From positions 12,162 through 76,161 of the forward strand of contig CAJQPN010000044.1 of the NCBI GenBank assembly GCA_905480195.1: a stretch of 64,000 nucleotides of DNA, read 5' to 3'. This DNA is from an uncultured Acidimicrobiales bacterium. GTDB taxonomy: Bacteria > Actinomycetota > Acidimicrobiia > Acidimicrobiales > Aldehydirespiratoraceae. A program made the translations under genes and the position numbers. The notes beneath the pieces were generated by a model, which did not search any database, was not told where the DNA came from, and worked only from the letters and a program-made list of their open reading frames with translations. Below, piece by piece: positions 1 to 64,000 of the stretch (positions are counted from its first letter, which is position 1; the number at the start of each line of letters is the position of its first letter).

Positions 1-2
1 TG

Positions 3-1097
3 GTGCTCGCAACCACCTCCCCCGCAGCGTTCGTGACCCCGTTCGCGAGACGTCTCGGCTTCGACCACGTCGTCGCCACCCGATGGGCCGACGACGGTAC
101 GCACTACACGGGTGAACTCGACGGTGAGTTCCTCTGGAACCGCGCAAAGCGAGACGCCGTCGTCCGACTCGCCGCAACCGAGAACATCAGCCTCCCGAGG
201 AGCTATGCCTACTCCGACTCCACGTTCGACGTTCCTCTCCTCAAGGCGGTCGGCAAGCCCGTTGCGGTCAACCCGGATCCCCAACTAACTGCGATCGCCA
301 GGCTGAATGGCTGGCCGATCCGCCACCTCGACGTTTCCCCCGGCGTCGTAAAGGTGGCAGGTCGGGAACTCCAGGAGTGGATCCGACCCTTCAACCGGCC
401 TGAACTCGTCCCCAACGCGCGCTTCGATTTCTCCGGGGTTGACAACATTCCGCGAAAGGGTGCTGCCATCCTCGTGTTCAACCACCGTTCGTACTTCGAT
501 TCGACGGCGGTAACACTGCTGACCGGGCAGGCCGAACGCGCAGCTCGGTTTCTCGGCAAAAAAGAGGTCTTCGACGTGCCGATCATCGGTCGGCTCGGGG
601 CGCTCTTTGGTGGCATCCGCGTCGATCGTGGTACCGGCTCGACCGAGCCGCTCGACAAAGCGATCGAGGCGCTCGAAGGCGGGGAGATGGTAGCGATGGC
701 GCCGCAGGGCACCATCCCGCGCGGTCCTGCGTTCTTCGAACCGGTCCTGAAGGCCCGCTGGGGTGCTGCTCGTCTGGCCCACGCCACGAGGGCCCCCGTC
801 ATCCCGGTCGGTTTGTGGGGGACCGAGAAGGTCTGGCCCCGAAGCGCCCGCCTACCAAACCTCGACGTTAGCGACCCGCCCACCGTCACTGTCACCGTCG
901 GAGCGCCGGTGAAGCTGTTCTACCGAAGCCTCCAGAACGACACCGAGCGAATCATGAGCGCGATCGTCGATCTACTCCCCAGTGAGGCTCGCGAGCACCG
1001 CACGCCCACCGAAGAGGAACTCGTGCGCACCTATCCGCCGGGCTACACCGGTGACCCGGCTGCCGAAGCTGACCGACGCCCGGGGAGCGACACATGA
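3..1097 (+). CDS. HAD-IB phosphatase-like / lysophospholipid acyltransferase fusion (5' partial)
   Basis: HAD-IB C-terminal motifs (AYSDSTFDVPLL, AVNPD) followed by LPLAT motifs NHRSYFD and PQGT; runs off the window start. Confidence 0.85.
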   Translation: MLATTSPAAFVTPFARRLGFDHVVATRWADDGTHYTGELDGEFLWNRAKRDAVVRLAATENISLPRSYAYSDSTFDVPLLKAVGKPVAVNPDPQLTAIARLNGWPIRHLDVSPGVVKVAGRELQEWIRPFNRPELVPNARFDFSGVDNIPRKGAAILVFNHRSYFDSTAVTLLTGQAERAARFLGKKEVFDVPIIGRLGALFGGIRVDRGTGSTEPLDKAIEALEGGEMVAMAPQGTIPRGPAFFEPVLKARWGAARLAHATRAPVIPVGLWGTEKVWPRSARLPNLDVSDPPTVTVTVGAPVKLFYRSLQNDTERIMSAIVDLLPSEAREHRTPTEEELVRTYPPGYTGDPAAEADRRPGSDT

Positions 1098-2569
1098 CTG
1101 CCACTCGCGAACGCGAACTGCGCTTCGACGCCAAGATGTCCGATGCCGAGGCGCTGATGTGGACGATCGAGAAAGATCCCTGGCTAAACCCTTCGGGTGC
1201 GATGGTGTCGGTTCTCAATCAGCCGCTGAACTTCGAAGCCTTCCGGATCCGGATCAACAACGCAGTCGCGGTGATTCCGCGACTGCGCGAACGCGTCGTG
1301 CCCGGGTTCGGTCGGCTCGCGCCACCCACGTGGCAGCCCGATGCCGAGTTGGATCTCGACTACCACATCCGCCACGTCAGCCTCCCCGCCCCGGGCAGCG
1401 AACGCCAGCTCTACGACCTCTGCACCCGGCTTTACGAAGACCCGTACGACCGCACCCGTCCGCTCTGGATGTTCGTCGTGATCGACGGACTCGAGGGCGG
1501 TAGGGGCGCGTTGTTCTCGAAGATGCACCACACCGTCACCGACGGTGTGGGAGCCCTCCGGCTGTCGGAGAAGTACCTCGAACTCACCGCCGACGAGCCG
1601 GCTCCCGCCGAGGTCGACCTCGAAGCGGTTATCGCCGAATCGCTCGCTGCCAACAACAGCGCCACGTCGCCGGAATCCGCCATACCAGGCGAGAAGCTCC
1701 TGCGGAGTCTCGAACATGTCGTGAAGCGACAAGCGGGCATCGCCAAGCGAGCTGTCGGCGAAGTCGCAACCTGGGCTGGAGATCCCCAGCAGGTGCGCGA
1801 CCTCGCCGAAGAGGCCGTTGCGTCTGCGCGCTCCACTGCGTCGCAGCTCAGCCCGGATGGTGACGGTGAGCCGATCGGCTCGCCGTTGTGGACGAATCGT
1901 TCACGCCGTCGCCATCTCGAGTCGATCACAATCCCACTTGACGACGTGAAGGCCACCGGCAAGGCGCTGGGCGGTTCTATCAACGACGTCTTCGTCGCTG
2001 GCGTCACGATGGGCGCGATCGACTACCACGCCAAGCGAAACGTCGAACTTCGCGGTCTCAATGCCAGCTTCGTGGTCAGCACGCGCCAGGACGCAGCGAT
2101 TGGTGGGAACTCGTTCTCTCCCGCATTGGTAACCATGCCCGGCGTCTACCGCAGCCCGAAGAAGTTCCTGGGTGAGGTCCGCAACCGGATGGCCGAGCGC
2201 CGTGAGGGCGCAGGACACGGTGGTGGCGCCATGGATACGCTGGCTGGCCTCGCCAACCTGATGCCGACGTCGGTGCTCACCCAGGTTGCCCGTTCGCAGG
2301 CGGCGCGGCTCGACTTCGCCACCTCGAACCTCCGTGGTGCGCCGATCCCGGTGTACATGAGTGGGGCGCGCGTCGAGAAGATGGTGTTGATGGGACCAGT
2401 CGCTGGTACGCCGATGAACATCACCACGATGTCGTATGCAGGCGACTTCGTTATCGGGCTGCTCGTCGACCCGATCGCCGTCGACGATCCCGCCGACCTG
2501 CGCGAATGCCTCGAGTCCGCCTTCCGACGACTCCTCGACGCCGCCGCAACGCGCCCAACCGAGGGCTGA
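1094..2569 (+). CDS. wax ester synthase / diacylglycerol acyltransferase (WS/DGAT)
   Basis: HHxxxDG catalytic motif (MHHTVTDG), RPLW motif, C-terminal SNLRG and ITTMSY; ATGA overlap with the upstream gene. Confidence 0.92.
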   Translation: MTATRERELRFDAKMSDAEALMWTIEKDPWLNPSGAMVSVLNQPLNFEAFRIRINNAVAVIPRLRERVVPGFGRLAPPTWQPDAELDLDYHIRHVSLPAPGSERQLYDLCTRLYEDPYDRTRPLWMFVVIDGLEGGRGALFSKMHHTVTDGVGALRLSEKYLELTADEPAPAEVDLEAVIAESLAANNSATSPESAIPGEKLLRSLEHVVKRQAGIAKRAVGEVATWAGDPQQVRDLAEEAVASARSTASQLSPDGDGEPIGSPLWTNRSRRRHLESITIPLDDVKATGKALGGSINDVFVAGVTMGAIDYHAKRNVELRGLNASFVVSTRQDAAIGGNSFSPALVTMPGVYRSPKKFLGEVRNRMAERREGAGHGGGAMDTLAGLANLMPTSVLTQVARSQAARLDFATSNLRGAPIPVYMSGARVEKMVLMGPVAGTPMNITTMSYAGDFVIGLLVDPIAVDDPADLRECLESAFRRLLDAAATRPTEG

Positions 2570-2666
2570 GGCAACACGACAGCATCGACACGGTGCTGCT
2601 CTCCACAGAACCGTTTGCGCCGCGCCACCCGGTTCGGGCATGGAGCGGCAAGGCGCCGAGCGGCGT

Positions 2667-3461
2667 CTACTTCTCGCAGGAATCTTGAGCAGGCGCGCTC
2701 GGTGCGTGGCTCGGAATCACGGCAGGATGTCGTTCAGGCATGATGGCGGCGGTGGCCTTGTCATCTTCGCCGGCGTAGGTGTGCACATACTGCTGGCCGG
2801 TCATTTCGGCGATCTCGAACATGACCGCATCGATCATCTTGCGGGCGAGGCGGGGATCGTTCGGATCACCGAACGCGCTGGCATGGATCGGCTTTGCGAA
2901 CGAGACCGTGACGTCCTTGAACGGTCGGAGTGCAACCGAGCCCACCGGTTGTACGTCGAGCGTGCCGACGATACCGACGGGAATGATTGGTGCCCCCGTG
3001 CGCTGTGCCAGACGAGCAGCGCCCGTTCGCCCCTTGTGCAGCTTCTGATCGCGAGATCGGGTGCCCTCTGGGTAGATCATGAAGAGTTTTCCCGCATCGA
3101 GTACTCGGGCAGCAGCGTCCAGCGCCTTCTGTGCCGCATCGCCACCCGAACGGTCGACAGAGATCATCCCCATCGCAGGGAAAAGGTGCTTGGTCTTCCA
3201 GTCGTCGAGATATTCACCCTTGCCGATCGCCCAGGTCCGGCGGGGCAGTGAGGCAGGGAGGAAGACCGAGTCGCAGAACGACAGATGGTTCGCGCACAGG
3301 ATCGCCGGGCCGTGAAGGGGCACGTGTACCGCGCCGGTGACCTGGAGGTTCCACAGCGCGTGGAGGCTCCGGTTGATCACCCAAAGCAGGGGGCGGGCAA
3401 TCCGATCCGACCCAGGGAGATCCGGCGCAGATTCGAACCGGTACTCGGGTCGGGACCGCAT
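2667..3461 (-). CDS. 1-acyl-sn-glycerol-3-phosphate acyltransferase (PlsC-like)
   Basis: NHLSFCD and YPEGTRS motifs; start set at ATG 3461 (ORF extends to 3503). Confidence 0.88.
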   Translation of the reverse strand: MRSRPEYRFESAPDLPGSDRIARPLLWVINRSLHALWNLQVTGAVHVPLHGPAILCANHLSFCDSVFLPASLPRRTWAIGKGEYLDDWKTKHLFPAMGMISVDRSGGDAAQKALDAAARVLDAGKLFMIYPEGTRSRDQKLHKGRTGAARLAQRTGAPIIPVGIVGTLDVQPVGSVALRPFKDVTVSFAKPIHASAFGDPNDPRLARKMIDAVMFEIAEMTGQQYVHTYAGEDDKATAAIMPERHPAVIPSHAPSAPAQDSCEK

Positions 3462-3569
3462 CAGCGGGCGAGCCCCTCGCTCATGCGCCGCGCTGCTCGT
3501 CAATCACGATCGCAGTATCCCACACGCGACCTGCTGCTGTGCCACTGACCGGCGTGTCGAACGACGCAG

Positions 3570-4481
3570 TTGGCTCGCGGCATTCACGGGATCGGCGTGG
3601 GCCGTGGAGCAACGGTCGGAATTCTCTGTCGCATTGGCATTGGGTTCGTGGTGGCCGTCGTAGCGAGCGCCAAAGCGGGGTTGACGCTGGGTCGATCCCT
3701 CGTTGCCAAAGATCGTTGCATTGGTGCTCATGACCTTCGGCACCACCGGCACACCGAAGGGTGCCCGGCGCAGTGTGCACGGGGCCTCGGCTGGTGCCAC
3801 CGTCGGCATGCTTGGACAGATTCCGTGCCGCAGCGCCGATGTCTTTGTGATTCCAGCCCCACTGTTCCATGCGTGGGGATTCGCGAACCTCACACTGGCG
3901 TTTGCCCTCGGCGCGACCATGGTGGCGATCGATCGTTTCACCCCTGAAGGTGTCGTCGACGCGGTCGCCGAACATGACGTCACCGTGTTGGTGGCGGCAC
4001 CGATGATGCTCAAACGAATGCTGATCGAACCCGATCTTGATCGCGATCCGCTCCGCCGACTCCGGATCACCGGCTCGTCGGGCTCGGCCCTGTCTGCGGC
4101 GCTTGCAACAGAGGGGATGGATCGCGCTGGCGACAACCTCTACAACCTGTGCGGCTCGACCGAGGTCGGATCGGCCACGATCGCCACACCCGGCGCGCTG
4201 CGCCGGGAACCGCCGGTGCGATGGCCACGGGTGACGTCGGCCATTCCGATACCGAAGGTCGCCTCTTCGTTTCGGGTCGCGTCGAGGACATGATCATCAG
4301 GGGCGGCGAGAACGTGTTCCCAGGGCCGGTAGAGGAAGTGCTTCTGGCGCAAGCCGGCGTGATCGACGTCGCAGTCGTGGGAGTCGACGATGACGAGTTC
4401 GGGCACTGTTTTGTCGCGTACGTCTGTGTCACCGACCGTGTGGCGACGTCGGAGCAGCCGGCGGACGGAAGTGGGTGTTGA
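3570..4481 (+). pseudogene. fragmented acyl-CoA synthetase (AMP-binding enzyme) relic
   Basis: ANL motifs spread over three ORF segments with frame changes: GVGRGATVGILCR (3570), TFGTTGTPKG..PLFHAWG..CGSTE (3703), TGDVG..GRVEDMIIRGGENVFP (4149); only ~0.9 kb in total. Confidence 0.8.
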
Positions 4482-4636
4482 ACGCGCTCCCCGGGCGCGT
4501 CTAACGCTCAACGGAGTCTTCTCGCGACCGACGAGTTCTGGTTGGTCGCCCGAGCGCAGCGTTTGCGAAAAAGCGAGTCATAACCAAGGCTTGACCGCTG
4601 AGGGGTTTGCAACGCTGGAGAGTTAGCCAATGGCTG

Positions 4637-4660
4637 AACTGATCAAGGCCTTGACCAGTT
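4637..4660. promoter_or_regulatory. 24-bp near-perfect palindrome, candidate operator of the ligase-ABC operon
   Basis: AACTGATCAAGG|CCTTGACCAGTT, one mismatched pair, 55 bp upstream of the 4716 start. Confidence 0.5.
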
Positions 4661-4715
4661 TCGGTACGAAACGTAGATTGCGCAACGCCTGACGAACGAC
4701 CGGGGGGATCTACGT

Positions 4716-6584
4716 ATGGCAGCAACGATTGAGGAGACGACGTCGACGTCTGCTGGGACCACCACCGTCGCCTCGCTCGCCAAAGACTGGGCGATGCGGG
4801 CACCAGGTCAGATCGCGATGCGCGAGAAGGACTTCGGCATTTGGAAGGAATACAACTGGGCCCAGACGTGGGATCTCATCGAGACTGCCGCCCACGGTCT
4901 GCTTGCGAGTGGAGTCGGTGTCGGTGACCGCGTCGTTATCCACTCCGAAGACCGGCCGGAATGGGTAATCCTCGATCTCGCTGCCGTCGCTGTGCGCGGT
5001 ATCTGCGTCGGTCTCTACCCCACGAACCCCGCTGCCGAAGTCGAGTACCTCGTCGGTGACTGCACGCCCAAAGTCTTCTTCGCCGAAGATCAGGAGCAGG
5101 CAGACAAGCTCCTTGCGATCGACCCGCAGGTCGCCACCAACGTCGAACGGATCATCTACGTCGAGCCCCGCGGCTTCGGCGACTACACCGACGATCGCCT
5201 GATCTTCTGGGATGACTTCCTCGAACTCGGGCGGCAGCATCGTGAGGCCAACCCCCGCGCACTCGAGGCCCTCATGGCTGCGGCTGAGCCAACCGACATC
5301 ATGACGCTCGTGTACACCTCGGGTACGACCGGCCCGCCGAAGGGGGCGATGCTGTCGAACGCAAACGCCGAGTACGCCATGAACAAGATCATCATGAACG
5401 CCACTCGGTCCCCTGACGGCAAGGAACCGAACCCAAGCGACCTCATCGTCACTTATCTGCCGCTGTGCCACGTCGCCGAGCGAATTTTTTCGACCTGGAC
5501 CCTCTGTATTGCGGGTCCATCTCTGAACTTCGCCGAATCGATTGACACTGTCACCCTCAACCTGCGAGAGGTGCAGCCCACCATCTTCTTCGCCGTGCCC
5601 CGCATCTGGGAGCGGCTCCATGCGGCGGTCTTTATCCGCGGCAACGACGCCTCCTGGTTTAAGAAGCTCTGGTTTAAGGCTGGCCTGAGCCTTGCATCGA
5701 TCATCGGCAAAGAGAAGGTTGCGAACGGCGGAAACCACACCAGCAAGAGCCGTGTCCTCGCTGCGATCGGCTGGCTCTTCGCCTTCCGAGCGATCCGCGA
5801 ACGTCTCGGCCTACGACGGGTCCGGTACGCAGCCTCCGGTGCAGCCGCCATTGCGCCTGAGGTCCTCGAGTTCTTCATGGGGATCGGTGTGCCGGTGTTC
5901 GAGCTCTATGGCATGACGGAGAACGCCGCCGTGGCAACGTGCAACTTCGCTGGACGGATCAAGCTCGGGACCGTCGGCGAACCGTATGCCGACATTGAAC
6001 TCCGACTCGACCCCGAGACTGGTGAGGTCCAGACGAAGCACCCCGGCAACTTCGTTGGGTACTGGAACAAGCCCGATCAAACGGCGGAGACCTTCACCGC
6101 CGACGGATTCCTCATGACCGGCGACGTCGGCGAGTGGGTCGATGGCACCCATCTCAAGATCGTTGACCGCATCAAGCACATCATCATCACCTCGGGTGGC
6201 AAGAACATCTCACCGTCCGAGATCGAGAACTCGCTCAAGACGTCTATGTACGTCAAGGAGGCGATGGTGATCGGTGATGGCCGCAAGTTCCTCTCTGCGC
6301 TCATCGGCATAGAGATGGAGACGGTGGGCGACTGGGCCCTCCGCAAAAACATCCCCTACACGACCTACCGCGACCTCTCGGAGAAGCCCGAAGTCATCGA
6401 GTTGATCCAAGAGGTGGTCACCTTGACCAACGAGAAGTTCGCTCGGGTTGAGAACGTCCGAAAGTTTCGGATGATCCCCAAGGAACTCGACCACGAGGAT
6501 GGTGAGTTGACTGCGACGCAGAAGCTCAAGCGCAGCGCAATGGACGATATGTTCGGTGACCTGATCGAAAGTATGTACCAGTGA
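4716..6584 (+). CDS. long-chain fatty acid--CoA ligase (FadD15-like AMP-dependent synthetase)
   Basis: YTSGTTGPPKG, YLPLCHVAER, YGMTE, TGDVG, DRIKHIIITSGGKNISP, ELTATQKLKR. Confidence 0.92.
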   Translation: MAATIEETTSTSAGTTTVASLAKDWAMRAPGQIAMREKDFGIWKEYNWAQTWDLIETAAHGLLASGVGVGDRVVIHSEDRPEWVILDLAAVAVRGICVGLYPTNPAAEVEYLVGDCTPKVFFAEDQEQADKLLAIDPQVATNVERIIYVEPRGFGDYTDDRLIFWDDFLELGRQHREANPRALEALMAAAEPTDIMTLVYTSGTTGPPKGAMLSNANAEYAMNKIIMNATRSPDGKEPNPSDLIVTYLPLCHVAERIFSTWTLCIAGPSLNFAESIDTVTLNLREVQPTIFFAVPRIWERLHAAVFIRGNDASWFKKLWFKAGLSLASIIGKEKVANGGNHTSKSRVLAAIGWLFAFRAIRERLGLRRVRYAASGAAAIAPEVLEFFMGIGVPVFELYGMTENAAVATCNFAGRIKLGTVGEPYADIELRLDPETGEVQTKHPGNFVGYWNKPDQTAETFTADGFLMTGDVGEWVDGTHLKIVDRIKHIIITSGGKNISPSEIENSLKTSMYVKEAMVIGDGRKFLSALIGIEMETVGDWALRKNIPYTTYRDLSEKPEVIELIQEVVTLTNEKFARVENVRKFRMIPKELDHEDGELTATQKLKRSAMDDMFGDLIESMYQ

Positions 6585-7588
6585 TCAACGCATTCCTTCA
6601 GCTTGCGCAGGTGGGAACTGGCGCGACCTTGGTCCAGACGCTGCTGAAATCCTTCGCACTCGGCTCGGTCTACGTCCTGATTGCGCTCGGCTTCGTCATC
6701 ATTTTCAAGGCAACCCAGGTGCTGAACTTTGCTGCCGGTGCGCTCTCGATGGCTGGCGCCATGTTCATGACCATCCTCATCTCCGATGGTGGTCTCCCAC
6801 TGTTGCCATTCGGCAACCCGTTGGCCCCGGCCGAAGGCGAGACGGCGAGTGTTGTGCTGTTCTTCGTCAATGTGCTGATTGCACTGGCGCTGGCAGCGCT
6901 CCTGGGTCTGGTCATCGAACGACTTGCAATCCGCCCGATGGTGGGGCAGCCGCTGTTCGCAATGGCGGTCATTACCCTCGGCATCGAGATCGCAATCCGC
7001 CCGTTCAACCTTGACGCAACCGCCCTCGAAGGCCGCCGGCTCGGAGTCCCGTGGGGTGCCAGTTCGTGGAACTGGGGTGATGCCGTCGTGCCGAAGTCGT
7101 ACATCGTTGCGGTGATCATCGCTGCGATCGCCGGCGCCGGAGTACTGCTCTTCTTCCGCACGAAGCTTGGGGTCGCCATGCGAGCGGTTGCCTTCGATCA
7201 GGAAGCGGCAATGGCGCAGGGAATCAACGTCGGTCGCGTGTTCGCCATCGCCTGGGCGATGGGTACCGCCCTTGCTGCGCTCGGTGCCATCGTCTACGGC
7301 ATGGCACCCTTCCCGCCGGGCGGGTCGGTCAGCCAGGAAATCCACCCGCTGCTCGCCTTGCGGGTACTGCCGGTCATCGTGCTTGGTGGCCTCGACTCGG
7401 TAGCGGGTGCGATCTACGGCGGGCTGATCATCGCCACCGCCGAGGTCTTCGCCGGTCAATACCTATCGCAGTGGAATTCGACGCTCGGCTCGGGTTACTC
7501 GACCATCGTCCCCTACCTGGTGATGCTCTTCATGCTCCTTGTGAAGCCCTACGGCCTGTTCGGTACTCCTGAGATCCGGAGGGTCTGA
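6581..7588 (+). CDS. HAAT/Liv-family ABC permease (LivH-like)
   Basis: ALGFVIIFKATQVLNFA, LGVAMRAVAFDQEAA, LGGLDS; hydrophobic. Confidence 0.92.
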   Translation: MINAFLQLAQVGTGATLVQTLLKSFALGSVYVLIALGFVIIFKATQVLNFAAGALSMAGAMFMTILISDGGLPLLPFGNPLAPAEGETASVVLFFVNVLIALALAALLGLVIERLAIRPMVGQPLFAMAVITLGIEIAIRPFNLDATALEGRRLGVPWGASSWNWGDAVVPKSYIVAVIIAAIAGAGVLLFFRTKLGVAMRAVAFDQEAAMAQGINVGRVFAIAWAMGTALAALGAIVYGMAPFPPGGSVSQEIHPLLALRVLPVIVLGGLDSVAGAIYGGLIIATAEVFAGQYLSQWNSTLGSGYSTIVPYLVMLFMLLVKPYGLFGTPEIRRV

Positions 7589-7589
7589 C

Positions 7590-8897
7590 ATGGCGTTCAA
7601 CCGACCGCTGCTGCGGACCTCGTACGAACAAGACGCAGCGATCTTTCCGACCTATACCCAAAAGGGCGCGATGGTCGCGTTCGGTGTCTTTCTTGTACTG
7701 ATGGGACTGGGGGCGCCGTACATCAGTGCGATCCCCGAGTTCTTCCTCGGGCCGACCTGGATCAATCCGATCACCAACATGTTGCCTCTCGCCATTTCGG
7801 CGCTCGGCATCAACATCCTCGTCGGGGTCACCGGTCAGGTATCGCTCGGCCATGCGTTCTTCATGGGCGTCGGTGCGTACACGGCGGTTGCGCTGGGCGG
7901 CAGCGGCGACGAATGGCAGGCATGTGTGCCGTTCCATGAGGAGATCGGTCTGCTCGAGGAGCGCGGTCAGTGTGGTCTTGGTCTCCCGATCTGGGTGTGG
8001 CTGCCGTTCTCCGGCGCCGTCGCCGCAGCGTTCGGAATCTTTGTGTCGCCGGCTGCGATGAAGGTTCGGGGCTTGTATCTCGCGATCGTCACTGTCGGTC
8101 TGGTGTTTATCGGACTGCATCTCGGTCGGATGTTCCCGGAGTACGCCGGTGACTTCGAGTCGGGCCGCAAGTGGCCGAGCCTCGACTTCAGGCTCTGGAA
8201 GGAAGAGACGCCGCTCATCGAGTTCAGCGAGGACGGCAAGTGGTTCGGCCTGATCCATCTCAGCGAAGAACAAAAGCAGTACTTCCTGCTCATGGCGCTG
8301 CTGGGTGGCTTCATCATCTTGGCCAAGAATCTCGTTCGCAGCCGCACCGGCCGCGCCCTTCAAGCGATCCGTGATCGCGACATCGCTGCAGAGGTCATGG
8401 GTGTTCCCGAGTTCGAGTACAAGCGGCTCGGCTTTGCTATCAGCTCGTTCTACGCAGGCATCGGTGGTGCACTCTGGGGCTCATACCTCGGTCGGCGTTC
8501 CCCGGTTGACTGGTCGTTGTTCCTGTCGGTTGATTTCATTGCCATCCTGCTGATCGGTGGCGCCGGGACCATCGCTGGCACGATGCTCGGTGCCGTGTTC
8601 GTGGAACTCACTCCGGAGATCGTGAAGCACCGCACCGACTGGTTGGCCGAACAGATCGACGCAAGCAACATCTTCACGCCGGTCGCGAACTTCTTGCTCA
8701 CCACGGGTGAGAGCGGAGACTTCGGACCGATCAACATCGGCACTGTGGCTCCTGGCTGGACGATGAGCGTGTTCCAGTGGAACTTCGTCATCTACGGCGT
8801 CCTGATCGTCATCTTCTTGATCTTCGAGCCTCTCGGCTTGTTCGGCATCTGGATCAAGATCCGCAACTACTGGAAACGGTGGCCGTTCAGCTATTAG
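7590..8897 (+). CDS. HAAT/Liv-family ABC permease (LivM-like)
   Basis: GQVSLGHAFFMGVGAY, GRALQAIRDRDIAA, FEPLGL. Confidence 0.92.
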   Translation: MAFNRPLLRTSYEQDAAIFPTYTQKGAMVAFGVFLVLMGLGAPYISAIPEFFLGPTWINPITNMLPLAISALGINILVGVTGQVSLGHAFFMGVGAYTAVALGGSGDEWQACVPFHEEIGLLEERGQCGLGLPIWVWLPFSGAVAAAFGIFVSPAAMKVRGLYLAIVTVGLVFIGLHLGRMFPEYAGDFESGRKWPSLDFRLWKEETPLIEFSEDGKWFGLIHLSEEQKQYFLLMALLGGFIILAKNLVRSRTGRALQAIRDRDIAAEVMGVPEFEYKRLGFAISSFYAGIGGALWGSYLGRRSPVDWSLFLSVDFIAILLIGGAGTIAGTMLGAVFVELTPEIVKHRTDWLAEQIDASNIFTPVANFLLTTGESGDFGPINIGTVAPGWTMSVFQWNFVIYGVLIVIFLIFEPLGLFGIWIKIRNYWKRWPFSY

Positions 8898-9029
8898 CGG
8901 CCTCATCGGCAAGACTCACTCATACGACACAGGCTTCCGGTCTGCGTCGAACACAGATCTGACGGGGTTCGCCTCGCAGAACGCTCGGCCGCCCGCCGAG
9001 CGGGCACATAACCATGGAGGGATCCAAAC

Positions 9030-10478
9030 GTGCGACGATTGAAAGTATTTGTAGCGCTTCTGCTAGCGCTGTCAATGCTCGCAGCCGCTTGCGGCGACGA
9101 CGAGGACAGCAGCAGTGGAGGCGATGACGGCGGCTCCGACACATCCGACGACAGTGGCGACAGTGGCGACAGTGGCGACAGTGGCGACAGTGGCGACAGT
9201 GGCGACAGTGGCGGTGCGGAGATCGCGACCGACTTCGGTGTCGATGCCGAGAACAAGATTATCTACGTCGGTATTAACGGCGATCTGACCGGTCCATTCG
9301 CCTCATTGGTCGCGGAGATCGTGGCTGCGCAGGAGGTCTACTGGGAGGTCTTCAACGGCAACGGTGGCTACCAAGGCTGGACGGTCGAGCCAGTCGTGCT
9401 TGACTCCAGTTACCAGACCGACATCGGTATCCAAAACTACGAGACGCTCGCTCAAGAGAGCGAAGACGGCGTTTTGATGATCACCGAGAACACCGGTTCA
9501 CCGATCACTGCGGCGATCGCCGAGCAGGCGGCCGAGGACAACGTGCTTGTCATCCCGCTTTCGTGGGCGTCGTTGTGGCCGGACCCGGCCTTCGGTTCGG
9601 CGATTCTCGAAAAGCAGACCACCTACTGCGTCGAGGCGATGAACGGCGTCGAGTGGCTGTACGAAAAGGTCCAGTCCGAGGGGCTGGATCCGGCGCTCGC
9701 CATCATTGGCCGTCCGGGTGAGTACGGCGAGGACGGCTCCGTGGGCGCCGCTTTGGCTGCTGAGGCACTCGGCATCCCGGTTGTTTACGACGGTACCGGC
9801 GCTGTAGCCGGTGACGACCGTACGGCGATCATCTCCGAACTCGTCAGTTCGGGTGCCACGATGGTGTGGGTGACCCTCACGCCGGGTGAGCTTCTCGACA
9901 TCTTCGGTAACTCTGTGACCCAGGGCTTGCGGGCCTACTGGTCGGGTAGTTCACCGTCGTTCAACTACCTCGTCCATATGCCTTCGGACTTTGCGGCAGA
10001 GTTCAGCGAGTACTACTTCCAGTCGCAATACCAGGCGCCGTGGGCCACCCCCGGTATCCCAGGCATGGAAGACATCATCGCTGCGATGGTGGAGGCTCGT
10101 CCTGAGCTCAACATCTCTGACGTGTTCACCACCGGTTGGATCGAGGGCATCATGGCCGAGACCCTGATCAGGACTGCCATCGACCAGGGTGATCTCACCC
10201 GGGCCAACATGGTGGCGATCTCGCAGGACCCGTCCTTCAGCGTCGACTTCAAGGGCTTGTCAGCCGACCAGTCGTGGCCGCAGGACTACAACGAAGCCGT
10301 GGTCCGTTCCAGCTGGATCTATGACGTCGATGTGTCGAAGTTCAACCTGATTCCGCTCGCTGACTACACCCCAGAGAACCCTGGTTCGACCGGTCTGATC
10401 CCGATCGAGCAGGACTACATCGGTTCGGTGGCCGAGAACTTCGTGTTCGATGGTCCCTGCATCGAAACATCTGGGTGA
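9030..10478 (+). CDS. ABC substrate-binding lipoprotein (LivK-type), very acidic
   Basis: Lipobox LAAAC, (DSG)7 linker, GINGDLTGPFA motif; GGAGG RBS upstream. Confidence 0.88.
   Translation: MRRLKVFVALLLALSMLAAACGDDEDSSSGGDDGGSDTSDDSGDSGDSGDSGDSGDSGDSGGAEIATDFGVDAENKIIYVGINGDLTGPFASLVAEIVAAQEVYWEVFNGNGGYQGWTVEPVVLDSSYQTDIGIQNYETLAQESEDGVLMITENTGSPITAAIAEQAAEDNVLVIPLSWASLWPDPAFGSAILEKQTTYCVEAMNGVEWLYEKVQSEGLDPALAIIGRPGEYGEDGSVGAALAAEALGIPVVYDGTGAVAGDDRTAIISELVSSGATMVWVTLTPGELLDIFGNSVTQGLRAYWSGSSPSFNYLVHMPSDFAAEFSEYYFQSQYQAPWATPGIPGMEDIIAAMVEARPELNISDVFTTGWIEGIMAETLIRTAIDQGDLTRANMVAISQDPSFSVDFKGLSADQSWPQDYNEAVVRSSWIYDVDVSKFNLIPLADYTPENPGSTGLIPIEQDYIGSVAENFVFDGPCIETSG
9150..9212 (+). repeat. 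perfect 9-bp tandem repeat (GACAGTGGC)x7
   Basis: Read directly; encodes (DSG)7. Confidence 0.97.
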
Positions 10479-10516
10479 TCCAGAAGAGTCAGCTCTGCTG
10501 ACAGTGTGCGCCTGAA

Positions 10517-10542
10517 CGGGTCGGGGCTTCGGTCCCGGCCCG
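10517..10542 (+). terminator. intercistronic stem-loop with cUUCGg tetraloop after the binding-protein gene
   Basis: CGGGTCGGGGC-TTCG-GTCCCGGCCCG, 11-bp stem with two G.U pairs; no U-tract, so it may stabilise mRNA rather than terminate. Confidence 0.6.
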
Positions 10543-10635
10543 CCGGGTGCGCTCACCTTCCGAACCAAGGTTCGGCGGGTGGTCGGACCCGCACCGGTCT
10601 TTTCATCTCTCTCGCCAATTCGTGGAGGTCGAGCC

Positions 10636-11424
10636 TTGCTCGAAGTAGCGAACCTAGAAGTGGTCTACAACGAGGTCATTCTCGTGTTGCGCGGCCTGTC
10701 GGTCCAGGTGCCTGACGGCCAGATCGTTGCGCTCCTCGGCTCCAATGGCGCCGGCAAGACCACAACCGCCCGGGCGATCACTGGCCTCCTCGACGTTCAC
10801 GAGGGCAAGGTCACCAAGGGGTCGGTTACCTGGAACGGCGCCGAGATCGGCGAGCAGCTTCCGGCCAAGATCGTGGAGAGCGGCATCTCCCAGGTCATGG
10901 AAGGCCGGCGGATCTTTGGAGAGTTGACCGTCGACGAGAACCTCTCGTGTGGGGCGTTCACCAACCGTGCGAACATGAATGCCAACTATGAACGGGTCAT
11001 GGACCTGTTTCCGCAGCTCAAGGAGCGCAACACCCAGGTCGCTGGCTACCTGTCGGGTGGCGAGCAGCAGATGCTGGCAATCGGTCGAGCGCTGATGGCC
11101 GAGCCGAAGTTGCTCATCCTCGACGAACCCTCGCTCGGTCTTGCACCGATGCTGATCGAACAAATCCGTGACATCATCGTCGACATCAACAAACAGGGTG
11201 TCTCCGTGCTGCTCATTGAGCAGAACGCCATGATGGCGCTCTCGATCGCTGACTTCGGATATGTGATGGAGTCCGGCAAGGTTGTGATGGACGGCCCGGC
11301 GCAGAAGCTACTCAACGATGAGGATGTCCAGGAGTTCTATCTGGGCCTCCACGGCGATGGCGGTGAGCGAAAGTCGTTCCGCGATGTCAAGCACTACAAG
11401 CGCCGCAAGCGCTGGTTGTCCTGA
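10636..11424 (+). CDS. ABC ATP-binding protein (LivF-like)
   Basis: GSNGAGKT, LSGGEQQM, LDEPSLGLAP, IEQN; TTG start after GGAGG at 10624. Confidence 0.93.
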   Translation: MLEVANLEVVYNEVILVLRGLSVQVPDGQIVALLGSNGAGKTTTARAITGLLDVHEGKVTKGSVTWNGAEIGEQLPAKIVESGISQVMEGRRIFGELTVDENLSCGAFTNRANMNANYERVMDLFPQLKERNTQVAGYLSGGEQQMLAIGRALMAEPKLLILDEPSLGLAPMLIEQIRDIIVDINKQGVSVLLIEQNAMMALSIADFGYVMESGKVVMDGPAQKLLNDEDVQEFYLGLHGDGGERKSFRDVKHYKRRKRWLS

Positions 11425-11439
11425 GAGGGAGACGAGATC

Positions 11440-12228
11440 ATGAGCGAACCCATCCTCGAAGCCGATGGCATCACCCTTCGATTCGGTGGCGTCACCGCGA
11501 TCCGTGATGTGAGTTTCCACGTCAACGAAGGTGAGCTGTTCTCGATCATCGGTCCGAACGGCGCAGGGAAGACCTCGATCTTCAACACCATCTCGCAGGT
11601 ATATCGCCCGCAGGAGGGCGACATCCGCTGGAAGGGTGCGTCAATCATGGGGCATCGGCCCGACTTTGTCGCTGAGCTTGGCATTGCCCGCACGTTCCAA
11701 AACATCGAGCTGTTCCCCCAGATGACGGTGATCGAGAACCTGCTTCTCGGGCGCCACATCCGCATGAAGCAGAACTGGTTCCAGGGGATGCTCTGGTTCG
11801 GTGTCGCCAAGGCTGAGGAGATGGAGAACCGTCGTCAGGTTGAGGACATCATCGACTTCCTCGAAATTGAGGAGTGGCGCAACCACCCGGTCGCCTTGCT
11901 GCCGTACGGCATCCAGAAACTGGTTGAGCTTGGTCGGGCGTTGGCGATGGATCCGGAGTTGCTTCTGCTCGACGAGCCAGTTGCAGGTATGAACCTCGAA
12001 GAGACCGAGGACATGGCCCGCTTCATCCTCGACATCCGGCGCGAGCTCGGCATCTCGATGGTCATGGTCGAACACGACATGGGGCTCGTCATGGATATCG
12101 CCGACCGCATCATGGTGCTCGACTTCGGCGAGAAGATCAGCGAAGGCACACCCGAAGAGGTCCAGAAAGATCCGAACGTGATCGCGGCCTACCTCGGATC
12201 GAGTGACCTCCACGTCGCTGCCGAGTGA
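11440..12228 (+). CDS. ABC ATP-binding protein (LivG-like)
   Basis: GPNGAGKT, RTFQN, LPYG, LDEPVAG, VEHDM, AYLG. Confidence 0.93.
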   Translation: MSEPILEADGITLRFGGVTAIRDVSFHVNEGELFSIIGPNGAGKTSIFNTISQVYRPQEGDIRWKGASIMGHRPDFVAELGIARTFQNIELFPQMTVIENLLLGRHIRMKQNWFQGMLWFGVAKAEEMENRRQVEDIIDFLEIEEWRNHPVALLPYGIQKLVELGRALAMDPELLLLDEPVAGMNLEETEDMARFILDIRRELGISMVMVEHDMGLVMDIADRIMVLDFGEKISEGTPEEVQKDPNVIAAYLGSSDLHVAAE

Positions 12229-12334
12229 AGCCGAGAACTTTGGTTTGCTGGGTACAGCGCTACCCCCTCAGTCATTCGATACGTTATCGTCAAAGCCTTT
12301 ATCATTTCTTGAGGAGTAGAGGGGAGGAGTTTCC

Positions 12335-14353
12335 GTGCGCGCGGTCGAGAGTTTTGTAGCGGGCAGATGGGCCGCCGGAGCCGATGGCCGTCCGGTACAT
12401 GACGCAGTCACCGGTGCAGTCATTGCGTCGGTGTCGAGTGCCGGTATCGATCTCGGCGTGGCCCATACCCACGGGCGCGCTGTCGCCGGTCCGGCTCTGC
12501 GCGAGCTCACCTTCCACGAACGCGCCGCCATCCTGCGGGCCGTCGGCAAGATGGTGCTTGCCGACACCGACGAGCTCTACGCTCTCTCGTACTCGACGGG
12601 GGCCACTCGATCCGACTCTTCGATCGACATCGACGGTGGTGCCGGCGCTCTTCTGGCCTACTCAGGTATCGGTCGCCGCGAACTCCCCAATCAGAAGGTG
12701 TGGATCGACGGTGTCGTCCAGGGCCTCAGCCGTGATGGCTCCTTCGTGGGGCAGCACATCATCACCCCGAGGCATGGCGTCGCCCTCCAGATCAACGCCT
12801 TCAACTTTCCCATGTGGGGAATGCTCGAGAAGTTCGCTTCGGCTTTCCTGGCCGGTGTTCCGTCGATCGTCAAGCCGGCCACCCCGACCGCCTACGTCAC
12901 CGAGGCGGTTGTGCGAAAGATCATCGATAGTGATCTGCTGCCCGAAGGCGCGTTGCAATTTGTTGCGGGATCGATCGATGGCCTGATCGACGTTCTCGAC
13001 GAGCAGGACACACTCTCGTTCACCGGCTCCGCAGCGACCGCCCGCGTCTTGCGAGGCAACGCTGCGGTGCTTGATCGCGGCGTGCGCTTCAGCGCGGAGA
13101 CTGATTCACTCAATGCTGCAGTGCTCGCCCCCGCCGCCGGACCCGACACGCCCGAGTTCGGTCTCTTCCTCGATGAGGTCATCAGCGAGATGACTGTCAA
13201 GGCCGGTCAGAAGTGCACGGCCATCCGACGCGTGATCGTTCCCGCTGCGCATGCTGACGCCGTCGAGGAGGCTCTCGTCGAACGTATGCGAGACATCACC
13301 GTCGGCGATCCGTCGGCGCCTGACACAGACATGGGTGCGCTTGTGGGCATCAGCCAGCGCGAGGACGTGAGGGCCGCAGTCGGCCGAGTCGGCGGTACCA
13401 CGGTGCTCGATACCTGCCAATTCGAGGGCGTAGATCCCGAGCGCGGTGCCTTTATGGCCCCCACACTGTTGCGGGCTGACGACGCCGCCACCAGCCTTGC
13501 TCACGTCGTCGAACCCTTCGGACCGGTTGCGACCCTGATGAGCTACGCAACGCTCGATGAGGCGGTTGGGCTCGTCGCAAAGGGTCGTGGCAGCCTCGTG
13601 GCCTCGGTCTATGGCCCAGATCTTGACGAGGCCGCCGCAGTGACCCTGGGGATCGCTCCCCACCACGGGCGGGTCCACACGATCGACGCCTCGTCTGCGG
13701 CAGCCTCGACCGGCCATGGGTCGCCGTTGCCGCAGCTCGTGCATGGTGGCCCCGGTCGGGCCGGGGGCGGGGAGGAACTCGGCGGATTACGGAGCGTGCT
13801 GCACTACATGCAGCGCACCGCTGTACAGGGATCGCCGGACCTGCTCACCACCGTCACCGGCACGTGGGTCGAAGGTGCCGCCCGTCGCGAGAAGGGCCAT
13901 CCGTTCACGCTGCATTTCGACGAACTCGAGGTGGGTGACTGTCTCGACACCGAACCTCGGGTGATCACCCTCGAAGACATCGAGCACTTCGCCCACTTCA
14001 CCGGCGACCTCTTCTACGCACACATGGACGAAGAAGCGGCGAAGGCGAGTCCGATCTTCGAGGGTCGTGTCGCCCACGGATACCTGGTGTTGTCGATGGC
14101 GGCTGGCCTGTTCGTCTGGCCCGACCCTGGACCGGTGCTCGCCAACTACGGGGTCGACAACCTCCGATTCGCAACACCGACCTATCCCGGCACCGAAATT
14201 CGGGTGATCTTCACCTGCAAGGAGAAGTCGTTGCGGGCCGGGGCCGGGTACGGGGAGGTCCGCTGGGACACGAAGGTGGTCGACCAAGACGATAATCTGC
14301 TGGCGAGCTACGACGTACTGACCATGGTCGCCGAACGAGGTGACGCAACATGA
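12335..14353 (+). CDS. paaZ: bifunctional oxepin-CoA hydrolase / aldehyde dehydrogenase
   Basis: ALDH domain (INAFNFP, KAGQKCTAIRR, HGSPLPQLVHGGPGRAGGGEELGG) plus MaoC hotdog domain (GDLFYAHMD, AHGY); heads the paa operon. Confidence 0.95.
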   Translation: MRAVESFVAGRWAAGADGRPVHDAVTGAVIASVSSAGIDLGVAHTHGRAVAGPALRELTFHERAAILRAVGKMVLADTDELYALSYSTGATRSDSSIDIDGGAGALLAYSGIGRRELPNQKVWIDGVVQGLSRDGSFVGQHIITPRHGVALQINAFNFPMWGMLEKFASAFLAGVPSIVKPATPTAYVTEAVVRKIIDSDLLPEGALQFVAGSIDGLIDVLDEQDTLSFTGSAATARVLRGNAAVLDRGVRFSAETDSLNAAVLAPAAGPDTPEFGLFLDEVISEMTVKAGQKCTAIRRVIVPAAHADAVEEALVERMRDITVGDPSAPDTDMGALVGISQREDVRAAVGRVGGTTVLDTCQFEGVDPERGAFMAPTLLRADDAATSLAHVVEPFGPVATLMSYATLDEAVGLVAKGRGSLVASVYGPDLDEAAAVTLGIAPHHGRVHTIDASSAAASTGHGSPLPQLVHGGPGRAGGGEELGGLRSVLHYMQRTAVQGSPDLLTTVTGTWVEGAARREKGHPFTLHFDELEVGDCLDTEPRVITLEDIEHFAHFTGDLFYAHMDEEAAKASPIFEGRVAHGYLVLSMAAGLFVWPDPGPVLANYGVDNLRFATPTYPGTEIRVIFTCKEKSLRAGAGYGEVRWDTKVVDQDDNLLASYDVLTMVAERGDAT

Positions 14354-14372
14354 GGGTCGCCGAACGAGGTGA
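14326..14372 (+). repeat. 18-bp direct repeat GGTCGCCGAACGAGGTGA at the paaZ-paaA junction
   Basis: Copies at 14326-14343 and 14355-14372; the second supplies the paaA RBS. Confidence 0.9.
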
Positions 14373-14375
14373 GGC

Positions 14376-15302
14376 ATGAACCAGGCACACTTCGATGCGT
14401 TGATCGAGGCCGATGAGCGCATCGAGCCCGACGATTGGATGCCCGACGACTACCGCAACGCGCTGGTGCGTCAGATCGCGCAGCACGCCCACAGTGAGAT
14501 CATCGGGATGCAGCCGGAGGGCGAATGGATCACCCGGGCGCCGTCGCTGCGACGCAAGGCCATTCTCACCGCCAAGGTCCAAGACGAAGCTGGCCACGGG
14601 CTCTACCTCTATGGGGCAGCCGAGAGCCTGGGTACTCCGCGCTCCGAACTGCTCGACCGACTACACACCAAGACCCAGAAGTATTCGAGCATCTTCAACT
14701 ACCCGACACCGGAATGGGCTGATATCGGTGCGATCGGCTGGCTGGTCGATGGTGCTGCCATCATGAACCAGGTTCCGCTGTGTCGCTGCTCGTACGGCCC
14801 GTATGGCAGGGCGATGGTGCGAATCTGCAAGGAAGAGAGCTTCCATCAGCGGCAGGGCTACCAAATCATGTTGTCCCTCTCGCAGGGCACGCCGGAGCAG
14901 CAGGCCATGGCACAACGGGCGCTCGACCGGTGGTGGTGGCCCTCGATCATGATGTTCGGCCCACCCGACTCCGACTCGCCAAACACCGGCCGCAGTATGG
15001 CCTGGGGTATCAAGCGCTTCACGAACGACGAACTTCGTCAGAACTTCGTCGATGCCACGGTGCCGCAGGCGGAACTGCTCGGCCTCACCCCGCCTGACAA
15101 TGCGCTCGTGTGGAATGCCGAGCGGGGGCACTACGACTTCGGTGAGCCTGACTGGGACGAGTTCGCCCGCATGGTGCGGGGCGAGGGCGAGATCCCCGAT
15201 GTGCGGATCGGGGTCCGCCGCGCCGCGCACGACGAAGGCGACTGGGTCCGCAAGGCGGCCGCCGCCTACGCGGGCAAGCGCGATGCGCGGAGCGCAGCGT
15301 GA
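14376..15302 (+). CDS. paaA: phenylacetyl-CoA epoxidase subunit A
   Basis: [39 protein letters not shown]. Confidence 0.97.
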
Positions 15303-15583
15303 GCACGGTTTTCCCCCAATGGGAAGTCTTCGTGCGTGCCCGCCGGGGCCTCGATCATCAGCACGCCGGCTCGGTGCACGCACCCGACGGTGAAACTGCC
15401 CTGCGAGCCGCACGCGATCTCTTCACACGTCGCCAGGAGGGAGTGAGCCTTTGGGTCGTCCCATCGAACGAGATCGTCGCATCCGACCCGGCCGACGTCG
15501 GCGCGCTGTTTGAGCCGGCCGCCGACAAGGCCTATCGCTTCCCCACGAGCTACGAACTTCCCCCCGAAGTCGATCACATGTGA
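15299..15583 (+). CDS. paaB: phenylacetyl-CoA epoxidase subunit B
   Basis: [37 protein letters not shown]. Confidence 0.95.
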
Positions 15584-16326
15584 TGACTGCGGATCTCCTG
15601 ACCCATGTGCTCCGTCAGGGCGACCGTGCACTGGTGTTGTCGCATCGTCTCGCGCAATGGATCACGCACGCCCCCACCCTTGAAGAAGACGTGGCGCTGG
15701 CCAACATCAGCCTCGACCTACTGGGACAAGCCCGCCATCTCTTCACCTACGCCGGCGAAATCGAGGGGAAGGGGCACGACGAAGATCACTTCGCGTACTG
15801 GCGAGATGCGGCTGAGTTCCGCAACCCGCTGCTCGTCGAGCAGCCCAACGGAGACTTTGCCGTCACCATCGCTCGACAGGTGTTTCACGATCAGGCAGCG
15901 CTTCTGTACTGGGAGTCGATGACCGAAAGTACCGACGCCACGCTCGCGGCCCTCGCAGCCCGCGCCCGCAACGAGACCGCCTTTCACCTGCAGCACTCCG
16001 CCGGCTGGTTGATCCGACTCGGTGACGGTACCGACGAGAGCCAACGGAGGGCGCAGGCGGGTGTCGACGCCATGTGGCCGTTCACGTTGGAGCTACTCGG
16101 TGCCGACGATGAGGGAGCGTTACGAGCAGACGGCCTCATCGGGGGATCGATCGAGACCGCCTGGCGTGCGGCTGTGGCCGGCACCCTCCTCGAGGCTGGA
16201 CTCAGGACTCCGACCGAGGCCCACCAGCGCGCAGGTGGCATCCACGGAACCCACTCCGAACACCTCGAGCCGCTCCTCGAAGAGATGCAACAGCTCGCCC
16301 GCGCTCACCCCGGAGCGAGCTGGTGA
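15583..16326 (+). CDS. paaC: phenylacetyl-CoA epoxidase subunit C
   Basis: LSHRLAQW..APTLEEDVALANISLDLLGQAR, EQPNGDFA, RLGDGT, HPGASW. Confidence 0.95.
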   Translation: MTADLLTHVLRQGDRALVLSHRLAQWITHAPTLEEDVALANISLDLLGQARHLFTYAGEIEGKGHDEDHFAYWRDAAEFRNPLLVEQPNGDFAVTIARQVFHDQAALLYWESMTESTDATLAALAARARNETAFHLQHSAGWLIRLGDGTDESQRRAQAGVDAMWPFTLELLGADDEGALRADGLIGGSIETAWRAAVAGTLLEAGLRTPTEAHQRAGGIHGTHSEHLEPLLEEMQQLARAHPGASW

Positions 16327-16787
16327 CCACGTTGCTCGACATCGTGCGATCGGTCGACGATCCCGAGTTGCCGCACGTGACGATCGGCGACCTCGGCATG
16401 GTGCGCAGTGTGGCAATCGATGGTCGGATTGCTCGCATCCGGATCACGCCGACCTACACCGGTTGTCCGGCGACAGAGCAGATCCGCGCTGACGTCGAAG
16501 CAGCGGTGACAGAGGCTGGCTACGAGCCCGACGTTGCGTTCGAGATGGCTCCGCCATGGTCGACGGACGACATCAGCCCCGAAGGCCGCGCCAAGTTGCA
16601 CGCAGCTGGCATCGCGCCTGCGCTGCCGGCCGGCGACGGACCGGTGTCACTCGATCTGCCGGTGGAGTGCCCCCAGTGCGGGTCGCGTCGCACCCGGCTG
16701 ACGTCGGCCTTCGGCGCCACTGCGTGCAAGGCGCTCCACAGGTGCGATAGCTGCCGCCAGCCGTTCGAATCGTTCAAGGCGATCTGA
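16323..16787 (+). CDS. paaD: phenylacetyl-CoA epoxidase subunit D
   Basis: DPELP..DLGMVR, TPTYTGCPA, CPQCGS..FGATACKA..C..C..PFESFK. Confidence 0.95.
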   Translation: MTTLLDIVRSVDDPELPHVTIGDLGMVRSVAIDGRIARIRITPTYTGCPATEQIRADVEAAVTEAGYEPDVAFEMAPPWSTDDISPEGRAKLHAAGIAPALPAGDGPVSLDLPVECPQCGSRRTRLTSAFGATACKALHRCDSCRQPFESFKAI

Positions 16788-17860
16788 TGGCAGCACCGGG
16801 GTTCTCGGCACTGCGAGTGGTGTCGGTCGATCGCGACACCCCCGAGGCGGTGCTTCTGTCACTTGACGCAGGCAATGACCCGGCATTCAGATTCGCACAC
16901 GGCCAGTACCTGACCTTTCGTCATGAAGTCGACGGGGTTGAACTCCGGCGGAGCTACTCGATTTGTTCCACTGCACCTGGCGGTGTTCTTCGAGTTGGCG
17001 TCAAGCGGGTCGAAGGCGGTGCGTTCAGTACATGGGCTACATCGGCGGTGCACGTCGGCGATGTACTCGAGGCCATGCCGCCGATGGGCTCGTTCACCCA
17101 TGAGCTCGTGCCCGAGGCTGCGCGCTCGTATGTGCTCGTTGCCGGTGGCAGCGGGATCACCCCGATCTACTCCATCGCTGCGACGGTGCTCACCGTAGAG
17201 CCCGAGTCGCGGGTCACACTGCTGCAGGTCGACAGCACGTCATCGTCGATCATGCTGCTCGATGACGTGGAGGCCCTCCGCAACCAGCATCTCGACCGGT
17301 TCCGGATCTGGCGCCAACTGACGCGAGAGCCAGCCGGCCTTCCGGTCCTGGGTGGTCGACCCGACGAAGACAGCGTCACCGAGTGTCTCCGGCGAGGAAT
17401 GCTCGACACCGAGCCCGACCACGTGTTCCTGTGCGGCCCCGAACCGCTGGTCGAACTCGTCAGGAAGGTGTACGCGATGCACGGCTTGGAGGACGAACGG
17501 ATCCACACCGAACTCTTCACCGCTGCACAGTCCGGCCGTGCGCGCACCCGAGCGCAAGGCCCGGTCGACGAGTCGGTCACGCCGATCGGCTCCGGCACGG
17601 CGAAGCTGGCTGGGCGGAGCACCGAGTTCTGGCTGTACGACGGTGACACGATTCTCGGCGCCGTGCAGCGGGTGCGGCCCGACGTGCCGTACGCGTGCGA
17701 GGCCGGTGTGTGCAGCACGTGCCGGGCGCACCTCGGTAAGGGCACCGTCGAGATGGGCACCACCTACGGCCTCGTACCCGGTGAGGAGGATGCCGGCTAC
17801 GTCCTCACCTGCCAGGCCGTGCCGACGACGAGTACCGTCAACGTCGACTTCGACGGCTAG
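16787..17860 (+). CDS. paaE: phenylacetyl-CoA epoxidase reductase (FAD/NAD/2Fe-2S)
   Basis: RSYSIC, AGGSGITP, LCGP, C-terminal CEAGVCSTC..LTCQ. Confidence 0.93.
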   Translation: MAAPGFSALRVVSVDRDTPEAVLLSLDAGNDPAFRFAHGQYLTFRHEVDGVELRRSYSICSTAPGGVLRVGVKRVEGGAFSTWATSAVHVGDVLEAMPPMGSFTHELVPEAARSYVLVAGGSGITPIYSIAATVLTVEPESRVTLLQVDSTSSSIMLLDDVEALRNQHLDRFRIWRQLTREPAGLPVLGGRPDEDSVTECLRRGMLDTEPDHVFLCGPEPLVELVRKVYAMHGLEDERIHTELFTAAQSGRARTRAQGPVDESVTPIGSGTAKLAGRSTEFWLYDGDTILGAVQRVRPDVPYACEAGVCSTCRAHLGKGTVEMGTTYGLVPGEEDAGYVLTCQAVPTTSTVNVDFDG

Positions 17861-17879
17861 AACCACCAGGGAGCGAAGC

Positions 17880-19148
17880 ATGGGCTGGGAACCGATCGAG
17901 ACGGCGTCGATCGACGAATTGCGGTCGTTGCAGACGGAGCGGCTCCGGGCAACGCTTGCAAATGCGTACGACAATATCGGTCATTACCAAACGGCCTTCG
18001 ACGCCATAGGCGTGACCCCTGGCGACGTCGAGGGTCTCGACGATCTGTCGAAGCTGCCCTTTCTCGTGAAGGACGACCTTCGCAAGGCCTACCCCTTCGG
18101 CATGTTCGCCGTGCCCCGCGAGCAGCTCGTGCGCGTGCACGCCTCGTCGGGAACGACGGGAAAACCGACGGTTGTGGGCTACACCGCCGACGACATCGTC
18201 ACCTGGTCGACTGTCGTCGCCCGCTCGATCTATGCCGCCGGTGGTCGACCTGGTGATCTGCTCCACAACGCCTACGGGTACGGCCTGTTCACCGGCGGCC
18301 TCGGCGCGCACTACGGCGCTGAGATGCTCGGATGCACCGTCGTCCCGTTCGGTGGTGGCCAGACCGAGCGACAGGTCCAACTCATCAGTGACTTCCGCCC
18401 TCGGATCATCACGGTCACGCCGTCGTACTGCTTCAACCTGATCGACGAAATGGAGCGGCTCGGTCTGGACCCGAGAGCGTCGTCGCTTGACGTAGGCATC
18501 TTTGGAGCTGAGCCGTGGTCGGAGGGAATGCGAGAGGAGATCGAGGCCAGACTGGGAATCGACGCAGTCGATATTTACGGGCTATCGGAGGTCATCGGCC
18601 CGGGCGTGGCGCAAGAATGTGTCGAGACCAAGGACGGCCTGACGATCTGGGAAGATCACTTCTATCCCGAGATCATCAACCCCGACACCGGAGAAGTGCT
18701 CGCTGACGGCGAAGAGGGTGAGCTCGTCATCACCTCGCTCACCAAGCAGGCACTACCGGTCATCCGGTACCGCACACGCGATATCACCCGGATCCTCCCC
18801 GGGACTGCCCGCACCATGCGCCGTCTCGAACGCATCACCGGCCGTAGCGACGACATGCTGATCATTCGTGGCGTCAACGTCTACCCGTCGCAGATCGAAG
18901 CCGAACTGCTCCAGATCGATGGGCTGTCGCCGCACTATCAGCTGCACAAAGGCTCTGATGGCAACATGGCGACCCTCACAGTCAAGGTCGAGCGGGCCGA
19001 GAACTCTGCCACCGAGCACGCGGCCGGGCTGGCCGCCCGAGCCGAGCAGCGGATCAAGACCATGGTCGGGGTGTCGACTGCGGTCGAGGTCGTCGAGCCG
19101 GGTGAGGTGCCACGTAGCCAGGGCAAAGCGCAGCGGGTCGTCAGTTGA
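17880..19148 (+). CDS. paaK: phenylacetate--CoA ligase
   Basis: HASSGTTGKPTVVGYT, YGYGLFTGGLG, GAEPW, DIYGLSE, GRSDDMLIIRGVNVYPSQIE; start at ATG 17880 after AGGGAG. Confidence 0.95.
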   Translation: MGWEPIETASIDELRSLQTERLRATLANAYDNIGHYQTAFDAIGVTPGDVEGLDDLSKLPFLVKDDLRKAYPFGMFAVPREQLVRVHASSGTTGKPTVVGYTADDIVTWSTVVARSIYAAGGRPGDLLHNAYGYGLFTGGLGAHYGAEMLGCTVVPFGGGQTERQVQLISDFRPRIITVTPSYCFNLIDEMERLGLDPRASSLDVGIFGAEPWSEGMREEIEARLGIDAVDIYGLSEVIGPGVAQECVETKDGLTIWEDHFYPEIINPDTGEVLADGEEGELVITSLTKQALPVIRYRTRDITRILPGTARTMRRLERITGRSDDMLIIRGVNVYPSQIEAELLQIDGLSPHYQLHKGSDGNMATLTVKVERAENSATEHAAGLAARAEQRIKTMVGVSTAVEVVEPGEVPRSQGKAQRVVS

Positions 19149-19653
19149 TGTCGTCGTCGGAGAGGCGGACCGAGCTGATCCGACGCATGAGATCGGTCAA
19201 CTCGACGAGTTCATCATCGGACAGATCACCGAAGAGCAATCGCTCACGCTTGTTTTGTCGCCCGTAGGCGTCTTCGAGCCGATCCGCCCCGTCGTTGGTG
19301 AGGTAGACGGTGACGACCCGACGGTCGGCCGACTCGCGGCGTCGGTCGACGAGGCCATCGCGCTCGAGGGTATTGACCGCTGATGAGATCGCAGCCCGGC
19401 TCAGTCCGGCGAGGCGTGCGATCTCGTGGCTTTCGATCGGACCCAGCACCCACAAGATGAACATGACCCGAAAGCCGGCGAGCGACCAGCCGGCGGGGCG
19501 GTGGATCTTGGTCTCGAGATCGTTAAACATCCGAGCGCCGAGTCGGAACACACCGAACATGGTGCGAAAGGTGACCGGGTCGAGGCCGAGTGTGGCGACG
19601 TGCTCAGCGGCGGTGTCCTCAAAGTCCCCTGCCCGCATGCGACGCTGAGTCAT
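19141..19653 (-). CDS. MarR family transcriptional regulator
   Basis: wHTH, LERDGLVDRRRESADRRVVTVYLT; ATGA-coupled to paaI. Confidence 0.9.
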   Translation of the reverse strand: MTQRRMRAGDFEDTAAEHVATLGLDPVTFRTMFGVFRLGARMFNDLETKIHRPAGWSLAGFRVMFILWVLGPIESHEIARLAGLSRAAISSAVNTLERDGLVDRRRESADRRVVTVYLTNDGADRLEDAYGRQNKRERLLFGDLSDDELVELTDLMRRISSVRLSDDDIN

Positions 19654-20093
19654 GACGGTGCCGGCGCGGGGCCGTCGGACGACACCATCTTCGTCTTGCC
19701 TCGGAAGATCGCGACCACGCCGTCAGGCCCGTGCACCTCAACCTGAAACAAACCGGTTCGACCGCGACGAGCGCTCTCGGTCGCAGTTGCGGTCAGTCGA
19801 TCGCCCACTCGGGCCGGGGCTAGCCAGTCAATCGATGCGTCGGACGCCAGATGGGTGCCGCCGAGGCCGTTGCTCGCAAATGCCATGGCTGCGTCGGCCA
19901 GTGAGAAGATCACGCCACCATGACAGACGTCGAGTCCGTTGCACATGGTTTCGGTCACCGTCATGTCGACGGTTGCCGTTGACGGACTGACCGCTGACAC
20001 GACCATTCCCAACTCGTGGGCGACGCGGTCGTTCGCAAACATCGCGTCGCGAGCAGCCTCCGCCCGTGCCTGCGCCTCCCCCGGATCACTCAC
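19650..20093 (-). CDS. paaI: PaaI-type hotdog acyl-CoA thioesterase
   Basis: NGLDVCHGGVIFSLADAAMAFASN; adjacent to the paa operon. Confidence 0.9.
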   Translation of the reverse strand: MSDPGEAQARAEAARDAMFANDRVAHELGMVVSAVSPSTATVDMTVTETMCNGLDVCHGGVIFSLADAAMAFASNGLGGTHLASDASIDWLAPARVGDRLTATATESARRGRTGLFQVEVHGPDGVVAIFRGKTKMVSSDGPAPAPS

Positions 20094-20138
20094 AGCAAGA
20101 TCATCTCACCTTTGATCGTCAGGTGATAGCGGGACGCG

Positions 20139-21755
20139 TCAGCGCACGCAGGTGCACTCGACCTTGTCTTCCATCGCCTGCCACTTGTACGCCCGCAACT
20201 CGGACAAGACACCACAACCCGTGCACCGCAATGCCCATTCCTTGCCGATGGCCTGCAACGCCACCGGGTGCTCACCCGTCGACAGACGGGGCTTCTCTCG
20301 CACCTGTCGCGGCTGACGGACCTCGGGAAGTTCGGGACTCACCATCTCGAGATACGGCTGTGCCTCGGCGGCCCATTCGGTGATGTCGTCAGCCGACAAC
20401 TCGGGGGCAACGAAGTCGCCGACCGTCTCGGGTTCCTTCAACACTGCCGGCCCGGCGTAGTCGAGGAACCTTGCAAGTTCGTCGAACTCGTTGGGGCGAA
20501 AGATCCGCGACGACTCGGCGATGACCTCGACCTCCTCGAGGAAGCCGTCGCGATCTTCGGAGAAGCGGGGGTCCTCGAGCGTGTCGGCTGCGAAGATGAT
20601 GACGAAACGAGCACCGCTTCCCAACGGCTTGCGTCGAAGGATCCGACCCATCCGTTGGATCATCTGGCGCCGGGTGCGGCTCGCGGACACCACGAGACCA
20701 AGGTTTGCGTTCGGAACATCGACACCTTCGTCGAGGACCCGCGGCGCAGCGACAGCGTCGAGCGTCCCGTCGCGCAGGTCGTCGAGGATCTCCCCTCGAT
20801 CGCGGCGTCCGGTGTCACCGGTGATGATCTCGATGTTGACGTAGGGATCGAGTCGCACGATCGCGTGGTTGGCGGCTCGAACGGTCTCGGTGAAGAGCAA
20901 CGCTCCCTGAGCATCCTTGATCGCATCAGCGAACCGCCCGAGGGCTTCGTACTTCGCCGAGCTGGTCGCGACGATTTCGCGACGCGACGTGAACGCGTTG
21001 AGGTAGTCGTTGGCCGCTCGACCATCGGGGCCGGCGTCGTTCGCCGCCAGGTGGTGGACCGCAGCCAAGAAGTCGCCGAACGGCTCGTGCGGGATGCCCT
21101 TGATCTGCTTGAGTTGACGACGCGCCGCCACGATACGCCCCTCGGTTGCGTCGTACTCGGTGCGCTCTTCGCTGGTGAGCGGCACGGCCATGAAGCCGAC
21201 TCGGGGTTGGGCGCACACACCGTCATCGATTGCCGCACCGAAGTCGTAGCGGTAGCAGATACCGCCGAAGTAGGGCAGCAGGATCGTCTCGACCGCGTCA
21301 TCGGAGCGCTCGAGTGTTGCGGTCAGGCCGAGTCGCTCCTGGTACTCGGCGAGCAAGCTCTTGCGCAACACGGCGCCGCCGAACCCGTGGCACTCATCGG
21401 CAACGAGTATGCCGCCTCGCTCCGAGGTCGGCAGGGGGACTCGGCTCGCTGCTGAGTGACGAGTCGTGACGAGGACGTCGCAATCGATCGGTCGGTCACG
21501 GTAACCATCGCCGAGTCGGCCGATCTTGGCGTCGGGCATCCAACTGCTCAGTCGCTCGTGCCACTGCTCCATCAGCACCCGTGACGGCACGATCACGAGG
21601 GCAAAGAGTCCCCGTGCGATCGCGTCGTCGATGGCGGTCAGCGCAACGTCGGTCTTGCCGGAACCGGTCACGGCTTCGATGACGCCGCGACGTCCGCAGC
21701 GGTGCCAGGCCATCAGCGCGTCGTGCTGCCACCGGTAGAGGGGATGAGATGACAA
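20139..21755 (-). CDS. superfamily II (SSL2/XPB-like) DExH helicase
   Basis: TGSGKT, DECH, GLTAT, LDEGVDVP, QRMGRILR; C-terminal CxxC...CxC. Confidence 0.88.
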   Translation of the reverse strand: MSSHPLYRWQHDALMAWHRCGRRGVIEAVTGSGKTDVALTAIDDAIARGLFALVIVPSRVLMEQWHERLSSWMPDAKIGRLGDGYRDRPIDCDVLVTTRHSAASRVPLPTSERGGILVADECHGFGGAVLRKSLLAEYQERLGLTATLERSDDAVETILLPYFGGICYRYDFGAAIDDGVCAQPRVGFMAVPLTSEERTEYDATEGRIVAARRQLKQIKGIPHEPFGDFLAAVHHLAANDAGPDGRAANDYLNAFTSRREIVATSSAKYEALGRFADAIKDAQGALLFTETVRAANHAIVRLDPYVNIEIITGDTGRRDRGEILDDLRDGTLDAVAAPRVLDEGVDVPNANLGLVVSASRTRRQMIQRMGRILRRKPLGSGARFVIIFAADTLEDPRFSEDRDGFLEEVEVIAESSRIFRPNEFDELARFLDYAGPAVLKEPETVGDFVAPELSADDITEWAAEAQPYLEMVSPELPEVRQPRQVREKPRLSTGEHPVALQAIGKEWALRCTGCGVLSELRAYKWQAMEDKVECTCVR

Positions 21756-21794
21756 GGCGTCTAGGTTACGAGCACTACCCCGTGTCCTGAAACG

Positions 21795-22973
21795 TCAGCC
21801 GACGATGCCTTGGTCTCGCAGGTCGGCGATGCCAGCATCGTCGTACCCGAGTTCGCGGAGTACATCGTCAGTGTGCTCACCGGCCAGACCGATCTGGGGG
21901 ATGAACGCTGGTTGGGTTGCCGACCACGTGCCGGGTGGTCCGGCCTGCCTGAGTCCAGCGGCCGTCGGATGGTCCCACTCGCGGATCAGACCGTTGTTGA
22001 GGACCTGAGGGTCAGACAGGACCTGTTCGCGGGTCAGGGCCGGCCCGCACGGCACACTGTTGTCGGCCATCTTCTCGACCACGTCAGCTGTGCTCATCGC
22101 AGCCAAACCGACCCGGATGGCAGTCATGGCGATCTCGGCCCGCTCAGGTTCAGCGGTGAGCTTGCCCGGGGTGCAGTAGTTCTCGTCGGCGAGCAGATCA
22201 TCTCGGCCGATGACCCGCCACATGCCTTCGAGCTGACTCGCCGTTGCCATGAAGTAGACGACCTGACCGTCGGCGGTGTCGATCAGTTGATACAGATCTT
22301 GGGGTCGATGGACACGGAGCCCGGAGGTGTGGGTGAGATCGGCCATCCCGTCGGGCCAGAACCATGACAGTGCCGCATCGAGCATTGCCAGCTGAATGTG
22401 CTGGCCGCTGGCCCCGCGCGAACGCGCGAACAACGCAGCGGTGATCGACTGCGCCACGGTGTGGGCGGTGGCCTTGTCGGCCACGAGGGTTCGCATCAGG
22501 TCGGGGAAGGGCAGTGCGTCACTTACCTGACTGTGGACCATGCCGGTCAGTCCCTGGATCACTGGATCGAGGACGGCGCGTTGGTGGTACGGGCCGGTGG
22601 TGCCGAAGCCGGACACTGATGCATAGATGACGTCGGGGTTACGGGAACGAACGGCGTCGTAATCGATCCCCAGGCGCTCGACGACGCCCGGCCGGAAGTT
22701 CTGGACTACGACATCGGCCCGGCTGGCGAGTTCGAGGACAAGCTCCACACCGGCCGGGGTGGTGACGTCGACGCCCATGCAGCGCTTTCCGCGATTGCAG
22801 TTGGCATAGAGCCCGCGGACGTGATCGGGGCCGGTGGTTCGGGTCAGCTCACCGCCGATCGGTTCGACCTTGATCACGTCAGCACCCTGTTCGGAGAGAA
22901 TCTGCGTTGCGAGCGGGCCAGCGACCACCTGACTGAGGTCGAGGACGGATACGCCGGCCATGGGTCCTGCCAT
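21795..22973 (-). CDS. family III CoA-transferase (CaiB/BaiF)
   Basis: VLDLSQVVAGP, GADVIKVE, NRGKR, QNFRPG, SGFG. Confidence 0.92.
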   Translation of the reverse strand: MAGPMAGVSVLDLSQVVAGPLATQILSEQGADVIKVEPIGGELTRTTGPDHVRGLYANCNRGKRCMGVDVTTPAGVELVLELASRADVVVQNFRPGVVERLGIDYDAVRSRNPDVIYASVSGFGTTGPYHQRAVLDPVIQGLTGMVHSQVSDALPFPDLMRTLVADKATAHTVAQSITAALFARSRGASGQHIQLAMLDAALSWFWPDGMADLTHTSGLRVHRPQDLYQLIDTADGQVVYFMATASQLEGMWRVIGRDDLLADENYCTPGKLTAEPERAEIAMTAIRVGLAAMSTADVVEKMADNSVPCGPALTREQVLSDPQVLNNGLIREWDHPTAAGLRQAGPPGTWSATQPAFIPQIGLAGEHTDDVLRELGYDDAGIADLRDQGIVG

Positions 22974-23021
22974 GGCTCGTGAGCTTATGACCGGTGATCG
23001 ATGGGGTCGAGATTCTGATGA

Positions 23022-23954
23022 TCAGACTTCGAACGCGATCTTGATCGCTCCTCCGCCCCGGTCAGCTGCCGTGGCGAATGCCTCCTGGCAGCCGTCGAGG
23101 GGGAAGCGATGGCTGATCATCGCTGCCTCGATGTCGGGTCGGTTCGCAAGCGCCTTGGCTGCAGCGGAGAAGTCGCGCGCAGGAACCCGACATCGGTAGG
23201 CCATGGCGGGCAGCAGTTCGATCTCTCTCACGCACGCAGTAACCGACAGCGCAGCGGGATCCCACAGGGTGCCGACGAGGCCGACTCGGCCTCGGGCGAC
23301 AACGTGGGCCATCGCATCTGCGAGCGAGGCGGTGGTGGCGACACAGTCCATGACGACGTCGTAGGTACCGTCGACGGCGAGGGAGGCCCCGAGCGCTTCG
23401 GCTGCTCGCTGTTGATGGGGATGTCGAGCGGAGATGTCGCAGGCGATTCCGCGGTCTCGGAGCATGGCCACGGTGGCGAGACCGATCGGCCCAGCGCCGA
23501 TCACCAGCACACGATCGTCCGACCTGACCCGGGCACGCTCGAGGCCATGGTGCGCGACAGCGAGCGGTTCAACGAGACTGCCCGCCGAGAGAGGAACGCC
23601 GGTCGGCAAGGCTACGAGGGCATCGGGTGGGACGACGATCGACTCCGCCATCCCGCCGGGCACTGCGATCCCGAGGAAGGTTGGCCCCGACTCACACGTC
23701 GGGAGGTGACCGCTTCGACATGATGTGCATACTCCACAACCGATGATCGGTTCGACCGCAACCGCAGTGCCATCAGGCGTGGTGCCGCAGAACTCATGGC
23801 CCAGCACCATCCCTTCGGCGATGCCCAGGTCGAGGAGGTGAAGGTCGGAACCACAGATTGACGAGGTGTGGATCCTGATCAGGACGCCGTCACCGTCGGG
23901 GGCGGCCTCCTCCACGAGCGTGGGAATTCCGTCGATTACTCGGATGGCCTTCAT
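23022..23954 (-). CDS. zinc-dependent alcohol dehydrogenase (MDR)
   Basis: ICGSD, GHE, CxxCxxC..C structural zinc site, GAGPIG; start at MKAIRV. Confidence 0.9.
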   Translation of the reverse strand: MKAIRVIDGIPTLVEEAAPDGDGVLIRIHTSSICGSDLHLLDLGIAEGMVLGHEFCGTTPDGTAVAVEPIIGCGVCTSCRSGHLPTCESGPTFLGIAVPGGMAESIVVPPDALVALPTGVPLSAGSLVEPLAVAHHGLERARVRSDDRVLVIGAGPIGLATVAMLRDRGIACDISARHPHQQRAAEALGASLAVDGTYDVVMDCVATTASLADAMAHVVARGRVGLVGTLWDPAALSVTACVREIELLPAMAYRCRVPARDFSAAAKALANRPDIEAAMISHRFPLDGCQEAFATAADRGGGAIKIAFEV

Positions 23955-24047
23955 CTCGTCAGTTGAGCACCGATTCGCGCCGGTCACCACGACCACCGTC
24001 GAGCTTGGCCCCGGTCTCGTTGGTGACGTCAGCTGCTGCGGCCTCGG

Positions 24048-24524
24048 CTACTCGGCTTCGTCGGTGGCGTCCGCCGTCGAGGCTTCGGCGACCGGGCGGT
24101 CGCCCGCAGTATCTTCCGCGTCATCGTCGGTCCGGTCGGTTTCGTCGGTCCGGTCGGTTTCGTTGGCGGGCTCGGGCTCCGAGGCGGATTCTGCGGCGGC
24201 TTCGGGCTCGGGTTCTGCATCGGGCTCGGGTTCCGAGGCGGGTTCTGCGACGGCTTCGGGCTCGGGTTCCACACCATCGCGGATGCGCTTCCAGGCCTCG
24301 GAGGCCTCGCGGTAGGCGGCCTCAGCTTCGGCCCTCTCCTCGGCGGAACCGCGGTCGGAGAGCTTCTTCACGCGCGCAGCGGCCTCGTCCTTGGCTTGCT
24401 CGGCCTTCTTGATGCGCTTCTCGCGGCGGTTGCGTTCGCGGTCGGCATTGACGTACTCGTTGAAGAGGGTCAGAGCTGCGGCGGTCTCGTCGTCGAGTGC
24501 CGGTGCGGTATCGGATTCGGCCAT
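24048..24524 (-). CDS. hypothetical protein with charged helical core and acidic EP-rich tail
   Basis: MAESDTAP start with -10-like CAGACT 6 nt upstream; EPEPE and ETDRTD repeats. Confidence 0.7.
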   Translation of the reverse strand: MAESDTAPALDDETAAALTLFNEYVNADRERNRREKRIKKAEQAKDEAAARVKKLSDRGSAEERAEAEAAYREASEAWKRIRDGVEPEPEAVAEPASEPEPDAEPEPEAAAESASEPEPANETDRTDETDRTDDDAEDTAGDRPVAEASTADATDEAE

Positions 24525-24589
24525 GGGCACAGTCTGGCCGCTCGACGCCGAAGTGACGACCTCCGGGGCGTTCGGATTTGGCGGTCGTC

Positions 24590-25780
24590 TCAGTCGGTGG
24601 GGATGCGACGCTTCTCGTTGCGCATGTCGAACGCGATCTTCACACCGCCGCGGGATCCCGCTTCGGCAGCGTGGGCGAGCGCCTCCACATAGCGAGCGAG
24701 GGGGTACGTGGCCGACACCATTCGATCGAAGGGCACCTTGCTGGCGAGTTCGAAGGCGAGTTCGTAGCTCGTGGTTCGGCGACCGTCGGCGAGTTCTTCG
24801 GTTCCGTAGGTGTAGGTGCCGATCAGCTCGGTCTCTCGGTGCCACAGGGCGGTGAGGTCGACGTCAACTACGCCGGGCATACCGACGAGAATGACTCGGC
24901 CTCGGGGCCGGCACATGCCAATCGCAGCCTCGATCGAGTCGGCCGAACCCACCGCGTCGATCACCACGTCGGCGCCTCCAGAAAGCCGACTACCAACCAT
25001 GAACGATCCGCTTGCGCGACGAACAGCTCGGGCGAGTTCGCCCGGCGCACACACGATGTCGACGCCGAACTCATCGGCGAGCGCTCGCTGTACCGGGTAC
25101 TTGGCGCCAATCATGATCGAACCGGCAGGGGTGAGGTGTCGCACCGCAGCGGCGGTGACGAGACCCATGGTCCCTGCGCCGATGATCGCAACCGTTTGGC
25201 CGTCGTGGATGCCGGCCCGCAACGCAGCGTGAACGCCGCCAGCGATCGGTTCGACCATCACGGCGAGTTCATCGGACATCCAGTCCGGCACGTCGTGCAG
25301 CTGACTGGGGTGGGCGACGAACTCCGTTGACCAACCGCCGCCGGTCGATTCGCAGAAGCCTGTTTGCAAGCCCGGCTCGAGATGACCACAGGTGAGGTGG
25401 CGGTAGTCGTTGCCGTCGCCAGGACGGGCTCCCTCGAAGGGGGGCTCAAACCCGCGACATTCGTGGCCGAGTACAGGTTCGAGTACGACTCGGCGCCCCT
25501 CGGCCGTCTCGGCGACGACTTCGTGGCCGGGAACGAAGGGAAAGCTGACGAAGTCTTCGAAGTAGCGCGACGCATGGCCGTCGATGGTCGAGAGATCGGA
25601 TCCGCAGATCCCCGAAAGTCGGGGGTACACGCGGATCCAGTCCCCGGTGGGAAGGGTTGGGCCGTCGTCATCCACCAACGCCAGCGGACCGACGGCCGCG
25701 CCCGCGCCCGGCCGCAGCTTCGAGGCGAGCATCGCAGCCGCATAGCGGCCTTCCTTGCGCGAGAACCGGAGCGCTTTCAC
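24590..25780 (-). CDS. zinc-binding dehydrogenase (MDR family)
   Basis: GICGSD, PGHE, GAGTMG; GTG start overlaps the MFS stop (GTGA). Confidence 0.88.
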   Translation of the reverse strand: MKALRFSRKEGRYAAAMLASKLRPGAGAAVGPLALVDDDGPTLPTGDWIRVYPRLSGICGSDLSTIDGHASRYFEDFVSFPFVPGHEVVAETAEGRRVVLEPVLGHECRGFEPPFEGARPGDGNDYRHLTCGHLEPGLQTGFCESTGGGWSTEFVAHPSQLHDVPDWMSDELAVMVEPIAGGVHAALRAGIHDGQTVAIIGAGTMGLVTAAAVRHLTPAGSIMIGAKYPVQRALADEFGVDIVCAPGELARAVRRASGSFMVGSRLSGGADVVIDAVGSADSIEAAIGMCRPRGRVILVGMPGVVDVDLTALWHRETELIGTYTYGTEELADGRRTTSYELAFELASKVPFDRMVSATYPLARYVEALAHAAEAGSRGGVKIAFDMRNEKRRIPTD

Positions 25781-27237
25781 GCCGCGGAGGTTACTTCGTC
25801 GGCGCGGGTCCGCACGAGGCGCAGTGCGGAGGGGACGCACAGGGTTGCAGCAATACAGGCCGCGACCATGGCGAACCCGAAGCCCGCTCCGAGCGCGTCG
25901 GCGATTGCGGGATCGACCGCATCGGCATCACCGCCGAGCAGCTCGCGCACCGCCTCAACGTCGCCGGTGCGCCGGTCGACGGTGGTGAGAATCAAGGCGC
26001 CGACGATGCCGACGCTGTAGGTGATCATGAGGGTGCGGACGAACTGGTGCGCAGCCGACACCCGGCCCATCTCCGCCGCCGGCGACCGCTCCTGCAAGAT
26101 GTTGACCCCGGTGGTGGAGATCGTGCCGACACCAAGCCCGGCGATCACCAACGAGGTGTAGAGCAGCCATAACGGCGCATCGCCGATCACTGCAGCGGCG
26201 ACGCCGTAGAACCCCGGTGCCAGGAAGAGTGACCCGAAGAGGACAACCCGTTCTCGGCCGAACATCTGTTGCGCTCGGCTGGACGACACCGCTCCTGCCG
26301 TCCACCCCACCGAGAGATAGACGACCGAGAACGCTGCGGCGGTGGTGGAGGTTCCCTCGACAGCTTTCAGGTACACGGGAATGAAGGCGTGAAATCCGAG
26401 GGTGCTGCCGACCGCCAGCATCGACGTCGAATGGATCGACCGGTAACGCGGGCCCCAGACGTGCTCAAGTCGCATCACCGGATCCTCAACGCGAGGTGCG
26501 TGGGCGACATACCCGACGAGGCCGGCAAGGCTGATGAGCGCGCCGACGACCACGGCGGTGATCGAGCCCTCGACCACGGCGAGCCCAGCGGCGCTGACCA
26601 TCGTGACCAACGCGATACCGCGCGCGTCGAAGCCCTGACGACCGGCGGTTTCGGGCTGATCGGGAAGCAGCCTCCACGCCAGAACTGCTGCGATGAGGGC
26701 AACGGGCACGTTGAAATAAAAGACTCCCCGCCAGTCGATCACTGCCACCATCACTGCTGCGACGGAAGGCCCGGCGACGCTCATGACCCCCCAGACGATC
26801 GAGTTGGCAGCAAAGACCCGCGCTCGGCGGTTGGCGTCATAGGAAAGCCCGATCACCGTCATCGTCACGGTGAACAGAAGACCGGCGGCGACACCCTGCA
26901 GCGCCCGAGCCCCGACGAGGCCGACCATCGAGGGGGCAACGCCGCACGCCACAGAGGTGAGAATGAACGCCACCACCGACCAGCGGAACACCCGGCGGGG
27001 TCCGAGACTGTCGACCAAGGGGCCTGCGGCGAGGATCGCCACGCCCGAGGTGAGGAGTTCGGCAGAGATCGTCCATGGCAGCAGGGCGACGTCGCCCAGA
27101 TCACTGCCGACCTCAGGGAGAGCGGCAGCAACCGCCAGGTTGTTGTAGGCGATGATCCCCACGCAGGACATGACGGCGATGGTCAACCCGCGAGTCTCGC
27201 TGCCGAAGATTGACTCTTGGGCGGTCGGTGCTGCCAT
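25777..27237 (-). CDS. MFS transporter (DHA2-like)
   Basis: GPLVDSLGPRR motif A, ARALQG, many hydrophobic helices. Confidence 0.9.
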   Translation of the reverse strand: MAAPTAQESIFGSETRGLTIAVMSCVGIIAYNNLAVAAALPEVGSDLGDVALLPWTISAELLTSGVAILAAGPLVDSLGPRRVFRWSVVAFILTSVACGVAPSMVGLVGARALQGVAAGLLFTVTMTVIGLSYDANRRARVFAANSIVWGVMSVAGPSVAAVMVAVIDWRGVFYFNVPVALIAAVLAWRLLPDQPETAGRQGFDARGIALVTMVSAAGLAVVEGSITAVVVGALISLAGLVGYVAHAPRVEDPVMRLEHVWGPRYRSIHSTSMLAVGSTLGFHAFIPVYLKAVEGTSTTAAAFSVVYLSVGWTAGAVSSSRAQQMFGRERVVLFGSLFLAPGFYGVAAAVIGDAPLWLLYTSLVIAGLGVGTISTTGVNILQERSPAAEMGRVSAAHQFVRTLMITYSVGIVGALILTTVDRRTGDVEAVRELLGGDADAVDPAIADALGAGFGFAMVAACIAATLCVPSALRLVRTRADEVTSAA

Positions 27238-27420
27238 TTGGGAACGCTACTGGCGGCTCCTCGCGATCGGTGAAGACCAGTGCTGGACGATCATGGCGGC
27301 CGGTGCTGGAACCCCACCGTCGACTGAGGCGCTGGCGAGTCCGGGCCAGCCTGTGATTCCCAGGAATCGGAACCTGCTCCTGGTCTGGACGGGTGAGGGT
27401 GCTGCGCCGATACTGCTGGC

Positions 27421-28410
27421 ATGCGAGTTGCTGTTCCCTTTCCCGACACGCAGCCTCCGGGCTACGAGTGGTTCACCGATGAGCCTGTCTTCGAACCGGC
27501 TCGCCATCTTCAACTCGAAGCCCCGGATTCGATCATCATGCTTACCGATCTCGGGTACGACGAGACCGAGATCGCCACCAAGGCCACGCCAGTCGCCGCG
27601 TCGTCGCCGTTTCGTCTGCTCAGCGAAGAGGGTGCTGCCATCATGCTCGACGTTGCACGTCGGTTGCGCCCGTTCGCGAGTCGGGCCGGCGATCGTATCG
27701 AGTCGATGACACGAGGCGGCTGCTACCGGTCGCGCTGGCTACGCGACTTGTGCATCAGCCAAGACGTCACCACTCATCTCGAAAAGATCTTCGGCATCGC
27801 CATCGCGCCGCACGCAATGCCCGTCCACCTCGGTCACCTCAACTTCGAGCCCAGCCGAATCGACACAGCGATCGACAAATGGCACCACGACACGCTCCCG
27901 CTCGACTTCGTGATGACCGTCACCGACCCGGCCGAAGTCGCCGGTGGCCGCTTCGAATACTTCCTCGGCACCAAGCACGACGCCGCCGAACTCGCAGCCG
28001 CCGGCCGTACGCCGCCCCCGGAGCGCACGGTCGCGCCAAACGTCCCCGGCCCCGGTTACGCCATCGCGCTGCACGGCGACATGGTCGTGCATCGGGCTGG
28101 ACCGCTCACCGAGCTCACCGAGCGCATCTCGATGGTCAACGGGTATGTGGCGCTCGACACCAGTTGCGACGATCAGAGCCGATCGGCTGACCTGCTTGCC
28201 GTCGACGATCCGAACACGCTGTTCACGGAGTGGGCCAAGTTCGCCGCCTGGAGAGCGCACGGTCGCCTCGGTGACCTGATCGCCAGAATCGACTTCGATG
28301 CCGATCCAGAGTCGGTCGCTCGTCGGCTCGAGATGGCGGTGGGCGACGTGAATCAGGCCATCGCCGAGATGCGCGCCGGTGCTCGTTCCGTGGACCACTA
28401 CGGCGGCTGA
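27421..28410 (+). CDS. Fe(II)/2-oxoglutarate-dependent oxygenase (BesD/HalD-like fold, HxD type)
   Basis: WHHD..GG.F..VHRAGPL..ERISMVN facial triad with a 2OG-binding Arg pattern. Confidence 0.65.
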   Translation: MRVAVPFPDTQPPGYEWFTDEPVFEPARHLQLEAPDSIIMLTDLGYDETEIATKATPVAASSPFRLLSEEGAAIMLDVARRLRPFASRAGDRIESMTRGGCYRSRWLRDLCISQDVTTHLEKIFGIAIAPHAMPVHLGHLNFEPSRIDTAIDKWHHDTLPLDFVMTVTDPAEVAGGRFEYFLGTKHDAAELAAAGRTPPPERTVAPNVPGPGYAIALHGDMVVHRAGPLTELTERISMVNGYVALDTSCDDQSRSADLLAVDDPNTLFTEWAKFAAWRAHGRLGDLIARIDFDADPESVARRLEMAVGDVNQAIAEMRAGARSVDHYGG

Positions 28411-28555
28411 GTTGGTCTGCGTCTTTGGCCCTTCTTTCGAGCGATGTGGTCAGCACACACGACGATGATGTTGAAGCGGTGAAGGTTGTCTTCGAGTTCA
28501 CCGACGCTGCGGTCGCCGTCGGTGTGGGGAGTGATACTCATCTACGATTCCCGGC

Positions 28556-29617
28556 GTGAAGTTGGGACTCGGCCTCGAGCTGTATCGCGCCAAGACGGTC
28601 GAGGTGCCGCTCGATCTGGTCTTGCTCGCAGAGCGGCTTGGATTCCACTCCGTGTGGACCGCCGAGGCCTACGGCGCCGATGCGCTCAGCCCACTGGCGT
28701 TCCTCGCTGCCCACACCGAGCAGATCAAACTCGGTACGGCGGTCGTGCAGCTCTCAGCGCGCACGCCGGCTGCCACCGCCATGCAGGCGATGACCATTGA
28801 TCATCTCGCAGGCGGGGGACGGGTCATCATCGGTCTCGGTGTCAGCGGCCCCCAGATCGTCGAGGGCTGGTACGGCCAGCCATGGGGGAGCCCTCACCGT
28901 CGCCTCCGCGACTATGTCGCCATCATGCGCAAGATCCTCGTTCGTGACGAACCCGTTGTGCACAACGGAGAGGAGCTTTCGCTTCCCTACACCGGGCCCG
29001 GGTCGATCGGGGAGGGCAAGCCGCTCAAATCGATCCTCCATCCGGCCGGTCACGTCGAGATCTGGATCGCCGCCGGTGGTCCGATGAACACCGCACTCGC
29101 TGCAGAGGTCGCTGACGGGTGGCTGCCGATGGGCTACGGCCCCGATGGCTGGTCATTGCATCACACCAACCTGGAGCGAGGATGGAGGCGCCGCGGCGGT
29201 CGCCCCCACGACTTTGATCTCATGGGCAACCTCACCATCGAAGTCACCGATGACGTGCAAGCGGCAATCGATCGCAGGAAGCCACTCACCGGCATGTATG
29301 TCGGCGGGATGGGGTCCGAGAACAACAACTTCCATCGCGACGCGATGGCCCGTCGCGGGTTTCCCGAGGCGGCGGCCCGCATCCAGGAGCTGTGGCTCGC
29401 GGGTCGCACAGACGAAGCGATCGCCGCTGTTCCCGACGACTACATCGATGCCGGAGCGCTGTTCGGCCCGGTCTCGCGGATCCGGGAACGCTGGGAAGAG
29501 GTCGTGCCTGCCGGTCTCACGGGGGTAATTCTTCGGACCGAAGACGACGAAGCCCTCGAGATCGCGGCCGATCTCACGGGCAGCCGAGACCGCACCGTGG
29601 ACACCACGGAGGAGTAG
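28556..29617 (+). CDS. LLM-class F420-dependent oxidoreductase
   Basis: WTAEAYGADA, ARTPAATAM, GLGVSGPQIVEGWYG. Confidence 0.9.
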   Translation: MKLGLGLELYRAKTVEVPLDLVLLAERLGFHSVWTAEAYGADALSPLAFLAAHTEQIKLGTAVVQLSARTPAATAMQAMTIDHLAGGGRVIIGLGVSGPQIVEGWYGQPWGSPHRRLRDYVAIMRKILVRDEPVVHNGEELSLPYTGPGSIGEGKPLKSILHPAGHVEIWIAAGGPMNTALAAEVADGWLPMGYGPDGWSLHHTNLERGWRRRGGRPHDFDLMGNLTIEVTDDVQAAIDRRKPLTGMYVGGMGSENNNFHRDAMARRGFPEAAARIQELWLAGRTDEAIAAVPDDYIDAGALFGPVSRIRERWEEVVPAGLTGVILRTEDDEALEIAADLTGSRDRTVDTTEE

Positions 29618-29619
29618 CC

Positions 29620-30411
29620 ATGAGCGACGTACTTATTTCGGTTACCGATGCCGGCGACGGGGTTCGTTACCTGACCCTCGACCGGCCCGAGAAGAAGAAT
29701 GCCATCTCCACGGCGATGCGCAGCCGCCTGCTTGCTGCACTCCAATCCCACGACCATGATCCAGATGTACGGGTGACGATTATCCGTGGTGCGGGTGACT
29801 GCTTTTCAGCGGGCTACGACCTGTCAGAGGGACTCATGGACGATCCGCCCTACCACTCTGCACCTGGTGATGGGGCGTGGACTCGCCAGGCCAGCGACGG
29901 CTGGATCTCGATTTGGGACCTCGCCAAGCCCGTGATCGCGCAGGTTCACGGGTATGCGATGGCCGGTGCGACCGAGCTTGCGACCGCATGTGATCTGATC
30001 TACGTCGCCGACGACGCAGTCATCTCGTATCCGGTCGTCCGCCTCGCCTCGCCCCCCGACTGGCAGTACCACGAGCCGCTGCTTGGTATGCGCCATGCAA
30101 TGGAGCTGCTGCTGACCGGCGACGGTATCGACGGCCATGAGGCGACGCGGATCGGCTGGGCCAACCGCGCGTACCCGGCCGAGGTGCTCGAAGCGTCGGT
30201 GCGTGAGATCGCCGGGCGCATCGCCGGAGTTGCCACCGACCTCACCCAGATCAAGAAGCGAATGGTCCACCGCCAGTTCGATGTGCGGGGTGGCCGTGCC
30301 GCAATCCGGGCCGGGCAAGAGTTCCAGGCCCTCGCCGGGCATCAGGACTCAGTTCAGGGGTTCCGAGCTGATCCGCTCGGTGCCATGAAGCGCGAAAACC
30401 GAAGTGGCTAA
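29620..30411 (+). CDS. enoyl-CoA hydratase/isomerase family protein
   Basis: LDRPEKKNA, FSAGYDL, KPVIAQVHGYAMAGA; ATG after GGAGG. Confidence 0.9.
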   Translation: MSDVLISVTDAGDGVRYLTLDRPEKKNAISTAMRSRLLAALQSHDHDPDVRVTIIRGAGDCFSAGYDLSEGLMDDPPYHSAPGDGAWTRQASDGWISIWDLAKPVIAQVHGYAMAGATELATACDLIYVADDAVISYPVVRLASPPDWQYHEPLLGMRHAMELLLTGDGIDGHEATRIGWANRAYPAEVLEASVREIAGRIAGVATDLTQIKKRMVHRQFDVRGGRAAIRAGQEFQALAGHQDSVQGFRADPLGAMKRENRSG

Positions 30412-30520
30412 ACCAAACCGGTGACCAGGGTTGGCGCGTTGATGCGTTGTGTTGATGCGCCGCTTGGGTGCGGTCGTCGTCGCCGTGGGACGACATCATC
30501 GAGAAATCTCGTCAACTTGG

Positions 30521-30549
30521 TTGCGCTTTGGCTGCACGCAAGGCAATGT
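30521..30549 (+). promoter_or_regulatory. candidate housekeeping-sigma promoter for the structured RNA
   Basis: TTGCGC-N17-CAATGT. Confidence 0.4.
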
Positions 30550-30555
30550 AGAGAC

Positions 30556-30800
30556 ACGAAACAACATGACACGACCTCAGTCGCGAAGGGCTGATCATTC
30601 GTCCCGTCATTCCTTCGCCCGGGCTGATCGCCCACGGGCCGTGACCTCTCCTCACCCCCCGGGAGAGGTCGGTCTCGATCAGCCCGATTCCGCGCCGGCT
30701 TGTTCATCGAGCCGGTACCCACACCCCCCGATGTGAGTGACGGGGTTCGGCCTCGGTTCGAGTGTCCCTCGTCGTAGGGGCACTCGAGCTGGGGCCTTCC
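30556..30800 (+). ncRNA. candidate structured ncRNA with two C6 loops (6C/Ms1-like)
   Basis: Nested helices 30601-12/30735-46, 30620-30/30676-86, 30643-51/30662-70 (loop TCACCCCCCG), 30695-701/30709-15, second C6 loop at 30724-29, 21-bp hairpin 30749-96; G.U pairs form only on the + strand. Confidence 0.7.
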
Positions 30801-31058
30801 CACTGCGGACGCAACGAGCCCACCCGCATCAGTAGCAGTGACCGAGAATGGAGCGTGGCTCTCGAGCACGCCGTGGACGGTGTCCGTGACCGTTGACCCA
30901 GTCGGAAAACCGACTACGACGATGGACGCGCCGTCGGCGCTCACGGCATCGCGGGCGCTGCTGAATTCACTTGCGATCCGGCTGGTTGCGGCCACGTTCC
31001 AACGGGTGGCCCCGATGAGTGGTTTCGCCACTCGGATCGTACGGGGCATGATCGGCGC

Positions 31059-33155
31059 ATGCCGAACGAGCCTGCGTCCGCTTCTTACCCTCGTCGCAAC
31101 GCCGTCACCCGTCGGTTCACACTGGGGGCGCCTCGCGATCTCCGGGTCGGGTCCGACGGCGCCCGGATTGCGTTCCTGCGTTCGAGTGGCCCAGAAGATC
31201 CCGTCAACTCCTTATGGGTCTTCGACGTAGAAACGCGAGAAGAACGCCTGGTTGCAGACCCGGCCTCCCTGGGCGCACAAGACGATGACCTGCCGCTCGA
31301 AGAGCGCGCACGCCGAGAGCGCGCTCGTGAGAGTGGCGGTGGGATCGTCGCGTACGACGCTGATGCGGAACTCACCCATGCCTGTTTCGCACTCGGCGGT
31401 CAGATCGGACGGGCCGACCTGCGGGCCGGGTCGGCGGAACTGCTGGTCACCGCTCCAGGAGGTTTCGATCCTCGGCTTTCCGCCGACGGGTCGGCGATCG
31501 CCTACGTCTGCGCAGATGCTCTGCGAGTCGTTGATGCCGACAGCGACCGTGAGGTGATCGGCGAATCGGGCGAAACCATCTCGTGGGGAGCAGCGGAGTT
31601 CATCGCCGGTGAAGAAATGGGGCGGACTCGCGGGTTCTGGTGGGCGCCCGACTCGCAGCGGCTCTTGGTCGAGCGTGTCGATGTTGCCCCGATCGACACC
31701 TGGCACGTCGCCGCACCGATCACCCCGTGGCAAGCGCCGCAGGCGATCCGGTACCCCGGCGCAGGGACGCCCAATGCCGAGGTTGCGTTGGCGGTGGTCG
31801 GACTGGACGGCAGCCGGCTCGATGTGGGCTGGAACGGTTTGGGCGAATGGGAGTATCTCGCCGACGCGTCATGGACGGGTGAGGGGCTGATCCTCACCGT
31901 CCAGACCCGCGATCAGCGAACCCTCGCCGTGCTCGATGTCGATCCTGACACTGGTGAGTGCGCCGAGCGGTACCGGATCGTCGACGACCACTGGGTCGAG
32001 CTCATTTCGGGTACGCCGCGTTTGCATGACGGCAAGCTCATCACCGTCGAGGACCGCGGAACTGCCCGTCGGCTCTGTGTCGACGGCAAGTCGGTCACCG
32101 GCGACGAATGGCAGGTGCGATCGGTGGTCGATATCGACGACGAGCGCCTGGTGATCCGTGCGTCGACCGACCCAACCACCGTCGATTTGGTCTCGGTCGG
32201 CTGGGACGGAGGCACGAAGGTGGAGACGAAGGGCGGCGGCGTGAACGGGGTCGCCATCGGCGGTGACGTGTGGGCGCTCACTCGGTCCGACATGGACGGC
32301 CGAGTGATTGGCGACATCATGATTGGCTCAGAGACGGTTGGAACGATCACCGACACGAGCGAGCGACCGGCAGGCGATCTTCATGTCACGTTCCACACCG
32401 TCGCTGATCGGGAGTTGAGGACTGCACTCGTGTTGCCGAGTAGATACGACGGGGTCGCGCCGTTGCCCGTACTGATGGATCCGTACGGTGGTCCCCACGC
32501 CCAACGAGTGCAGCGGGCCGCCGGATTGTTCCATGCGCCGCAGTGGTTCGCTGATCAGGGGTTCGCCGTGATCATCACCGACGGTCGCGGGACGCCCGGA
32601 CGGGGACCGGTCTTCGAGCGAGAAGTCAGCGGCGACCTCGCCGCACCCGTGCTCGACGATCAGGTCGCCGCCCTCCGGGCGCTGGCAGATGACCATCCAT
32701 TCCTCGACCTCGGTCGTGTGGCGATACGCGGCTGGTCGTTCGGCGGCTATCTCGCTGCGCTTGCCGTGCTGCGGCGACCCGATGTTTTCCACGCGGCCGT
32801 CGCCGGCGCACCGGTCACCGACTGGCGGCTGTACGACACCCATTACACGGAGCGTTACCTCGGCAATCCGAACGAGGAGCCGGAGAACTATGAGCGGACC
32901 GATCTGTGCGCAGACGTCGCCCGACTCGGAGAGCGCACGCTGCCACCGCTGATGCTGATCCACGGCCTCGCCGACGACAATGTCGTCGCTGCGCACACGC
33001 TGCAGTTGAGTCGCGCTCTGCTCGAGGCCGGTAAGCCCCACACGGTGCTGCCCCTGTCTGGGGTGACCCATATGACGCCGCAGGAGGAGGTTGCTGAAAA
33101 CCTGCTGTTGGTGCAACTTGTGTTCCTCCGCAAGGCTCTCGGGATCGAGACCTGA
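31059..33155 (+). CDS. S9 family peptidase (dipeptidyl peptidase IV-like)
   Basis: DPP-IV N-terminal propeller (EEMGRTRGFWWAPD), YGGPHAQ, GWSFGG, HGLADDNV, H near C-terminus. Confidence 0.93.
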   Translation: MPNEPASASYPRRNAVTRRFTLGAPRDLRVGSDGARIAFLRSSGPEDPVNSLWVFDVETREERLVADPASLGAQDDDLPLEERARRERARESGGGIVAYDADAELTHACFALGGQIGRADLRAGSAELLVTAPGGFDPRLSADGSAIAYVCADALRVVDADSDREVIGESGETISWGAAEFIAGEEMGRTRGFWWAPDSQRLLVERVDVAPIDTWHVAAPITPWQAPQAIRYPGAGTPNAEVALAVVGLDGSRLDVGWNGLGEWEYLADASWTGEGLILTVQTRDQRTLAVLDVDPDTGECAERYRIVDDHWVELISGTPRLHDGKLITVEDRGTARRLCVDGKSVTGDEWQVRSVVDIDDERLVIRASTDPTTVDLVSVGWDGGTKVETKGGGVNGVAIGGDVWALTRSDMDGRVIGDIMIGSETVGTITDTSERPAGDLHVTFHTVADRELRTALVLPSRYDGVAPLPVLMDPYGGPHAQRVQRAAGLFHAPQWFADQGFAVIITDGRGTPGRGPVFEREVSGDLAAPVLDDQVAALRALADDHPFLDLGRVAIRGWSFGGYLAALAVLRRPDVFHAAVAGAPVTDWRLYDTHYTERYLGNPNEEPENYERTDLCADVARLGERTLPPLMLIHGLADDNVVAAHTLQLSRALLEAGKPHTVLPLSGVTHMTPQEEVAENLLLVQLVFLRKALGIET

Positions 33156-33209
33156 GCGACACTGGCCGGTTGAGGGGAACCAGGAGCGTCGATGGGGAAC
33201 GCACACCAT

Positions 33210-33260
33210 GACTGTTGAGATGACGGGACTGTTGAGATGGCGGGACTGTTGAGATGACGG
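33210..33260 (+). repeat. 17-bp tandem repeat x3 (GACTGTTGAGATG[A/G]CGG)
   Basis: Copies at 33210, 33227 and 33244; one substitution. Confidence 0.95.
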
Positions 33261-33410
33261 TTGAGCGGTGAAGTCTGGGACGCCTTCCGCGGTCAACTGA
33301 AGGCTGCCGGTCGGATCGTTGCGCATGAGACAGCGGTCTGTGACCCGCATGATCCTCATGGGCAACACACAGGTGGCTTACCCGACGATCGAAGCACTTG
33401 AAGCGTCTTG
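33261..33410 (+). pseudogene. possible decayed gene remnant
   Basis: Frame-broken peptides LSGEVWDAFRGQLKAAGRIV and VTRMILMG recall the N-terminus of DUF1214-type actinobacterial proteins (from memory, unverified). Confidence 0.3.
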
Positions 33411-33570
33411 ATCCGGTCGACCCTTGACGGACGACCCGACCAGCCTGCACTCTTTACCGGCCTCGGCACTGCGGGTTCGCCCGAGTGTGGATGCCCCCGG
33501 AGCTACGGCTTCGGTTTGCGGGGCGGTGGTATGCGCTCGTGGGGGAGGAGGTGCCTACCACCGCCGCCGT

Positions 33571-34368
33571 TCACGTTGTGGTCCATCCGCCCGACACTTC
33601 GAGAACGTGACCGTTTACGAAACTCGACGCGTCGCTCGCCAGGTAGAGCATGGCGCCGTCGAGTTCGCCGTCGACGCCGGGACGGCCCATCGCCGACCCT
33701 GCGTCCATGTAGGTCCGGCCGCCGCCGTCGCTGAACATGGCGTCGTTCATCTCGGTTTCGAACCAGCCAGGCGCGATCGCGTTGACGCGCACGCCTTTGC
33801 GACCCCACTGCGACGCGAGTTCGCGGGTGAGGTTGTGGAGGCCTCCTTTGGCAGCGGCGTAGCCAGCGACGCGGAGTTTGCCGCCACCGACCTCTCCGAG
33901 GATCGAGCCGATATTGATGATCGACGCCGGACGGCCCTTGGCGATCGCATCGCGGGCGACGTCGCGTGCCATGGCGAACGGCGCTACGAGATCGATCTCG
34001 ATCTCGTAGCGAAAGTCGTCGGTGCTCATGTCGACCGCAGGAATGACCTGGGAGATCCCGGCATTATTGACGAGGACGTCGACTCGGCCGGCGGCATCGA
34101 TCGCGTCGGCCACGCAACGTTCTGGGCCGCCTGGTGCGGTGAGGTCGACCTCGATCGCGTGAGCACGACCCGAACCATGGGTTTGGTCGAGTTCAGCGAC
34201 GAGCGCAGCGAGCCGGTCGGCTCGTCGGGCGGAGAGGATGACCGTCGCTCCGGCACCGGCGGCAACCCGCGCGAATCGGGCACCAAGGCCGGAACTGGCG
34301 CCGGTCACGAGAACGACTCGTTCATCGAGCCGGAACGAGGTGGTCGGGTCGGCGGGCGTGTCGGGCAT
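33571..34368 (-). CDS. short-chain dehydrogenase/reductase
   Basis: TGASSGLG, NNAG, YAAAK, NAIAPG. Confidence 0.93.
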   Translation of the reverse strand: MPDTPADPTTSFRLDERVVLVTGASSGLGARFARVAAGAGATVILSARRADRLAALVAELDQTHGSGRAHAIEVDLTAPGGPERCVADAIDAAGRVDVLVNNAGISQVIPAVDMSTDDFRYEIEIDLVAPFAMARDVARDAIAKGRPASIINIGSILGEVGGGKLRVAGYAAAKGGLHNLTRELASQWGRKGVRVNAIAPGWFETEMNDAMFSDGGGRTYMDAGSAMGRPGVDGELDGAMLYLASDASSFVNGHVLEVSGGWTTT

Positions 34369-34497
34369 GGTCACCAGTCTGGCCCTTTCAAGCGGTTCGT
34401 TTCGAGCCGGTGTGCCTCGCGTCGCCATGTTTTGAGACGGCATGCCTCGAGACCTCGCTCGGTGTCGTGCGTTTCGGAGGTCGGCACCGACGCGGTG

Positions 34498-35121
34498 TCA
34501 GTGCAACCCGAGCGTGATGTGATGGTCGGCGACGTCGGCATCGGTCGGGTCGTGAGTGACCCAGATCACCCGGGGCGTGTCGAGCGTAAGGAGCAATTGA
34601 CGGATGTCGGCGGTGCCGGCCTCGTCGATCGAGCCGAGTGGTTCGTCGAGCAGGATCGTCGATGCACGTGTGGCCATAGCTGTTGCGATGGCGGTCCGTT
34701 GGGCTTGGCCGCCCGACAGGCGGTGGGGGCGGAGATCGAGGAGGTGTCCGGCACCGACGCGTTCGGCGAACGGTCGCGCCATCGCCGAGGCCTCGGTGGC
34801 GTTGTGACCTCTGCGACGCAAGGGGTAAGCGATGTTCTGGAGCACCGTCAGATGGGGAAACAAGCGGGGTTGTTGGAACGTCATCGAGACGTCGCGGGTC
34901 TCGGCGGGAACGAAGATGCCCGTTGCTCGGTCGTCGAGCACCACGCCGTCGAGTGTGAGGCAACCCTCGTCGAGCGCTTCGAGTCCAGCCACCAACCGCA
35001 GGATCGACGACTTGCCGGCACCGTTTGGTCCGGTGATGGCGGTGATACCGAGCGGTAGCTCGAGATCGAGTTTGAGTTCGAGGGTTCCTCGGCGCAGGGT
35101 GCCGTCGATTCGAAGGTTCAT
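34498..35121 (-). CDS. modC: molybdate ABC transporter ATPase
   Basis: GPNGAGKS, LSGGQAQR, LLDEP, VTHD; ATGA overlap with modB; 207 aa. Confidence 0.85.
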   Translation of the reverse strand: MNLRIDGTLRRGTLELKLDLELPLGITAITGPNGAGKSSILRLVAGLEALDEGCLTLDGVVLDDRATGIFVPAETRDVSMTFQQPRLFPHLTVLQNIAYPLRRRGHNATEASAMARPFAERVGAGHLLDLRPHRLSGGQAQRTAIATAMATRASTILLDEPLGSIDEAGTADIRQLLLTLDTPRVIWVTHDPTDADVADHHITLGLH

Positions 35122-35906
35122 CGTGTGAACCACCGACCTCGCAGCGCCACGAGCACGGCGAGACTCACGCCGAGCAGGAGCACGCTCACGGCCACCGCCG
35201 ATGCGGGATCGGACTCGAGGGTGAGAAAGATCTCGAGGGGCAGCGTTCGGGTACGGCCCGCCAGGTTGCCAGCGAACGTGATCGTCGCGCCGAATTCGCC
35301 GAGGGCACGGGCCCAGGCGAGCGCCAGGCCCGCGAGGATCGCGTCCCGCGATGTGGGAATCGTGACCGTCAGCAGCCGGGTCAACGGTTCGGCACCGGCA
35401 ACCGCTGCTGCTTCCTCGAGTTCGGTGCCGGCCTGGCGCAGGGCCGCTTCGACGGTCGTGACGAAGAAGGGCAGGGCGACAAATGTCGCTGCCACGATTG
35501 CGCCGGCTGTGCTGAACGGGAGCGTGATCCCGAACCACGCATCGAGCCACTGCCCGATCAAGCCGCGCCGACCGAGCGCAAAGAGCAGTGCAGTGCCGCC
35601 GACGACCGGTGGCAGCACCATGGGGACGAGTACAGCGGCTCGCACGATTCCGACCAGTCGTCCGTCGTGGCGGGCGAGCAGCCATGCGAGCGGCAGGCCG
35701 AGCACCAGGCTCAGTGCTGCTGCGACGATGCTGACGACCAGCGAGACACGGATCGCCTCGAGAACTGTTTCGCTTCCGAGTCGTTCGAGCAGTGACGACC
35801 ATGGCGCACGTTGCAGCAGGCCCGCGATGGGGACGGTGACGAGTGCGACCCCGAGTCCGGCCGGGGCGAGAATCGCAAATGGTGGACGACGCGACGGAGA
35901 GATCAC
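35118..35906 (-). CDS. modB: molybdate ABC transporter permease
   Basis: PMVLPPVVGG, ARALGEFGATITFAGN, TRTLPL. Confidence 0.93.
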   Translation of the reverse strand: MISPSRRPPFAILAPAGLGVALVTVPIAGLLQRAPWSSLLERLGSETVLEAIRVSLVVSIVAAALSLVLGLPLAWLLARHDGRLVGIVRAAVLVPMVLPPVVGGTALLFALGRRGLIGQWLDAWFGITLPFSTAGAIVAATFVALPFFVTTVEAALRQAGTELEEAAAVAGAEPLTRLLTVTIPTSRDAILAGLALAWARALGEFGATITFAGNLAGRTRTLPLEIFLTLESDPASAVAVSVLLLGVSLAVLVALRGRWFTR

Positions 35907-36637
35907 GGGCCCCAACCCGAGTCGATGAGGATGCGCTTGCCGGCCCCGCTTGCGAGCCAGCGGAGGATCTCCATACCGCGTTCGTTGCCGCTACCCCGGT
36001 ACTCGTTGACGAAGGCGTCGAGGTCGTCGACCGGTATGACCTCGAGACCGGCGGCTCGCGCATCGGATCGGTAGACGAGGGCTGCGTCGATCTCGCCGGC
36101 GAGGAGCTTGGCCGTGAGCGCCCTGGCACTGGTTTCTTCAGTGTCGGGGGCTGGGGTAACACCGAGCGCTCTGGTGACGGCTGTCGCGAGCCGCCCACAC
36201 GGGACTTCGACTGCGCAGGAGCCGATCACCAAGTCGGCATCTTCGAGTGCCTCCAAACCTCTCACGTCGCCCGGGTTCCCTGCGGCCACTGCCAGGACGA
36301 GCACGTTAGATGCGATCGATTCTTCGCCGGGCCAGGTGACGTTGGCGGCCCGCGCCGCGTCGAACGTCGTGAGATCGGCGGTGATGAGCGCATCGGCAGG
36401 TGCACCGTCGACGAGTTGGGCCACCAACGTTTGACTCCCGGCGAACGCCCACTCGACCGGCCCGATCCCGGCTGCTGCGAGCCCGGCGTCGAGTTCAGCT
36501 TCGACCGGAGCGAACGACGATGGCGCGAACACGAGGCTTACCGCATCGTTGGTCGGCGAGGCGAGCCAGAACACGGCGAAGGCGAAGAGGGTCGCGAGCG
36601 CGACGAGACCGAGGAGCAGGGGAGTGCGGCGGTTCAC
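35903..36637 (-). CDS. modA: molybdate ABC substrate-binding protein
   Basis: FAGSQTL..GAPADALITAD, VPCG, GEIDAALVYRSD. Confidence 0.85.
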   Translation of the reverse strand: MNRRTPLLLGLVALATLFAFAVFWLASPTNDAVSLVFAPSSFAPVEAELDAGLAAAGIGPVEWAFAGSQTLVAQLVDGAPADALITADLTTFDAARAANVTWPGEESIASNVLVLAVAAGNPGDVRGLEALEDADLVIGSCAVEVPCGRLATAVTRALGVTPAPDTEETSARALTAKLLAGEIDAALVYRSDARAAGLEVIPVDDLDAFVNEYRGSGNERGMEILRWLASGAGKRILIDSGWGP

Positions 36638-37026
36638 GTGGCGCGTTCGATGACGACGTTGGTGGACTTGATCGAGGCGACCGCGGGCACGCCGGGTTCG
36701 AGGCCCAGTGCGTCGACCGCTTCAGCCGAGATCAGCGAAACGACCCGATGCGGACCGGCCTGGATCTCGACCTGGGCCATGACGGTGTCTCGCACGACGC
36801 GGGTGACGAGCCCAGGAAATCGGTTGCGGGCAGAGACGGAGTCGGCGTCGTCGACCGGTGCGTCGCCGAGCTCGAGTGCAAGTCGGGCCAATTCGGGGCC
36901 CTCGATCTCGCGCTGGCCCCCTTCGGTGCGAACCGTTTCGACACGGCCCTGGTCGGCCCACCGTCGGACGGTATCGGGGCTCACCCCGAGCAGTTGCCCA
37001 GCTTTTCCCAGTCGATAACGGTGCAT
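36634..37026 (-). CDS. HTH + TOBE molybdate-responsive regulator
   Basis: LLGVSPDTVRRW (MerR/excisionase-like HTH), SARNRFPGLV..IKSTNV (TOBE). Confidence 0.9.
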   Translation of the reverse strand: MHRYRLGKAGQLLGVSPDTVRRWADQGRVETVRTEGGQREIEGPELARLALELGDAPVDDADSVSARNRFPGLVTRVVRDTVMAQVEIQAGPHRVVSLISAEAVDALGLEPGVPAVASIKSTNVVIERAT

Positions 37027-37112
37027 GCACCTAAATCTATGTAAAAACCTGGTCTTTGCCCATATTGAGTGGATCCACCGACACTGTGGGCCTCACGCGT
37101 AGCGTCGTCGCT

Positions 37113-38198
37113 ATGAGCGTTCGTTTCCAGGACTCCGACAGTGCCGCCCTCCTCACCGACGCCTGCGGTATCGAACCCACCTACACCTGCGAGAAAATCC
37201 TCGAGTGGACCGATAGCGAGTTCGTTGCGGTCGCAGCGGAGTGGGTGCTTGACCGCCCAATCCGGATGCTGTTGATCGGGATCGGCGCGTGGATCATTGT
37301 CCGAATCCTGCAGCGGGCCGTGATGCGATTTGTCAAGACGGTGGCAAACCCGCCTCGCAAGGCCCTCGATCAGCTACGCGAACGAGGACCGGGTCGGGCC
37401 CCGATCGAGGAAGCGACGAGGGCGAGGGCGGAGGCGCGCGCCGAAACGATCGGCCTCGTGCTCCGCAGCATCGTCACCGCAGTGGTGTGGAGCATCGCGG
37501 CGCTGCTGATTCTCGGCCAACTCGAGATCGATCTTGCGCCGCTGATCGCCGGTGCCGGCATCGGTGGTCTCGCACTCGGCTTCGGTGCCCAGTCGATCGT
37601 GAAGGACTTCCTATCGGGGCTCTTCATGTTGATTGAGGATCAGTACGGCGTTGGCGACGTGATCGACATCGGTCCGGCAATCGGCACCGTTGAAGAGGTC
37701 TCGCTTCGTTCCACGACCTTGCGTGACGTGAAAGGCACGGTCTGGCACATCCCGAACGGCGAGATCACCCGAGTGGGCAACTACAGCCAACTGTGGTCGC
37801 GAGCGGTGATCGACGTCGAAGTGGCCTACGACGTCGACCTTCGGTTCGCGCAAGGAGTCATTCAGCGCGTCGCCGACGAGATGTGGGAAGACCCTGAATG
37901 GGGCGGTGACGAACTGATGGAGCGGCCGGAGGTCTGGGGTATCCAGAGCCTCGGCGCCAGTGGGATCGCGATCCGGCTCGCAGTCAAGACCGAGCCGTCC
38001 ATGCAGTGGGCGACCGAACGCGAGCTGCGGTTGCGGCTCAAGGAAGCGCTCGACGAGGCCGGGATCGAGATCCCGTTCCCACAGCAGACCGTGTGGTTCC
38101 GCCACCAGGGCGATCATCCGATTGCGTCGCCACCCGACCCGTCCGTTGTCGAGACGCACGAGATGGCCGAGGTGACCGACGACGCCGCGAGCGACTGA
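37113..38198 (+). CDS. small-conductance mechanosensitive channel (MscS family)
   Basis: GLALGFGAQSIVKDFLSG, VGDVI, GTVEEV, IPNGEI, IEIPFPQ. Confidence 0.93.
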   Translation: MSVRFQDSDSAALLTDACGIEPTYTCEKILEWTDSEFVAVAAEWVLDRPIRMLLIGIGAWIIVRILQRAVMRFVKTVANPPRKALDQLRERGPGRAPIEEATRARAEARAETIGLVLRSIVTAVVWSIAALLILGQLEIDLAPLIAGAGIGGLALGFGAQSIVKDFLSGLFMLIEDQYGVGDVIDIGPAIGTVEEVSLRSTTLRDVKGTVWHIPNGEITRVGNYSQLWSRAVIDVEVAYDVDLRFAQGVIQRVADEMWEDPEWGGDELMERPEVWGIQSLGASGIAIRLAVKTEPSMQWATERELRLRLKEALDEAGIEIPFPQQTVWFRHQGDHPIASPPDPSVVETHEMAEVTDDAASD

Positions 38199-38237
38199 GG
38201 TTTGACGAGGCCGCCACGAACTGGTGCGCTTACGTTC

Positions 38238-39509
38238 GTGACGACCGTGCCCATCGAGTTCGACCCTGAGGTCATCGCAGCGAGTTCCGCGCCCGAGCAA
38301 CAGATGTATCGAGCCGAGAACTCCTCGACCGAACCGATGAAGTCGGTGCTCGAGAACAACCCCGAGATCTACTTCGTCGAGCCCAAGCGGGGCGCCGACT
38401 GGGGTACGTGGGAATACCGGGCCGGCTCGTACTACGACACCACCATCGGGGCGAAGCACGAGTACTGGTGCGACCACGACCTACCGCAAGAGACCAAGGA
38501 CATCGACCGACTCCGTCGCGACTTCGTGACATGGGGCTACTGCAAGGTCGAGGCAGCGTTGTCGCCGGCACAGGTCGCAGCGGTGCAGGAACGACTGCTC
38601 GCCCAAGCCGAAGGGGAGCGGCGGGCAAAGATCGCGCAGAAGACCCCGAGCGGACAGAACATCAACTCGTGCGTCAACAAGGGCGAGTGCTTCGAGCAGT
38701 TGATCGAGCAGCATCCGTCGATCATGCAAGGGGGTCCGCTGGTCGAGCAGTTGGTCACCGAGGCGCTCGGTCCGGGCTGGATCTGTACGTCGCTGATCGG
38801 AGCGATCTCGCTTCGGGGCGGCGTTCCCCAGGCACTCCATCAGGACCAGGGCAACGACCTCGACGCCACCAACCCGATGACGATCAACCTGCTGATTGCG
38901 ATCACCGACCTCGACGAGACCACCGGCGGAACGCTCATCATCCCGGGTAGCCACACGATCCTCGCCGAGGCCCTCCGCAAGGGCGAGGCGGTCGGCAAGC
39001 TGCCACCGGCGATCAACATTGATGCAAAGGCCGGCACCGTGGTGATCACCGATGGGCGCATCCTTCACGGTACGGGGATCAACCACACCGACGAGCCGCG
39101 GATCGTGATGCTCAACGGCATGCAGAAGCCGTACCTGCGCCAACAGGAAAACTGGATGCTGTCGGTCCGACCGGAGGTGCTCGCGCGGGCGAGTCCGAAG
39201 CTGCTGCACCGGATGGGCTTCCAAGCCACAACCGGTACCCAAACCAACGAGGGCCACGGGTTCGGTGCACGTGGGCTCGTCGGTGAGGAAGCAGGCGCAA
39301 CGGTCGGCTTCCGGAAGGCGGCCGACGCCGGGACCTACCTCCGAGTCGGCGAACTCGGTCCCGAGTCGACCGAGGCCGATCTGCAGGCCGATTACACCTT
39401 GCGCGAGGTAGTCGGGCGGGCGCGTTCAGGTGGTCGAAGCGCGCCGACCGGGATCACCGGGCTACGCGGCCCGTCCGGGGTTCAACAAGACGCCGATTTC
39501 ACGGGCTGA
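38238..39509 (+). CDS. phytanoyl-CoA dioxygenase (PhyH) family protein
   Basis: QALHQDQ, GGTLIIPGSH, LHGTGIN..R, LRQQEN; start uncertain (38202-38247). Confidence 0.85.
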   Translation: MTTVPIEFDPEVIAASSAPEQQMYRAENSSTEPMKSVLENNPEIYFVEPKRGADWGTWEYRAGSYYDTTIGAKHEYWCDHDLPQETKDIDRLRRDFVTWGYCKVEAALSPAQVAAVQERLLAQAEGERRAKIAQKTPSGQNINSCVNKGECFEQLIEQHPSIMQGGPLVEQLVTEALGPGWICTSLIGAISLRGGVPQALHQDQGNDLDATNPMTINLLIAITDLDETTGGTLIIPGSHTILAEALRKGEAVGKLPPAINIDAKAGTVVITDGRILHGTGINHTDEPRIVMLNGMQKPYLRQQENWMLSVRPEVLARASPKLLHRMGFQATTGTQTNEGHGFGARGLVGEEAGATVGFRKAADAGTYLRVGELGPESTEADLQADYTLREVVGRARSGGRSAPTGITGLRGPSGVQQDADFTG

Positions 39510-39562
39510 GCAGACGTCGGCGATCGATCGCTTCGCATCCGTCGGCAGCGCGGAGCCATGTC

Positions 39563-42457
39563 TCAGCTGTCGCTGCGATCGATGGCTCGCGTGTCGGTAC
39601 CGAGGTAACTCGCAACGACGGCGGGGTTGTTGCGAACGCTGTCGGGGTCGCCTTCCGCGATGACCGAGCCCGACTCCAGGCAGTACACCCGATCGCTGAT
39701 CCGCATGATCAGCGGCATGTCGTGCTCGATGATCAACATCGAGGCGCCGAGTTCGCGGCGGATCTCCTGGATGAGCGGCCCGAAGGCTTCCGTCTCCCGC
39801 TGGGCGACCCCTGCGGTGGGCTCGTCGAGGCAGAGGAGCTTGGCGTCGACGGCAAGCAGGCCGGCCAGTTCGACGATACGGCGGGTCCCGGTCGAGAGAT
39901 CGCTGATGAAGCTGTTGGCGTAGCGACCCAGGCCGAGGAAGGCGATGAGTTCGTCGGCCTCGGCCCGTTGGGCGCGCTCGATACGCCCGTCGAGAAAGAG
40001 GGCGCTACGGATGAAGGACGACCGGCGCCGAGCCTCGAGCGCAACCTGGATCGTCTGGCGCACCGTAAGTTCGGGGAACAGGGTGGCGGACTGGAAGGTG
40101 CGGCCGAGACCGGCTGAGGCACGGGCGGTAGGCGAGATTGCGCTGACGTCGTCGCCGAGCAGTTCGATCCGGCCGGTCGAGGACACGAAGCCACCGACTG
40201 CGTTCATAAACGTCGACTTGCCGGCACCGTTGGTCCCGATGAGTCCGACGATTTCGTCGCGCCGCACTTCGATCGACACGTCATCGACGGCAGTGAGCCC
40301 TCCGAACTTGACTTTCACGTCGGAGGTGCGAAGCACGACCTGGGGGATATCGCGGGCTTCACGGTGAACAACACTGACGGGAGCCGAGATGGTTGACGCC
40401 GTCTTGGCACTGTGCCCGAGTCGGCGTTCGGCACCGCTGATGATGAGGTTGCGGGCGCTGTTGGCAACCTGGATGAAGCCACCTGGGAAGTACATCAGCA
40501 CGACGAGCAGGCCGATCGATGATGTGAAGAGCGGCACAACATCGTTGTCGGGCCAGAACGCAGGAAGGCCCTCGACCCAGACCGCACCGAGCATGGCGCC
40601 GGTGACCGAACCGAGCCCCCCGATCACGGCGATGCCGACGACCTGGAGCGAGTCGTTGATGAGGAAGTGGGCCTCGGCGTAGCGAATTGTGGGAAGGAGG
40701 TTGGCGAACAACCCGCCGGCCAGACCGGCGACGAAGCCCGCGAGTGCGAAGGCGAGGAGCTTCGTGCGGGTGGGGCTGACGGTGTATGCCGATGCCGTGT
40801 CGGGGTTGTCGCGCACCGCGAGGATCCGTCGACCGATCGCCCCGTTCCGGAGGCGGTTGAGGATCAGCAGAGCAACGAGCGCCACAGCCAGCGAAAACAG
40901 GAAATATGCCTGCCCGCTCGCAAGGTCGAGGCCAAAGATCGAGCCCCGAGGGAACGATGGTGTCCGCTCGCCTCCAGAGAAGAACGGCCGCTGGTAGAGA
41001 TAGTCGAACGCGGCAATCGCGAACGCGAAGGTCGAGACCGCGAGCATCAGGCCGCGAACGCGAAGCGCCCCGATGCCGGTCAGCGCTGCGATCGCTGCTG
41101 TGACAAGAGCAGCGACGACGATGGCGACCGGAGCCACGAGGCCTACGAGCTGGAAGTCGAGCAGGCGGGTGTTGCCCCAGCCGACGTCGAGCGAGAAGCC
41201 GACGTGAAGTTTGTAGGCCATGAGACCACCGAGGCCGGCGTACGCCATCTGGGCGAGTGAGAGCTGTCCTGACCAGCCGGTGACGACGGTCACCGATGCG
41301 GCGCACAGACCGAAGACGATCACGGTCGTGTACAGGAAGAAGCGCGATGGTGTGATGTCGATCAGGGGAAGGCTCTCGTGGAACCACGTGATGGCGATCA
41401 CGACGAGCAGCGCAGCCGTCACGGCCAGGCGCGAGAGGTTCCGGATCCACCAGATCTCGCGAACATGATCGGGGATTGGCGGCACCTTTGGGGTGAACGC
41501 CATCAGCTCGTCATCGGTGGAACGGGCCTGGCGCCACACGGCAATGAAGACGATGCCGAAGAACACGAAGCTGGCGAAGCCCTGGTCGACGACGTCCCAG
41601 AGCCGCCACCAGGTGACGAGACCGCTGAGCAGGCCGATGAAGATCCCGCCGAGCATCGCCCGCGGGAAGGAACGCATTCCTGCGATGACTGCCGCCACGA
41701 GCGCGAGGTTCAGCGTGCCGTAGCCCAGATTTTGCACACCGGTCGTCGGTCCGCCGCTCGAGAGCAAGCTCATCGTGAGCGTCGCCAGCAGGCCACTCAT
41801 CACCCACACGATCGTGGAGACGGTGCGCGGTCGGATGCCGGCCAGTCGAGCGAGGGGAGCATTGTCGGCCGACGCCGTGACCGCCTTGCCGAACGTCGTG
41901 CGGTTGAGCCACAACGCCAGACCCACGGTGATGATCGGCACCATGATCAGCGTCTGGACCTGCGCTCCTCTGATGGCAATACCGGCAACGTTGAAGTCGG
42001 AGCTGATCGCTGCGGGGAAACCGATCTGCGCATTGTCGGTCGGCATGTCGGGGAGCTGTGCATTGGCCGCCGCAAGGAGCTGCGCGAGACCGACCGACGC
42101 GACGAGCAGGATCACCCGTGGTTGGTTAAAGAGTCGCCAGATGACGGTGAGATCGATGGCGAGGCCGATCGCCATGCCGAGCAGCAGACTGACCGCAAGG
42201 GCAGGCCAGAACGGCCAGTCCCACTTGACCACCAGCAGTGCAAAGAGGGTGGCACCGGGCAGGCCCATGTTGCCGACGGCGAAGTTGATGACCTTGGTCG
42301 ACCGGTAGGTCAGCACGATACCGAGCGCCAACAGGCCGATGTTGAGGCCGTACACGGCGCTGTCGAACAGCACCTTGCGGGTCGGGGGCTGCTCCCAGAG
42401 CGGCGAAAGTGCGCCGAGCAAACCGGCGAAGACCTGGCCGAGAACCTGCCCGAGCAT
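39563..42457 (-). CDS. fused Liv-type ABC transporter: LivH-like + LivM-like permeases + LivG-like ATPase
   Basis: YRSTKVINFA, GQLSLAQ, GRRILAVRDN, then GTNGAGKS, RTFQ, LSTG, LDEPTAG, IEHDM; 964 aa. Confidence 0.92.
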   Translation of the reverse strand: MLGQVLGQVFAGLLGALSPLWEQPPTRKVLFDSAVYGLNIGLLALGIVLTYRSTKVINFAVGNMGLPGATLFALLVVKWDWPFWPALAVSLLLGMAIGLAIDLTVIWRLFNQPRVILLVASVGLAQLLAAANAQLPDMPTDNAQIGFPAAISSDFNVAGIAIRGAQVQTLIMVPIITVGLALWLNRTTFGKAVTASADNAPLARLAGIRPRTVSTIVWVMSGLLATLTMSLLSSGGPTTGVQNLGYGTLNLALVAAVIAGMRSFPRAMLGGIFIGLLSGLVTWWRLWDVVDQGFASFVFFGIVFIAVWRQARSTDDELMAFTPKVPPIPDHVREIWWIRNLSRLAVTAALLVVIAITWFHESLPLIDITPSRFFLYTTVIVFGLCAASVTVVTGWSGQLSLAQMAYAGLGGLMAYKLHVGFSLDVGWGNTRLLDFQLVGLVAPVAIVVAALVTAAIAALTGIGALRVRGLMLAVSTFAFAIAAFDYLYQRPFFSGGERTPSFPRGSIFGLDLASGQAYFLFSLAVALVALLILNRLRNGAIGRRILAVRDNPDTASAYTVSPTRTKLLAFALAGFVAGLAGGLFANLLPTIRYAEAHFLINDSLQVVGIAVIGGLGSVTGAMLGAVWVEGLPAFWPDNDVVPLFTSSIGLLVVLMYFPGGFIQVANSARNLIISGAERRLGHSAKTASTISAPVSVVHREARDIPQVVLRTSDVKVKFGGLTAVDDVSIEVRRDEIVGLIGTNGAGKSTFMNAVGGFVSSTGRIELLGDDVSAISPTARASAGLGRTFQSATLFPELTVRQTIQVALEARRRSSFIRSALFLDGRIERAQRAEADELIAFLGLGRYANSFISDLSTGTRRIVELAGLLAVDAKLLCLDEPTAGVAQRETEAFGPLIQEIRRELGASMLIIEHDMPLIMRISDRVYCLESGSVIAEGDPDSVRNNPAVVASYLGTDTRAIDRSDS

Positions 42458-44724
42458 CAGCCACCCTCCGACCCGAGGAAGACGGCACGGGCAAGATCGT
42501 CACGCTCGGCGAGCTCGTGTGCCGGACCCTCGAACCGGACCTGGCCCTTCTCGAGGAACACGGCCCGATCTGCGATTGCGAGCGCGACGTTGAGCGACTG
42601 CTCGACGACGATCATCGTTTGGCCTGCTGCCCGCAGCGTGTCGATGTGACTGAGGAGATCCTGCACCACGGTCGGGGCGAGACCGAGGCTGAGTTCGTCG
42701 ATGATCAAGACGTCGGGCTCGTGGAGCATGACGCGCCCCAACGCAAGCATTTGCTGCTGGCCGCCCGAGAGATCACCGGCTCTGGTGGCCTGGTGCTCGG
42801 CGAGAGCGGGAAACAGGCCGAATACCTTTGCGATTCGGCGTTCGACCGCAGCTTTGTCTCGGCGGTACCGGAACGCCCCCATCTCGAGGTTTTCTCGAAC
42901 CGTCATCGATGGGAAGACGCCACGACCGCCGGGGAGCATCTCGATCCCGAGCTTGCCGCGAACTTCTGGCGTGGCGAACGTGATGGTGCGACCGTCGAGG
43001 CGCACAACACCGCGCTCGGGTGTAACGAGGCCGGTGATGACGTTGAGGATCGTCGACTTTCCTGCACCGTTGGTGCCGAGAAGCGCGAGCGTCTCACCCT
43101 TGCGGACCTCGAACGAGAGGTCGAACAGTACTTGGACCTGGCCGTAGCTGAAGTCGACCTGGTTGACCTGGATCGCTGGGATGTTGTCGGGATCGTCGGC
43201 CTGGCGGCGTTGCTCATCCTGCTCCTCGCGCAGTTCGGAAACGACCAGGCTGAGATCGCGACGCATGCGGCGTGATCCCTGCACCATGAAGAAGCCGCCC
43301 AACGGCATGAACAGCATCGTGAGTGCGATGATCGTGGGCCGTTCGCCGACTGCGTCTTGCAGGAAGGCCGAGATCAGGCCGCCGGCGATGCCGCCGCCGG
43401 CGAACATGAAGAACGTGATGATCGCTGTGCCCATGCCTCGTAGGCGGTACGGGACAACGCTCTGGATCGACGGTTGGATCATTGCGAACGAGGCACCGAG
43501 GAACGTCATGTTGAATGCGCCGACAACGACGAAGGCGAGGAGTGCCCACGGAATCGTGGCGGTGCCGAGAGGCCCGAAGTCGAAGACTGCCCGGTTCTCA
43601 AGCAAGCTCGGCATGGCGTATTGCAGCGGCACAAGCAAGGTTGACGGCAGGAGGAGAAGGCCGAGAATCTTCATAGCGCCGTCGGGGTTGGTGCGGAAGG
43701 TCCGGTCGAACTTTCGCCCGACCCACGGCAGGAAGAAGATCAGCAGGACGCCCGACGGCGCGACAGCGAAACCACGTTCGAGCGCATCGAGCCCGAACTC
43801 CTCTTCGAGGAAAAAGCTCTGGATCGACTGTGCGGGGAACAACGCGAAGCCGATTGCGACCATCGCCAACGTCATGTACCGAATCGTGTCGATCCGCCAG
43901 ATGCGGGCGAAGGCCGCTTCGACCGAAATCGGGACCTCTTCGCGCGCTTCGAGTCCCGCTCCGAGAACGTCTTTTTTCTCCCACTGGCCCCGTTCGGGTT
44001 CGGGGATGAAGAACGCGAGCAGACCCATCACAGCGACGGGAACGCCGAGAACGAAATATGCCCATCGCCAGCCGGCAGCGCCCCCGGCAATGGCGGCGAT
44101 GCCACCGACGAGGATCGGCGACGCCGCAGAGAAGATACGCCCGACGCCCTGATTGGTGGCATACATGCGGCCGCGGGTGGCGATCGGATAGGTGTCGGCG
44201 AGCAAGGTGCTGTGGACCGTGATGGTGTTCGCCTTGCTGATACCGGTGAAGAATCGTGCGACGAACAGGTTGAAGGCGTTCACTGCCGCGCCCGACAAAA
44301 ACGCGAAGACCCCGAACGCGAGGCTGGCGAAGCCGACGATTGGGCCACGGCGCATGCGGTCGGCGAGCCAACCCATCGGTCCGGCACCGAGCACGAAGAA
44401 TGCGACCGACGCAGTGGAGATGAACGTGATCGTGCCATCGCTGACATCGAAGGTCTCGGCGATGTCGGGCCCGAGGATCGTGATAGCCGACTGCTCGAGC
44501 TCGTCGAGCGAGTTGAGGATGAGCAGCACGATGAAGGTGAAGAAGCCGCCCTTGCGGAGGCCTTCCTTGAGTGGCATCTCTTCGCCGCCGACTCCGGGCA
44601 GGAGGTCATCGGCGAAGATGACGTCGTCGGAGCGCTTCGCTTGTGCGGCCTGGCGGGCAGCTTCTTCGTCGAGTACGGCGGCGGTCAGCGACGCCGCACG
44701 GTGCTGCTGCTCGTCGTCGGTCAC
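42457..44724 (-). CDS. MFS permease fused to a LivF-like ABC ATPase
   Basis: N-terminal MFS (GWLADRMRRG motif A, ARFFTG, GWRWAY) then GTNGAGKS, LSGGQQQM, IDELSLGLAP, VEQS; 755 aa. Confidence 0.9.
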   Translation of the reverse strand: MTDDEQQHRAASLTAAVLDEEAARQAAQAKRSDDVIFADDLLPGVGGEEMPLKEGLRKGGFFTFIVLLILNSLDELEQSAITILGPDIAETFDVSDGTITFISTASVAFFVLGAGPMGWLADRMRRGPIVGFASLAFGVFAFLSGAAVNAFNLFVARFFTGISKANTITVHSTLLADTYPIATRGRMYATNQGVGRIFSAASPILVGGIAAIAGGAAGWRWAYFVLGVPVAVMGLLAFFIPEPERGQWEKKDVLGAGLEAREEVPISVEAAFARIWRIDTIRYMTLAMVAIGFALFPAQSIQSFFLEEEFGLDALERGFAVAPSGVLLIFFLPWVGRKFDRTFRTNPDGAMKILGLLLLPSTLLVPLQYAMPSLLENRAVFDFGPLGTATIPWALLAFVVVGAFNMTFLGASFAMIQPSIQSVVPYRLRGMGTAIITFFMFAGGGIAGGLISAFLQDAVGERPTIIALTMLFMPLGGFFMVQGSRRMRRDLSLVVSELREEQDEQRRQADDPDNIPAIQVNQVDFSYGQVQVLFDLSFEVRKGETLALLGTNGAGKSTILNVITGLVTPERGVVRLDGRTITFATPEVRGKLGIEMLPGGRGVFPSMTVRENLEMGAFRYRRDKAAVERRIAKVFGLFPALAEHQATRAGDLSGGQQQMLALGRVMLHEPDVLIIDELSLGLAPTVVQDLLSHIDTLRAAGQTMIVVEQSLNVALAIADRAVFLEKGQVRFEGPAHELAERDDLARAVFLGSEGG

Positions 44725-44802
44725 TCGTCCCCCTGACGCCCCTTGACAGGGGTGACCATAGGCGCGTTCACAGGGTGCGGACTAGCTGATTCTGACGCAC
44801 CG

Positions 44803-45573
44803 TCAGGAGTCGTCACCCGACCCGTTTCTGCGGGCGGTGCTCGGTGGGCCGGCGCTCGTGTGACGGGTGTTCGGCGGGTCGACCGCCCAGGCAGGTGTGC
44901 TTCCCCACGGGCCGTCGAACACAAAGTGGTCGAGAGGTCGTCGTCGAACTGGTCCGTGACCGCCGACCGGCTTGCCAACCGTGACCGTGGCCGCCAACAA
45001 GGCATCGTCGGGTATCTGCAACAAGGTGCGCAGTTCGAGCTCCACCGGAAGGTGCCACATTGCGACCACGCCGCCGTAGCCGAGCCCACGAGCAGCGAGG
45101 AGGAGGTTCTGCACGGCCGGGTAGATCGACGATCCCTCGGTCTCGGTCGGCTCTCGGTAGCGGAGCAGGACGGGCAAGATCAATGCCGGTACGGTCGCGA
45201 GGCTGGCGATGTGTTCGTCCATCGAGCGCGCCATCCGAGCCTTCGGGGAGCCGTCCTCGCTACTTCGGCCCCCCTCGTAGCCGTCGCTACGGCGCTTGGC
45301 CTGCCAGATCCGAGAGGCGGCCTCGGCAACGAGTCGTTTGGCCTCGGCTGCGATCGGACCGTCGGTCAGCACGATTAAACGGAACGGCTGCCGGTTGCTG
45401 CCGGTCGGTGCCCGGCTGGCGGCGAAACAGATGTCGCGCAGAACGTCATCGGGGACGGGTTCGTTGCGATATCGGCGAATCGATCGAGTACTGGCGATTC
45501 CCTCGAGGAGACCGACCGTGTCGGTGGCGACCGGCGTTTCGGCGAGCGGATTGGTCGACTCGTCGTCGGTCAT
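44803..45573 (-). CDS. nitroreductase family protein
   Basis: RSIRRY..PVP, APTGSNRQP, AVQNLLLAARGLGYG. Confidence 0.9.
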   Translation of the reverse strand: MTDDESTNPLAETPVATDTVGLLEGIASTRSIRRYRNEPVPDDVLRDICFAASRAPTGSNRQPFRLIVLTDGPIAAEAKRLVAEAASRIWQAKRRSDGYEGGRSSEDGSPKARMARSMDEHIASLATVPALILPVLLRYREPTETEGSSIYPAVQNLLLAARGLGYGGVVAMWHLPVELELRTLLQIPDDALLAATVTVGKPVGGHGPVRRRPLDHFVFDGPWGSTPAWAVDPPNTRHTSAGPPSTARRNGSGDDS

Positions 45574-45648
45574 GGACGCCACCCTAGGCCGCTCATCTGC
45601 GGTGGACCGTCGGATCGCTCCGGGGTCGGTGTTGTACGCTCACCGTCC

Positions 45649-46830
45649 GTGGCCCCGAAATCCAAGGCGTTCATTCCGAATGCGCCGGATGAACTGACGC
45701 CGGAATGGATCACCGCAGCGCTCCGCAGTGCCGGGGCTCAGGGTGCCGTCACCGGGCTGACGGTCGAACCACTTTCCGGCGGTGGAATCGGCATGACGGG
45801 CCAGACCGTGCGGGTTCGGCTCGAACGCAGCGCCGATGCCGACCGCATCCCCGAGACGGTCGTTGCCAAGTTCGCCGCGTCGGACCCCCAGACCCGCGGT
45901 CTGATCGAGGTCTACGACTCCTATGCACGCGAGATCCGCTTTTATCAGCGCTATGCCGACCGCATGCCGGTGCGGGTCCCGACCTACTTCGGCGCCGACT
46001 ACGACCCTGGTTCGTCGGGCCAGGCCGGTCCTGTCATGCGGCGCTTCATCGATGCGCTGCCAGTTGGGGTGAAGATCTGGATCTCGAAGAACACCGTCAG
46101 GTACATGCGGCCGTCGAAGCGTCGCTACGCGTTGCTGATCGAAGATATGGGCGCGTTCGGCTCCGTTCACGACCTCACCTCACCGCCCGACGACGCCCAG
46201 GTCGCCGCCGCCCTCGAGGTCTTCGCTGCGATTCACGCCCGGTTTTGGAACGACGCCTCGTTGGCCGGTGATGACACGTTCGACGTCATCACCACGACCA
46301 CCCCTCGCCTCCTCTCCGACGTCGCTCGCCGGCGAGCGTTGCCACTTGCGAGCGATCGGTACGGCTGGCTCGGTGACGAGGAGCGCGTTCGGCTGTTGGA
46401 GGCGTGCGACCGCTTCGGCGACGACCTCGCGTGCATGAACCAACCGGTCACGCTTGTGCATGGCGATCCACGCACCGACAACCTCATGTACACGCCGGAT
46501 GGTTCGGTGATCCTGCTCGACTGGGCGCTAGCCGCAAACGGGCACCCAGGCTGGGACGTGGGTTATCTGCTGTCGTCATGCCTCGGCCGTGAGCGCATAG
46601 ACGCACGCGATGCATTGGTCGCCGGCTACGAGGATGCGCTTGCCTCGCACGGGGTCGCCGTTGACGGAGCAGGACTCCGAGAAGCCATCGACGCCGCGTA
46701 CCGCGTCGTTGCGGTGCAGCAGCTGCTTGCGCTCTCCATTCTCGAAGGCACCGACGACATGACCGGCGCAGAGATGGCTGACCTGTGGCTGCCTCGGCTG
46801 GCGGCCGGTTTGACCCACCGCTGGGCCTGA
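45649..46830 (+). CDS. APH/choline-kinase-like phosphotransferase
   Basis: VAKF, REIRFY, LLIED, HGDPRTDNL, LLDW. Confidence 0.85.
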   Translation: MAPKSKAFIPNAPDELTPEWITAALRSAGAQGAVTGLTVEPLSGGGIGMTGQTVRVRLERSADADRIPETVVAKFAASDPQTRGLIEVYDSYAREIRFYQRYADRMPVRVPTYFGADYDPGSSGQAGPVMRRFIDALPVGVKIWISKNTVRYMRPSKRRYALLIEDMGAFGSVHDLTSPPDDAQVAAALEVFAAIHARFWNDASLAGDDTFDVITTTTPRLLSDVARRRALPLASDRYGWLGDEERVRLLEACDRFGDDLACMNQPVTLVHGDPRTDNLMYTPDGSVILLDWALAANGHPGWDVGYLLSSCLGRERIDARDALVAGYEDALASHGVAVDGAGLREAIDAAYRVVAVQQLLALSILEGTDDMTGAEMADLWLPRLAAGLTHRWA

Positions 46831-46891
46831 CCGCGCGCTGAACCCAGGCGGAACCTTGTTCGACGGGATTATCGCCCCGGCCCCACCCGGC

Positions 46892-47794
46892 TCAGCCGGG
46901 CCAGCCGTGGTGGGGTGGCACCTCGAACTCACCGATTGCATCGGCGCGGCGATGGAGCAGGTCGACTGTTTCGCGAAGGTCCATGGTGATGATGTAGCGG
47001 CGATCGATCGTTGCCTCGACCACGAAATCACCCTGTGCGTCGAGGTCGGCTTCCTTCACGTCTCGGCCGGCCTTCTCGAGCATCGACTTCATTTCGTCGA
47101 AGGTCATGCTCTTGCGGCCGGTTCCCTCGCCAACCCGTTCCAGGTGCTCGGGTCGGTTGCGTTGGGCAGTGAAGAGCCCGGTCCGTTGCAGCCCCCCGGC
47201 TGGGTAGAAGACGGAGGCTCGGAGCTGCGTTCCCTCGCTGACGAGGTTGTGGTGAAGGGCTTCGGTGAAGCACGAGACGGCCGCTTTTGATGAGGCGTAG
47301 ACCGATGCGGTGGGTACCGGAGCAAATCCGCCGTCTCCTGATGAGGTGTTGACGACGTGCCCGGGCACGCCGCTCTCGATCATGCGCGGTACGAATTCCG
47401 ATACGCAGAAGGCGGTGCCGAACACGTTGACACCGAAGCACCAACGCCAGTCGTTCGGCTCCTGCTGCCAGGGTTTTCCGCCACCACCAGAGGTGACACC
47501 AGCGTTGTTGTAGAGCAAGTTGACCTTGCCGTGGGTGGCGTAGACGTGGTCGGCGAGTGCCTTGACCGACGCCTCGTCGGTGATGTCGGTGCGGTGTCCC
47601 GAGACCGGCCCGAGAGAGGTGAGTTCAGCGGTCGTCTCGTCGATGGCCCGCTGCTCGATGTCGGCGATCACTACGGTGGCCCCCGCTCGAAGCAAGGCGC
47701 CGACGATGCCCTTGCCGATCCCGCTGGCGCCGCCGGTGACGACAGCGACCGAGTCGGCGATGTTGATCGGGAGGAGGTTGACGGGCCCGGTCAT
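46892..47794 (-). CDS. short-chain dehydrogenase/reductase
   Basis: TGGASGIG, NNAG, YASSK; ATGA overlap with the upstream amidohydrolase. Confidence 0.92.
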   Translation of the reverse strand: MTGPVNLLPINIADSVAVVTGGASGIGKGIVGALLRAGATVVIADIEQRAIDETTAELTSLGPVSGHRTDITDEASVKALADHVYATHGKVNLLYNNAGVTSGGGGKPWQQEPNDWRWCFGVNVFGTAFCVSEFVPRMIESGVPGHVVNTSSGDGGFAPVPTASVYASSKAAVSCFTEALHHNLVSEGTQLRASVFYPAGGLQRTGLFTAQRNRPEHLERVGEGTGRKSMTFDEMKSMLEKAGRDVKEADLDAQGDFVVEATIDRRYIITMDLRETVDLLHRRADAIGEFEVPPHHGWPG

Positions 47795-49116
47795 GCGACG
47801 GCTCCCTCGAGTTGATTGAGCGGATTCATGCCAGGACAGCCTTTCGCCCGCTCGGGGATCTCCCCGTAGTCGATCGGCGTTGCCACCTGCTTCTTGGTCG
47901 GGCAGAACTGTTCGGCGAGGGGAAGGAGCGCTTGGACATCGAAGTTGTAGACCCTTGCTGCGTTGGTCGTGAGCATCTGCACGGCTTCGTCGACCGAGTA
48001 GTTCGCAAACGTCAGTCGGAGGTGCTCCTTGGTGTGTGGGTGGCTTCCCTCGATGTGGGGATAGTCGCTTCCCCACATGACTTTGTGGGTTCCGACCGAC
48101 TTTGCGATCGCGGTCTCTGCTGGGCGCAGGAACGAGGCTCCGATGTGGCACTGCCGCTCGAAGTACTCGCTCGGGGTGAGCGACATCTGGGCGACGGCCT
48201 GGCCCCCAAAGATCGATTCGGATCCGTACCGGCTGTACTTCATGCGGTGGTAGAAGCTGTCCAGCTTGGCCAGAGTGTCGGGGACCCAGGCGGTACCGGT
48301 CTCGGTGATCACGTAGTCGAGTTCGGGGTGGCGTTCGAACACGCCGGAGAACATCAGGTGCCACAACGCACGTTGGGTCCACCACTGAACTTCCAGCATG
48401 AACATCGCCAGCGATGCCGGGAAGTGGTTGCCGAAGTTCGGCGACGCGCCTCCGGCGTGATGATTGAGTGGCATGCCGTGGGCTGCAGCTGCGGCCCAGA
48501 TCGGTTCGTAGCTCTTCGAGTAGAGCGGTTCGAATGGCGAGTCGGGTGGTGCGCCTGGCACGAGGACACCGCCGGTGAGTCCGTGTTCGGCTGCCCATTC
48601 GATCTCGGCTACTGAGCCTTCCACGTCACCGAGGAAGATCTGAAAGACGCCTGCTCGGCGCTGCGGCGCCTCGCTCACGAAGTCGGCGAGCCATCGATTG
48701 TGAGCGCGAAGGCCCGCCCAGCGGTATTCGAAGTTGTCCTGATACGGCGGCGCTTCGAAACTGCTCGCTGCCGGTGGGGCGAACGGTGGCTGGGTGTTGG
48801 GGAAAAGCACTGTTGCCACGACGCCGTCCTGTTCCTGCTCACGCAGGCGGCGTTCGCTCGACCAGTTGCGGTCGCCGTATTCGTCGGGGTCACCGTCGAC
48901 ACCCACCTCGAGCGGTGACCGCTCCATGTCCTTGAACAGTTCCCTCTGGCGTGCCACGCCTTCCTCGATGCTGGTGGCCCAGCGATCGAAGTCGTCGTGG
49001 TACCTCGATTCGAGGTACTGCTTGTAGCTCCGCACGTCAGCGCCGCAGTGCGCGTCAGCCGAGATGACGATGTGGTGATCGGTGGCAGGAAGGTCGAGAG
49101 GATTGGTGAGGCTCAC
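47791..49116 (-). CDS. amidohydrolase family protein (Amidohydro_2)
   Basis: ISADAHCG, GVFERHPEL, WGSDYPHIEG. Confidence 0.9.
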   Translation of the reverse strand: MSLTNPLDLPATDHHIVISADAHCGADVRSYKQYLESRYHDDFDRWATSIEEGVARQRELFKDMERSPLEVGVDGDPDEYGDRNWSSERRLREQEQDGVVATVLFPNTQPPFAPPAASSFEAPPYQDNFEYRWAGLRAHNRWLADFVSEAPQRRAGVFQIFLGDVEGSVAEIEWAAEHGLTGGVLVPGAPPDSPFEPLYSKSYEPIWAAAAAHGMPLNHHAGGASPNFGNHFPASLAMFMLEVQWWTQRALWHLMFSGVFERHPELDYVITETGTAWVPDTLAKLDSFYHRMKYSRYGSESIFGGQAVAQMSLTPSEYFERQCHIGASFLRPAETAIAKSVGTHKVMWGSDYPHIEGSHPHTKEHLRLTFANYSVDEAVQMLTTNAARVYNFDVQALLPLAEQFCPTKKQVATPIDYGEIPERAKGCPGMNPLNQLEGAVA

Positions 49117-49137
49117 GTCCTCACTGTTCCCTCTTGT

Positions 49138-49410
49138 TCAGGACGCGTGCAAGACGGCCGGGTCGGCCGGCGGCGGGGTGGCGGCCTTCACGAGGGTGAT
49201 TCGGTCGCGATGCCCCTGCTCGATGCACTGATGCAGGCAGTGGATACGGTCGCTTGCTGTCGTCTTGTGAAACATCGGCAAGAACGCATGGACCAGAGCC
49301 GCGAACGCGGCGCCAAACAACTGGCGGCTGACGCTGGCGGCCACCCGCATGTGTTCGGGGTAGCTCTCACCCGCGCTGTTCGGGTGTTCGGTGAACGGGT
49401 TCGTAGCCAT
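49138..49410 (-). CDS. DUF6356-like small protein
   Basis: FTEHP..GESY.EH..LVHAFLP..TAS pattern; divergent from an Lrp regulator. Confidence 0.75.
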   Translation of the reverse strand: MATNPFTEHPNSAGESYPEHMRVAASVSRQLFGAAFAALVHAFLPMFHKTTASDRIHCLHQCIEQGHRDRITLVKAATPPPADPAVLHAS

Positions 49411-49505
49411 GTGTCCACCATAGGAAAATCCCAATGGAAGATCTGGCCGTATTCTATTCTACGTTCCTAGGTTTGTGAAAGAATATTTTACAGCAAAGAC
49501 AAAAA

Positions 49506-49982
49506 ATGGAGCGATCGTTGAAACTTGACGAGATCGATCGGGAAATCGTGCGACTGCTACAGGTCGACGCATCGCTCACTGCTCGCGAGTTGGCCGAGCA
49601 TGTCGGGCTGACGCCGACGCCGTGCTGGCGACGGGTGCAAATCCTCGAACGCGAGGGTGTCATCACCCGTCGGGTCGCCCTCGTCGATCCTCGCTCGATC
49701 GGCCTCGGCGTGACCGTCATGGTGCACATTCGCACCAACGATCACAGCGCAGCATGGCTCGAGCGCTTCGCCGCCGCGCTCGACGAGTTGCCCGAGATCG
49801 TAGAGGCGTACCGGATCTCAGGTGAGATCGACTACACACTGAAAGTCGTGGTGCCGTCGATCGATGCCTTCGACGGTTTCTACAAGCGGCTCATCGCCGA
49901 GGTCGACCTCTACGACGTCCGCAGCGTGTTCGTCATGGAGGAGATGAAGCGCACCACTGCGTTGCCCCTCGATTTCGCCTGA
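49506..49982 (+). CDS. Lrp/AsnC regulator (DecR-like)
   Basis: LDEIDREI..VGLTPTPCWRRV, YRISGEIDY, MEEMKRTTALP. Confidence 0.92.
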   Translation: MERSLKLDEIDREIVRLLQVDASLTARELAEHVGLTPTPCWRRVQILEREGVITRRVALVDPRSIGLGVTVMVHIRTNDHSAAWLERFAAALDELPEIVEAYRISGEIDYTLKVVVPSIDAFDGFYKRLIAEVDLYDVRSVFVMEEMKRTTALPLDFA

Positions 49983-50005
49983 GCTTCGTTGTGTAACTTC
50001 TGGCC

Positions 50006-50971
50006 ATGGCCGCACTGACACCACCGGGGGATTGGACCTATGGGATCCAGCTACCGATCCAAACCCTCACGCGCACCCTCGTCGATCCGTGGGAAGACGA
50101 CGCGACCGTCGCCGACCTCGTCACCATCGCCAGGACGGCCGACACCAACGGGTACGGCTTTGTCGGCGTGTGCGACCACATCGCCATTCCCGACAACGAC
50201 TACGCCGCCAACATGACCACCACCTGGTACGACACGGTGGCGACACTGTCGTATCTCGCCGCTCACACGGAAACGACTCGGCTGCTGTCCGTTGTGCTCA
50301 TCGCGGCGTACCGGCATCCGCTTGCGACGGCGAAGGCCTTCGGCACGCTCGATCACCTGTCGAATGGGCGAGCGATCCTCGGTGTGGGTGCCGGGCACGT
50401 CAAGGCCGAGTTCGACGCGCTCGGTGTCGACTTCGGTACGCGCGGCAAGCGCCTCGACGAGACGATCGACGCGGTTCGGGGGGCCTTTGCCGACACCTAC
50501 GTCGGCCATGACGGCGACTTCTTCTCGTACACCGACATGGGTGTGGCCCCCCGACCGGCCCAGGCCGAGCTGCCGATCTGGGTCGGTGGCGCCGGCACAG
50601 CGGCTTGGCGCCGCACGGGCGCACGGGCCGACGGCTACATCCCGATGGGCCTGCCCAAGGAGCAGTATCCCGAAGCGATCGAGTGCATGCGGGAGGCGGC
50701 GGTCGCGGCCGGCCGGTCCCACGACGTAGCGCTCGACGTCGGCTACATGACGCCGTGGGGGTACCTGCTCGGCGACCCGCCCGACGATGGCTCCATTGGG
50801 ATGCACTGGTTACAGGGGGGAGCCGAGGGTCTCGCCGAAGACATCCGCGCGGCTCGAGCCGTCGGGTGCAACGTGATGCATCTGAAATTCCGTGCCCGCG
50901 ACGCAGCCGAATACGCCGACAGTCTGGTCGCGTTTCGCGAGCAGGTTGTGCCGCTCGTCGACGAAGGTTGA
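50006..50971 (+). CDS. LLM-class F420-dependent oxidoreductase
   Basis: CDHIAIP, YRHPLATAK..TLDHLSNGR, PIWVGG. Confidence 0.88.
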   Translation: MAALTPPGDWTYGIQLPIQTLTRTLVDPWEDDATVADLVTIARTADTNGYGFVGVCDHIAIPDNDYAANMTTTWYDTVATLSYLAAHTETTRLLSVVLIAAYRHPLATAKAFGTLDHLSNGRAILGVGAGHVKAEFDALGVDFGTRGKRLDETIDAVRGAFADTYVGHDGDFFSYTDMGVAPRPAQAELPIWVGGAGTAAWRRTGARADGYIPMGLPKEQYPEAIECMREAAVAAGRSHDVALDVGYMTPWGYLLGDPPDDGSIGMHWLQGGAEGLAEDIRAARAVGCNVMHLKFRARDAAEYADSLVAFREQVVPLVDEG

Positions 50972-50985
50972 CCACCATGGTTGAA

Positions 50986-51019
50986 ATGGGAGGCCTGATC
51001 CCATGGGAGGCCTGATCCC
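50986..51019 (+). repeat. 17-bp tandem duplication ATGGGAGGCCTGATCCC x2 containing an RBS
   Basis: Perfect copies at 50986 and 51003, followed by ATG at 51020. Confidence 0.92.
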
Positions 51020-51868
51020 ATGAGGTTCCATCCGGCGGCCACTGAGCTGTCCCAGCGGTACGAGGTACCCGGCTTTTCGCTTCGATGGGACGTTTGGGGT
51101 GACGCGCCCGGGCCTCCGTTGGTGTTGCTCCACGGCTACACGGGCTCGGTGCACGACTTCGCACTGCACATCGAGGCGCTCGCCTCCACCCGCCGCGTGT
51201 TCGCGATCGAGCACCGGGGACACGGCCGATCGTCGGGCTCCGGTGACCCGTCGACGTACACGATCGATCACCTCGTCGATGACACGGTGGCGTGGGTGCG
51301 CGACGTCGTAGCTGCCGACGGTCAGCCGATCGACCTTCTCGGTCATTCGATGGGCGGACGAATCGCAATGCGGTTTGCCCTGACCCGTCGCGACCTTCTG
51401 CGGTCCCTGATCCTCATGGACACGACGGCGTGGGCATTCGGCGAGGAGCACGCCGAGTGGCGCCAGGTTGCGGTCGCCTTCCTGCGCTCAATCGAGCCGG
51501 GCCAGGTTCCACCTCGCACACCGCGCTCGGCCGAAGACGACCTGATCGAGGCAGCAGTCCCGCAGGGTTGGATCGACGAGAAATGGATGATCCGCGACCA
51601 GATGGATCCGATGGCGCAGCGGGCCCTCGGGATCCAGTTGTTCGAGAATCACCTCGACCGGGTCGATCATCAACTCGGCGACATCCCGTGCCCGACTACG
51701 GTGATCGCTGGCGAGTTCGACGAGCCGTACGTCTCGCACGGCCGCCGTCTTGCCGAGGCGATTCCCGGCGGTCGATTCGTCCGCATCGACGGTGCGTACC
51801 ACTCGCCCCAACTCACTCATGGAGTCGAATGGCTCGCCGCCGTCGAAGCCCACCTGGCCCGGCGTTGA
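51020..51868 (+). CDS. alpha/beta hydrolase
   Basis: LLHGYTG, RGHGRS, GHSMGG, GEFD, AYHSP. Confidence 0.9.
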   Translation: MRFHPAATELSQRYEVPGFSLRWDVWGDAPGPPLVLLHGYTGSVHDFALHIEALASTRRVFAIEHRGHGRSSGSGDPSTYTIDHLVDDTVAWVRDVVAADGQPIDLLGHSMGGRIAMRFALTRRDLLRSLILMDTTAWAFGEEHAEWRQVAVAFLRSIEPGQVPPRTPRSAEDDLIEAAVPQGWIDEKWMIRDQMDPMAQRALGIQLFENHLDRVDHQLGDIPCPTTVIAGEFDEPYVSHGRRLAEAIPGGRFVRIDGAYHSPQLTHGVEWLAAVEAHLARR

Positions 51869-51882
51869 CGAATACCCCTGGC

Positions 51883-52806
51883 ATGGGTCACTCCGGCGGT
51901 ATCCCCGGCTCGACTCCGGGTTCGATCGAGGCTTCGATCAAGGGTTCGATCCCCGTCGTCGACACCATGATCGGTTTCGCAGTTCCCACCGCCGGCGTCG
52001 ATCGCGAGCTTCCCCAGGTGCGGAAGGCGATGCGCGGCACCGAGCACACCGCCGAGTACCTGTATCGGGAAATTCCGCCAGATGTCGACGCGCCGGTTGC
52101 CGCGACGCTCACGGCCATGGACGAGCACGGCATCGACGTCGGACTTGTCAGCACGAGTTCGCCAGTGGCGCTCGACGCAGCAGCCACGCACCCCGATCGG
52201 TTTGTGCTCGAGACTCATGTCGGCACGATGGGTGAGCCCCTCGACATCGTCAGTTCGGTCCGTCGGATCCGCACCGAGCACGACGAGTACGGCACGCGGG
52301 CGGTGTCGCTGTTCCCGGTCGGGCCGATGCCGCCGGTCCCGATCGATTCGGCCGCCGCGTATCCCATCTATGCGACTTGCGTCGAGCTCGGCCTACCGAT
52401 CTTCATCAACGCCGGGGTGCCTGGCCCGCGAGTGCCGATGGCAGCGCAGCATGTCGAGCGGTTCGACCAACTCTGTTACGACTTCCCCGAACTCACGATC
52501 GTCGTGCGCCACGGCGCTGAGCCGTGGACCGACCTGGCCGTGAAGCTGATGCTGAAATGGCCGGGACTGCACATCTCGACGTCGGCATTCGCCCCCCAGC
52601 ACTACCCGTCGGCGATCCTCGACTACCTCAACACCCGCGGAGCCGAGAAGGTCGTGTACGGGGGCTACTTCCCGATGGCGCTGACGCTCGACCGGATCTT
52701 CGTCGAACTCGATGGGCTCGCAACGACCGGGCGTATCAGGCCTGATCGTTGGGAACCGTTCCTCAGCGGGAATGCCCGCCGGATACTTGGGCTGAACGAC
52801 CGCTAG
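51883..52806 (+). CDS. amidohydrolase family protein
   Basis: YPIYATCVEL, GVPGPRVP, RHGAEPW..KLMLKWP. Confidence 0.85.
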   Translation: MGHSGGIPGSTPGSIEASIKGSIPVVDTMIGFAVPTAGVDRELPQVRKAMRGTEHTAEYLYREIPPDVDAPVAATLTAMDEHGIDVGLVSTSSPVALDAAATHPDRFVLETHVGTMGEPLDIVSSVRRIRTEHDEYGTRAVSLFPVGPMPPVPIDSAAAYPIYATCVELGLPIFINAGVPGPRVPMAAQHVERFDQLCYDFPELTIVVRHGAEPWTDLAVKLMLKWPGLHISTSAFAPQHYPSAILDYLNTRGAEKVVYGGYFPMALTLDRIFVELDGLATTGRIRPDRWEPFLSGNARRILGLNDR

Positions 52807-52842
52807 CGACCCCGGCGCGAGCCGCGTACCGTCTCGTCTTGT

Positions 52843-53955
52843 ATGACCAGCACCCCTCCCCATCGCATCATCGATCCGCACGTCCATCTCTGGGATCCGC
52901 GGACCACACCTCGGCAGGTGTCGCCGCTGGTCAAGTTGTTCGGACGGTGGCCGTCGCTCGTCGAACGCCTCGCTCGGATGGCCACACCGCAGCCACTCGT
53001 CGACTTCGTCGGGGCAACCGACTACGTCCTCGCCGCCCACCTGCCCGCCGATTTCCGGGCCGACGTCGGGCATCACGACGTGCAGGGCATCGTGCACGTT
53101 GAAGCCGACTGGTCGGCGCGCGGGATCCTTGGACCAGTCGGCGAGACCAAGTGGCTCGACCGCCTCGGCGACCCGCCACTCGCCATCGTCGCCCACGCTG
53201 TGATCGACGATGCCAAAAAGCTTGAGGTGCAGCTCGACGCCCACTCGGTCGCCAGCGGCCGACTCCGTGGCATCCGCGACTCGATGGCTGCCCATCCCGA
53301 CGAACGCGTTCATTCGTGGACCGATGCATCACGACTCGGATCCGACGAGACCCGCGCCGGCGTCGCAGCACTCGGTGAGCGGCAGCTGACCTTTGAGGCG
53401 TGGTGCTACTCGAACCAACTCGACGAATTGGCCGACCTCGCAGCGGACGTGCCGATGACGACGATCATGCTCGATCACCTCGGCACGCCCGTAGGGATCG
53501 GCGGCCCGTACGGCGGGGTCGGCGAGACCAGCGCAGCGCGAGATGAGATCCGAGAGGCTTGGTACGCCGCGCTCGAACGGGTCGCCGCTAACCCGAACGT
53601 GCACTGCAAACTCAGCGGACTCCTGATGCCGATCTGCGGATTCGGCTATCACGAGCGGCGGGCTGCGGGCGACGCACCAAGTCATGCCGAGGTGGTCGAC
53701 GCCTTGGCGCCGCATTTCCTGCACGCGATCTCGACGTTCGGGCCCGAGCGCTGCATGTTCGCCAGCAATTTCCCGATGGACAAGGTCTCGATCTCATACG
53801 AGCAGTTGTTCGACGTGTTCTTCGAGATTGCCGCGAGCGCCGGCCTGACACCCGAGCAGGAAGCGGCACTTTTCGCCGACAATGCGGCAGCGTTCTACCG
53901 GCTCGTCGACACCGACACCCGACCCGACGATGGGGCGGGTTCGGTGCCCCGCTGA
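52843..53955 (+). CDS. amidohydrolase family protein (lactonase-like)
   Basis: IDPHVHLWD, VHVEA, LDHLG, KLSG, FASNFPMD. Confidence 0.88.
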   Translation: MTSTPPHRIIDPHVHLWDPRTTPRQVSPLVKLFGRWPSLVERLARMATPQPLVDFVGATDYVLAAHLPADFRADVGHHDVQGIVHVEADWSARGILGPVGETKWLDRLGDPPLAIVAHAVIDDAKKLEVQLDAHSVASGRLRGIRDSMAAHPDERVHSWTDASRLGSDETRAGVAALGERQLTFEAWCYSNQLDELADLAADVPMTTIMLDHLGTPVGIGGPYGGVGETSAARDEIREAWYAALERVAANPNVHCKLSGLLMPICGFGYHERRAAGDAPSHAEVVDALAPHFLHAISTFGPERCMFASNFPMDKVSISYEQLFDVFFEIAASAGLTPEQEAALFADNAAAFYRLVDTDTRPDDGAGSVPR

Positions 53956-53961
53956 GCGAAC

Positions 53962-54987
53962 TCAGCCTGCTTTGATCTCGTCCATCACGCCTCGGTAGGC
54001 GTTGATGTCGCCCTGGCCAGGGGCGTAGAACGAGATGCGGTCGACGATGTCGCCGTAGCGTTGGATGAGGCCCGACGCGATCTCGTGAGGCTCGCCGACG
54101 ACGGCGAATGCGTTGAGGATCTCGTCGTCGATCAGGTCGCCCATGCCCACCCAGTCACCCTGCTTCGACAAGGTGTTGAGGCGAGGCTGAAGATCGGTCC
54201 AGCCGTGATGTTCGAACACCACGGCGTAGGCGGGTGTCGAGCCGTAGAACGCAATCTGCTGCTTCGTCGCCGCCATAGCTGCTTCAAATTCCTGCTCTGT
54301 CTGCCCTGACACGACGAAGAACGGTCCGGAGATCATGAAGTCATCCATCGACTTGCCGGCCCGGTCACGCCCCTCGGTCAGATTCGGAACGGTGACGTCT
54401 CGCAGGTACTGCTCGGTGGTGAACCCGTGAGCGATGAAGCCGTCGCAGACCTCGCCCGCCGTGCGGGTCATCAGTTCACCGACACCGGCCAGCCAGATGT
54501 TGGGAACGCCGTGGTCGGCGAGGTCAGACTTGTCGGGGGTGAAGAACGGCGTCATCAAGGTGTGGGTGTAGAACTCGCCCTTGAAGCGCAGCGGCTCGTC
54601 GGTGAGCCAGGTGTCCCAGATGGCGCGGATGGCCGAGATCATCTCCTTGGCTCGAGCTGCCGGCTTGCTCCACTCCATCGAGAAGCGCTTCGTGATGTGC
54701 GGCTTGATCTGGGTACCGAGGCCGAGGTTGAAGCGGCCGTTGCTCATCGCCTGGAGATCCCAGCCGAGGTTGGCGAGCAGCATCGGGTTTCGCGCGAAGG
54801 CCACGGCGATCGACGTGCCGAGCTCAAGCGTCTCGGTGTGCTCGGCCGCGAGCACGAGCGGCAGGAATGGGTCGTGGCTTGTCTCGGCCGTCCAAATGCC
54901 GTCATACCCGGCGGCTTCTTGCGCCTTGGCGTTGGCGACGATCTTTTCGATGTTCGAGCCGAGCCCGAGTCCCCCGTCTACTTTCAT
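53962..54987 (-). CDS. F420-dependent LLM-class oxidoreductase
   Basis: AETSHDPF, AFARNPM, GLGTQIKPH, QIAFYGSTPAY. Confidence 0.9.
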   Translation of the reverse strand: MKVDGGLGLGSNIEKIVANAKAQEAAGYDGIWTAETSHDPFLPLVLAAEHTETLELGTSIAVAFARNPMLLANLGWDLQAMSNGRFNLGLGTQIKPHITKRFSMEWSKPAARAKEMISAIRAIWDTWLTDEPLRFKGEFYTHTLMTPFFTPDKSDLADHGVPNIWLAGVGELMTRTAGEVCDGFIAHGFTTEQYLRDVTVPNLTEGRDRAGKSMDDFMISGPFFVVSGQTEQEFEAAMAATKQQIAFYGSTPAYAVVFEHHGWTDLQPRLNTLSKQGDWVGMGDLIDDEILNAFAVVGEPHEIASGLIQRYGDIVDRISFYAPGQGDINAYRGVMDEIKAG

Positions 54988-56420
54988 GCGTCGCTGTTTA
55001 GCACCGGCGACCTGATGAAGCAGAACACCGGTGTCGGGTCATCCGGCACGGTGGCGCTGGCGCCGACCGGACGAGCGGTTGCCACTGACAGCGCGACGGC
55101 CACGCCTGCGGCAGCGAGGGTTATGCCGATTCCGGCAGGGACGAGCGGCGTGCCGTGCGCGCCGGGGCTGGGAGGCTCGGGCACCGGCGACTCGTCGATC
55201 AGTAGGTGGAGGACCATTCCGGTTACGCCCAACGCCACACCGATCCACCAGATCGCGAGGTACGAGTTGGTCGCATCGAGGAGCTCGCCGCCGAGGAAGG
55301 CACCGCTGAACGATCCGATCTGATGTGACAGGAACACGATGCCGAACAGCGCGCCGGCATGGGTCGGGCCGAACTGTTGGGTGACGATTGCGGACGTCAT
55401 CGGCACGGTCCCCAGCCACAGCAAACCCATCGCCATGCCGAAGGCGATGGTCGACGCGTCGCTCAGCGGCACGACGAGATACGCAGCGATGACCACAGCC
55501 CGGAGGCCGTAGATCCAGGCGAGCACGGTCGTGAATCGCAGCCGTTGACCCAAGACGCCCACGAGCAGCGAGCCGGCGACGTTGAACAAGCCGATGAGTG
55601 CCAGTCCGGTCGATGCAGTGGAACTACTGATCCCCCCGTCCTCGGCGTAGCCAGGCAGGAAGATCCCGATGGACGTGACGTGGAACCCGCACACGAAGAA
55701 GGCGCCATTGAGCATCAGGTACGAGCGACTGTGACTCGCCCGCCGGAGTTCGTCGCGCAGCGTGCGGACCGGTTCGTCACCTGGGCGGTCGAGGCCGGAT
55801 GTGGCGCCATCGGCGCTGCTTACGGCGACGCTGGCGGTAAACGGGGCGACGAGCACGATCAGGCCGGCGACCACAGCGAGCAGGACGAGCGTGTCGGACC
55901 AGCCGGTGCGGTCGAGATGCCACTGGGCGGCGGGCACGAGCACGAACTGCCCGAGTGAACCGACCGCCGAGACGATGCCGAGGTTGAGGCTGCGCTTCTC
56001 TGGGGGCGAGATCTTGCCGACGGTCGATAGGACCACCGCGAAGCTGGCGGCTCCGATCGCGACGCCGGTGACGAAGCCGCCGGACAGCAACACCATGGTC
56101 GGCGAGCTGGCCTGCGACAGCAGTAGCAACGACAGCATGTACAGCAGGCCACCGGCAGCGAGGGTGGGAGCTGCACCGAATCGGTCGGACGCAGCACCTG
56201 CGATCGGTTGCGAGAGCCCCCAGAGCAGGTTCTGGACTGCGATGGCGATCGCGATCGAGCCGGTCTGAGTGCCGAGGCCGTCTGCGATGGGTTCGAGCAG
56301 GATCCCAAACGTCGACCGCACGCCCAGACTGATCGACGTGATGGTACCGCCGGCGACGAGGACAACCCAGAGGGGGAAGCGGCTGCGATGCGCTGCGCCG
56401 GGGGCCGCGGAGCCGTTCAC
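54984..56420 (-). CDS. MFS transporter
   Basis: GAASDRFG, FFVCGFH, SHQIGSF; GTG start overlaps the upstream stop. Confidence 0.88.
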   Translation of the reverse strand: MNGSAAPGAAHRSRFPLWVVLVAGGTITSISLGVRSTFGILLEPIADGLGTQTGSIAIAIAVQNLLWGLSQPIAGAASDRFGAAPTLAAGGLLYMLSLLLLSQASSPTMVLLSGGFVTGVAIGAASFAVVLSTVGKISPPEKRSLNLGIVSAVGSLGQFVLVPAAQWHLDRTGWSDTLVLLAVVAGLIVLVAPFTASVAVSSADGATSGLDRPGDEPVRTLRDELRRASHSRSYLMLNGAFFVCGFHVTSIGIFLPGYAEDGGISSSTASTGLALIGLFNVAGSLLVGVLGQRLRFTTVLAWIYGLRAVVIAAYLVVPLSDASTIAFGMAMGLLWLGTVPMTSAIVTQQFGPTHAGALFGIVFLSHQIGSFSGAFLGGELLDATNSYLAIWWIGVALGVTGMVLHLLIDESPVPEPPSPGAHGTPLVPAGIGITLAAAGVAVALSVATARPVGASATVPDDPTPVFCFIRSPVLNSDA

Positions 56421-57733
56421 GGTCGGCGCAGTCGGGGGCGTCGTGTCGATGTTGCGAGTGTGATCGGGTCGACTCGATCGGGACGGGGAGCTGCTTCCTC
56501 GGATGACTCGTCGAGTGATTCTGCGAGCGCCTTGCGGTGACCACCTCGAAGCCAGAAGTCGACGCCGAGCCACATCGCGATGGCGGTGAAGATCAGCATG
56601 CCGATCGCTCCGGTCGTGTAAGCCGCGGCGCGCCCGTGTTCCTGGTAGATGGTGGCGATGACGACGGCGGTGATACCGCCGGCCAACGCCTGGGTGGCGC
56701 CGATCAGGCCCTGCGCGCCTGATTGGCGCTCCTCCGGTACCGCCATTGCGACGGCCACGCCGGAAGCCGAGACGGTGAGGCCATCGGTGAGCGCGTGCCC
56801 CATCGTGAACGCGAAGATCCACTCACCTGAGGGCAGTTGACCATATGCCGACATGAAGAACGCACCGGCGATCAGTCCGAGGCCTCCGACTTTGAACGGT
56901 CCGACCCGCTGGCTCAGGCGGCCGCTGAACGGACCGAAGACGACGAGGGGAATGGCGAAAAGCGTGATGCCGAGGTTCGACATCCAGTCGGCGGTGCCGA
57001 GGTCGTCGTGGACGACATCCCACAAGGCGTCGAACGCGCCGATCATCAAGAACACACCACCGCCCATCACGACGGCGCCGGCCACGATCCGCGACTTCAG
57101 CAGGTCGAAGGCGAGTCGTTGACCGCTGGTATCGACCCGCTCTTCGACGTGGAACGACTCGGCGATGGCGAGCATCACAAGGGTGGCTGCTGCGACGATG
57201 ACGTACGGTGCTGCGAGCCCGAACGGGCCGACGAGCAGAGCCGACAGGGCTGGACCCATTGCGAAACCGAAGACGTCGGCGCTGAGGAGTCGCCCGAGGT
57301 TCTCGCCAAGGTTCTCCGGGTCGGCCAGGATGACGATGCGGCGGATCGCCGGGATTGCCGTGCCGATGCCGAGACCAGAGATGACCCGTCCGGCGAGCAG
57401 CACCTCGAGGCTCTCTCCGAAGCCGAGCATGAGGATGCCGATGATGTTGAGCAACACGCCAACCCGGATCAGGTTGCGGGCATGGCCCCGGTCACCGATT
57501 GGGGCGATCAGGGTCTGGGCAAAGAAGGCCACGATGAACCCGAGTCCGATCAGCCAGCCGATGGCAGTCTCGCTGATGCCGTAGGCGTCGCGATAGTCGG
57601 CGACGACCGTGAAGAGCACCCCGTAGCCGGAGGCGAGTAGGGCCGAGAGCCCTCCGAAGATCCAGGAGGGCGGGATTGGCCGACGATTCCCGGGTTTCTG
57701 CCGGGGCGCGGACGGGTTCACGGCGGCAGACAT
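56417..57733 (-). CDS. MFS transporter
   Basis: IGDRGH motif A-like, GRVISGLG, about 12 hydrophobic segments. Confidence 0.85.
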   Translation of the reverse strand: MSAAVNPSAPRQKPGNRRPIPPSWIFGGLSALLASGYGVLFTVVADYRDAYGISETAIGWLIGLGFIVAFFAQTLIAPIGDRGHARNLIRVGVLLNIIGILMLGFGESLEVLLAGRVISGLGIGTAIPAIRRIVILADPENLGENLGRLLSADVFGFAMGPALSALLVGPFGLAAPYVIVAAATLVMLAIAESFHVEERVDTSGQRLAFDLLKSRIVAGAVVMGGGVFLMIGAFDALWDVVHDDLGTADWMSNLGITLFAIPLVVFGPFSGRLSQRVGPFKVGGLGLIAGAFFMSAYGQLPSGEWIFAFTMGHALTDGLTVSASGVAVAMAVPEERQSGAQGLIGATQALAGGITAVVIATIYQEHGRAAAYTTGAIGMLIFTAIAMWLGVDFWLRGGHRKALAESLDESSEEAAPRPDRVDPITLATSTRRPRLRRP

Positions 57734-57787
57734 CCCGGGACTCTAGGCGTCGGTGACGCAGCGACGATATTTGGCAGGCGCAGTGCC

Positions 57788-59356
57788 TCAGCCGGGGGTG
57801 GCAGCCCCACCGCTTTGTTCGGCCTCGGCATCCGCCAGTGCGGTGGTGGTTCGCAGTTCGAGTTCAGGCAGGAACCAGGCGATCACGCAGAACAGTGTGA
57901 TGACGGGGACGGCCGACCACATGATCAGGTTGGTGGCCACGGCGACGGCGTTTTCGACAGCCATGCGCAACGTCGGTTCGAGGGCCTGGATGTCTTGGGG
58001 GGTGGAGAGGAGTTCGTCGACATCGAGCGCACCCCGTTCGGTGGCATCGAGTCTGCCGAGTTCGTGGTTGATGGTCGAGGTGAGCAGCGCACCGAGGGCG
58101 CCGACGCCGATCGTCGAGCCGAGCGACCGGAAGAAGTTGATGGCGGCGGTACCGGCACCAAGGTCGACAAGCGTGAGGGAGTTCTGGGTCGCGGTGGTCA
58201 TCGTCGGATAGATGATGCCCATTGCAAATCCGGCGACGACGAGCCACGGAATGGCGTCGTAGATGGAACTGTCGACATCAAAGGTGGTGAAGCCGAGGTT
58301 TGTCAACAAGGTGAGTACCGGTGCGGTCAAGACGAGCCAGCGGTAGCGGCCCGTGTCGGAGATCACGCGGCCGGCGAACCACGATCCCACCGGGACACAA
58401 AGGGTGGAGGCGGCGAGGACGAGGCCGGCGGTGGTGGGCGCTTCGCCGAGTGATACCTGGAAGAACAGCGGAAGGAACGAAAAGGTCGCCATGCCGACGA
58501 CTCCGTACGTGAAGTTGCCCCAGGTGAGGATGGCGAAGGTGCGATTGCTGAAGAGTCGCATCGGCAGCACGGGTTCGGAGGCCCGGCTTTCCCACCAGAT
58601 GAACAGTGCGGTGGAGACAATCGACCAGCTGAGCAGGGCAAGGATGAACGGCGATGCCCAGCCGTAGGAGCCGTCGCCTCCACCAAGTGCAACGCCGAGG
58701 ACGAGGGTGGTCACCCCCGAGACGAGGATCGCAGATCCGGTCAGGTCGAGATTTCGGACTCGGGCCGGCAGCCGGAAGGTGAGGTTGGTGTGGATGATCG
58801 CGATGGTGATGAGCCCGAGCGGCACATTGACGAGGAAGATCCACCGCCAGCTGGCGACGTCTACGAACACGCCACCGATCACCGGCCCGGCAAGGGCGGA
58901 TGCAGCGAAGTTCATGGTGTAGTAGCCCATGTACCGGCCGCGTTCGCGGGGCGAGAAGATGTCGCCGATCACGATGAACCCCATCGCCATCAGCCCGCCG
59001 CCACCGATGCCTTGCAGTCCTCGTGACACGACGAGCTGCCACATGGTCTGGCTTGCCGCCGCCATTACCGAGGTGACGATGAAGATGGTGAGTGCCGCTT
59101 CGGTGAGTGCTCGCCGCCCGTAGATGTCGGACAGCTTTCCGTAGAGCGGCGTGGCTGCGACCGAACCGAGCAGGTAGGCGGTGAGTACCCATGGCAGCTG
59201 ATCGATCCCACCGAGTTCGCCCGCGATGGTGGGCAGAGCTGTAGAGACTGCGGTGCTGTCGAGTGACGACAGAAAGGTTGCTGTCATCATGCCGCCGAAG
59301 ATCAGAAAGGTTTGACGACGGTCGGGCAGGTTTGTCGGGGTGGCGGTCTCGGTGAT
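57788..59356 (-). CDS. DHA2 (EmrB/QacA-like) MFS efflux transporter
   Basis: LDSTAVSTALP, GKLSDIYGRR, RGLQGIGGGG, WRWIFLVNVP; first ATG is at 59290 but the frame is open to an ATC at 59356. Confidence 0.88.
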   Translation of the reverse strand: MTETATPTNLPDRRQTFLIFGGMMTATFLSSLDSTAVSTALPTIAGELGGIDQLPWVLTAYLLGSVAATPLYGKLSDIYGRRALTEAALTIFIVTSVMAAASQTMWQLVVSRGLQGIGGGGLMAMGFIVIGDIFSPRERGRYMGYYTMNFAASALAGPVIGGVFVDVASWRWIFLVNVPLGLITIAIIHTNLTFRLPARVRNLDLTGSAILVSGVTTLVLGVALGGGDGSYGWASPFILALLSWSIVSTALFIWWESRASEPVLPMRLFSNRTFAILTWGNFTYGVVGMATFSFLPLFFQVSLGEAPTTAGLVLAASTLCVPVGSWFAGRVISDTGRYRWLVLTAPVLTLLTNLGFTTFDVDSSIYDAIPWLVVAGFAMGIIYPTMTTATQNSLTLVDLGAGTAAINFFRSLGSTIGVGALGALLTSTINHELGRLDATERGALDVDELLSTPQDIQALEPTLRMAVENAVAVATNLIMWSAVPVITLFCVIAWFLPELELRTTTALADAEAEQSGGAATPG

Positions 59357-59431
59357 CGGGTGAGGCTACGCGGGGTTGCCACCGTGTACCGCTTCCATGA
59401 CGAGCATCTGCCATCAGCCGCTGCGTCGGGC

Positions 59432-60520
59432 TCACGGTGGGGTGAGTGTCCAGAGCCCGTCTGCCTTGCGCCCCACCTTCCATCGCTTGTCGTGGATCAG
59501 GTGGTGATGGTGAGAACAGACGAGAACGAGGTTGTCGATGTCGGTCGGGCCGCCGTTGCGAACCCATCGAACGTGGTGGGCTTCGCACCTTGCGGGGTCG
59601 GCGCCACAACCGACACAACCGCCGTCTCGGGTGATGAGGGCGCGCCATTGGGCGTCGGTGGCGAGTCGAACGCGAGTGCCCAGCCATAACGGCTCGCCGT
59701 CTTTGGAGAAGACGAGACCGTGAAGATCGGAGATGCATGCCAGGCGTGCGACCTCGGCCTTGGGCAGCGGTCCGACACGGGGGACGTGCGCTGATCCGTC
59801 GGTTTGCGCGACCACGATCATCTGGTTGCGCACCGCGGGTGGCCCGGCACGTTCGGAGCGGCGACCGAGAAGGAGAGAAGCGACAGCGTCGGCTCGCCGC
59901 TGTTGGGGCGTACGAACCTGTGTGGCGCCATCTCGTCCGCCGTCGGACCGGAACAACCGATCGGTCTCGGCATCGATCGCCGAGGTGATCTGGGCGAACG
60001 TGACGTCGTCGAATTCGGCGTGGAGCACACCCATGTCGTCGTGTGTCAACACGGCGCGCCGCAACGTTCGTTGGCGCTCGAGTCGGGCGGTGAGGTCTTG
60101 GTCGGCGGTGTGGCGCCGCACGAAGTCGGTGACGTGTCGGCGCATGGCGTCGGCCGGTTTCGCCTCGGCAACGGCGAGGAGGGCGCCGCCGGCAACGGCA
60201 TCGACCGATGTGCGTTCGGCCACCTTGGCGAGGACATCGACGTGTGCGCTGCGAATGGCGCCCGACTCGAGTGCGATGCCTACATTGGGCAGAGCCTTGA
60301 GAAGCTCACCGCGGGCCACGGCCTGGTCGGCTTCACGCTGGGTGCACCGGGTTGCCCCTCGCACCGACGATGCATCACCGAGGCGAGCTGCGCACTTCGC
60401 AACGAACGCGTCGAGTGCTCCCTGATGTTGTGCGGCCTCGGCGAGCCAGGCCCGAACCCGGCGCTCGGGAGCGTGGGTGATGTCGATCGACGCCAGCGAT
60501 GCAGACCAGTCCGTGAACAC
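59432..60520 (-). CDS. DUF222/13E12-type HNH endonuclease
   Basis: QRRADA, RLAC, RDGGCVGC..CEAHH..W..GGPTDIDNLVLVC..HH..IH. Confidence 0.9.
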   Translation of the reverse strand: MFTDWSASLASIDITHAPERRVRAWLAEAAQHQGALDAFVAKCAARLGDASSVRGATRCTQREADQAVARGELLKALPNVGIALESGAIRSAHVDVLAKVAERTSVDAVAGGALLAVAEAKPADAMRRHVTDFVRRHTADQDLTARLERQRTLRRAVLTHDDMGVLHAEFDDVTFAQITSAIDAETDRLFRSDGGRDGATQVRTPQQRRADAVASLLLGRRSERAGPPAVRNQMIVVAQTDGSAHVPRVGPLPKAEVARLACISDLHGLVFSKDGEPLWLGTRVRLATDAQWRALITRDGGCVGCGADPARCEAHHVRWVRNGGPTDIDNLVLVCSHHHHLIHDKRWKVGRKADGLWTLTPP

Positions 60521-60625
60521 GGCAGCCTCCCGATTGGAGAAAGGACGGATTCTGGACCAGGGCGTAAGAGGTGCCGGCCCCGATAAGCGGCGACCTCGTC
60601 ATCCTAGCATGGTCCACCATCAAAG

Positions 60626-60639
60626 CGAACACCTGTTCG
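60626..60639. promoter_or_regulatory. LexA (SOS) box
   Basis: CGAAC-ACCT-GTTCG matches the actinobacterial consensus core; lies at the -35 position of a minus-strand TAGGAT (60601-06) upstream of the HNH gene. Confidence 0.8.
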
Positions 60640-60648
60640 TACAACATC

Positions 60649-61515
60649 TCAATTGATCACGGCTTGCAGTTCCCGAACGATGACCGGCACGGCGATCGTC
60701 TCGCGGTGGATGGTCCACCAGTGCTCGACAGGCTGCAGGTTGGTCTGGCGGTACAGGTCCCATGTGGTGACGGCGATGATGTCGGCACGGAGTGGCTCGA
60801 AGCCGGGTTGGTCGCCGTTGGCGAGGAAGGTGTAGCTGCAGTCACTGGTCTGGGTGGCACCGTTGGCGGCGGACCAGACGAGCGTCATGTCGCTGGTTCG
60901 GTCGCACCGGACCGTGTCGCCATTGGGCATGGTGAAGACGACATCGCGCAGGTCGGGTCGAACCGACGCCCACACCGGGCCGGCTGCTGCCGACACCGAC
61001 GGGTAGTCGAGTCGGCCCGTCACGGCTAGCCAGGTCGGAATGCCGACGATCTGAACGGTCGACGGATTGGTGACCGGCGCAGGGTCCTCGAACACCATCG
61101 ACCGGTAGGCGAACAAAGCGATCTCTTCGGTCGACACCGCCGGACCCGTGATGACCGAGGGGTCGTGGATGACGAACGTCGGATAGCCGGGCAACAGGAC
61201 GTCATCGGCGAAGCAGCGCAGTTCGTAGAGCTGGCCCGGGCGCGGCTTCACCGGGTACGGGCTGGCCTCGGCGAACGAGCTTCCGTGCACCTCCCAGTAC
61301 TCGCAGCGCACCACCCGGCCCGGTCCGGCACCGGGCCCGTCGGTCAGACGACGGTCGAACACGTGGCCGGCGGTGACGTAGAACCCGTCGTCGGTCTTGC
61401 CGGTCCCGCCCTCTCCGATCATCGGGTCGCCGATGCCCGACTCGACGAGTACTTGGGCTCCGGCCGGCAGGGAGAGGGCGACCAACGCCGCAATGACTAG
61501 AACGCAGAATCGCAT
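60649..61515 (-). CDS. secreted hypothetical protein (actinobacterial family with PKD-like C-terminus)
   Basis: Signal peptide ending AGA-Q; VGIPTWLAV, MPNGDTVRC, CSYTF, VRELQAVI. Confidence 0.7.
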   Translation of the reverse strand: MRFCVLVIAALVALSLPAGAQVLVESGIGDPMIGEGGTGKTDDGFYVTAGHVFDRRLTDGPGAGPGRVVRCEYWEVHGSSFAEASPYPVKPRPGQLYELRCFADDVLLPGYPTFVIHDPSVITGPAVSTEEIALFAYRSMVFEDPAPVTNPSTVQIVGIPTWLAVTGRLDYPSVSAAAGPVWASVRPDLRDVVFTMPNGDTVRCDRTSDMTLVWSAANGATQTSDCSYTFLANGDQPGFEPLRADIIAVTTWDLYRQTNLQPVEHWWTIHRETIAVPVIVRELQAVIN

Positions 61516-62171
61516 TGGGCGGCCGTGTCGTGGCGTTCGATCAAGAGTGTGCGGATGACCCGCCACCCGTCGGGAGTCAACTCGACGAGATGCTGCAACC
61601 AGCCGAGCCGTAGGTCGTCGTCGAGGATCTCACCCGTCTCGACGTCGACGAGGAGGGTGTCGTCGAACACACAGAGGTTGACGATGGCGAGGCCGTCATT
61701 GAGGCCGACGAGTTCGGCACGGGTCACGAGTGGGTGTGGCTTGCCGCGGTAGCGATTGGCTTCCCCGGCATCGCGCTTCTGTGCTGCGGTGGCACGTAGC
61801 TCCTCGAGTCGGGCTCCGGCGGCGACCGTTTCCCACACGTCGTGATCAGGGTCGGGGGGATCCATGCCGTTGACGAGTGCGTGCCAATACAGGTCGATCA
61901 CCGCACGGATCTGGTCTTCGTCGCCCGGCGAGTCATTGCCTGGCGACTCGGTGCCGGTTGACGAGTCGGCGGTGGTGACTTCAGAACGGGTGGCGGTGGG
62001 TGCGTCGGCGAGGCCGGGCGCGGTGATGGTTGTTGTCGTGGGTTCCGTCACGGCACCGCCGTTTGGTGTGGCCCCGGCGTTGGCGACGCTGACCTCGGCG
62101 ATGCTGGCGTTGCTGCAGGTGGGCGCAGCCAGTGCTACTGCCAGGAGTCCAGGTGCCGCAATGCGCATCAC
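61497..62171 (-). CDS. secreted or lipoprotein-like hypothetical protein
   Basis: Hydrophobic N-terminus with Cys, T/S-rich linker, YW..PDPD..C..D..GWRV domain; overlaps the next gene. Confidence 0.65.
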   Translation of the reverse strand: MMRIAAPGLLAVALAAPTCSNASIAEVSVANAGATPNGGAVTEPTTTTITAPGLADAPTATRSEVTTADSSTGTESPGNDSPGDEDQIRAVIDLYWHALVNGMDPPDPDHDVWETVAAGARLEELRATAAQKRDAGEANRYRGKPHPLVTRAELVGLNDGLAIVNLCVFDDTLLVDVETGEILDDDLRLGWLQHLVELTPDGWRVIRTLLIERHDTAAQCDSAF

Positions 62172-62244
62172 AGTGCCTGAAAGTAAATGAAAGGCAGTTT
62201 ACATGCAACCCAGAGATGCAACGAGGGGGCGCCTCCGTTGGGTG

Positions 62245-64000
62245 TCAGCGCGGTGTCCAGGTTCCTCCTGCGGCGTCGACCGCTGCGGTGATCTCGGCCA
62301 GTTCTGCGAATGCAGCGTCGAGGGCATCGCGCAGCGGCGCAAACTCTGCTGCGGCTCGTGCTGCTGCGGCTCGCTGGGTCTGGGTCGGTGCGCCGGTCCG
62401 GTACAGGTGGAAGTGCCCGGCCCGGTCGGCGAGGCTCTTGACCGACTGGCTCGGCGGCTCGTTCAGATCGGCCAGTACCGGGTCGCCGGTGAGCTGGGTG
62501 GCGACGGCCTCGACCGACCGATGGCAGGCATCGAGGCGGCCGAAGTGCTCGGGTGATGTCCCCGGCGCCGCAGTGAGGGCGACCCGCAGGTGCGTGAACC
62601 GGTCCCGCAATGCGGTGATTTCTTTGCTGGCGCCGGCGATGCGGCGGCGCAGGTCGTCGACCTCGGCGCCGAACGCCGTACCATCGTCGCTGCCGGTCGG
62701 CGTGGCCACGTCGACAACCTCGACCGGCTCGGGGCCGGCGAGCAACTCGGCTTCACCGTCGGCCCGCAGCCGCACGAGCTCCACCGAATAGGTGCCGGCA
62801 GGGCACAGGGGGCCGACGGGGTCATCGACCCAGGGTTCGACGAACTCGGGTTTGGTCAAGTTGACCGGGTCGTGGGCAGGTCGGCGCAGGTCCCATGCCA
62901 CCCGGTGCAAGCCCGCAGCATGGGGTGCGTCGAGCCGCCGCACCACCGCACCGTCGGCGTCGCGCACCACGAGCTGCACGACCGGGGCAGTTTCCAACCG
63001 CTCCTGGGCGAGGGCAGCAAAGCCGGGGAACGGCACGTCGCCCTCGGCGTCTTTCTCTGCTGCCAGTCGTGCGGCCCGGGCCGTCTCGACGGCAGCCGAC
63101 AGGTGGTAGGTCACGACGGCGCCGAACGGTGGGTTGTCGGTGCGGAACGCCGTCGATCCGAGGGTTGGTTGCCCTTCGGCCTGCATCCGCTGGTGGGGCA
63201 CATACCGCCAGGCCTGGCGGATCGGGAACATCATGGCCGGTGCGGCCAGCGCCTCGGCCGACATGCCCCGCAGCGGCGAGTAGTCGTCCAGCACGTAGAA
63301 GCCGCGCCCGAACGTGGCGGCGACGAGGTCGTCGTCGCGGCGCTGGATGGCCAGGTCGCGCACGGCGATGGTCGGCATGGAGGGCGAGTCGCCCTGGCCC
63401 ATGCGGTGCCAGTGGTCGCCGCGGTCGAGCGAGACGTACAGCCCGTTCTCGGCGCCGATGAAGAGCAGTGCGGGGTCGATGTGGTCCTGCTCGATCTGCC
63501 ACACGATCACGCCGTCGGGCAGATCACCGCGGATCGAGCGCCAGGTCTCGCCGCCGTCGACCGTCTCGAACAGGTACGGCGTGTAGTCGCCGTTCTTGTG
63601 ATCGTCGGCCGCAACGAAGCAGGCACCGGATCGGTGCAGGCACGCTTCGACGTCGTTGATGAACGCCCGTTCCGCCAGGCCGGGCAGCTCGCCACACGCC
63701 GCCCATGTTTCTCCGCTGTCGGGGGAGTGCTGCACCAGCCCGTCGTCGGTGCCGACCCAGAGTTCGCCGTCGGCCACGGGCGACTCCGACACGTCGGTGA
63801 TGGTCGAATAGAACGACATGGCCATGTGGTCATAGAGGTCGTCGACCGACCACACCCGGTCGCCGGTCGCCAGCTCGAGGCGCGACAGGTCACGGGTCAG
63901 GTCGCTCGAGATCGCCGTCCACGAGTCGCCCCGGTCGTCGGAGCGCCACACCCGCTGTGAGGCGGTGTAGATGCGGCCCTCGGTGTGGGGTGAGCACAGG
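62245..64000 (-). CDS. VPS10/BNR-repeat beta-propeller protein (often labelled glycosyl hydrolase), 5' partial
   Basis: Asp-box repeats SDDRGDSW, SPDSGETW, TVDGGETW, SLDRGDHW; ATFGRG.YVLDD. Confidence 0.85.
   Translation of the reverse strand, partial: LCSPHTEGRIYTASQRVWRSDDRGDSWTAISSDLTRDLSRLELATGDRVWSVDDLYDHMAMSFYSTITDVSESPVADGELWVGTDDGLVQHSPDSGETWAACGELPGLAERAFINDVEACLHRSGACFVAADDHKNGDYTPYLFETVDGGETWRSIRGDLPDGVIVWQIEQDHIDPALLFIGAENGLYVSLDRGDHWHRMGQGDSPSMPTIAVRDLAIQRRDDDLVAATFGRGFYVLDDYSPLRGMSAEALAAPAMMFPIRQAWRYVPHQRMQAEGQPTLGSTAFRTDNPPFGAVVTYHLSAAVETARAARLAAEKDAEGDVPFPGFAALAQERLETAPVVQLVVRDADGAVVRRLDAPHAAGLHRVAWDLRRPAHDPVNLTKPEFVEPWVDDPVGPLCPAGTYSVELVRLRADGEAELLAGPEPVEVVDVATPTGSDDGTAFGAEVDDLRRRIAGASKEITALRDRFTHLRVALTAAPGTSPEHFGRLDACHRSVEAVATQLTGDPVLADLNEPPSQSVKSLADRAGHFHLYRTGAPTQTQRAAAARAAAEFAPLRDALDAAFAELAEITAAVDAAGGTWTPR

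Follow-up and report, generated by a model that had tools for sequence, protein, structure and literature searches.

A narrowly distributed structured RNA of probable type VII secretion operon origin in a clade of Acidimicrobiales

The locus and its features

The window analysed here is a 64,000 nt stretch (positions 12,162 to 76,161, forward strand) of contig CAJQPN010000044.1 from an uncultured Acidimicrobiales bacterium of the Aldehydirespiratoraceae (GenBank GCA_905480195.1; genome G000). Between an enoyl-CoA hydratase (ECH) gene and an S9 peptidase gene lies a non-coding element with a promoter-like hexamer pair, an A-rich leader and a row of hairpins displaying two runs of six cytosines (Table 1). 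Two relatives, G011 and G012, hold full-length homologues and are referred to, together with G000, as the carriers. The start of the RNA at about 30556 is a predicted one. Identity among carriers is just 44-48% in the A-rich leader (30556..30582), and A-rich motifs of a similar kind are seen by eye 3' of the -10 box in type VII secretion operons.

Table 1. Features of the element and its surroundings, in window coordinates
Feature	Position	Strand	Basis or remark
Promoter-like -35/-10 pair (TTGCGC, 17 nt, CAATGT)	30521..30549	+	Homologous to the promoter before the WXG100 gene in relatives
A-rich 5' leader, predicted start ~30556	30556..30582	+	Resembles the 5' UTR of the WXG100 gene; by eye
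P1, conserved 5' hairpin	30583..30618	+	7/7 pairs in all three carriers
Non-coding segment derived from an EccC/EssC-like FHA-FtsK gene (about codons 40-110)	30600..30800	+	blastn, tblastn, family searches
P2, long helix with C-rich loop 1 (CCCCCC, 30655-60) at its tip	30620..30686	+	Loop unpaired at least 0.94
P3 hairpin; Gly-Ser-x-x-Glu-Pro codons in coding homologues of the genus	30694..30716	+	7-9/9 pairs in those homologues
C-rich loop 2 (CCCCCC, 30724-29; former Thr-Pro-Pro codons) on a short stem	30722..30735	+	3' arm of stem within the 8-nt insertion
Terminal hairpin without U-tract, predicted 3' end	30749..30796	+	Covariation inside intact eccC/essC-like genes
ECH gene, upstream synteny anchor, outside the RNA	29620..30411	+	Pfam ECH_1
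Gfo/Idh/MocA oxidoreductase remnant, convergent, internally deleted	30840..31049	-	Intact in G011 and G012
S9 peptidase gene, flank	31059..33155	+	Pfam

The convergent Gfo/Idh/MocA gene encodes 330 aa in loci of the G011 type and survives in the window as a 70-codon remnant (30840-31049, - strand). Right behind the terminal hairpin G011 has several copies of a tandem repeat of ~16 nt (L010, about 1400-1490), of which fewer copies are present in L034.

Other readings of the segment were considered and rejected. A small peptide finds no support among relatives: the 56-codon window ORF that opens at 30567 has no counterpart in G011 or G012 and the element is non-coding, which answers the preliminary description's concern that an overlapping ORF might be conserved at the protein level. 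The 213-aa minus-strand ORF, for which Pfam gives no match, is the frame of the oxidoreductase remnant continued across the RNA. A leader for the S9 peptidase gene is at odds with G011 and G012, in which an intact opposite-strand gene sits between the two.

Fold of the RNA

On the + strand the 245 nt of the window element fold with a minimum free energy of -133.1 kcal/mol (z -7.72; none of 200 shuffles as good), compared with z -2.49 (2/200 shuffles) on the - strand, in agreement with the preliminary assignment to the + strand; the homologues in G011 and G012 fold comparably (z -6.9 and -7.5). The consensus is a row of hairpins, comprising P1, a long P2 with C-loop 1, P3, C-loop 2 and the terminal hairpin. 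Every feature that had been described from the window alone is present at the positions first given, among them the CCCCCC runs at 30655-60 and 30724-29, the TTGCGC-N17-CAATGT pair upstream (30521-49), an 11-bp helix (30620-30/30676-86), a 9-bp helix beneath loop 1, the 7-bp hairpin (30694-30716) and the terminal hairpin of 21 pairs (30749-96). A proposed 12-bp closing helix (30601-12/30735-46) can form in the window sequence, with a pair probability of ~0.79, and only there; its rival is the 5' hairpin P1 (30583-89/30612-18), which dominates in G011 and G012 at a probability of ~0.99. P1 is also paired 7/7 in the coding homologue of a further relative, G006, with different bases.

Loop 1 is unpaired at a probability of at least 0.94 in all three carriers; loop 2 is open less consistently, being paired in part in G012. 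Neither C-loop differs among the three carriers, and the two lie 69 nt apart, with the 3' arm of P2 and the whole of P3 between them.

Relationship to 6C, Ms1 and 6S RNAs

The preliminary description likened the element to the 6C and Ms1 RNAs. Rfam models applied to the whole window at their gathering thresholds gave 0 matches, and E-value mode gave only chance-level matches to mir-9242, Scr3202 and 6C. The last of these (RF01066) scored 17.7 bits (E 9.2), where the cut-off is 47, and covered only 30617-78, which does not include both loops; the cut-off is a strict one, as a C. glutamicum control scored below it. Ms1 (RF02566) has no match at the element, its best match in the genome being one of 15 bits elsewhere, and 6S (RF00013) likewise has no model match, nor does the element form a long hairpin with a central bubble. 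No 6C or 6S match was found by Rfam covariance models in the genome, which is 87% complete.

Architecture and neighbourhood agree with these scores. In the available part of PMC5014011, 6C is defined as an adjacent pair of stem-loops spanning ~80 nt. The element does have two loops of at least six cytosines (loop 2 only partly open in G012), but these are 69 nt apart with P3 intervening rather than on adjacent stem-loops within ~80 nt. Ms1, according to the part of PMC9130861 available to us, is marked by a neighbouring HAD-IB hydrolase gene. The element is not beside such a gene: the three HAD-IB loci of the genome are on contigs C47, C20 and C44, the last ~30 kb away. With 17.7 of the 47 bits for 6C, no match for Ms1 or 6S, and the Ms1 neighbourhood on another contig, kinship with 6C or Ms1 is not supported; the Rfam comparison places the element in no known family, as the preliminary description had allowed. 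A 6C-like way of working, reached by convergence, is plausible.

The genome's own Ms1 or 6C may be sought on contig C47, where a 730-nt gap between a Tad/CpaF-type ATPase gene and a HAD-IB hydrolase gene (L181:761-1492) has the Ms1 neighbourhood. Within this gap 521 nt fold at z -3.6 on the + strand; it has a 103-codon ORF and no Rfam match.

Distribution and copy number

Only G011 and G012, 2 of the 15 congeners, have full-length homologues, which are 80% identical, and carriers make up 3/107 family genomes when G000 is included. They hold the element always at the same locus, behind the same ECH gene. A pattern scan added three metagenome contigs with near-identical copies of the two types, also placed behind that ECH gene; such scans were narrow in both genome and metagenome contigs, the former giving just the two known relatives. 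Among 150 order-level genomes there was no convincing copy, the best that covariance model R1 returned being two matches of ~23 bits in a search that scored 18-25 candidates per genome and that distant copies could escape. With a second model, R2, the strong matches among the 107 family genomes are either ATPase 5' ends or the three carriers themselves.

Several candidates fell away on inspection. Four new strong R2 matches and that in G126 are coding; the match in G117 is a decayed, promoterless fragment of the ATPase gene; repeated weak matches in genus g10 consist of a tRNA 3' end plus a hairpin; and two further ones, in G031 and G087, show no type VII genes. Short blastn matches in G002, G003, G005, G009, G010 and the window's own genome are same-sense coding matches within an unrelated gene, which we take to be sufB, and are not homologues. 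The G117 fragment (L173:1290-1715) is an independent, promoterless, decaying piece of the same ATPase gene among mobile-looking genes.

In its own genome the element is single-copy by both blastn and covariance model, and the absence of dispersed copies disposes of the possibility, raised in the preliminary description, of a MITE or REP element. G008, a member of the same clade that is 98% complete, lacks the element, which is therefore dispensable.

Descent from a type VII secretion operon

The position behind the ECH gene is occupied differently among relatives: among 30 ECH loci, an FtsK gene starts within 1.5 kb at 17, the RNA is found at 3, and 10 show neither. The operon in question consists of a WXG100 gene followed by a long FHA-FtsK gene (EccC/EssC-like, type VII secretion), both assigned by Pfam/NCBIfam at scores below the curated NCBIfam cut-offs. 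In gene order the RNA takes the exact position of the operon.

Its sequence points to the same source. Against the ftsK gene of G006 the element aligns by blastn at 68.7% identity over 134 nt (E 1e-12 in a database of 10 regions), with a local score of 96 as against a maximum of 51 in 30 shuffles. Alignments to the ATPase genes of G013 and G015 are weaker; the alignment with the ATPase gene runs on through the terminal hairpin, and tblastn finds pieces of the element that resemble residues 44-56 and 70-84 of the ATPase. The upstream pattern TTGC..-17-CA...T recurs at the corresponding position in G011 and G012 and precedes the WXG100 gene in ten operon-bearing genomes from three genera (G004, G013, G015, G019, G023, G103, G105, G106, G107, G108); this loose pattern has no clear equivalent in genus g2. 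A consensus promoter scanner made no call at 30521-49; the support for a promoter is comparative. The promoter region as a whole is 57-59% identical, which is no more conserved than neutral sites; its hexamers and their spacing are kept.

WXG100 and this EccC/EssC-like FtsK gene were not found in G000, G011, G012 or G008 by searches for which G006 served as positive control; the carrier genomes are 87-95% complete, and the locus itself is contiguous. These four genomes form one clade (100/100) in a two-protein tree of 30 genomes, in which operon-bearing genomes fall both inside and outside the genus and the deeper genus forks are unresolved. Two signs by which an sRNA is traced to a protein gene are seen here: relatives have, at this locus, a gene to whose coding strand the element is homologous, and in the carriers that parent gene is lost and the parental promoter retained. 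On this comparison of sequences the element is almost certainly the promoter and leader of the type VII operon joined to a piece of its ATPase gene. The simplest history would involve a single deletion of ~450 nt, together with loss of the remaining ATPase gene, in the ancestor of the clade; the remnant would later have been lost in G008.

In this family the type VII locus seems to be a minimal one, with one WXG100 gene and one FHA-FtsK gene of 1340-1400 aa (L072-L078), and a rough ORF listing of those regions gave no further type VII component. In L073, L074 and L075 an A-rich motif, in direct and inverted copies, flanks the -35/-10 pair of the WXG100 promoter; the copies are a possible operator, partly kept in the leader of the RNA. 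G122 (10% contamination) has two near-identical ECH-WXG100-ATPase loci (C1:1615331 and C7:68211).

Inherited hairpins and lineage-specific insertions

Coding homologues allow the age of individual structures to be judged. We collected 31, one of them truncated. In 24 of the 30 intact genes, 14 of which come from one genus, the 54 nt of the terminal hairpin fold better than synonymous resamples (median z -2.8); outside that genus 10/16 do so, and control segments beat their resamples in 9/31 and 1/31. In an alignment of 16 sequences, kin among them not being independent, 7/17 pairs of this hairpin change on both sides, amounting to 22 cells as against 9.1 in shuffles (0/500 as high). Paired codons change their amino acids jointly (Val/Leu, Thr/Val, Ser/Leu, Ile/Ile). 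By this comparison of coding sequences the terminal hairpin is older than the RNA, and within the ATPase frame it is a candidate 3' end of the WXG100 transcript. The hairpin sits at about codons 85-105 of the eccC/essC-like genes (L072-L078, L114-L133) in genera g1, g2 and g9, and weakly in g5.

P3 is ancestral within the genus, with 7-9/9 pairs in G004, G006, G013 and G015, and the coding sequence of G006 is predicted to form the entire layout of P1, P2, P3, C-linker and terminal hairpin. The RNA folds at z of about -7, as against -1.7 to -6.1 for coding homologues.

What sets the carriers apart is a pair of insertions. The first (9-10 nt) is seen as an anchor distance of 75-76 nt in carriers as against 66 nt in four coding homologues, and apparently lies in the G-rich 3' arm of P2 at ~30661-72, the exact site depending on the alignment. 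For the window, the 109 nt first measured include a 33-nt offset of the leading anchor, which leaves 76 nt. The second (8 nt) lengthens another anchor distance to 32 nt in 3/3 carriers from 24 nt in 4/4 coding homologues, and the stem of loop 2 has 3/3 pairs in carriers and 0/3 in coding homologues. Both insertions are G-rich, and each follows a C-run and provides a stem arm beneath it. The C-runs themselves are largely former Thr/Pro codons, the second being an unchanged Thr-Pro-Pro tract of the ATPase linker; since they are largely ancestral codons, their presence alone means little.

Loss of coding capacity and selection

The element no longer evolves as coding sequence. Substitutions between the window and G012 are distributed as 10/16/10 over the ancestral codon positions, as against 12/6/21 in a coding pair, and carriers have stops and frameshifts, single-base indels differing from one carrier to another. 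The insertions of 9-10 nt and 8 nt are shared by carriers relative to the four coding homologues; because both lineages have these frame-breaking insertions, neither copy was coding during the time in which synonymous sites diverged to 61% identity.

Against this neutral background (985/1614 fourfold sites identical in eight neighbouring genes, 61%) the core of the element is 139/167 identical (83%; Fisher p 4e-9) and the terminal hairpin 39/52 (75%; Fisher p 0.04), and the flanks are at 38-49%. Pairs are kept at 50/53 and 53/54, as against ~41-42 expected under random placement of substitutions, in a test that is partly circular, as the helices were chosen from the same sequences. In helix P2a the sequence itself, and not just the pairing, is invariant. 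Covariation among the three carrier copies is not significant (3/74 pairs, a level reached in 46/500 shuffles), and just two independent lineages carry the RNA; of the covariation that the preliminary description proposed to look for, that within the RNA is thus lacking among carriers and that of the terminal hairpin is found in the coding homologues. We consider it highly probable that the element is a constrained non-coding RNA and functions as such. The earlier proposal of a lineage-specific RNA is upheld in that the element is single-copy, structured, non-coding, on the + strand and under purifying selection, with its promoter position kept.

Expression and candidate targets

Public sequencing runs provide a weak hint of transcription. 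Twelve runs were listed, having been selected by matching a stretch of the window, and eight were compared as contigs only, which carry no information on strand or ends. A contig lies on the element in 5/7 runs labelled RNA. Those in X2 (30564-30750) and X7 (30589-30756), from the same study, do not reach beyond the element, which in X7 and X8 holds the sole long matching contig in 6 kb. Contigs of X1, X3 and X8 extend past the predicted ends, those of X1 and X3 linking the element to the end of the ECH gene or to the gap upstream. No contig from X4, X5 or X6 falls on the element, an absence that is uninformative.

Near 2564 starts taken from rough gene calling, sequences complementary to the loops show no enrichment (1 as against 1.9 expected, and 17 as against 15.2), and no partner gene was found at the locus.

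Proposed mechanism and alternatives

We propose, at about even chances, that the element is a stand-alone, trans-acting sRNA of ~245 nt whose C-loops pair with G-rich ribosome-binding regions, with mRNA repression as the predicted outcome. In intact operons the terminal hairpin would end or protect a short WXG100 transcript of ~700 nt, leaving WXG100 in excess of the ATPase. The deletion of ~450 nt would have taken out the WXG100 frame along with the first codons of the ATPase gene, bringing promoter, tail and 3' hairpin together in a single unit; the old promoter would now drive a ~245 nt RNA to the inherited 3' hairpin. The insertions may have been kept because they display the C-runs as seeds. 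As far as the available part of PMC6486639 goes, the loops of M. tuberculosis 6C pair with G-rich sites, and the C-loops of the element would seed on G-rich ribosome-binding regions in the same manner.

More tentatively, and at somewhat less than even chances, a fuller account can be given. A structured module hidden in the eccC/essC frame throughout the family, where it would constrain even the choice of amino acids, would mark the end of the short esx transcript; the clade would have deleted the secretion genes, kept promoter and module, and turned Thr/Pro codons into C-seeds displayed on hairpins, converging on the design of 6C from a starting point unrelated to it.

The same origin and a stand-alone RNA are compatible with another role, that of a protein decoy or scaffold for a factor that once recognised the structured, C-rich tail of the esx-eccC mRNA, for example Rho, a nuclease or a KH-type protein. 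The complete hairpin layout already predicted in the G006 coding sequence, the sequence invariance of P2a, which suits recognition by a protein, and the absence of mRNA targets in the scan are all in its favour. We think it unlikely, given that both lineage-specific insertions concern the display of C-runs and that the locus has no partner gene.

Rather unlikely, too, is a purely cis-acting element without any trans role, which would provide the luciferase-like/ECH transcript upstream and the converging oxidoreductase gene with a 3' end, a terminator or a barrier to nucleases. The terminal hairpin does lie between converging genes, its ancestral role was probably that of a 3' end, judging from the coding homologues, and the bridging contigs of X1 and X3 would fit. 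However, the 170-nt core (83%) is more conserved than the terminal hairpin (75%), promoter hexamers and spacing have been kept, and in ten relatives the ECH gene is followed by neither the operon nor the element.

It is very improbable that the element is a divergent Ms1/6S-type polymerase-binding RNA or a true 6C member. Its length of a few hundred nt and two six-C loops would suit such an RNA, as would the lack of any 6C, 6S or above-cut-off Ms1 match elsewhere in the genome (87% complete) and the strictness of a 6C cut-off that the C. glutamicum control does not reach; against this stand Rfam scores far below cut-off, a branched fold in place of a rod with a bubble, the wrong neighbourhood, and an origin, within one small clade, from a protein gene. 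Finally, a neutral pseudogene scrap with a fold inherited from the mRNA, for which the good folds of coding homologues (z -1.7 to -6.1) and the presence in 3/107 family genomes only might speak, is largely refuted and hardly credible, for the core stayed at 83% and its pairs were kept while synonymous sites fell to 61%.

Parallels in known systems

The birth of sRNAs is poorly documented, with intermediates rarely traceable, and the worked examples in the source portions consulted are enterobacterial. The present locus shows three states within one genus (intact operon, RNA only, empty site), and as the coding relative G006 has the same layout, the steps from codons to RNA module can be read and tested. 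The hairpin inside type VII ATPase genes may set the ratio of WXG100 to ATPase. In high-GC bacteria, loops rich in C can go back to fossil proline codons, and finding them does not prove kinship with 6C. In searches of open-access article listings, neither this RNA nor any sRNA derived from a type VII gene or from Acidimicrobiia came up.

With Ms1/scr3559 the element shares an intergenic position, a length of a few hundred nt and an own promoter, here predicted (PMC9130861, in the part available); unlike Ms1 it has no model match, no HAD-IB neighbour and no long rod with a central bubble. With 6C (M. tuberculosis B11) it shares two six-cytosine loops in a high-GC actinobacterium and, here as a prediction, chaperone-free pairing with G-rich 5' UTRs (PMC6486639 and PMC5014011, each in part), but it is a multi-hairpin RNA of 245 nt at another locus, with a separate and recent origin from codons.

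For the operon, the closest parallel is S. aureus esxA, which according to the accessible part of PMC4285178 is followed by a terminator and expressed in excess of the ess cluster. In both cases the WXG100 gene comes first in the type VII cluster and is followed by a hairpin, with partial read-through and expression in excess in S. aureus; the terminator is intergenic there, whereas here the hairpin, putatively the end of a transcript, falls within the ATPase frame, ~300 nt from its start.

For the RNA, the parallel is with sRNAs derived from protein genes. The consulted part of PMC8825220, whose table of 62 sRNAs covers Enterobacterales, names OxyS (from the 3' end of a peroxidase mRNA), StyR-3 (from a gene 5' end) and EcsR2 and IsrK (from phage genes), and has OxyS and StyR-3 replacing protein genes and keeping their regulation. 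The element is a real, previously undescribed and very narrowly distributed structured RNA, a variant of this known class. As in OxyS-type sRNAs, an RNA replaces a protein gene at the same locus, with homology to the coding strand and retention of the parental promoter (PMC8825220, same part). It differs from them in that its parent is a two-gene secretion operon, which contributed the promoter and leader of gene 1 and an internal 5' piece of gene 2, in that the retained piece ends at a hairpin conserved in the intact frame, and in its occurrence in Acidimicrobiales with a function that is predicted.

Follow-up and report, generated by a model that had tools for sequence, protein, structure and literature searches.

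A HAAT/Liv-type ABC transporter of Acidimicrobiia with an MFS domain fused to its LivF-like ATPase and a probable binding protein encoded elsewhere in the genome

ABC transporters and MFS carriers are usually regarded as separate engines; here we describe a transporter family, common in Acidimicrobiia, in which the two are permanently joined. The ABC part resembles the HAAT importers (presumably TC 3.A.1.4), such as E. coli LivJ/K-LivHMGF and UrtABCDE, with which it shares a pair of BPD_transp_2 permeases, one ATPase each of the LivG and the LivF kind, and a Peripla_BP_6 protein. In contrast to these importers, LivF carries an entire MFS domain, the LivH, LivM and LivG parts form one chain, the LivF Q-loop position is Gly, the LivG signature reads LSTGT, and the binding protein is divergent, carries four invariant Cys and is unlinked in this lineage. 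The MFS domain shares a 12-helix fold, motif A and a residue pair matching Asp41:Arg122 (E77/R157) with the Spinster (Spns1/Spns2/HnSpns) and DHA1/VMAT-type carriers. However, the Spinster pair Glu129:Arg42, named as the proton switch in PMC9440201, is replaced by K164 and Q78, the additional acids D74 and E75 are found in TM1, and the carrier is fused to an ABC ATPase. C-terminal fusions of bacterial MFS proteins with CBS, CNBD, PAS and UspA domains, and of LplT with acyltransferase/synthetase, are described in the available parts of PMC10710835 and PMC8154325, which name no ABC ATPase among the partners; our protein likewise has a cytoplasmic C-terminal nucleotide-binding partner. It differs in that this partner belongs, as one subunit, to a complete primary transporter in its own right. 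In the K-ATP channel (SUR-Kir6), where SUR has no import function, two unequal ABC ATPases control a separate membrane pathway; the asymmetric pair proposed here may be seen as an analogue, although the proteins are unrelated. Our preferred reading, to which we assign a probability of roughly 0.45, is a binding-protein-dependent HAAT/Liv importer with a tethered, likely working MFS carrier that would be gated by the nucleotide cycle.

The window, i.e. the whole stretch of 64,000 nucleotides that was analysed, contains the two ORFs of 755 and 964 aa reported in the first-pass annotation (Table 1). The TGATG overlap between them was confirmed as well, and the two genes may be translationally coupled through it. 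Pfam searches returned the domains expected from that annotation, namely MFS_1 at residues 76-447 (118 bits, cut-off 33) and ABC_tran at 534-677 in the first protein, and two stretches of BPD_transp_2 (187 bits, cut-off 26.8), ABC_tran and BCA_ABC_TP_C in the second one. The flanking genes, named before as a nitroreductase and a PhyH dioxygenase, match Pfam Nitroreductase and PhyH. The best NCBIfam matches of the ATPases are UrtE/LivF and LivG/UrtD; unlike the E. coli LIV-I/Urt equivalogs, both lie far under the curated equivalog cut-offs (LivF 186 vs 441; UrtE 201 vs 286; LivG 196 vs 362; UrtD 191 vs 304). A single-chain transporter, for which open frames of 1270-1850 aa were considered, was rejected, because these frames run from stop to stop and the layout is one of two genes. 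A scan for promoters and terminators gave two promoter-like sites, both within genes, and terminator-like sites were rarer than in shuffles. In RNA run X17, five short contigs, for which DNA carry-over is possible, lie on both genes and the nitroreductase gene, none of them crossing a junction.

Table 1. Features of the MFS-LivF/LivH-LivM-LivG gene pair in the window
Feature	Position	Strand	Remarks
MFS-LivF fusion gene	42457..44724	-	755 aa; GTG start; RBS-like G-rich run immediately 5'
MFS domain, residues 56-485	43270..44559	-	12 predicted membrane helices; Spinster/DHA1-like fold
Predicted linker helix, residues 487-510	43195..43266	-	part of the fixed-length MFS-to-ATPase connector
LivF-like ATPase, residues 516-755	42460..43179	-	motif and NCBIfam basis
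TGATG stop/start overlap	42455..42459	-	read from sequence (CATCA on the + strand); 1-nt overlap at 42457
LivH-LivM-LivG fusion gene	39563..42457	-	964 aa
LivH-like permease domain, ~residues 28-312	41522..42376	-	domain search
LivM-like permease domain, ~residues 340-675	40433..41440	-	domain search
LivG-like ATPase, ~residues 707-958	39584..40339	-	motif and NCBIfam basis

The MFS-LivF fusion is real and no assembly artefact. Three DNA runs from three studies (any of which may be the window's own source) each gave one contig across 39400-45600, with 7-8 substitutions and zero indels. The sole variant at the junction, at 43231, is synonymous by codon count; hence, the proposed check of reads across the junction revealed neither a stop nor a misjoin. 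Conservation of the architecture, which had also been put up for checking, is equally clear, since 118 of the 120 top homologues of the MFS-LivF protein are full-length fusions. Given the indel-free spanning contigs and these homologues, a misjoin or frameshift was rejected.

In the class Acidimicrobiia, the MFS domain was matched in 115 of the 301 sampled genomes, most of the examined matches being fusions, and the MFS-LivF fusion also occurs in the cultured Jiangella and Embleya. The LivH-LivM-LivG gene follows the MFS-LivF gene in 76/80 clustered loci (window included). A second layout consists of [LivH-LivM] and [MFS-LivF-LivG], which places MFS and both ATPases on one chain and thereby strengthens the reading as one complex. 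LivF very probably pairs with LivG and so would bring the MFS domain into the same complex; the earlier suggestion that this pairing tethers an MFS carrier to a HAAT-type ABC core is thus supported as an inference. The family shows at least five gene layouts, with MFS always N-terminal to LivF and LivG located on the permease chain, on the MFS chain or in a free gene. Among 141 MFS domains of the family, 134 are fused to LivF and five lie far from Liv genes, while the remaining two apparent MFS/LivF splits were traced to a contig end and to a 10-N assembly gap (L148). No natural split was therefore found among these domains. The five free-standing MFS relatives were fetched, and profile searches detected neither a binding-protein gene nor a Liv gene adjoining any of them. 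Locus L155, found in one genome, comprises a related binding protein, an unfused LivF and LivH-M-G without MFS; hence, a related ABC module exists minus the carrier. Such unfused relatives on both sides, in a transporter family prone to gene fusion (LivH-M-G; F-G), would agree with an independent MFS whose fusion merely ensures co-expression, by fixing the stoichiometry or anchoring LivF, without mechanical coupling. We regard this as quite improbable in view of the complete lack of natural splits among the 141 domains and the distance from the MFS end to Walker A, which amounts to 62-65 aa in 35/37 measured representatives. Moreover, the predicted whole-chain model of MFS-LivF (pTM 0.73) suggests a defined domain arrangement.

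The MFS permease had been called apparently complete, and this description stands: MFS_1 scores over its cut-off, 12 helices are predicted and motif A is present, together with the TM1 acids D74/E75/E77 and R157 and K164 in TM4. The closest folds are Spns1, VAChT, SotB, NorA and VMAT2; the comparison with human Spns1 gave Z 39.7 and rmsd 2.9 over 413 aligned residues at 19% identity, and the best sequence match to Spinster/DHA1 carriers has E 5e-9. When the whole MFS-LivF chain was submitted to Foldseek, only ABC proteins were found among the matches listed. The domain is under purifying selection (dN/dS 0.015-0.14). Of 53 diverse representatives of the fusion, the majority retain the TM1 acids, motif A, the TM4 Arg and the TM5 P..G, and so, largely, do the five free-standing relatives. 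The two motifs associated with gating, motif A and the RxRG of TM10-11, hardly vary. Judged from these sequence features, the MFS domain is likely a functioning carrier. In the per-helix conservation, no peripheral helix was unusually conserved, as would mark a contact with the permeases.

The alignment to human Spns1 matches E77 and R157 to the TM1 acid:TM4 Arg pair of Spinster, the equivalence to HnSpns Asp41:Arg122 being taken from common motifs. The Arg42:Glu129 switch of HnSpns is not retained, since Q78, at a variable position, and K164 are found instead; the position of the switch Glu is K/R in 40 of the 53 representatives, with Glu absent from the five commonest residues. Hence, proton coupling should not be assumed for this MFS domain. 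The free-standing relatives also lack the switch Glu, which dates its absence before the fusion, and a decay after fusion was rejected for the same reason. With K/R at the switch position, the MFS domain could be a sensor or regulator that binds cargo without transport and toggles the ATPase through the linker helix, similar to the transceptors UhpC and Snf3/Rgt2. Its place on an ATPase with a degenerate site would suit this role, and regulatory domains fused to transporters are a common theme (PMC10710835). Nevertheless, we consider a pure sensor unlikely, because the absence of the Glu predates the fusion and the near invariance of motif A and RxRG is as expected for a cycling carrier.

Similarly unlikely is, in our opinion, a transport in series, where MFS domain and ABC core act one after the other on a single amphipathic cargo and uptake needs both; either the ABC part would release the cargo to the bilayer, where the Spinster-like domain flips it, or the binding protein would feed both paths. 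The closest structure is indeed that of a lipid carrier, Spns1. Furthermore, dN of the MFS domain is lower than that of both permeases in 14/17 pairs, the linker length is fixed and the fusion has survived at least five rearrangements. However, the motifs of LivH and LivM are intact with purifying selection on both, the related ABC set of L155 has no MFS, and none of the five free-standing MFS relatives fetched adjoins a binding-protein or Liv gene that the profiles detect.

Regarding the nucleotide-binding sites, the annotated motifs of the LivF-like ATPase (Walker A, LSGGQ and Walker B DE) are all intact, with the refinement that the Q-loop position is Gly, compared to Glu in the two ordinary LivF proteins of the genome. 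The switch-His position is Gln, the same as in ordinary LivF. By its sequence, LivF's own ATP site looks degenerate. The unfused LivF of L155 already has the Q-loop Gly, so the fusion was not the occasion for this change. The LivG-like ATPase has intact Walker A, Q-loop Gln, Walker B DE and switch His, together with the non-canonical signature LSTGT, which occurs in 74/74 rows (window counted twice). ATP site 1, composed of the LivG Walker motifs and LivF LSGGQ, would then hydrolyse ATP, and ATP site 2, made of the LivF Walker motifs (Q-loop Gly, no switch His) and LivG LSTGT, may bind ATP and hydrolyse it poorly.

The first-pass annotation had described the transporter as one with no substrate-binding protein, and in or beside the operon within the window there is indeed no gene of this type. 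For the genome, the statement has to be revised. A separate contig carries a gene for an orphan HAAT-type binding lipoprotein (G000:C24:5586-7049) with Peripla_BP_6 above cut-off, and the profile of the binding protein matches LivJ/LivK-type structures. It belongs to a divergent lipoprotein subfamily with four invariant Cys and scores E 5e-82 against the profile of binding proteins adjoining related fusions, whereas the ordinary Liv operon in the window encodes a binding protein that reaches E 1.6e-4; BLASTP between these two proteins gave no match. In FastTree the orphan nests with the cis-linked binding proteins of loci L036/L038 (0.99) and L033/L034 (0.94), and IQ-TREE gave the same nesting; L033/L034 retain the gene context of the window with the binding-protein gene still present upstream. 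The subclades of the binding proteins mirror the permease and MFS trees, and plain vertical descent also yields such mirroring. Other candidates were rejected as partners: the genome has two ordinary Liv operons, whose binding proteins each come with their own permeases, the one in the window being also without similarity to the fusion-linked subfamily, and ModA at 35906-36637 is a member of a mod operon.

Across related loci, the subfamily adjoins the transporter in 42/79 cases; it is also linked in all 14 second-layout loci and in the operon of the cultured Embleya. In the clade of the window, 33/34 loci have no binding-protein gene, with at least 8 kb seen on each side of the fusion gene in 22 of the 33, a pattern in favour of a binding-protein-free transporter whose MFS domain would take over from the binding protein. 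Orthologues of the orphan (best piece at least 50% identity) are, however, present in 28/32 genomes of the clade, whose loci likewise are without the gene. Of the four others, all MAGs of unstated completeness, three have a more distant member of the subfamily and one (G001) has none with either query, the latter being in favour of the replacement. Around 13 orphan binding-protein loci, 16-19 kb each were fetched and no Liv permease of this kind was seen. In the class sample, 61/62 genomes with a strong MFS-domain match carry the subfamily, compared to 3/186 without an MFS match, two of which have a divergent fusion; these counts compare related genomes, and four of the sampled genomes, as well as G000, had contributed binding proteins to the profile. 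To our knowledge, a membrane-embedded MFS domain cannot fill the extracellular docking face. We therefore regard the replacement as largely refuted and hardly probable, and the missing binding protein is likely the product of a solitary gene at another place in the genome, whose subfamily accompanies the transporter throughout the class. A binding protein as the rule in homologous systems had been named as one of two findings against the first-pass reading, and this is what we observed; the other, a dispensable MFS domain, was indicated by no sign tested. A binding protein missing at the level of the locus is unsafe evidence here.

In our preferred reading, the orphan lipoprotein would very probably dock on LivH-LivM. 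The predicted complex of the two, with the binding protein cut to 358/398 core residues, scored 0.43 against 0.01 for the best control, a weak value, as the mark applied is reached by 116/157 solved complexes and 2/215 mismatches, with values up to 0.60 in 18/157 and in both mismatches, and a close cousin of the binding protein could pass as well. At least 77% of the contacts are shared between runs, with a partner pLDDT of at least 72, and a sequence search for solved structures resembling LivH-LivM gave 0 matches. The two genes of the window would thus supply the permeases and ATPases of a HAAT/Liv-type core that likely imports the cargo brought by this lipoprotein, with a whole MFS domain placed on LivF. 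The fixed helical linker might pass the closure of the ATPases on to the MFS domain, which might export cargo of the same kind, or products made from it, as a relief valve against membrane-active substrates; the opposite direction is also conceivable, since Spns1 itself carries cargo toward the cytosol. A true mechanical coupling of primary and secondary transport, where LivF-LivG closure drives or gates the MFS rocker-switch via the linker, so that ATP would power or time the carrier and a single machine fed by the binding protein would operate two membrane pathways, is possible in our view, though doubtful. If it were true, the system would offer the first direct test of an ABC ATPase cycle controlling an MFS carrier. 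The annotation knew of no characterised example, and our literature searches, which covered few subscription journals, also found no paper on an MFS-LivF fusion; the surveys of Willson et al. (2019) may already list the MFS-ABC_tran architecture.

Concerning the cargo, the gene neighbours of the transporter encode CoA ligases, enoyl-CoA hydratases, CoA transferases, SDRs, luciferase-like monooxygenases and sulfatases, and the top fold matches of the binding protein hold hydroxybenzoate or a fatty acid. From both, we tentatively suggest that the cargo is not Leu/Ile/Val but organic acids of a hydrophobic kind, either aromatic or fatty-acyl. The fold itself does not fix the cargo, because the matches share 12-18% identity and include Leu, urea and amide binders as well. 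The orphan binding protein represents a handle for cargo identification.

The transporter consists of two genes whose lengths, TGATG overlap and flanking PhyH and nitroreductase genes agree with the first-pass annotation. Pfam searches assigned MFS_1 and ABC_tran domains to the first protein; to the second they assigned ABC_tran, the LivG C-terminal tag and two copies of BPD_transp_2. Among the 120 top-ranking homologues listed, 118 are full-length MFS plus ABC proteins (59-95% identity) and two are fragments; MAGs labelled Acidimicrobiales or Actinomycetota account for the relatives with 95-97% identity. Contigs confirmed the junction as well: the whole 6.2 kb was found on one contig, without indel, in all three DNA runs, which stem from three studies, marine or estuarine by record, and may include the window's own source. 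These full-length homologues and spanning contigs rule out an assembly artefact. The fusion system is single-copy in the genome of the window (G000; 2.78 Mb, 66 contigs, 87% complete), which also carries two ordinary Liv operons. Among the papers listed by our literature searches, none dealt with an MFS-LivF fusion; two surveys cited by PMC10710835 and PMC8154325 may include it, in the main text or the supplement. The accessible parts of these two reviews deal with fusions of MFS proteins to domains of other kinds and name no ABC ATPase. Databases already assign such proteins automatic ATPase/MFS fusion labels. The combination of MFS-LivF with LivH-M-G is real and conserved, and this hybrid appears to be unstudied.

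The family occurs in at least five gene layouts, including MFS-F + H-M-G as in the window, H-M + MFS-F-G, and MFS-F + H-M + G; the position of LivG varies among them and the MFS-LivF joint is constant. Conservation of the fusion was borne out, as 134 of 141 family MFS domains are joined to LivF, a contig end accounts for one of two apparently unfused domains and an N-gap for the other, and the remaining five stand free, away from any Liv gene detected by the profiles used. The stretch from the MFS end to Walker A could be measured in 37 of 53 representatives and is 62-65 residues long in 35 of them, and the predicted model has a helix at 487-510 (whole-chain pTM 0.73). Beside this joint, an explanation by co-expression only appears improbable. 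Among the genomes from outside the class in a phylum sample of 401, 10 had a match. In culture, the system is represented by three Jiangella strains and Embleya sp. NBC_00888; in the latter, a single operon comprises MFS-F, H-M-G and the binding protein and is followed by a GH3 glycosidase gene. Locus L155 (G185:C17) holds a related set in which LivF is unfused, accompanied by a binding protein and LivH-M-G, and the locus has no MFS. The LivF tree places this LivF outside the fused clade, with a weak support value of 0.67; L155 possibly represents the pre-fusion state, and it offers a natural control for the fusion.

Fetched loci with a weak MFS match mostly have the second layout, and an adjacent binding-protein-like gene of their own accompanies 14/14 such loci; among five of these binding-protein-like proteins, Pfam placed one over the cut-off and one weakly. 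Second-layout loci (L112-L122, L124, L128, L161, L177, L181-L183, L187, L188, L191, L193) combine a LivH-LivM gene with one for MFS-LivF-LivG, and in most cases a gene for a membrane-anchored, binding-protein-like product is present as well; the Spinster TM1 Arg, which is lost in the window's type, is retained by most of them. Two divergent copies of the whole system, back to back with at least two binding-protein genes between them, were seen at L037, L055, L057, L060, L064, L065, L068, L069 and L071.

The first-pass annotation had described a hybrid without substrate-binding protein. This holds for the locus and is wrong for the genome, which encodes a member of the cognate subfamily elsewhere. 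Within the fetched flanks, a Peripla_BP_6-type lipoprotein gene is present at 42 of 79 related loci and absent from 37, 33 of which belong to the window's own clade. L079 of this clade has a linked gene, as do the sister loci L033/L034, whose gene context is the same as the window's. A profile of linked binding proteins gave one strong match in G000 (E 5e-82), an orphan gene flanked by genes for a methyltransferase and a flavoprotein; the binding protein encoded in the ordinary Liv operon of the window scored 1.6e-4. In trees the orphan nests among transporter-linked proteins, nearest to those of L036/L038, and the binding-protein subclades track the permease and MFS trees, which vertical descent alone would also produce. 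The 33 linkless clade loci come from 32 genomes, and 28 of these contain an orthologue (best piece at least 50% identity); in three others just a remoter member of the subfamily is present, and G001 lacks any. No Liv permease of this kind was found near the orphan genes at the 13 loci examined. In a 301-genome class sample, the subfamily is present in 61/62 genomes with a strong MFS-domain match (E <= 1e-38), 6/53 with a weak match and 3/186 without match, counts in which kin are not independent and for which the profile held proteins from five sampled genomes. In the single strong-match exception the fusion sits on a 3.7-kb contig, and two of the three no-match carriers have a divergent fusion. 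Complex prediction of LivH-LivM with the orphan supported the pairing weakly, scoring 0.43 against 0.01 for the best control (contact agreement at least 77%, partner pLDDT at least 72), by a mark that 116/157 solved and 2/215 mismatched pairs reached, 18/157 and both mismatches doing so at <=0.60. The orphan product is likely the partner of the transporter, and we conclude that the binding protein is absent from the locus and present in the system. That the MFS domain replaces it, one of the options first proposed, is very hard to maintain. Four genomes (G011, G023, G032, G033) have 10-17 subfamily matches each; these counts suggest that many binding proteins may share few transporters.

In LivG, both Walker motifs (A and B), the Q-loop Gln and the switch His are present, and the signature reads LSTGT in 74/74 rows (window counted twice). 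The motif positions of LivF were assigned from general features of ABC ATPases; LSGGQ and Walker B are conserved in it, and its Q-loop position is Gly in 42 and Ala in one of 43 fused rows, Glu in the two ordinary LivF proteins of G000. From these motifs one hydrolysing and one degenerate site are predicted, and the subunit to which the MFS domain is joined, LivF, would own the latter. The Gly did not arise for the fusion, because the unfused L155 LivF has it too.

For the MFS domain 12 membrane helices were predicted; among solved structures, its fold is nearest to those of Spns1, VAChT, SotB, NorA and VMAT2. Its dN/dS is 0.015-0.14 (17 pairs), and dN is lower than that of both permeases in 14/17. 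Conservation counts over the 53 fused representatives are 43 for D74, 39 for E75, 41 for an acid at 77, 45 for R157, 40 for K/R at 164, 46 for P203 and 48 for G207. The TM5 pattern resembles antiporter motif C. In alignment with human Spns1, E77 and R157 correspond to the HnSpns Asp41:Arg122 pair, whereas K164 and a variable residue stand in place of the Glu129:Arg42 pair, given as the switch of this Spinster carrier in PMC9440201. Free-standing relatives largely share this pattern, which is thus inherited from a carrier family and no sign of decay; the domain is likely still a carrier. A role as non-transporting sensor is rated unlikely. The permeases (window 40433-42376) differ from those of L004, L005, L008, L010 and L027 by dN 0.21-0.30 versus 0.09-0.12 for MFS and LivF, with the faster change placed on the branch leading to the window's small clade.

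By sequence criteria the system belongs to the HAAT family and would work likewise; it is not an equivalog of LIV-I or Urt. Binding-protein-dependent import taken by itself is highly probable. Our main reading, held at a probability of roughly 45%, is that the binding protein would feed hydrophobic organic acids to the importer, while the tethered MFS carrier, gated through the linker, may serve as outward relief path. Control of the carrier by the ATPase cycle is rather doubtful, and a serial relay between both parts is unlikely. The cargo class is proposed from neighbouring catabolic genes and non-diagnostic fold matches. Sulfatases flank another clade (L040-L078), and together with the Embleya GH3 gene they hint at conjugated aromatics as cargo.

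Location of the transporter genes, the orphan binding-protein gene and other features
Feature	Location	Strand	Remarks
MFS-LivF gene	window 42457..44724	-	755 aa
LivH-LivM-LivG gene	window 39563..42457	-	964 aa
Orphan HAAT-type binding lipoprotein	G000:C24:5586-7049, locus L080, outside window	+	long acidic linker, 4 invariant Cys
GH3 glycosidase gene after operon	L194:18476-20947		Embleya sp. NBC_00888
Ordinary Liv-type operon	window 4716-19145	+	AMP-binding ligase, two permeases, binding protein, two ATPases
mod-type operon	window 34501-36984	-	TOBE protein, SBP_bac_11 binding protein, permease, short 211-aa ATPase
Three ordinary MFS genes in tandem	window 54987-59290	-	outside fused MFS family

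A phenylacetate (paa) catabolic cluster follows immediately downstream of the window's ordinary Liv-type operon, and the mod-type operon adjoins the fusion locus in many relatives too.
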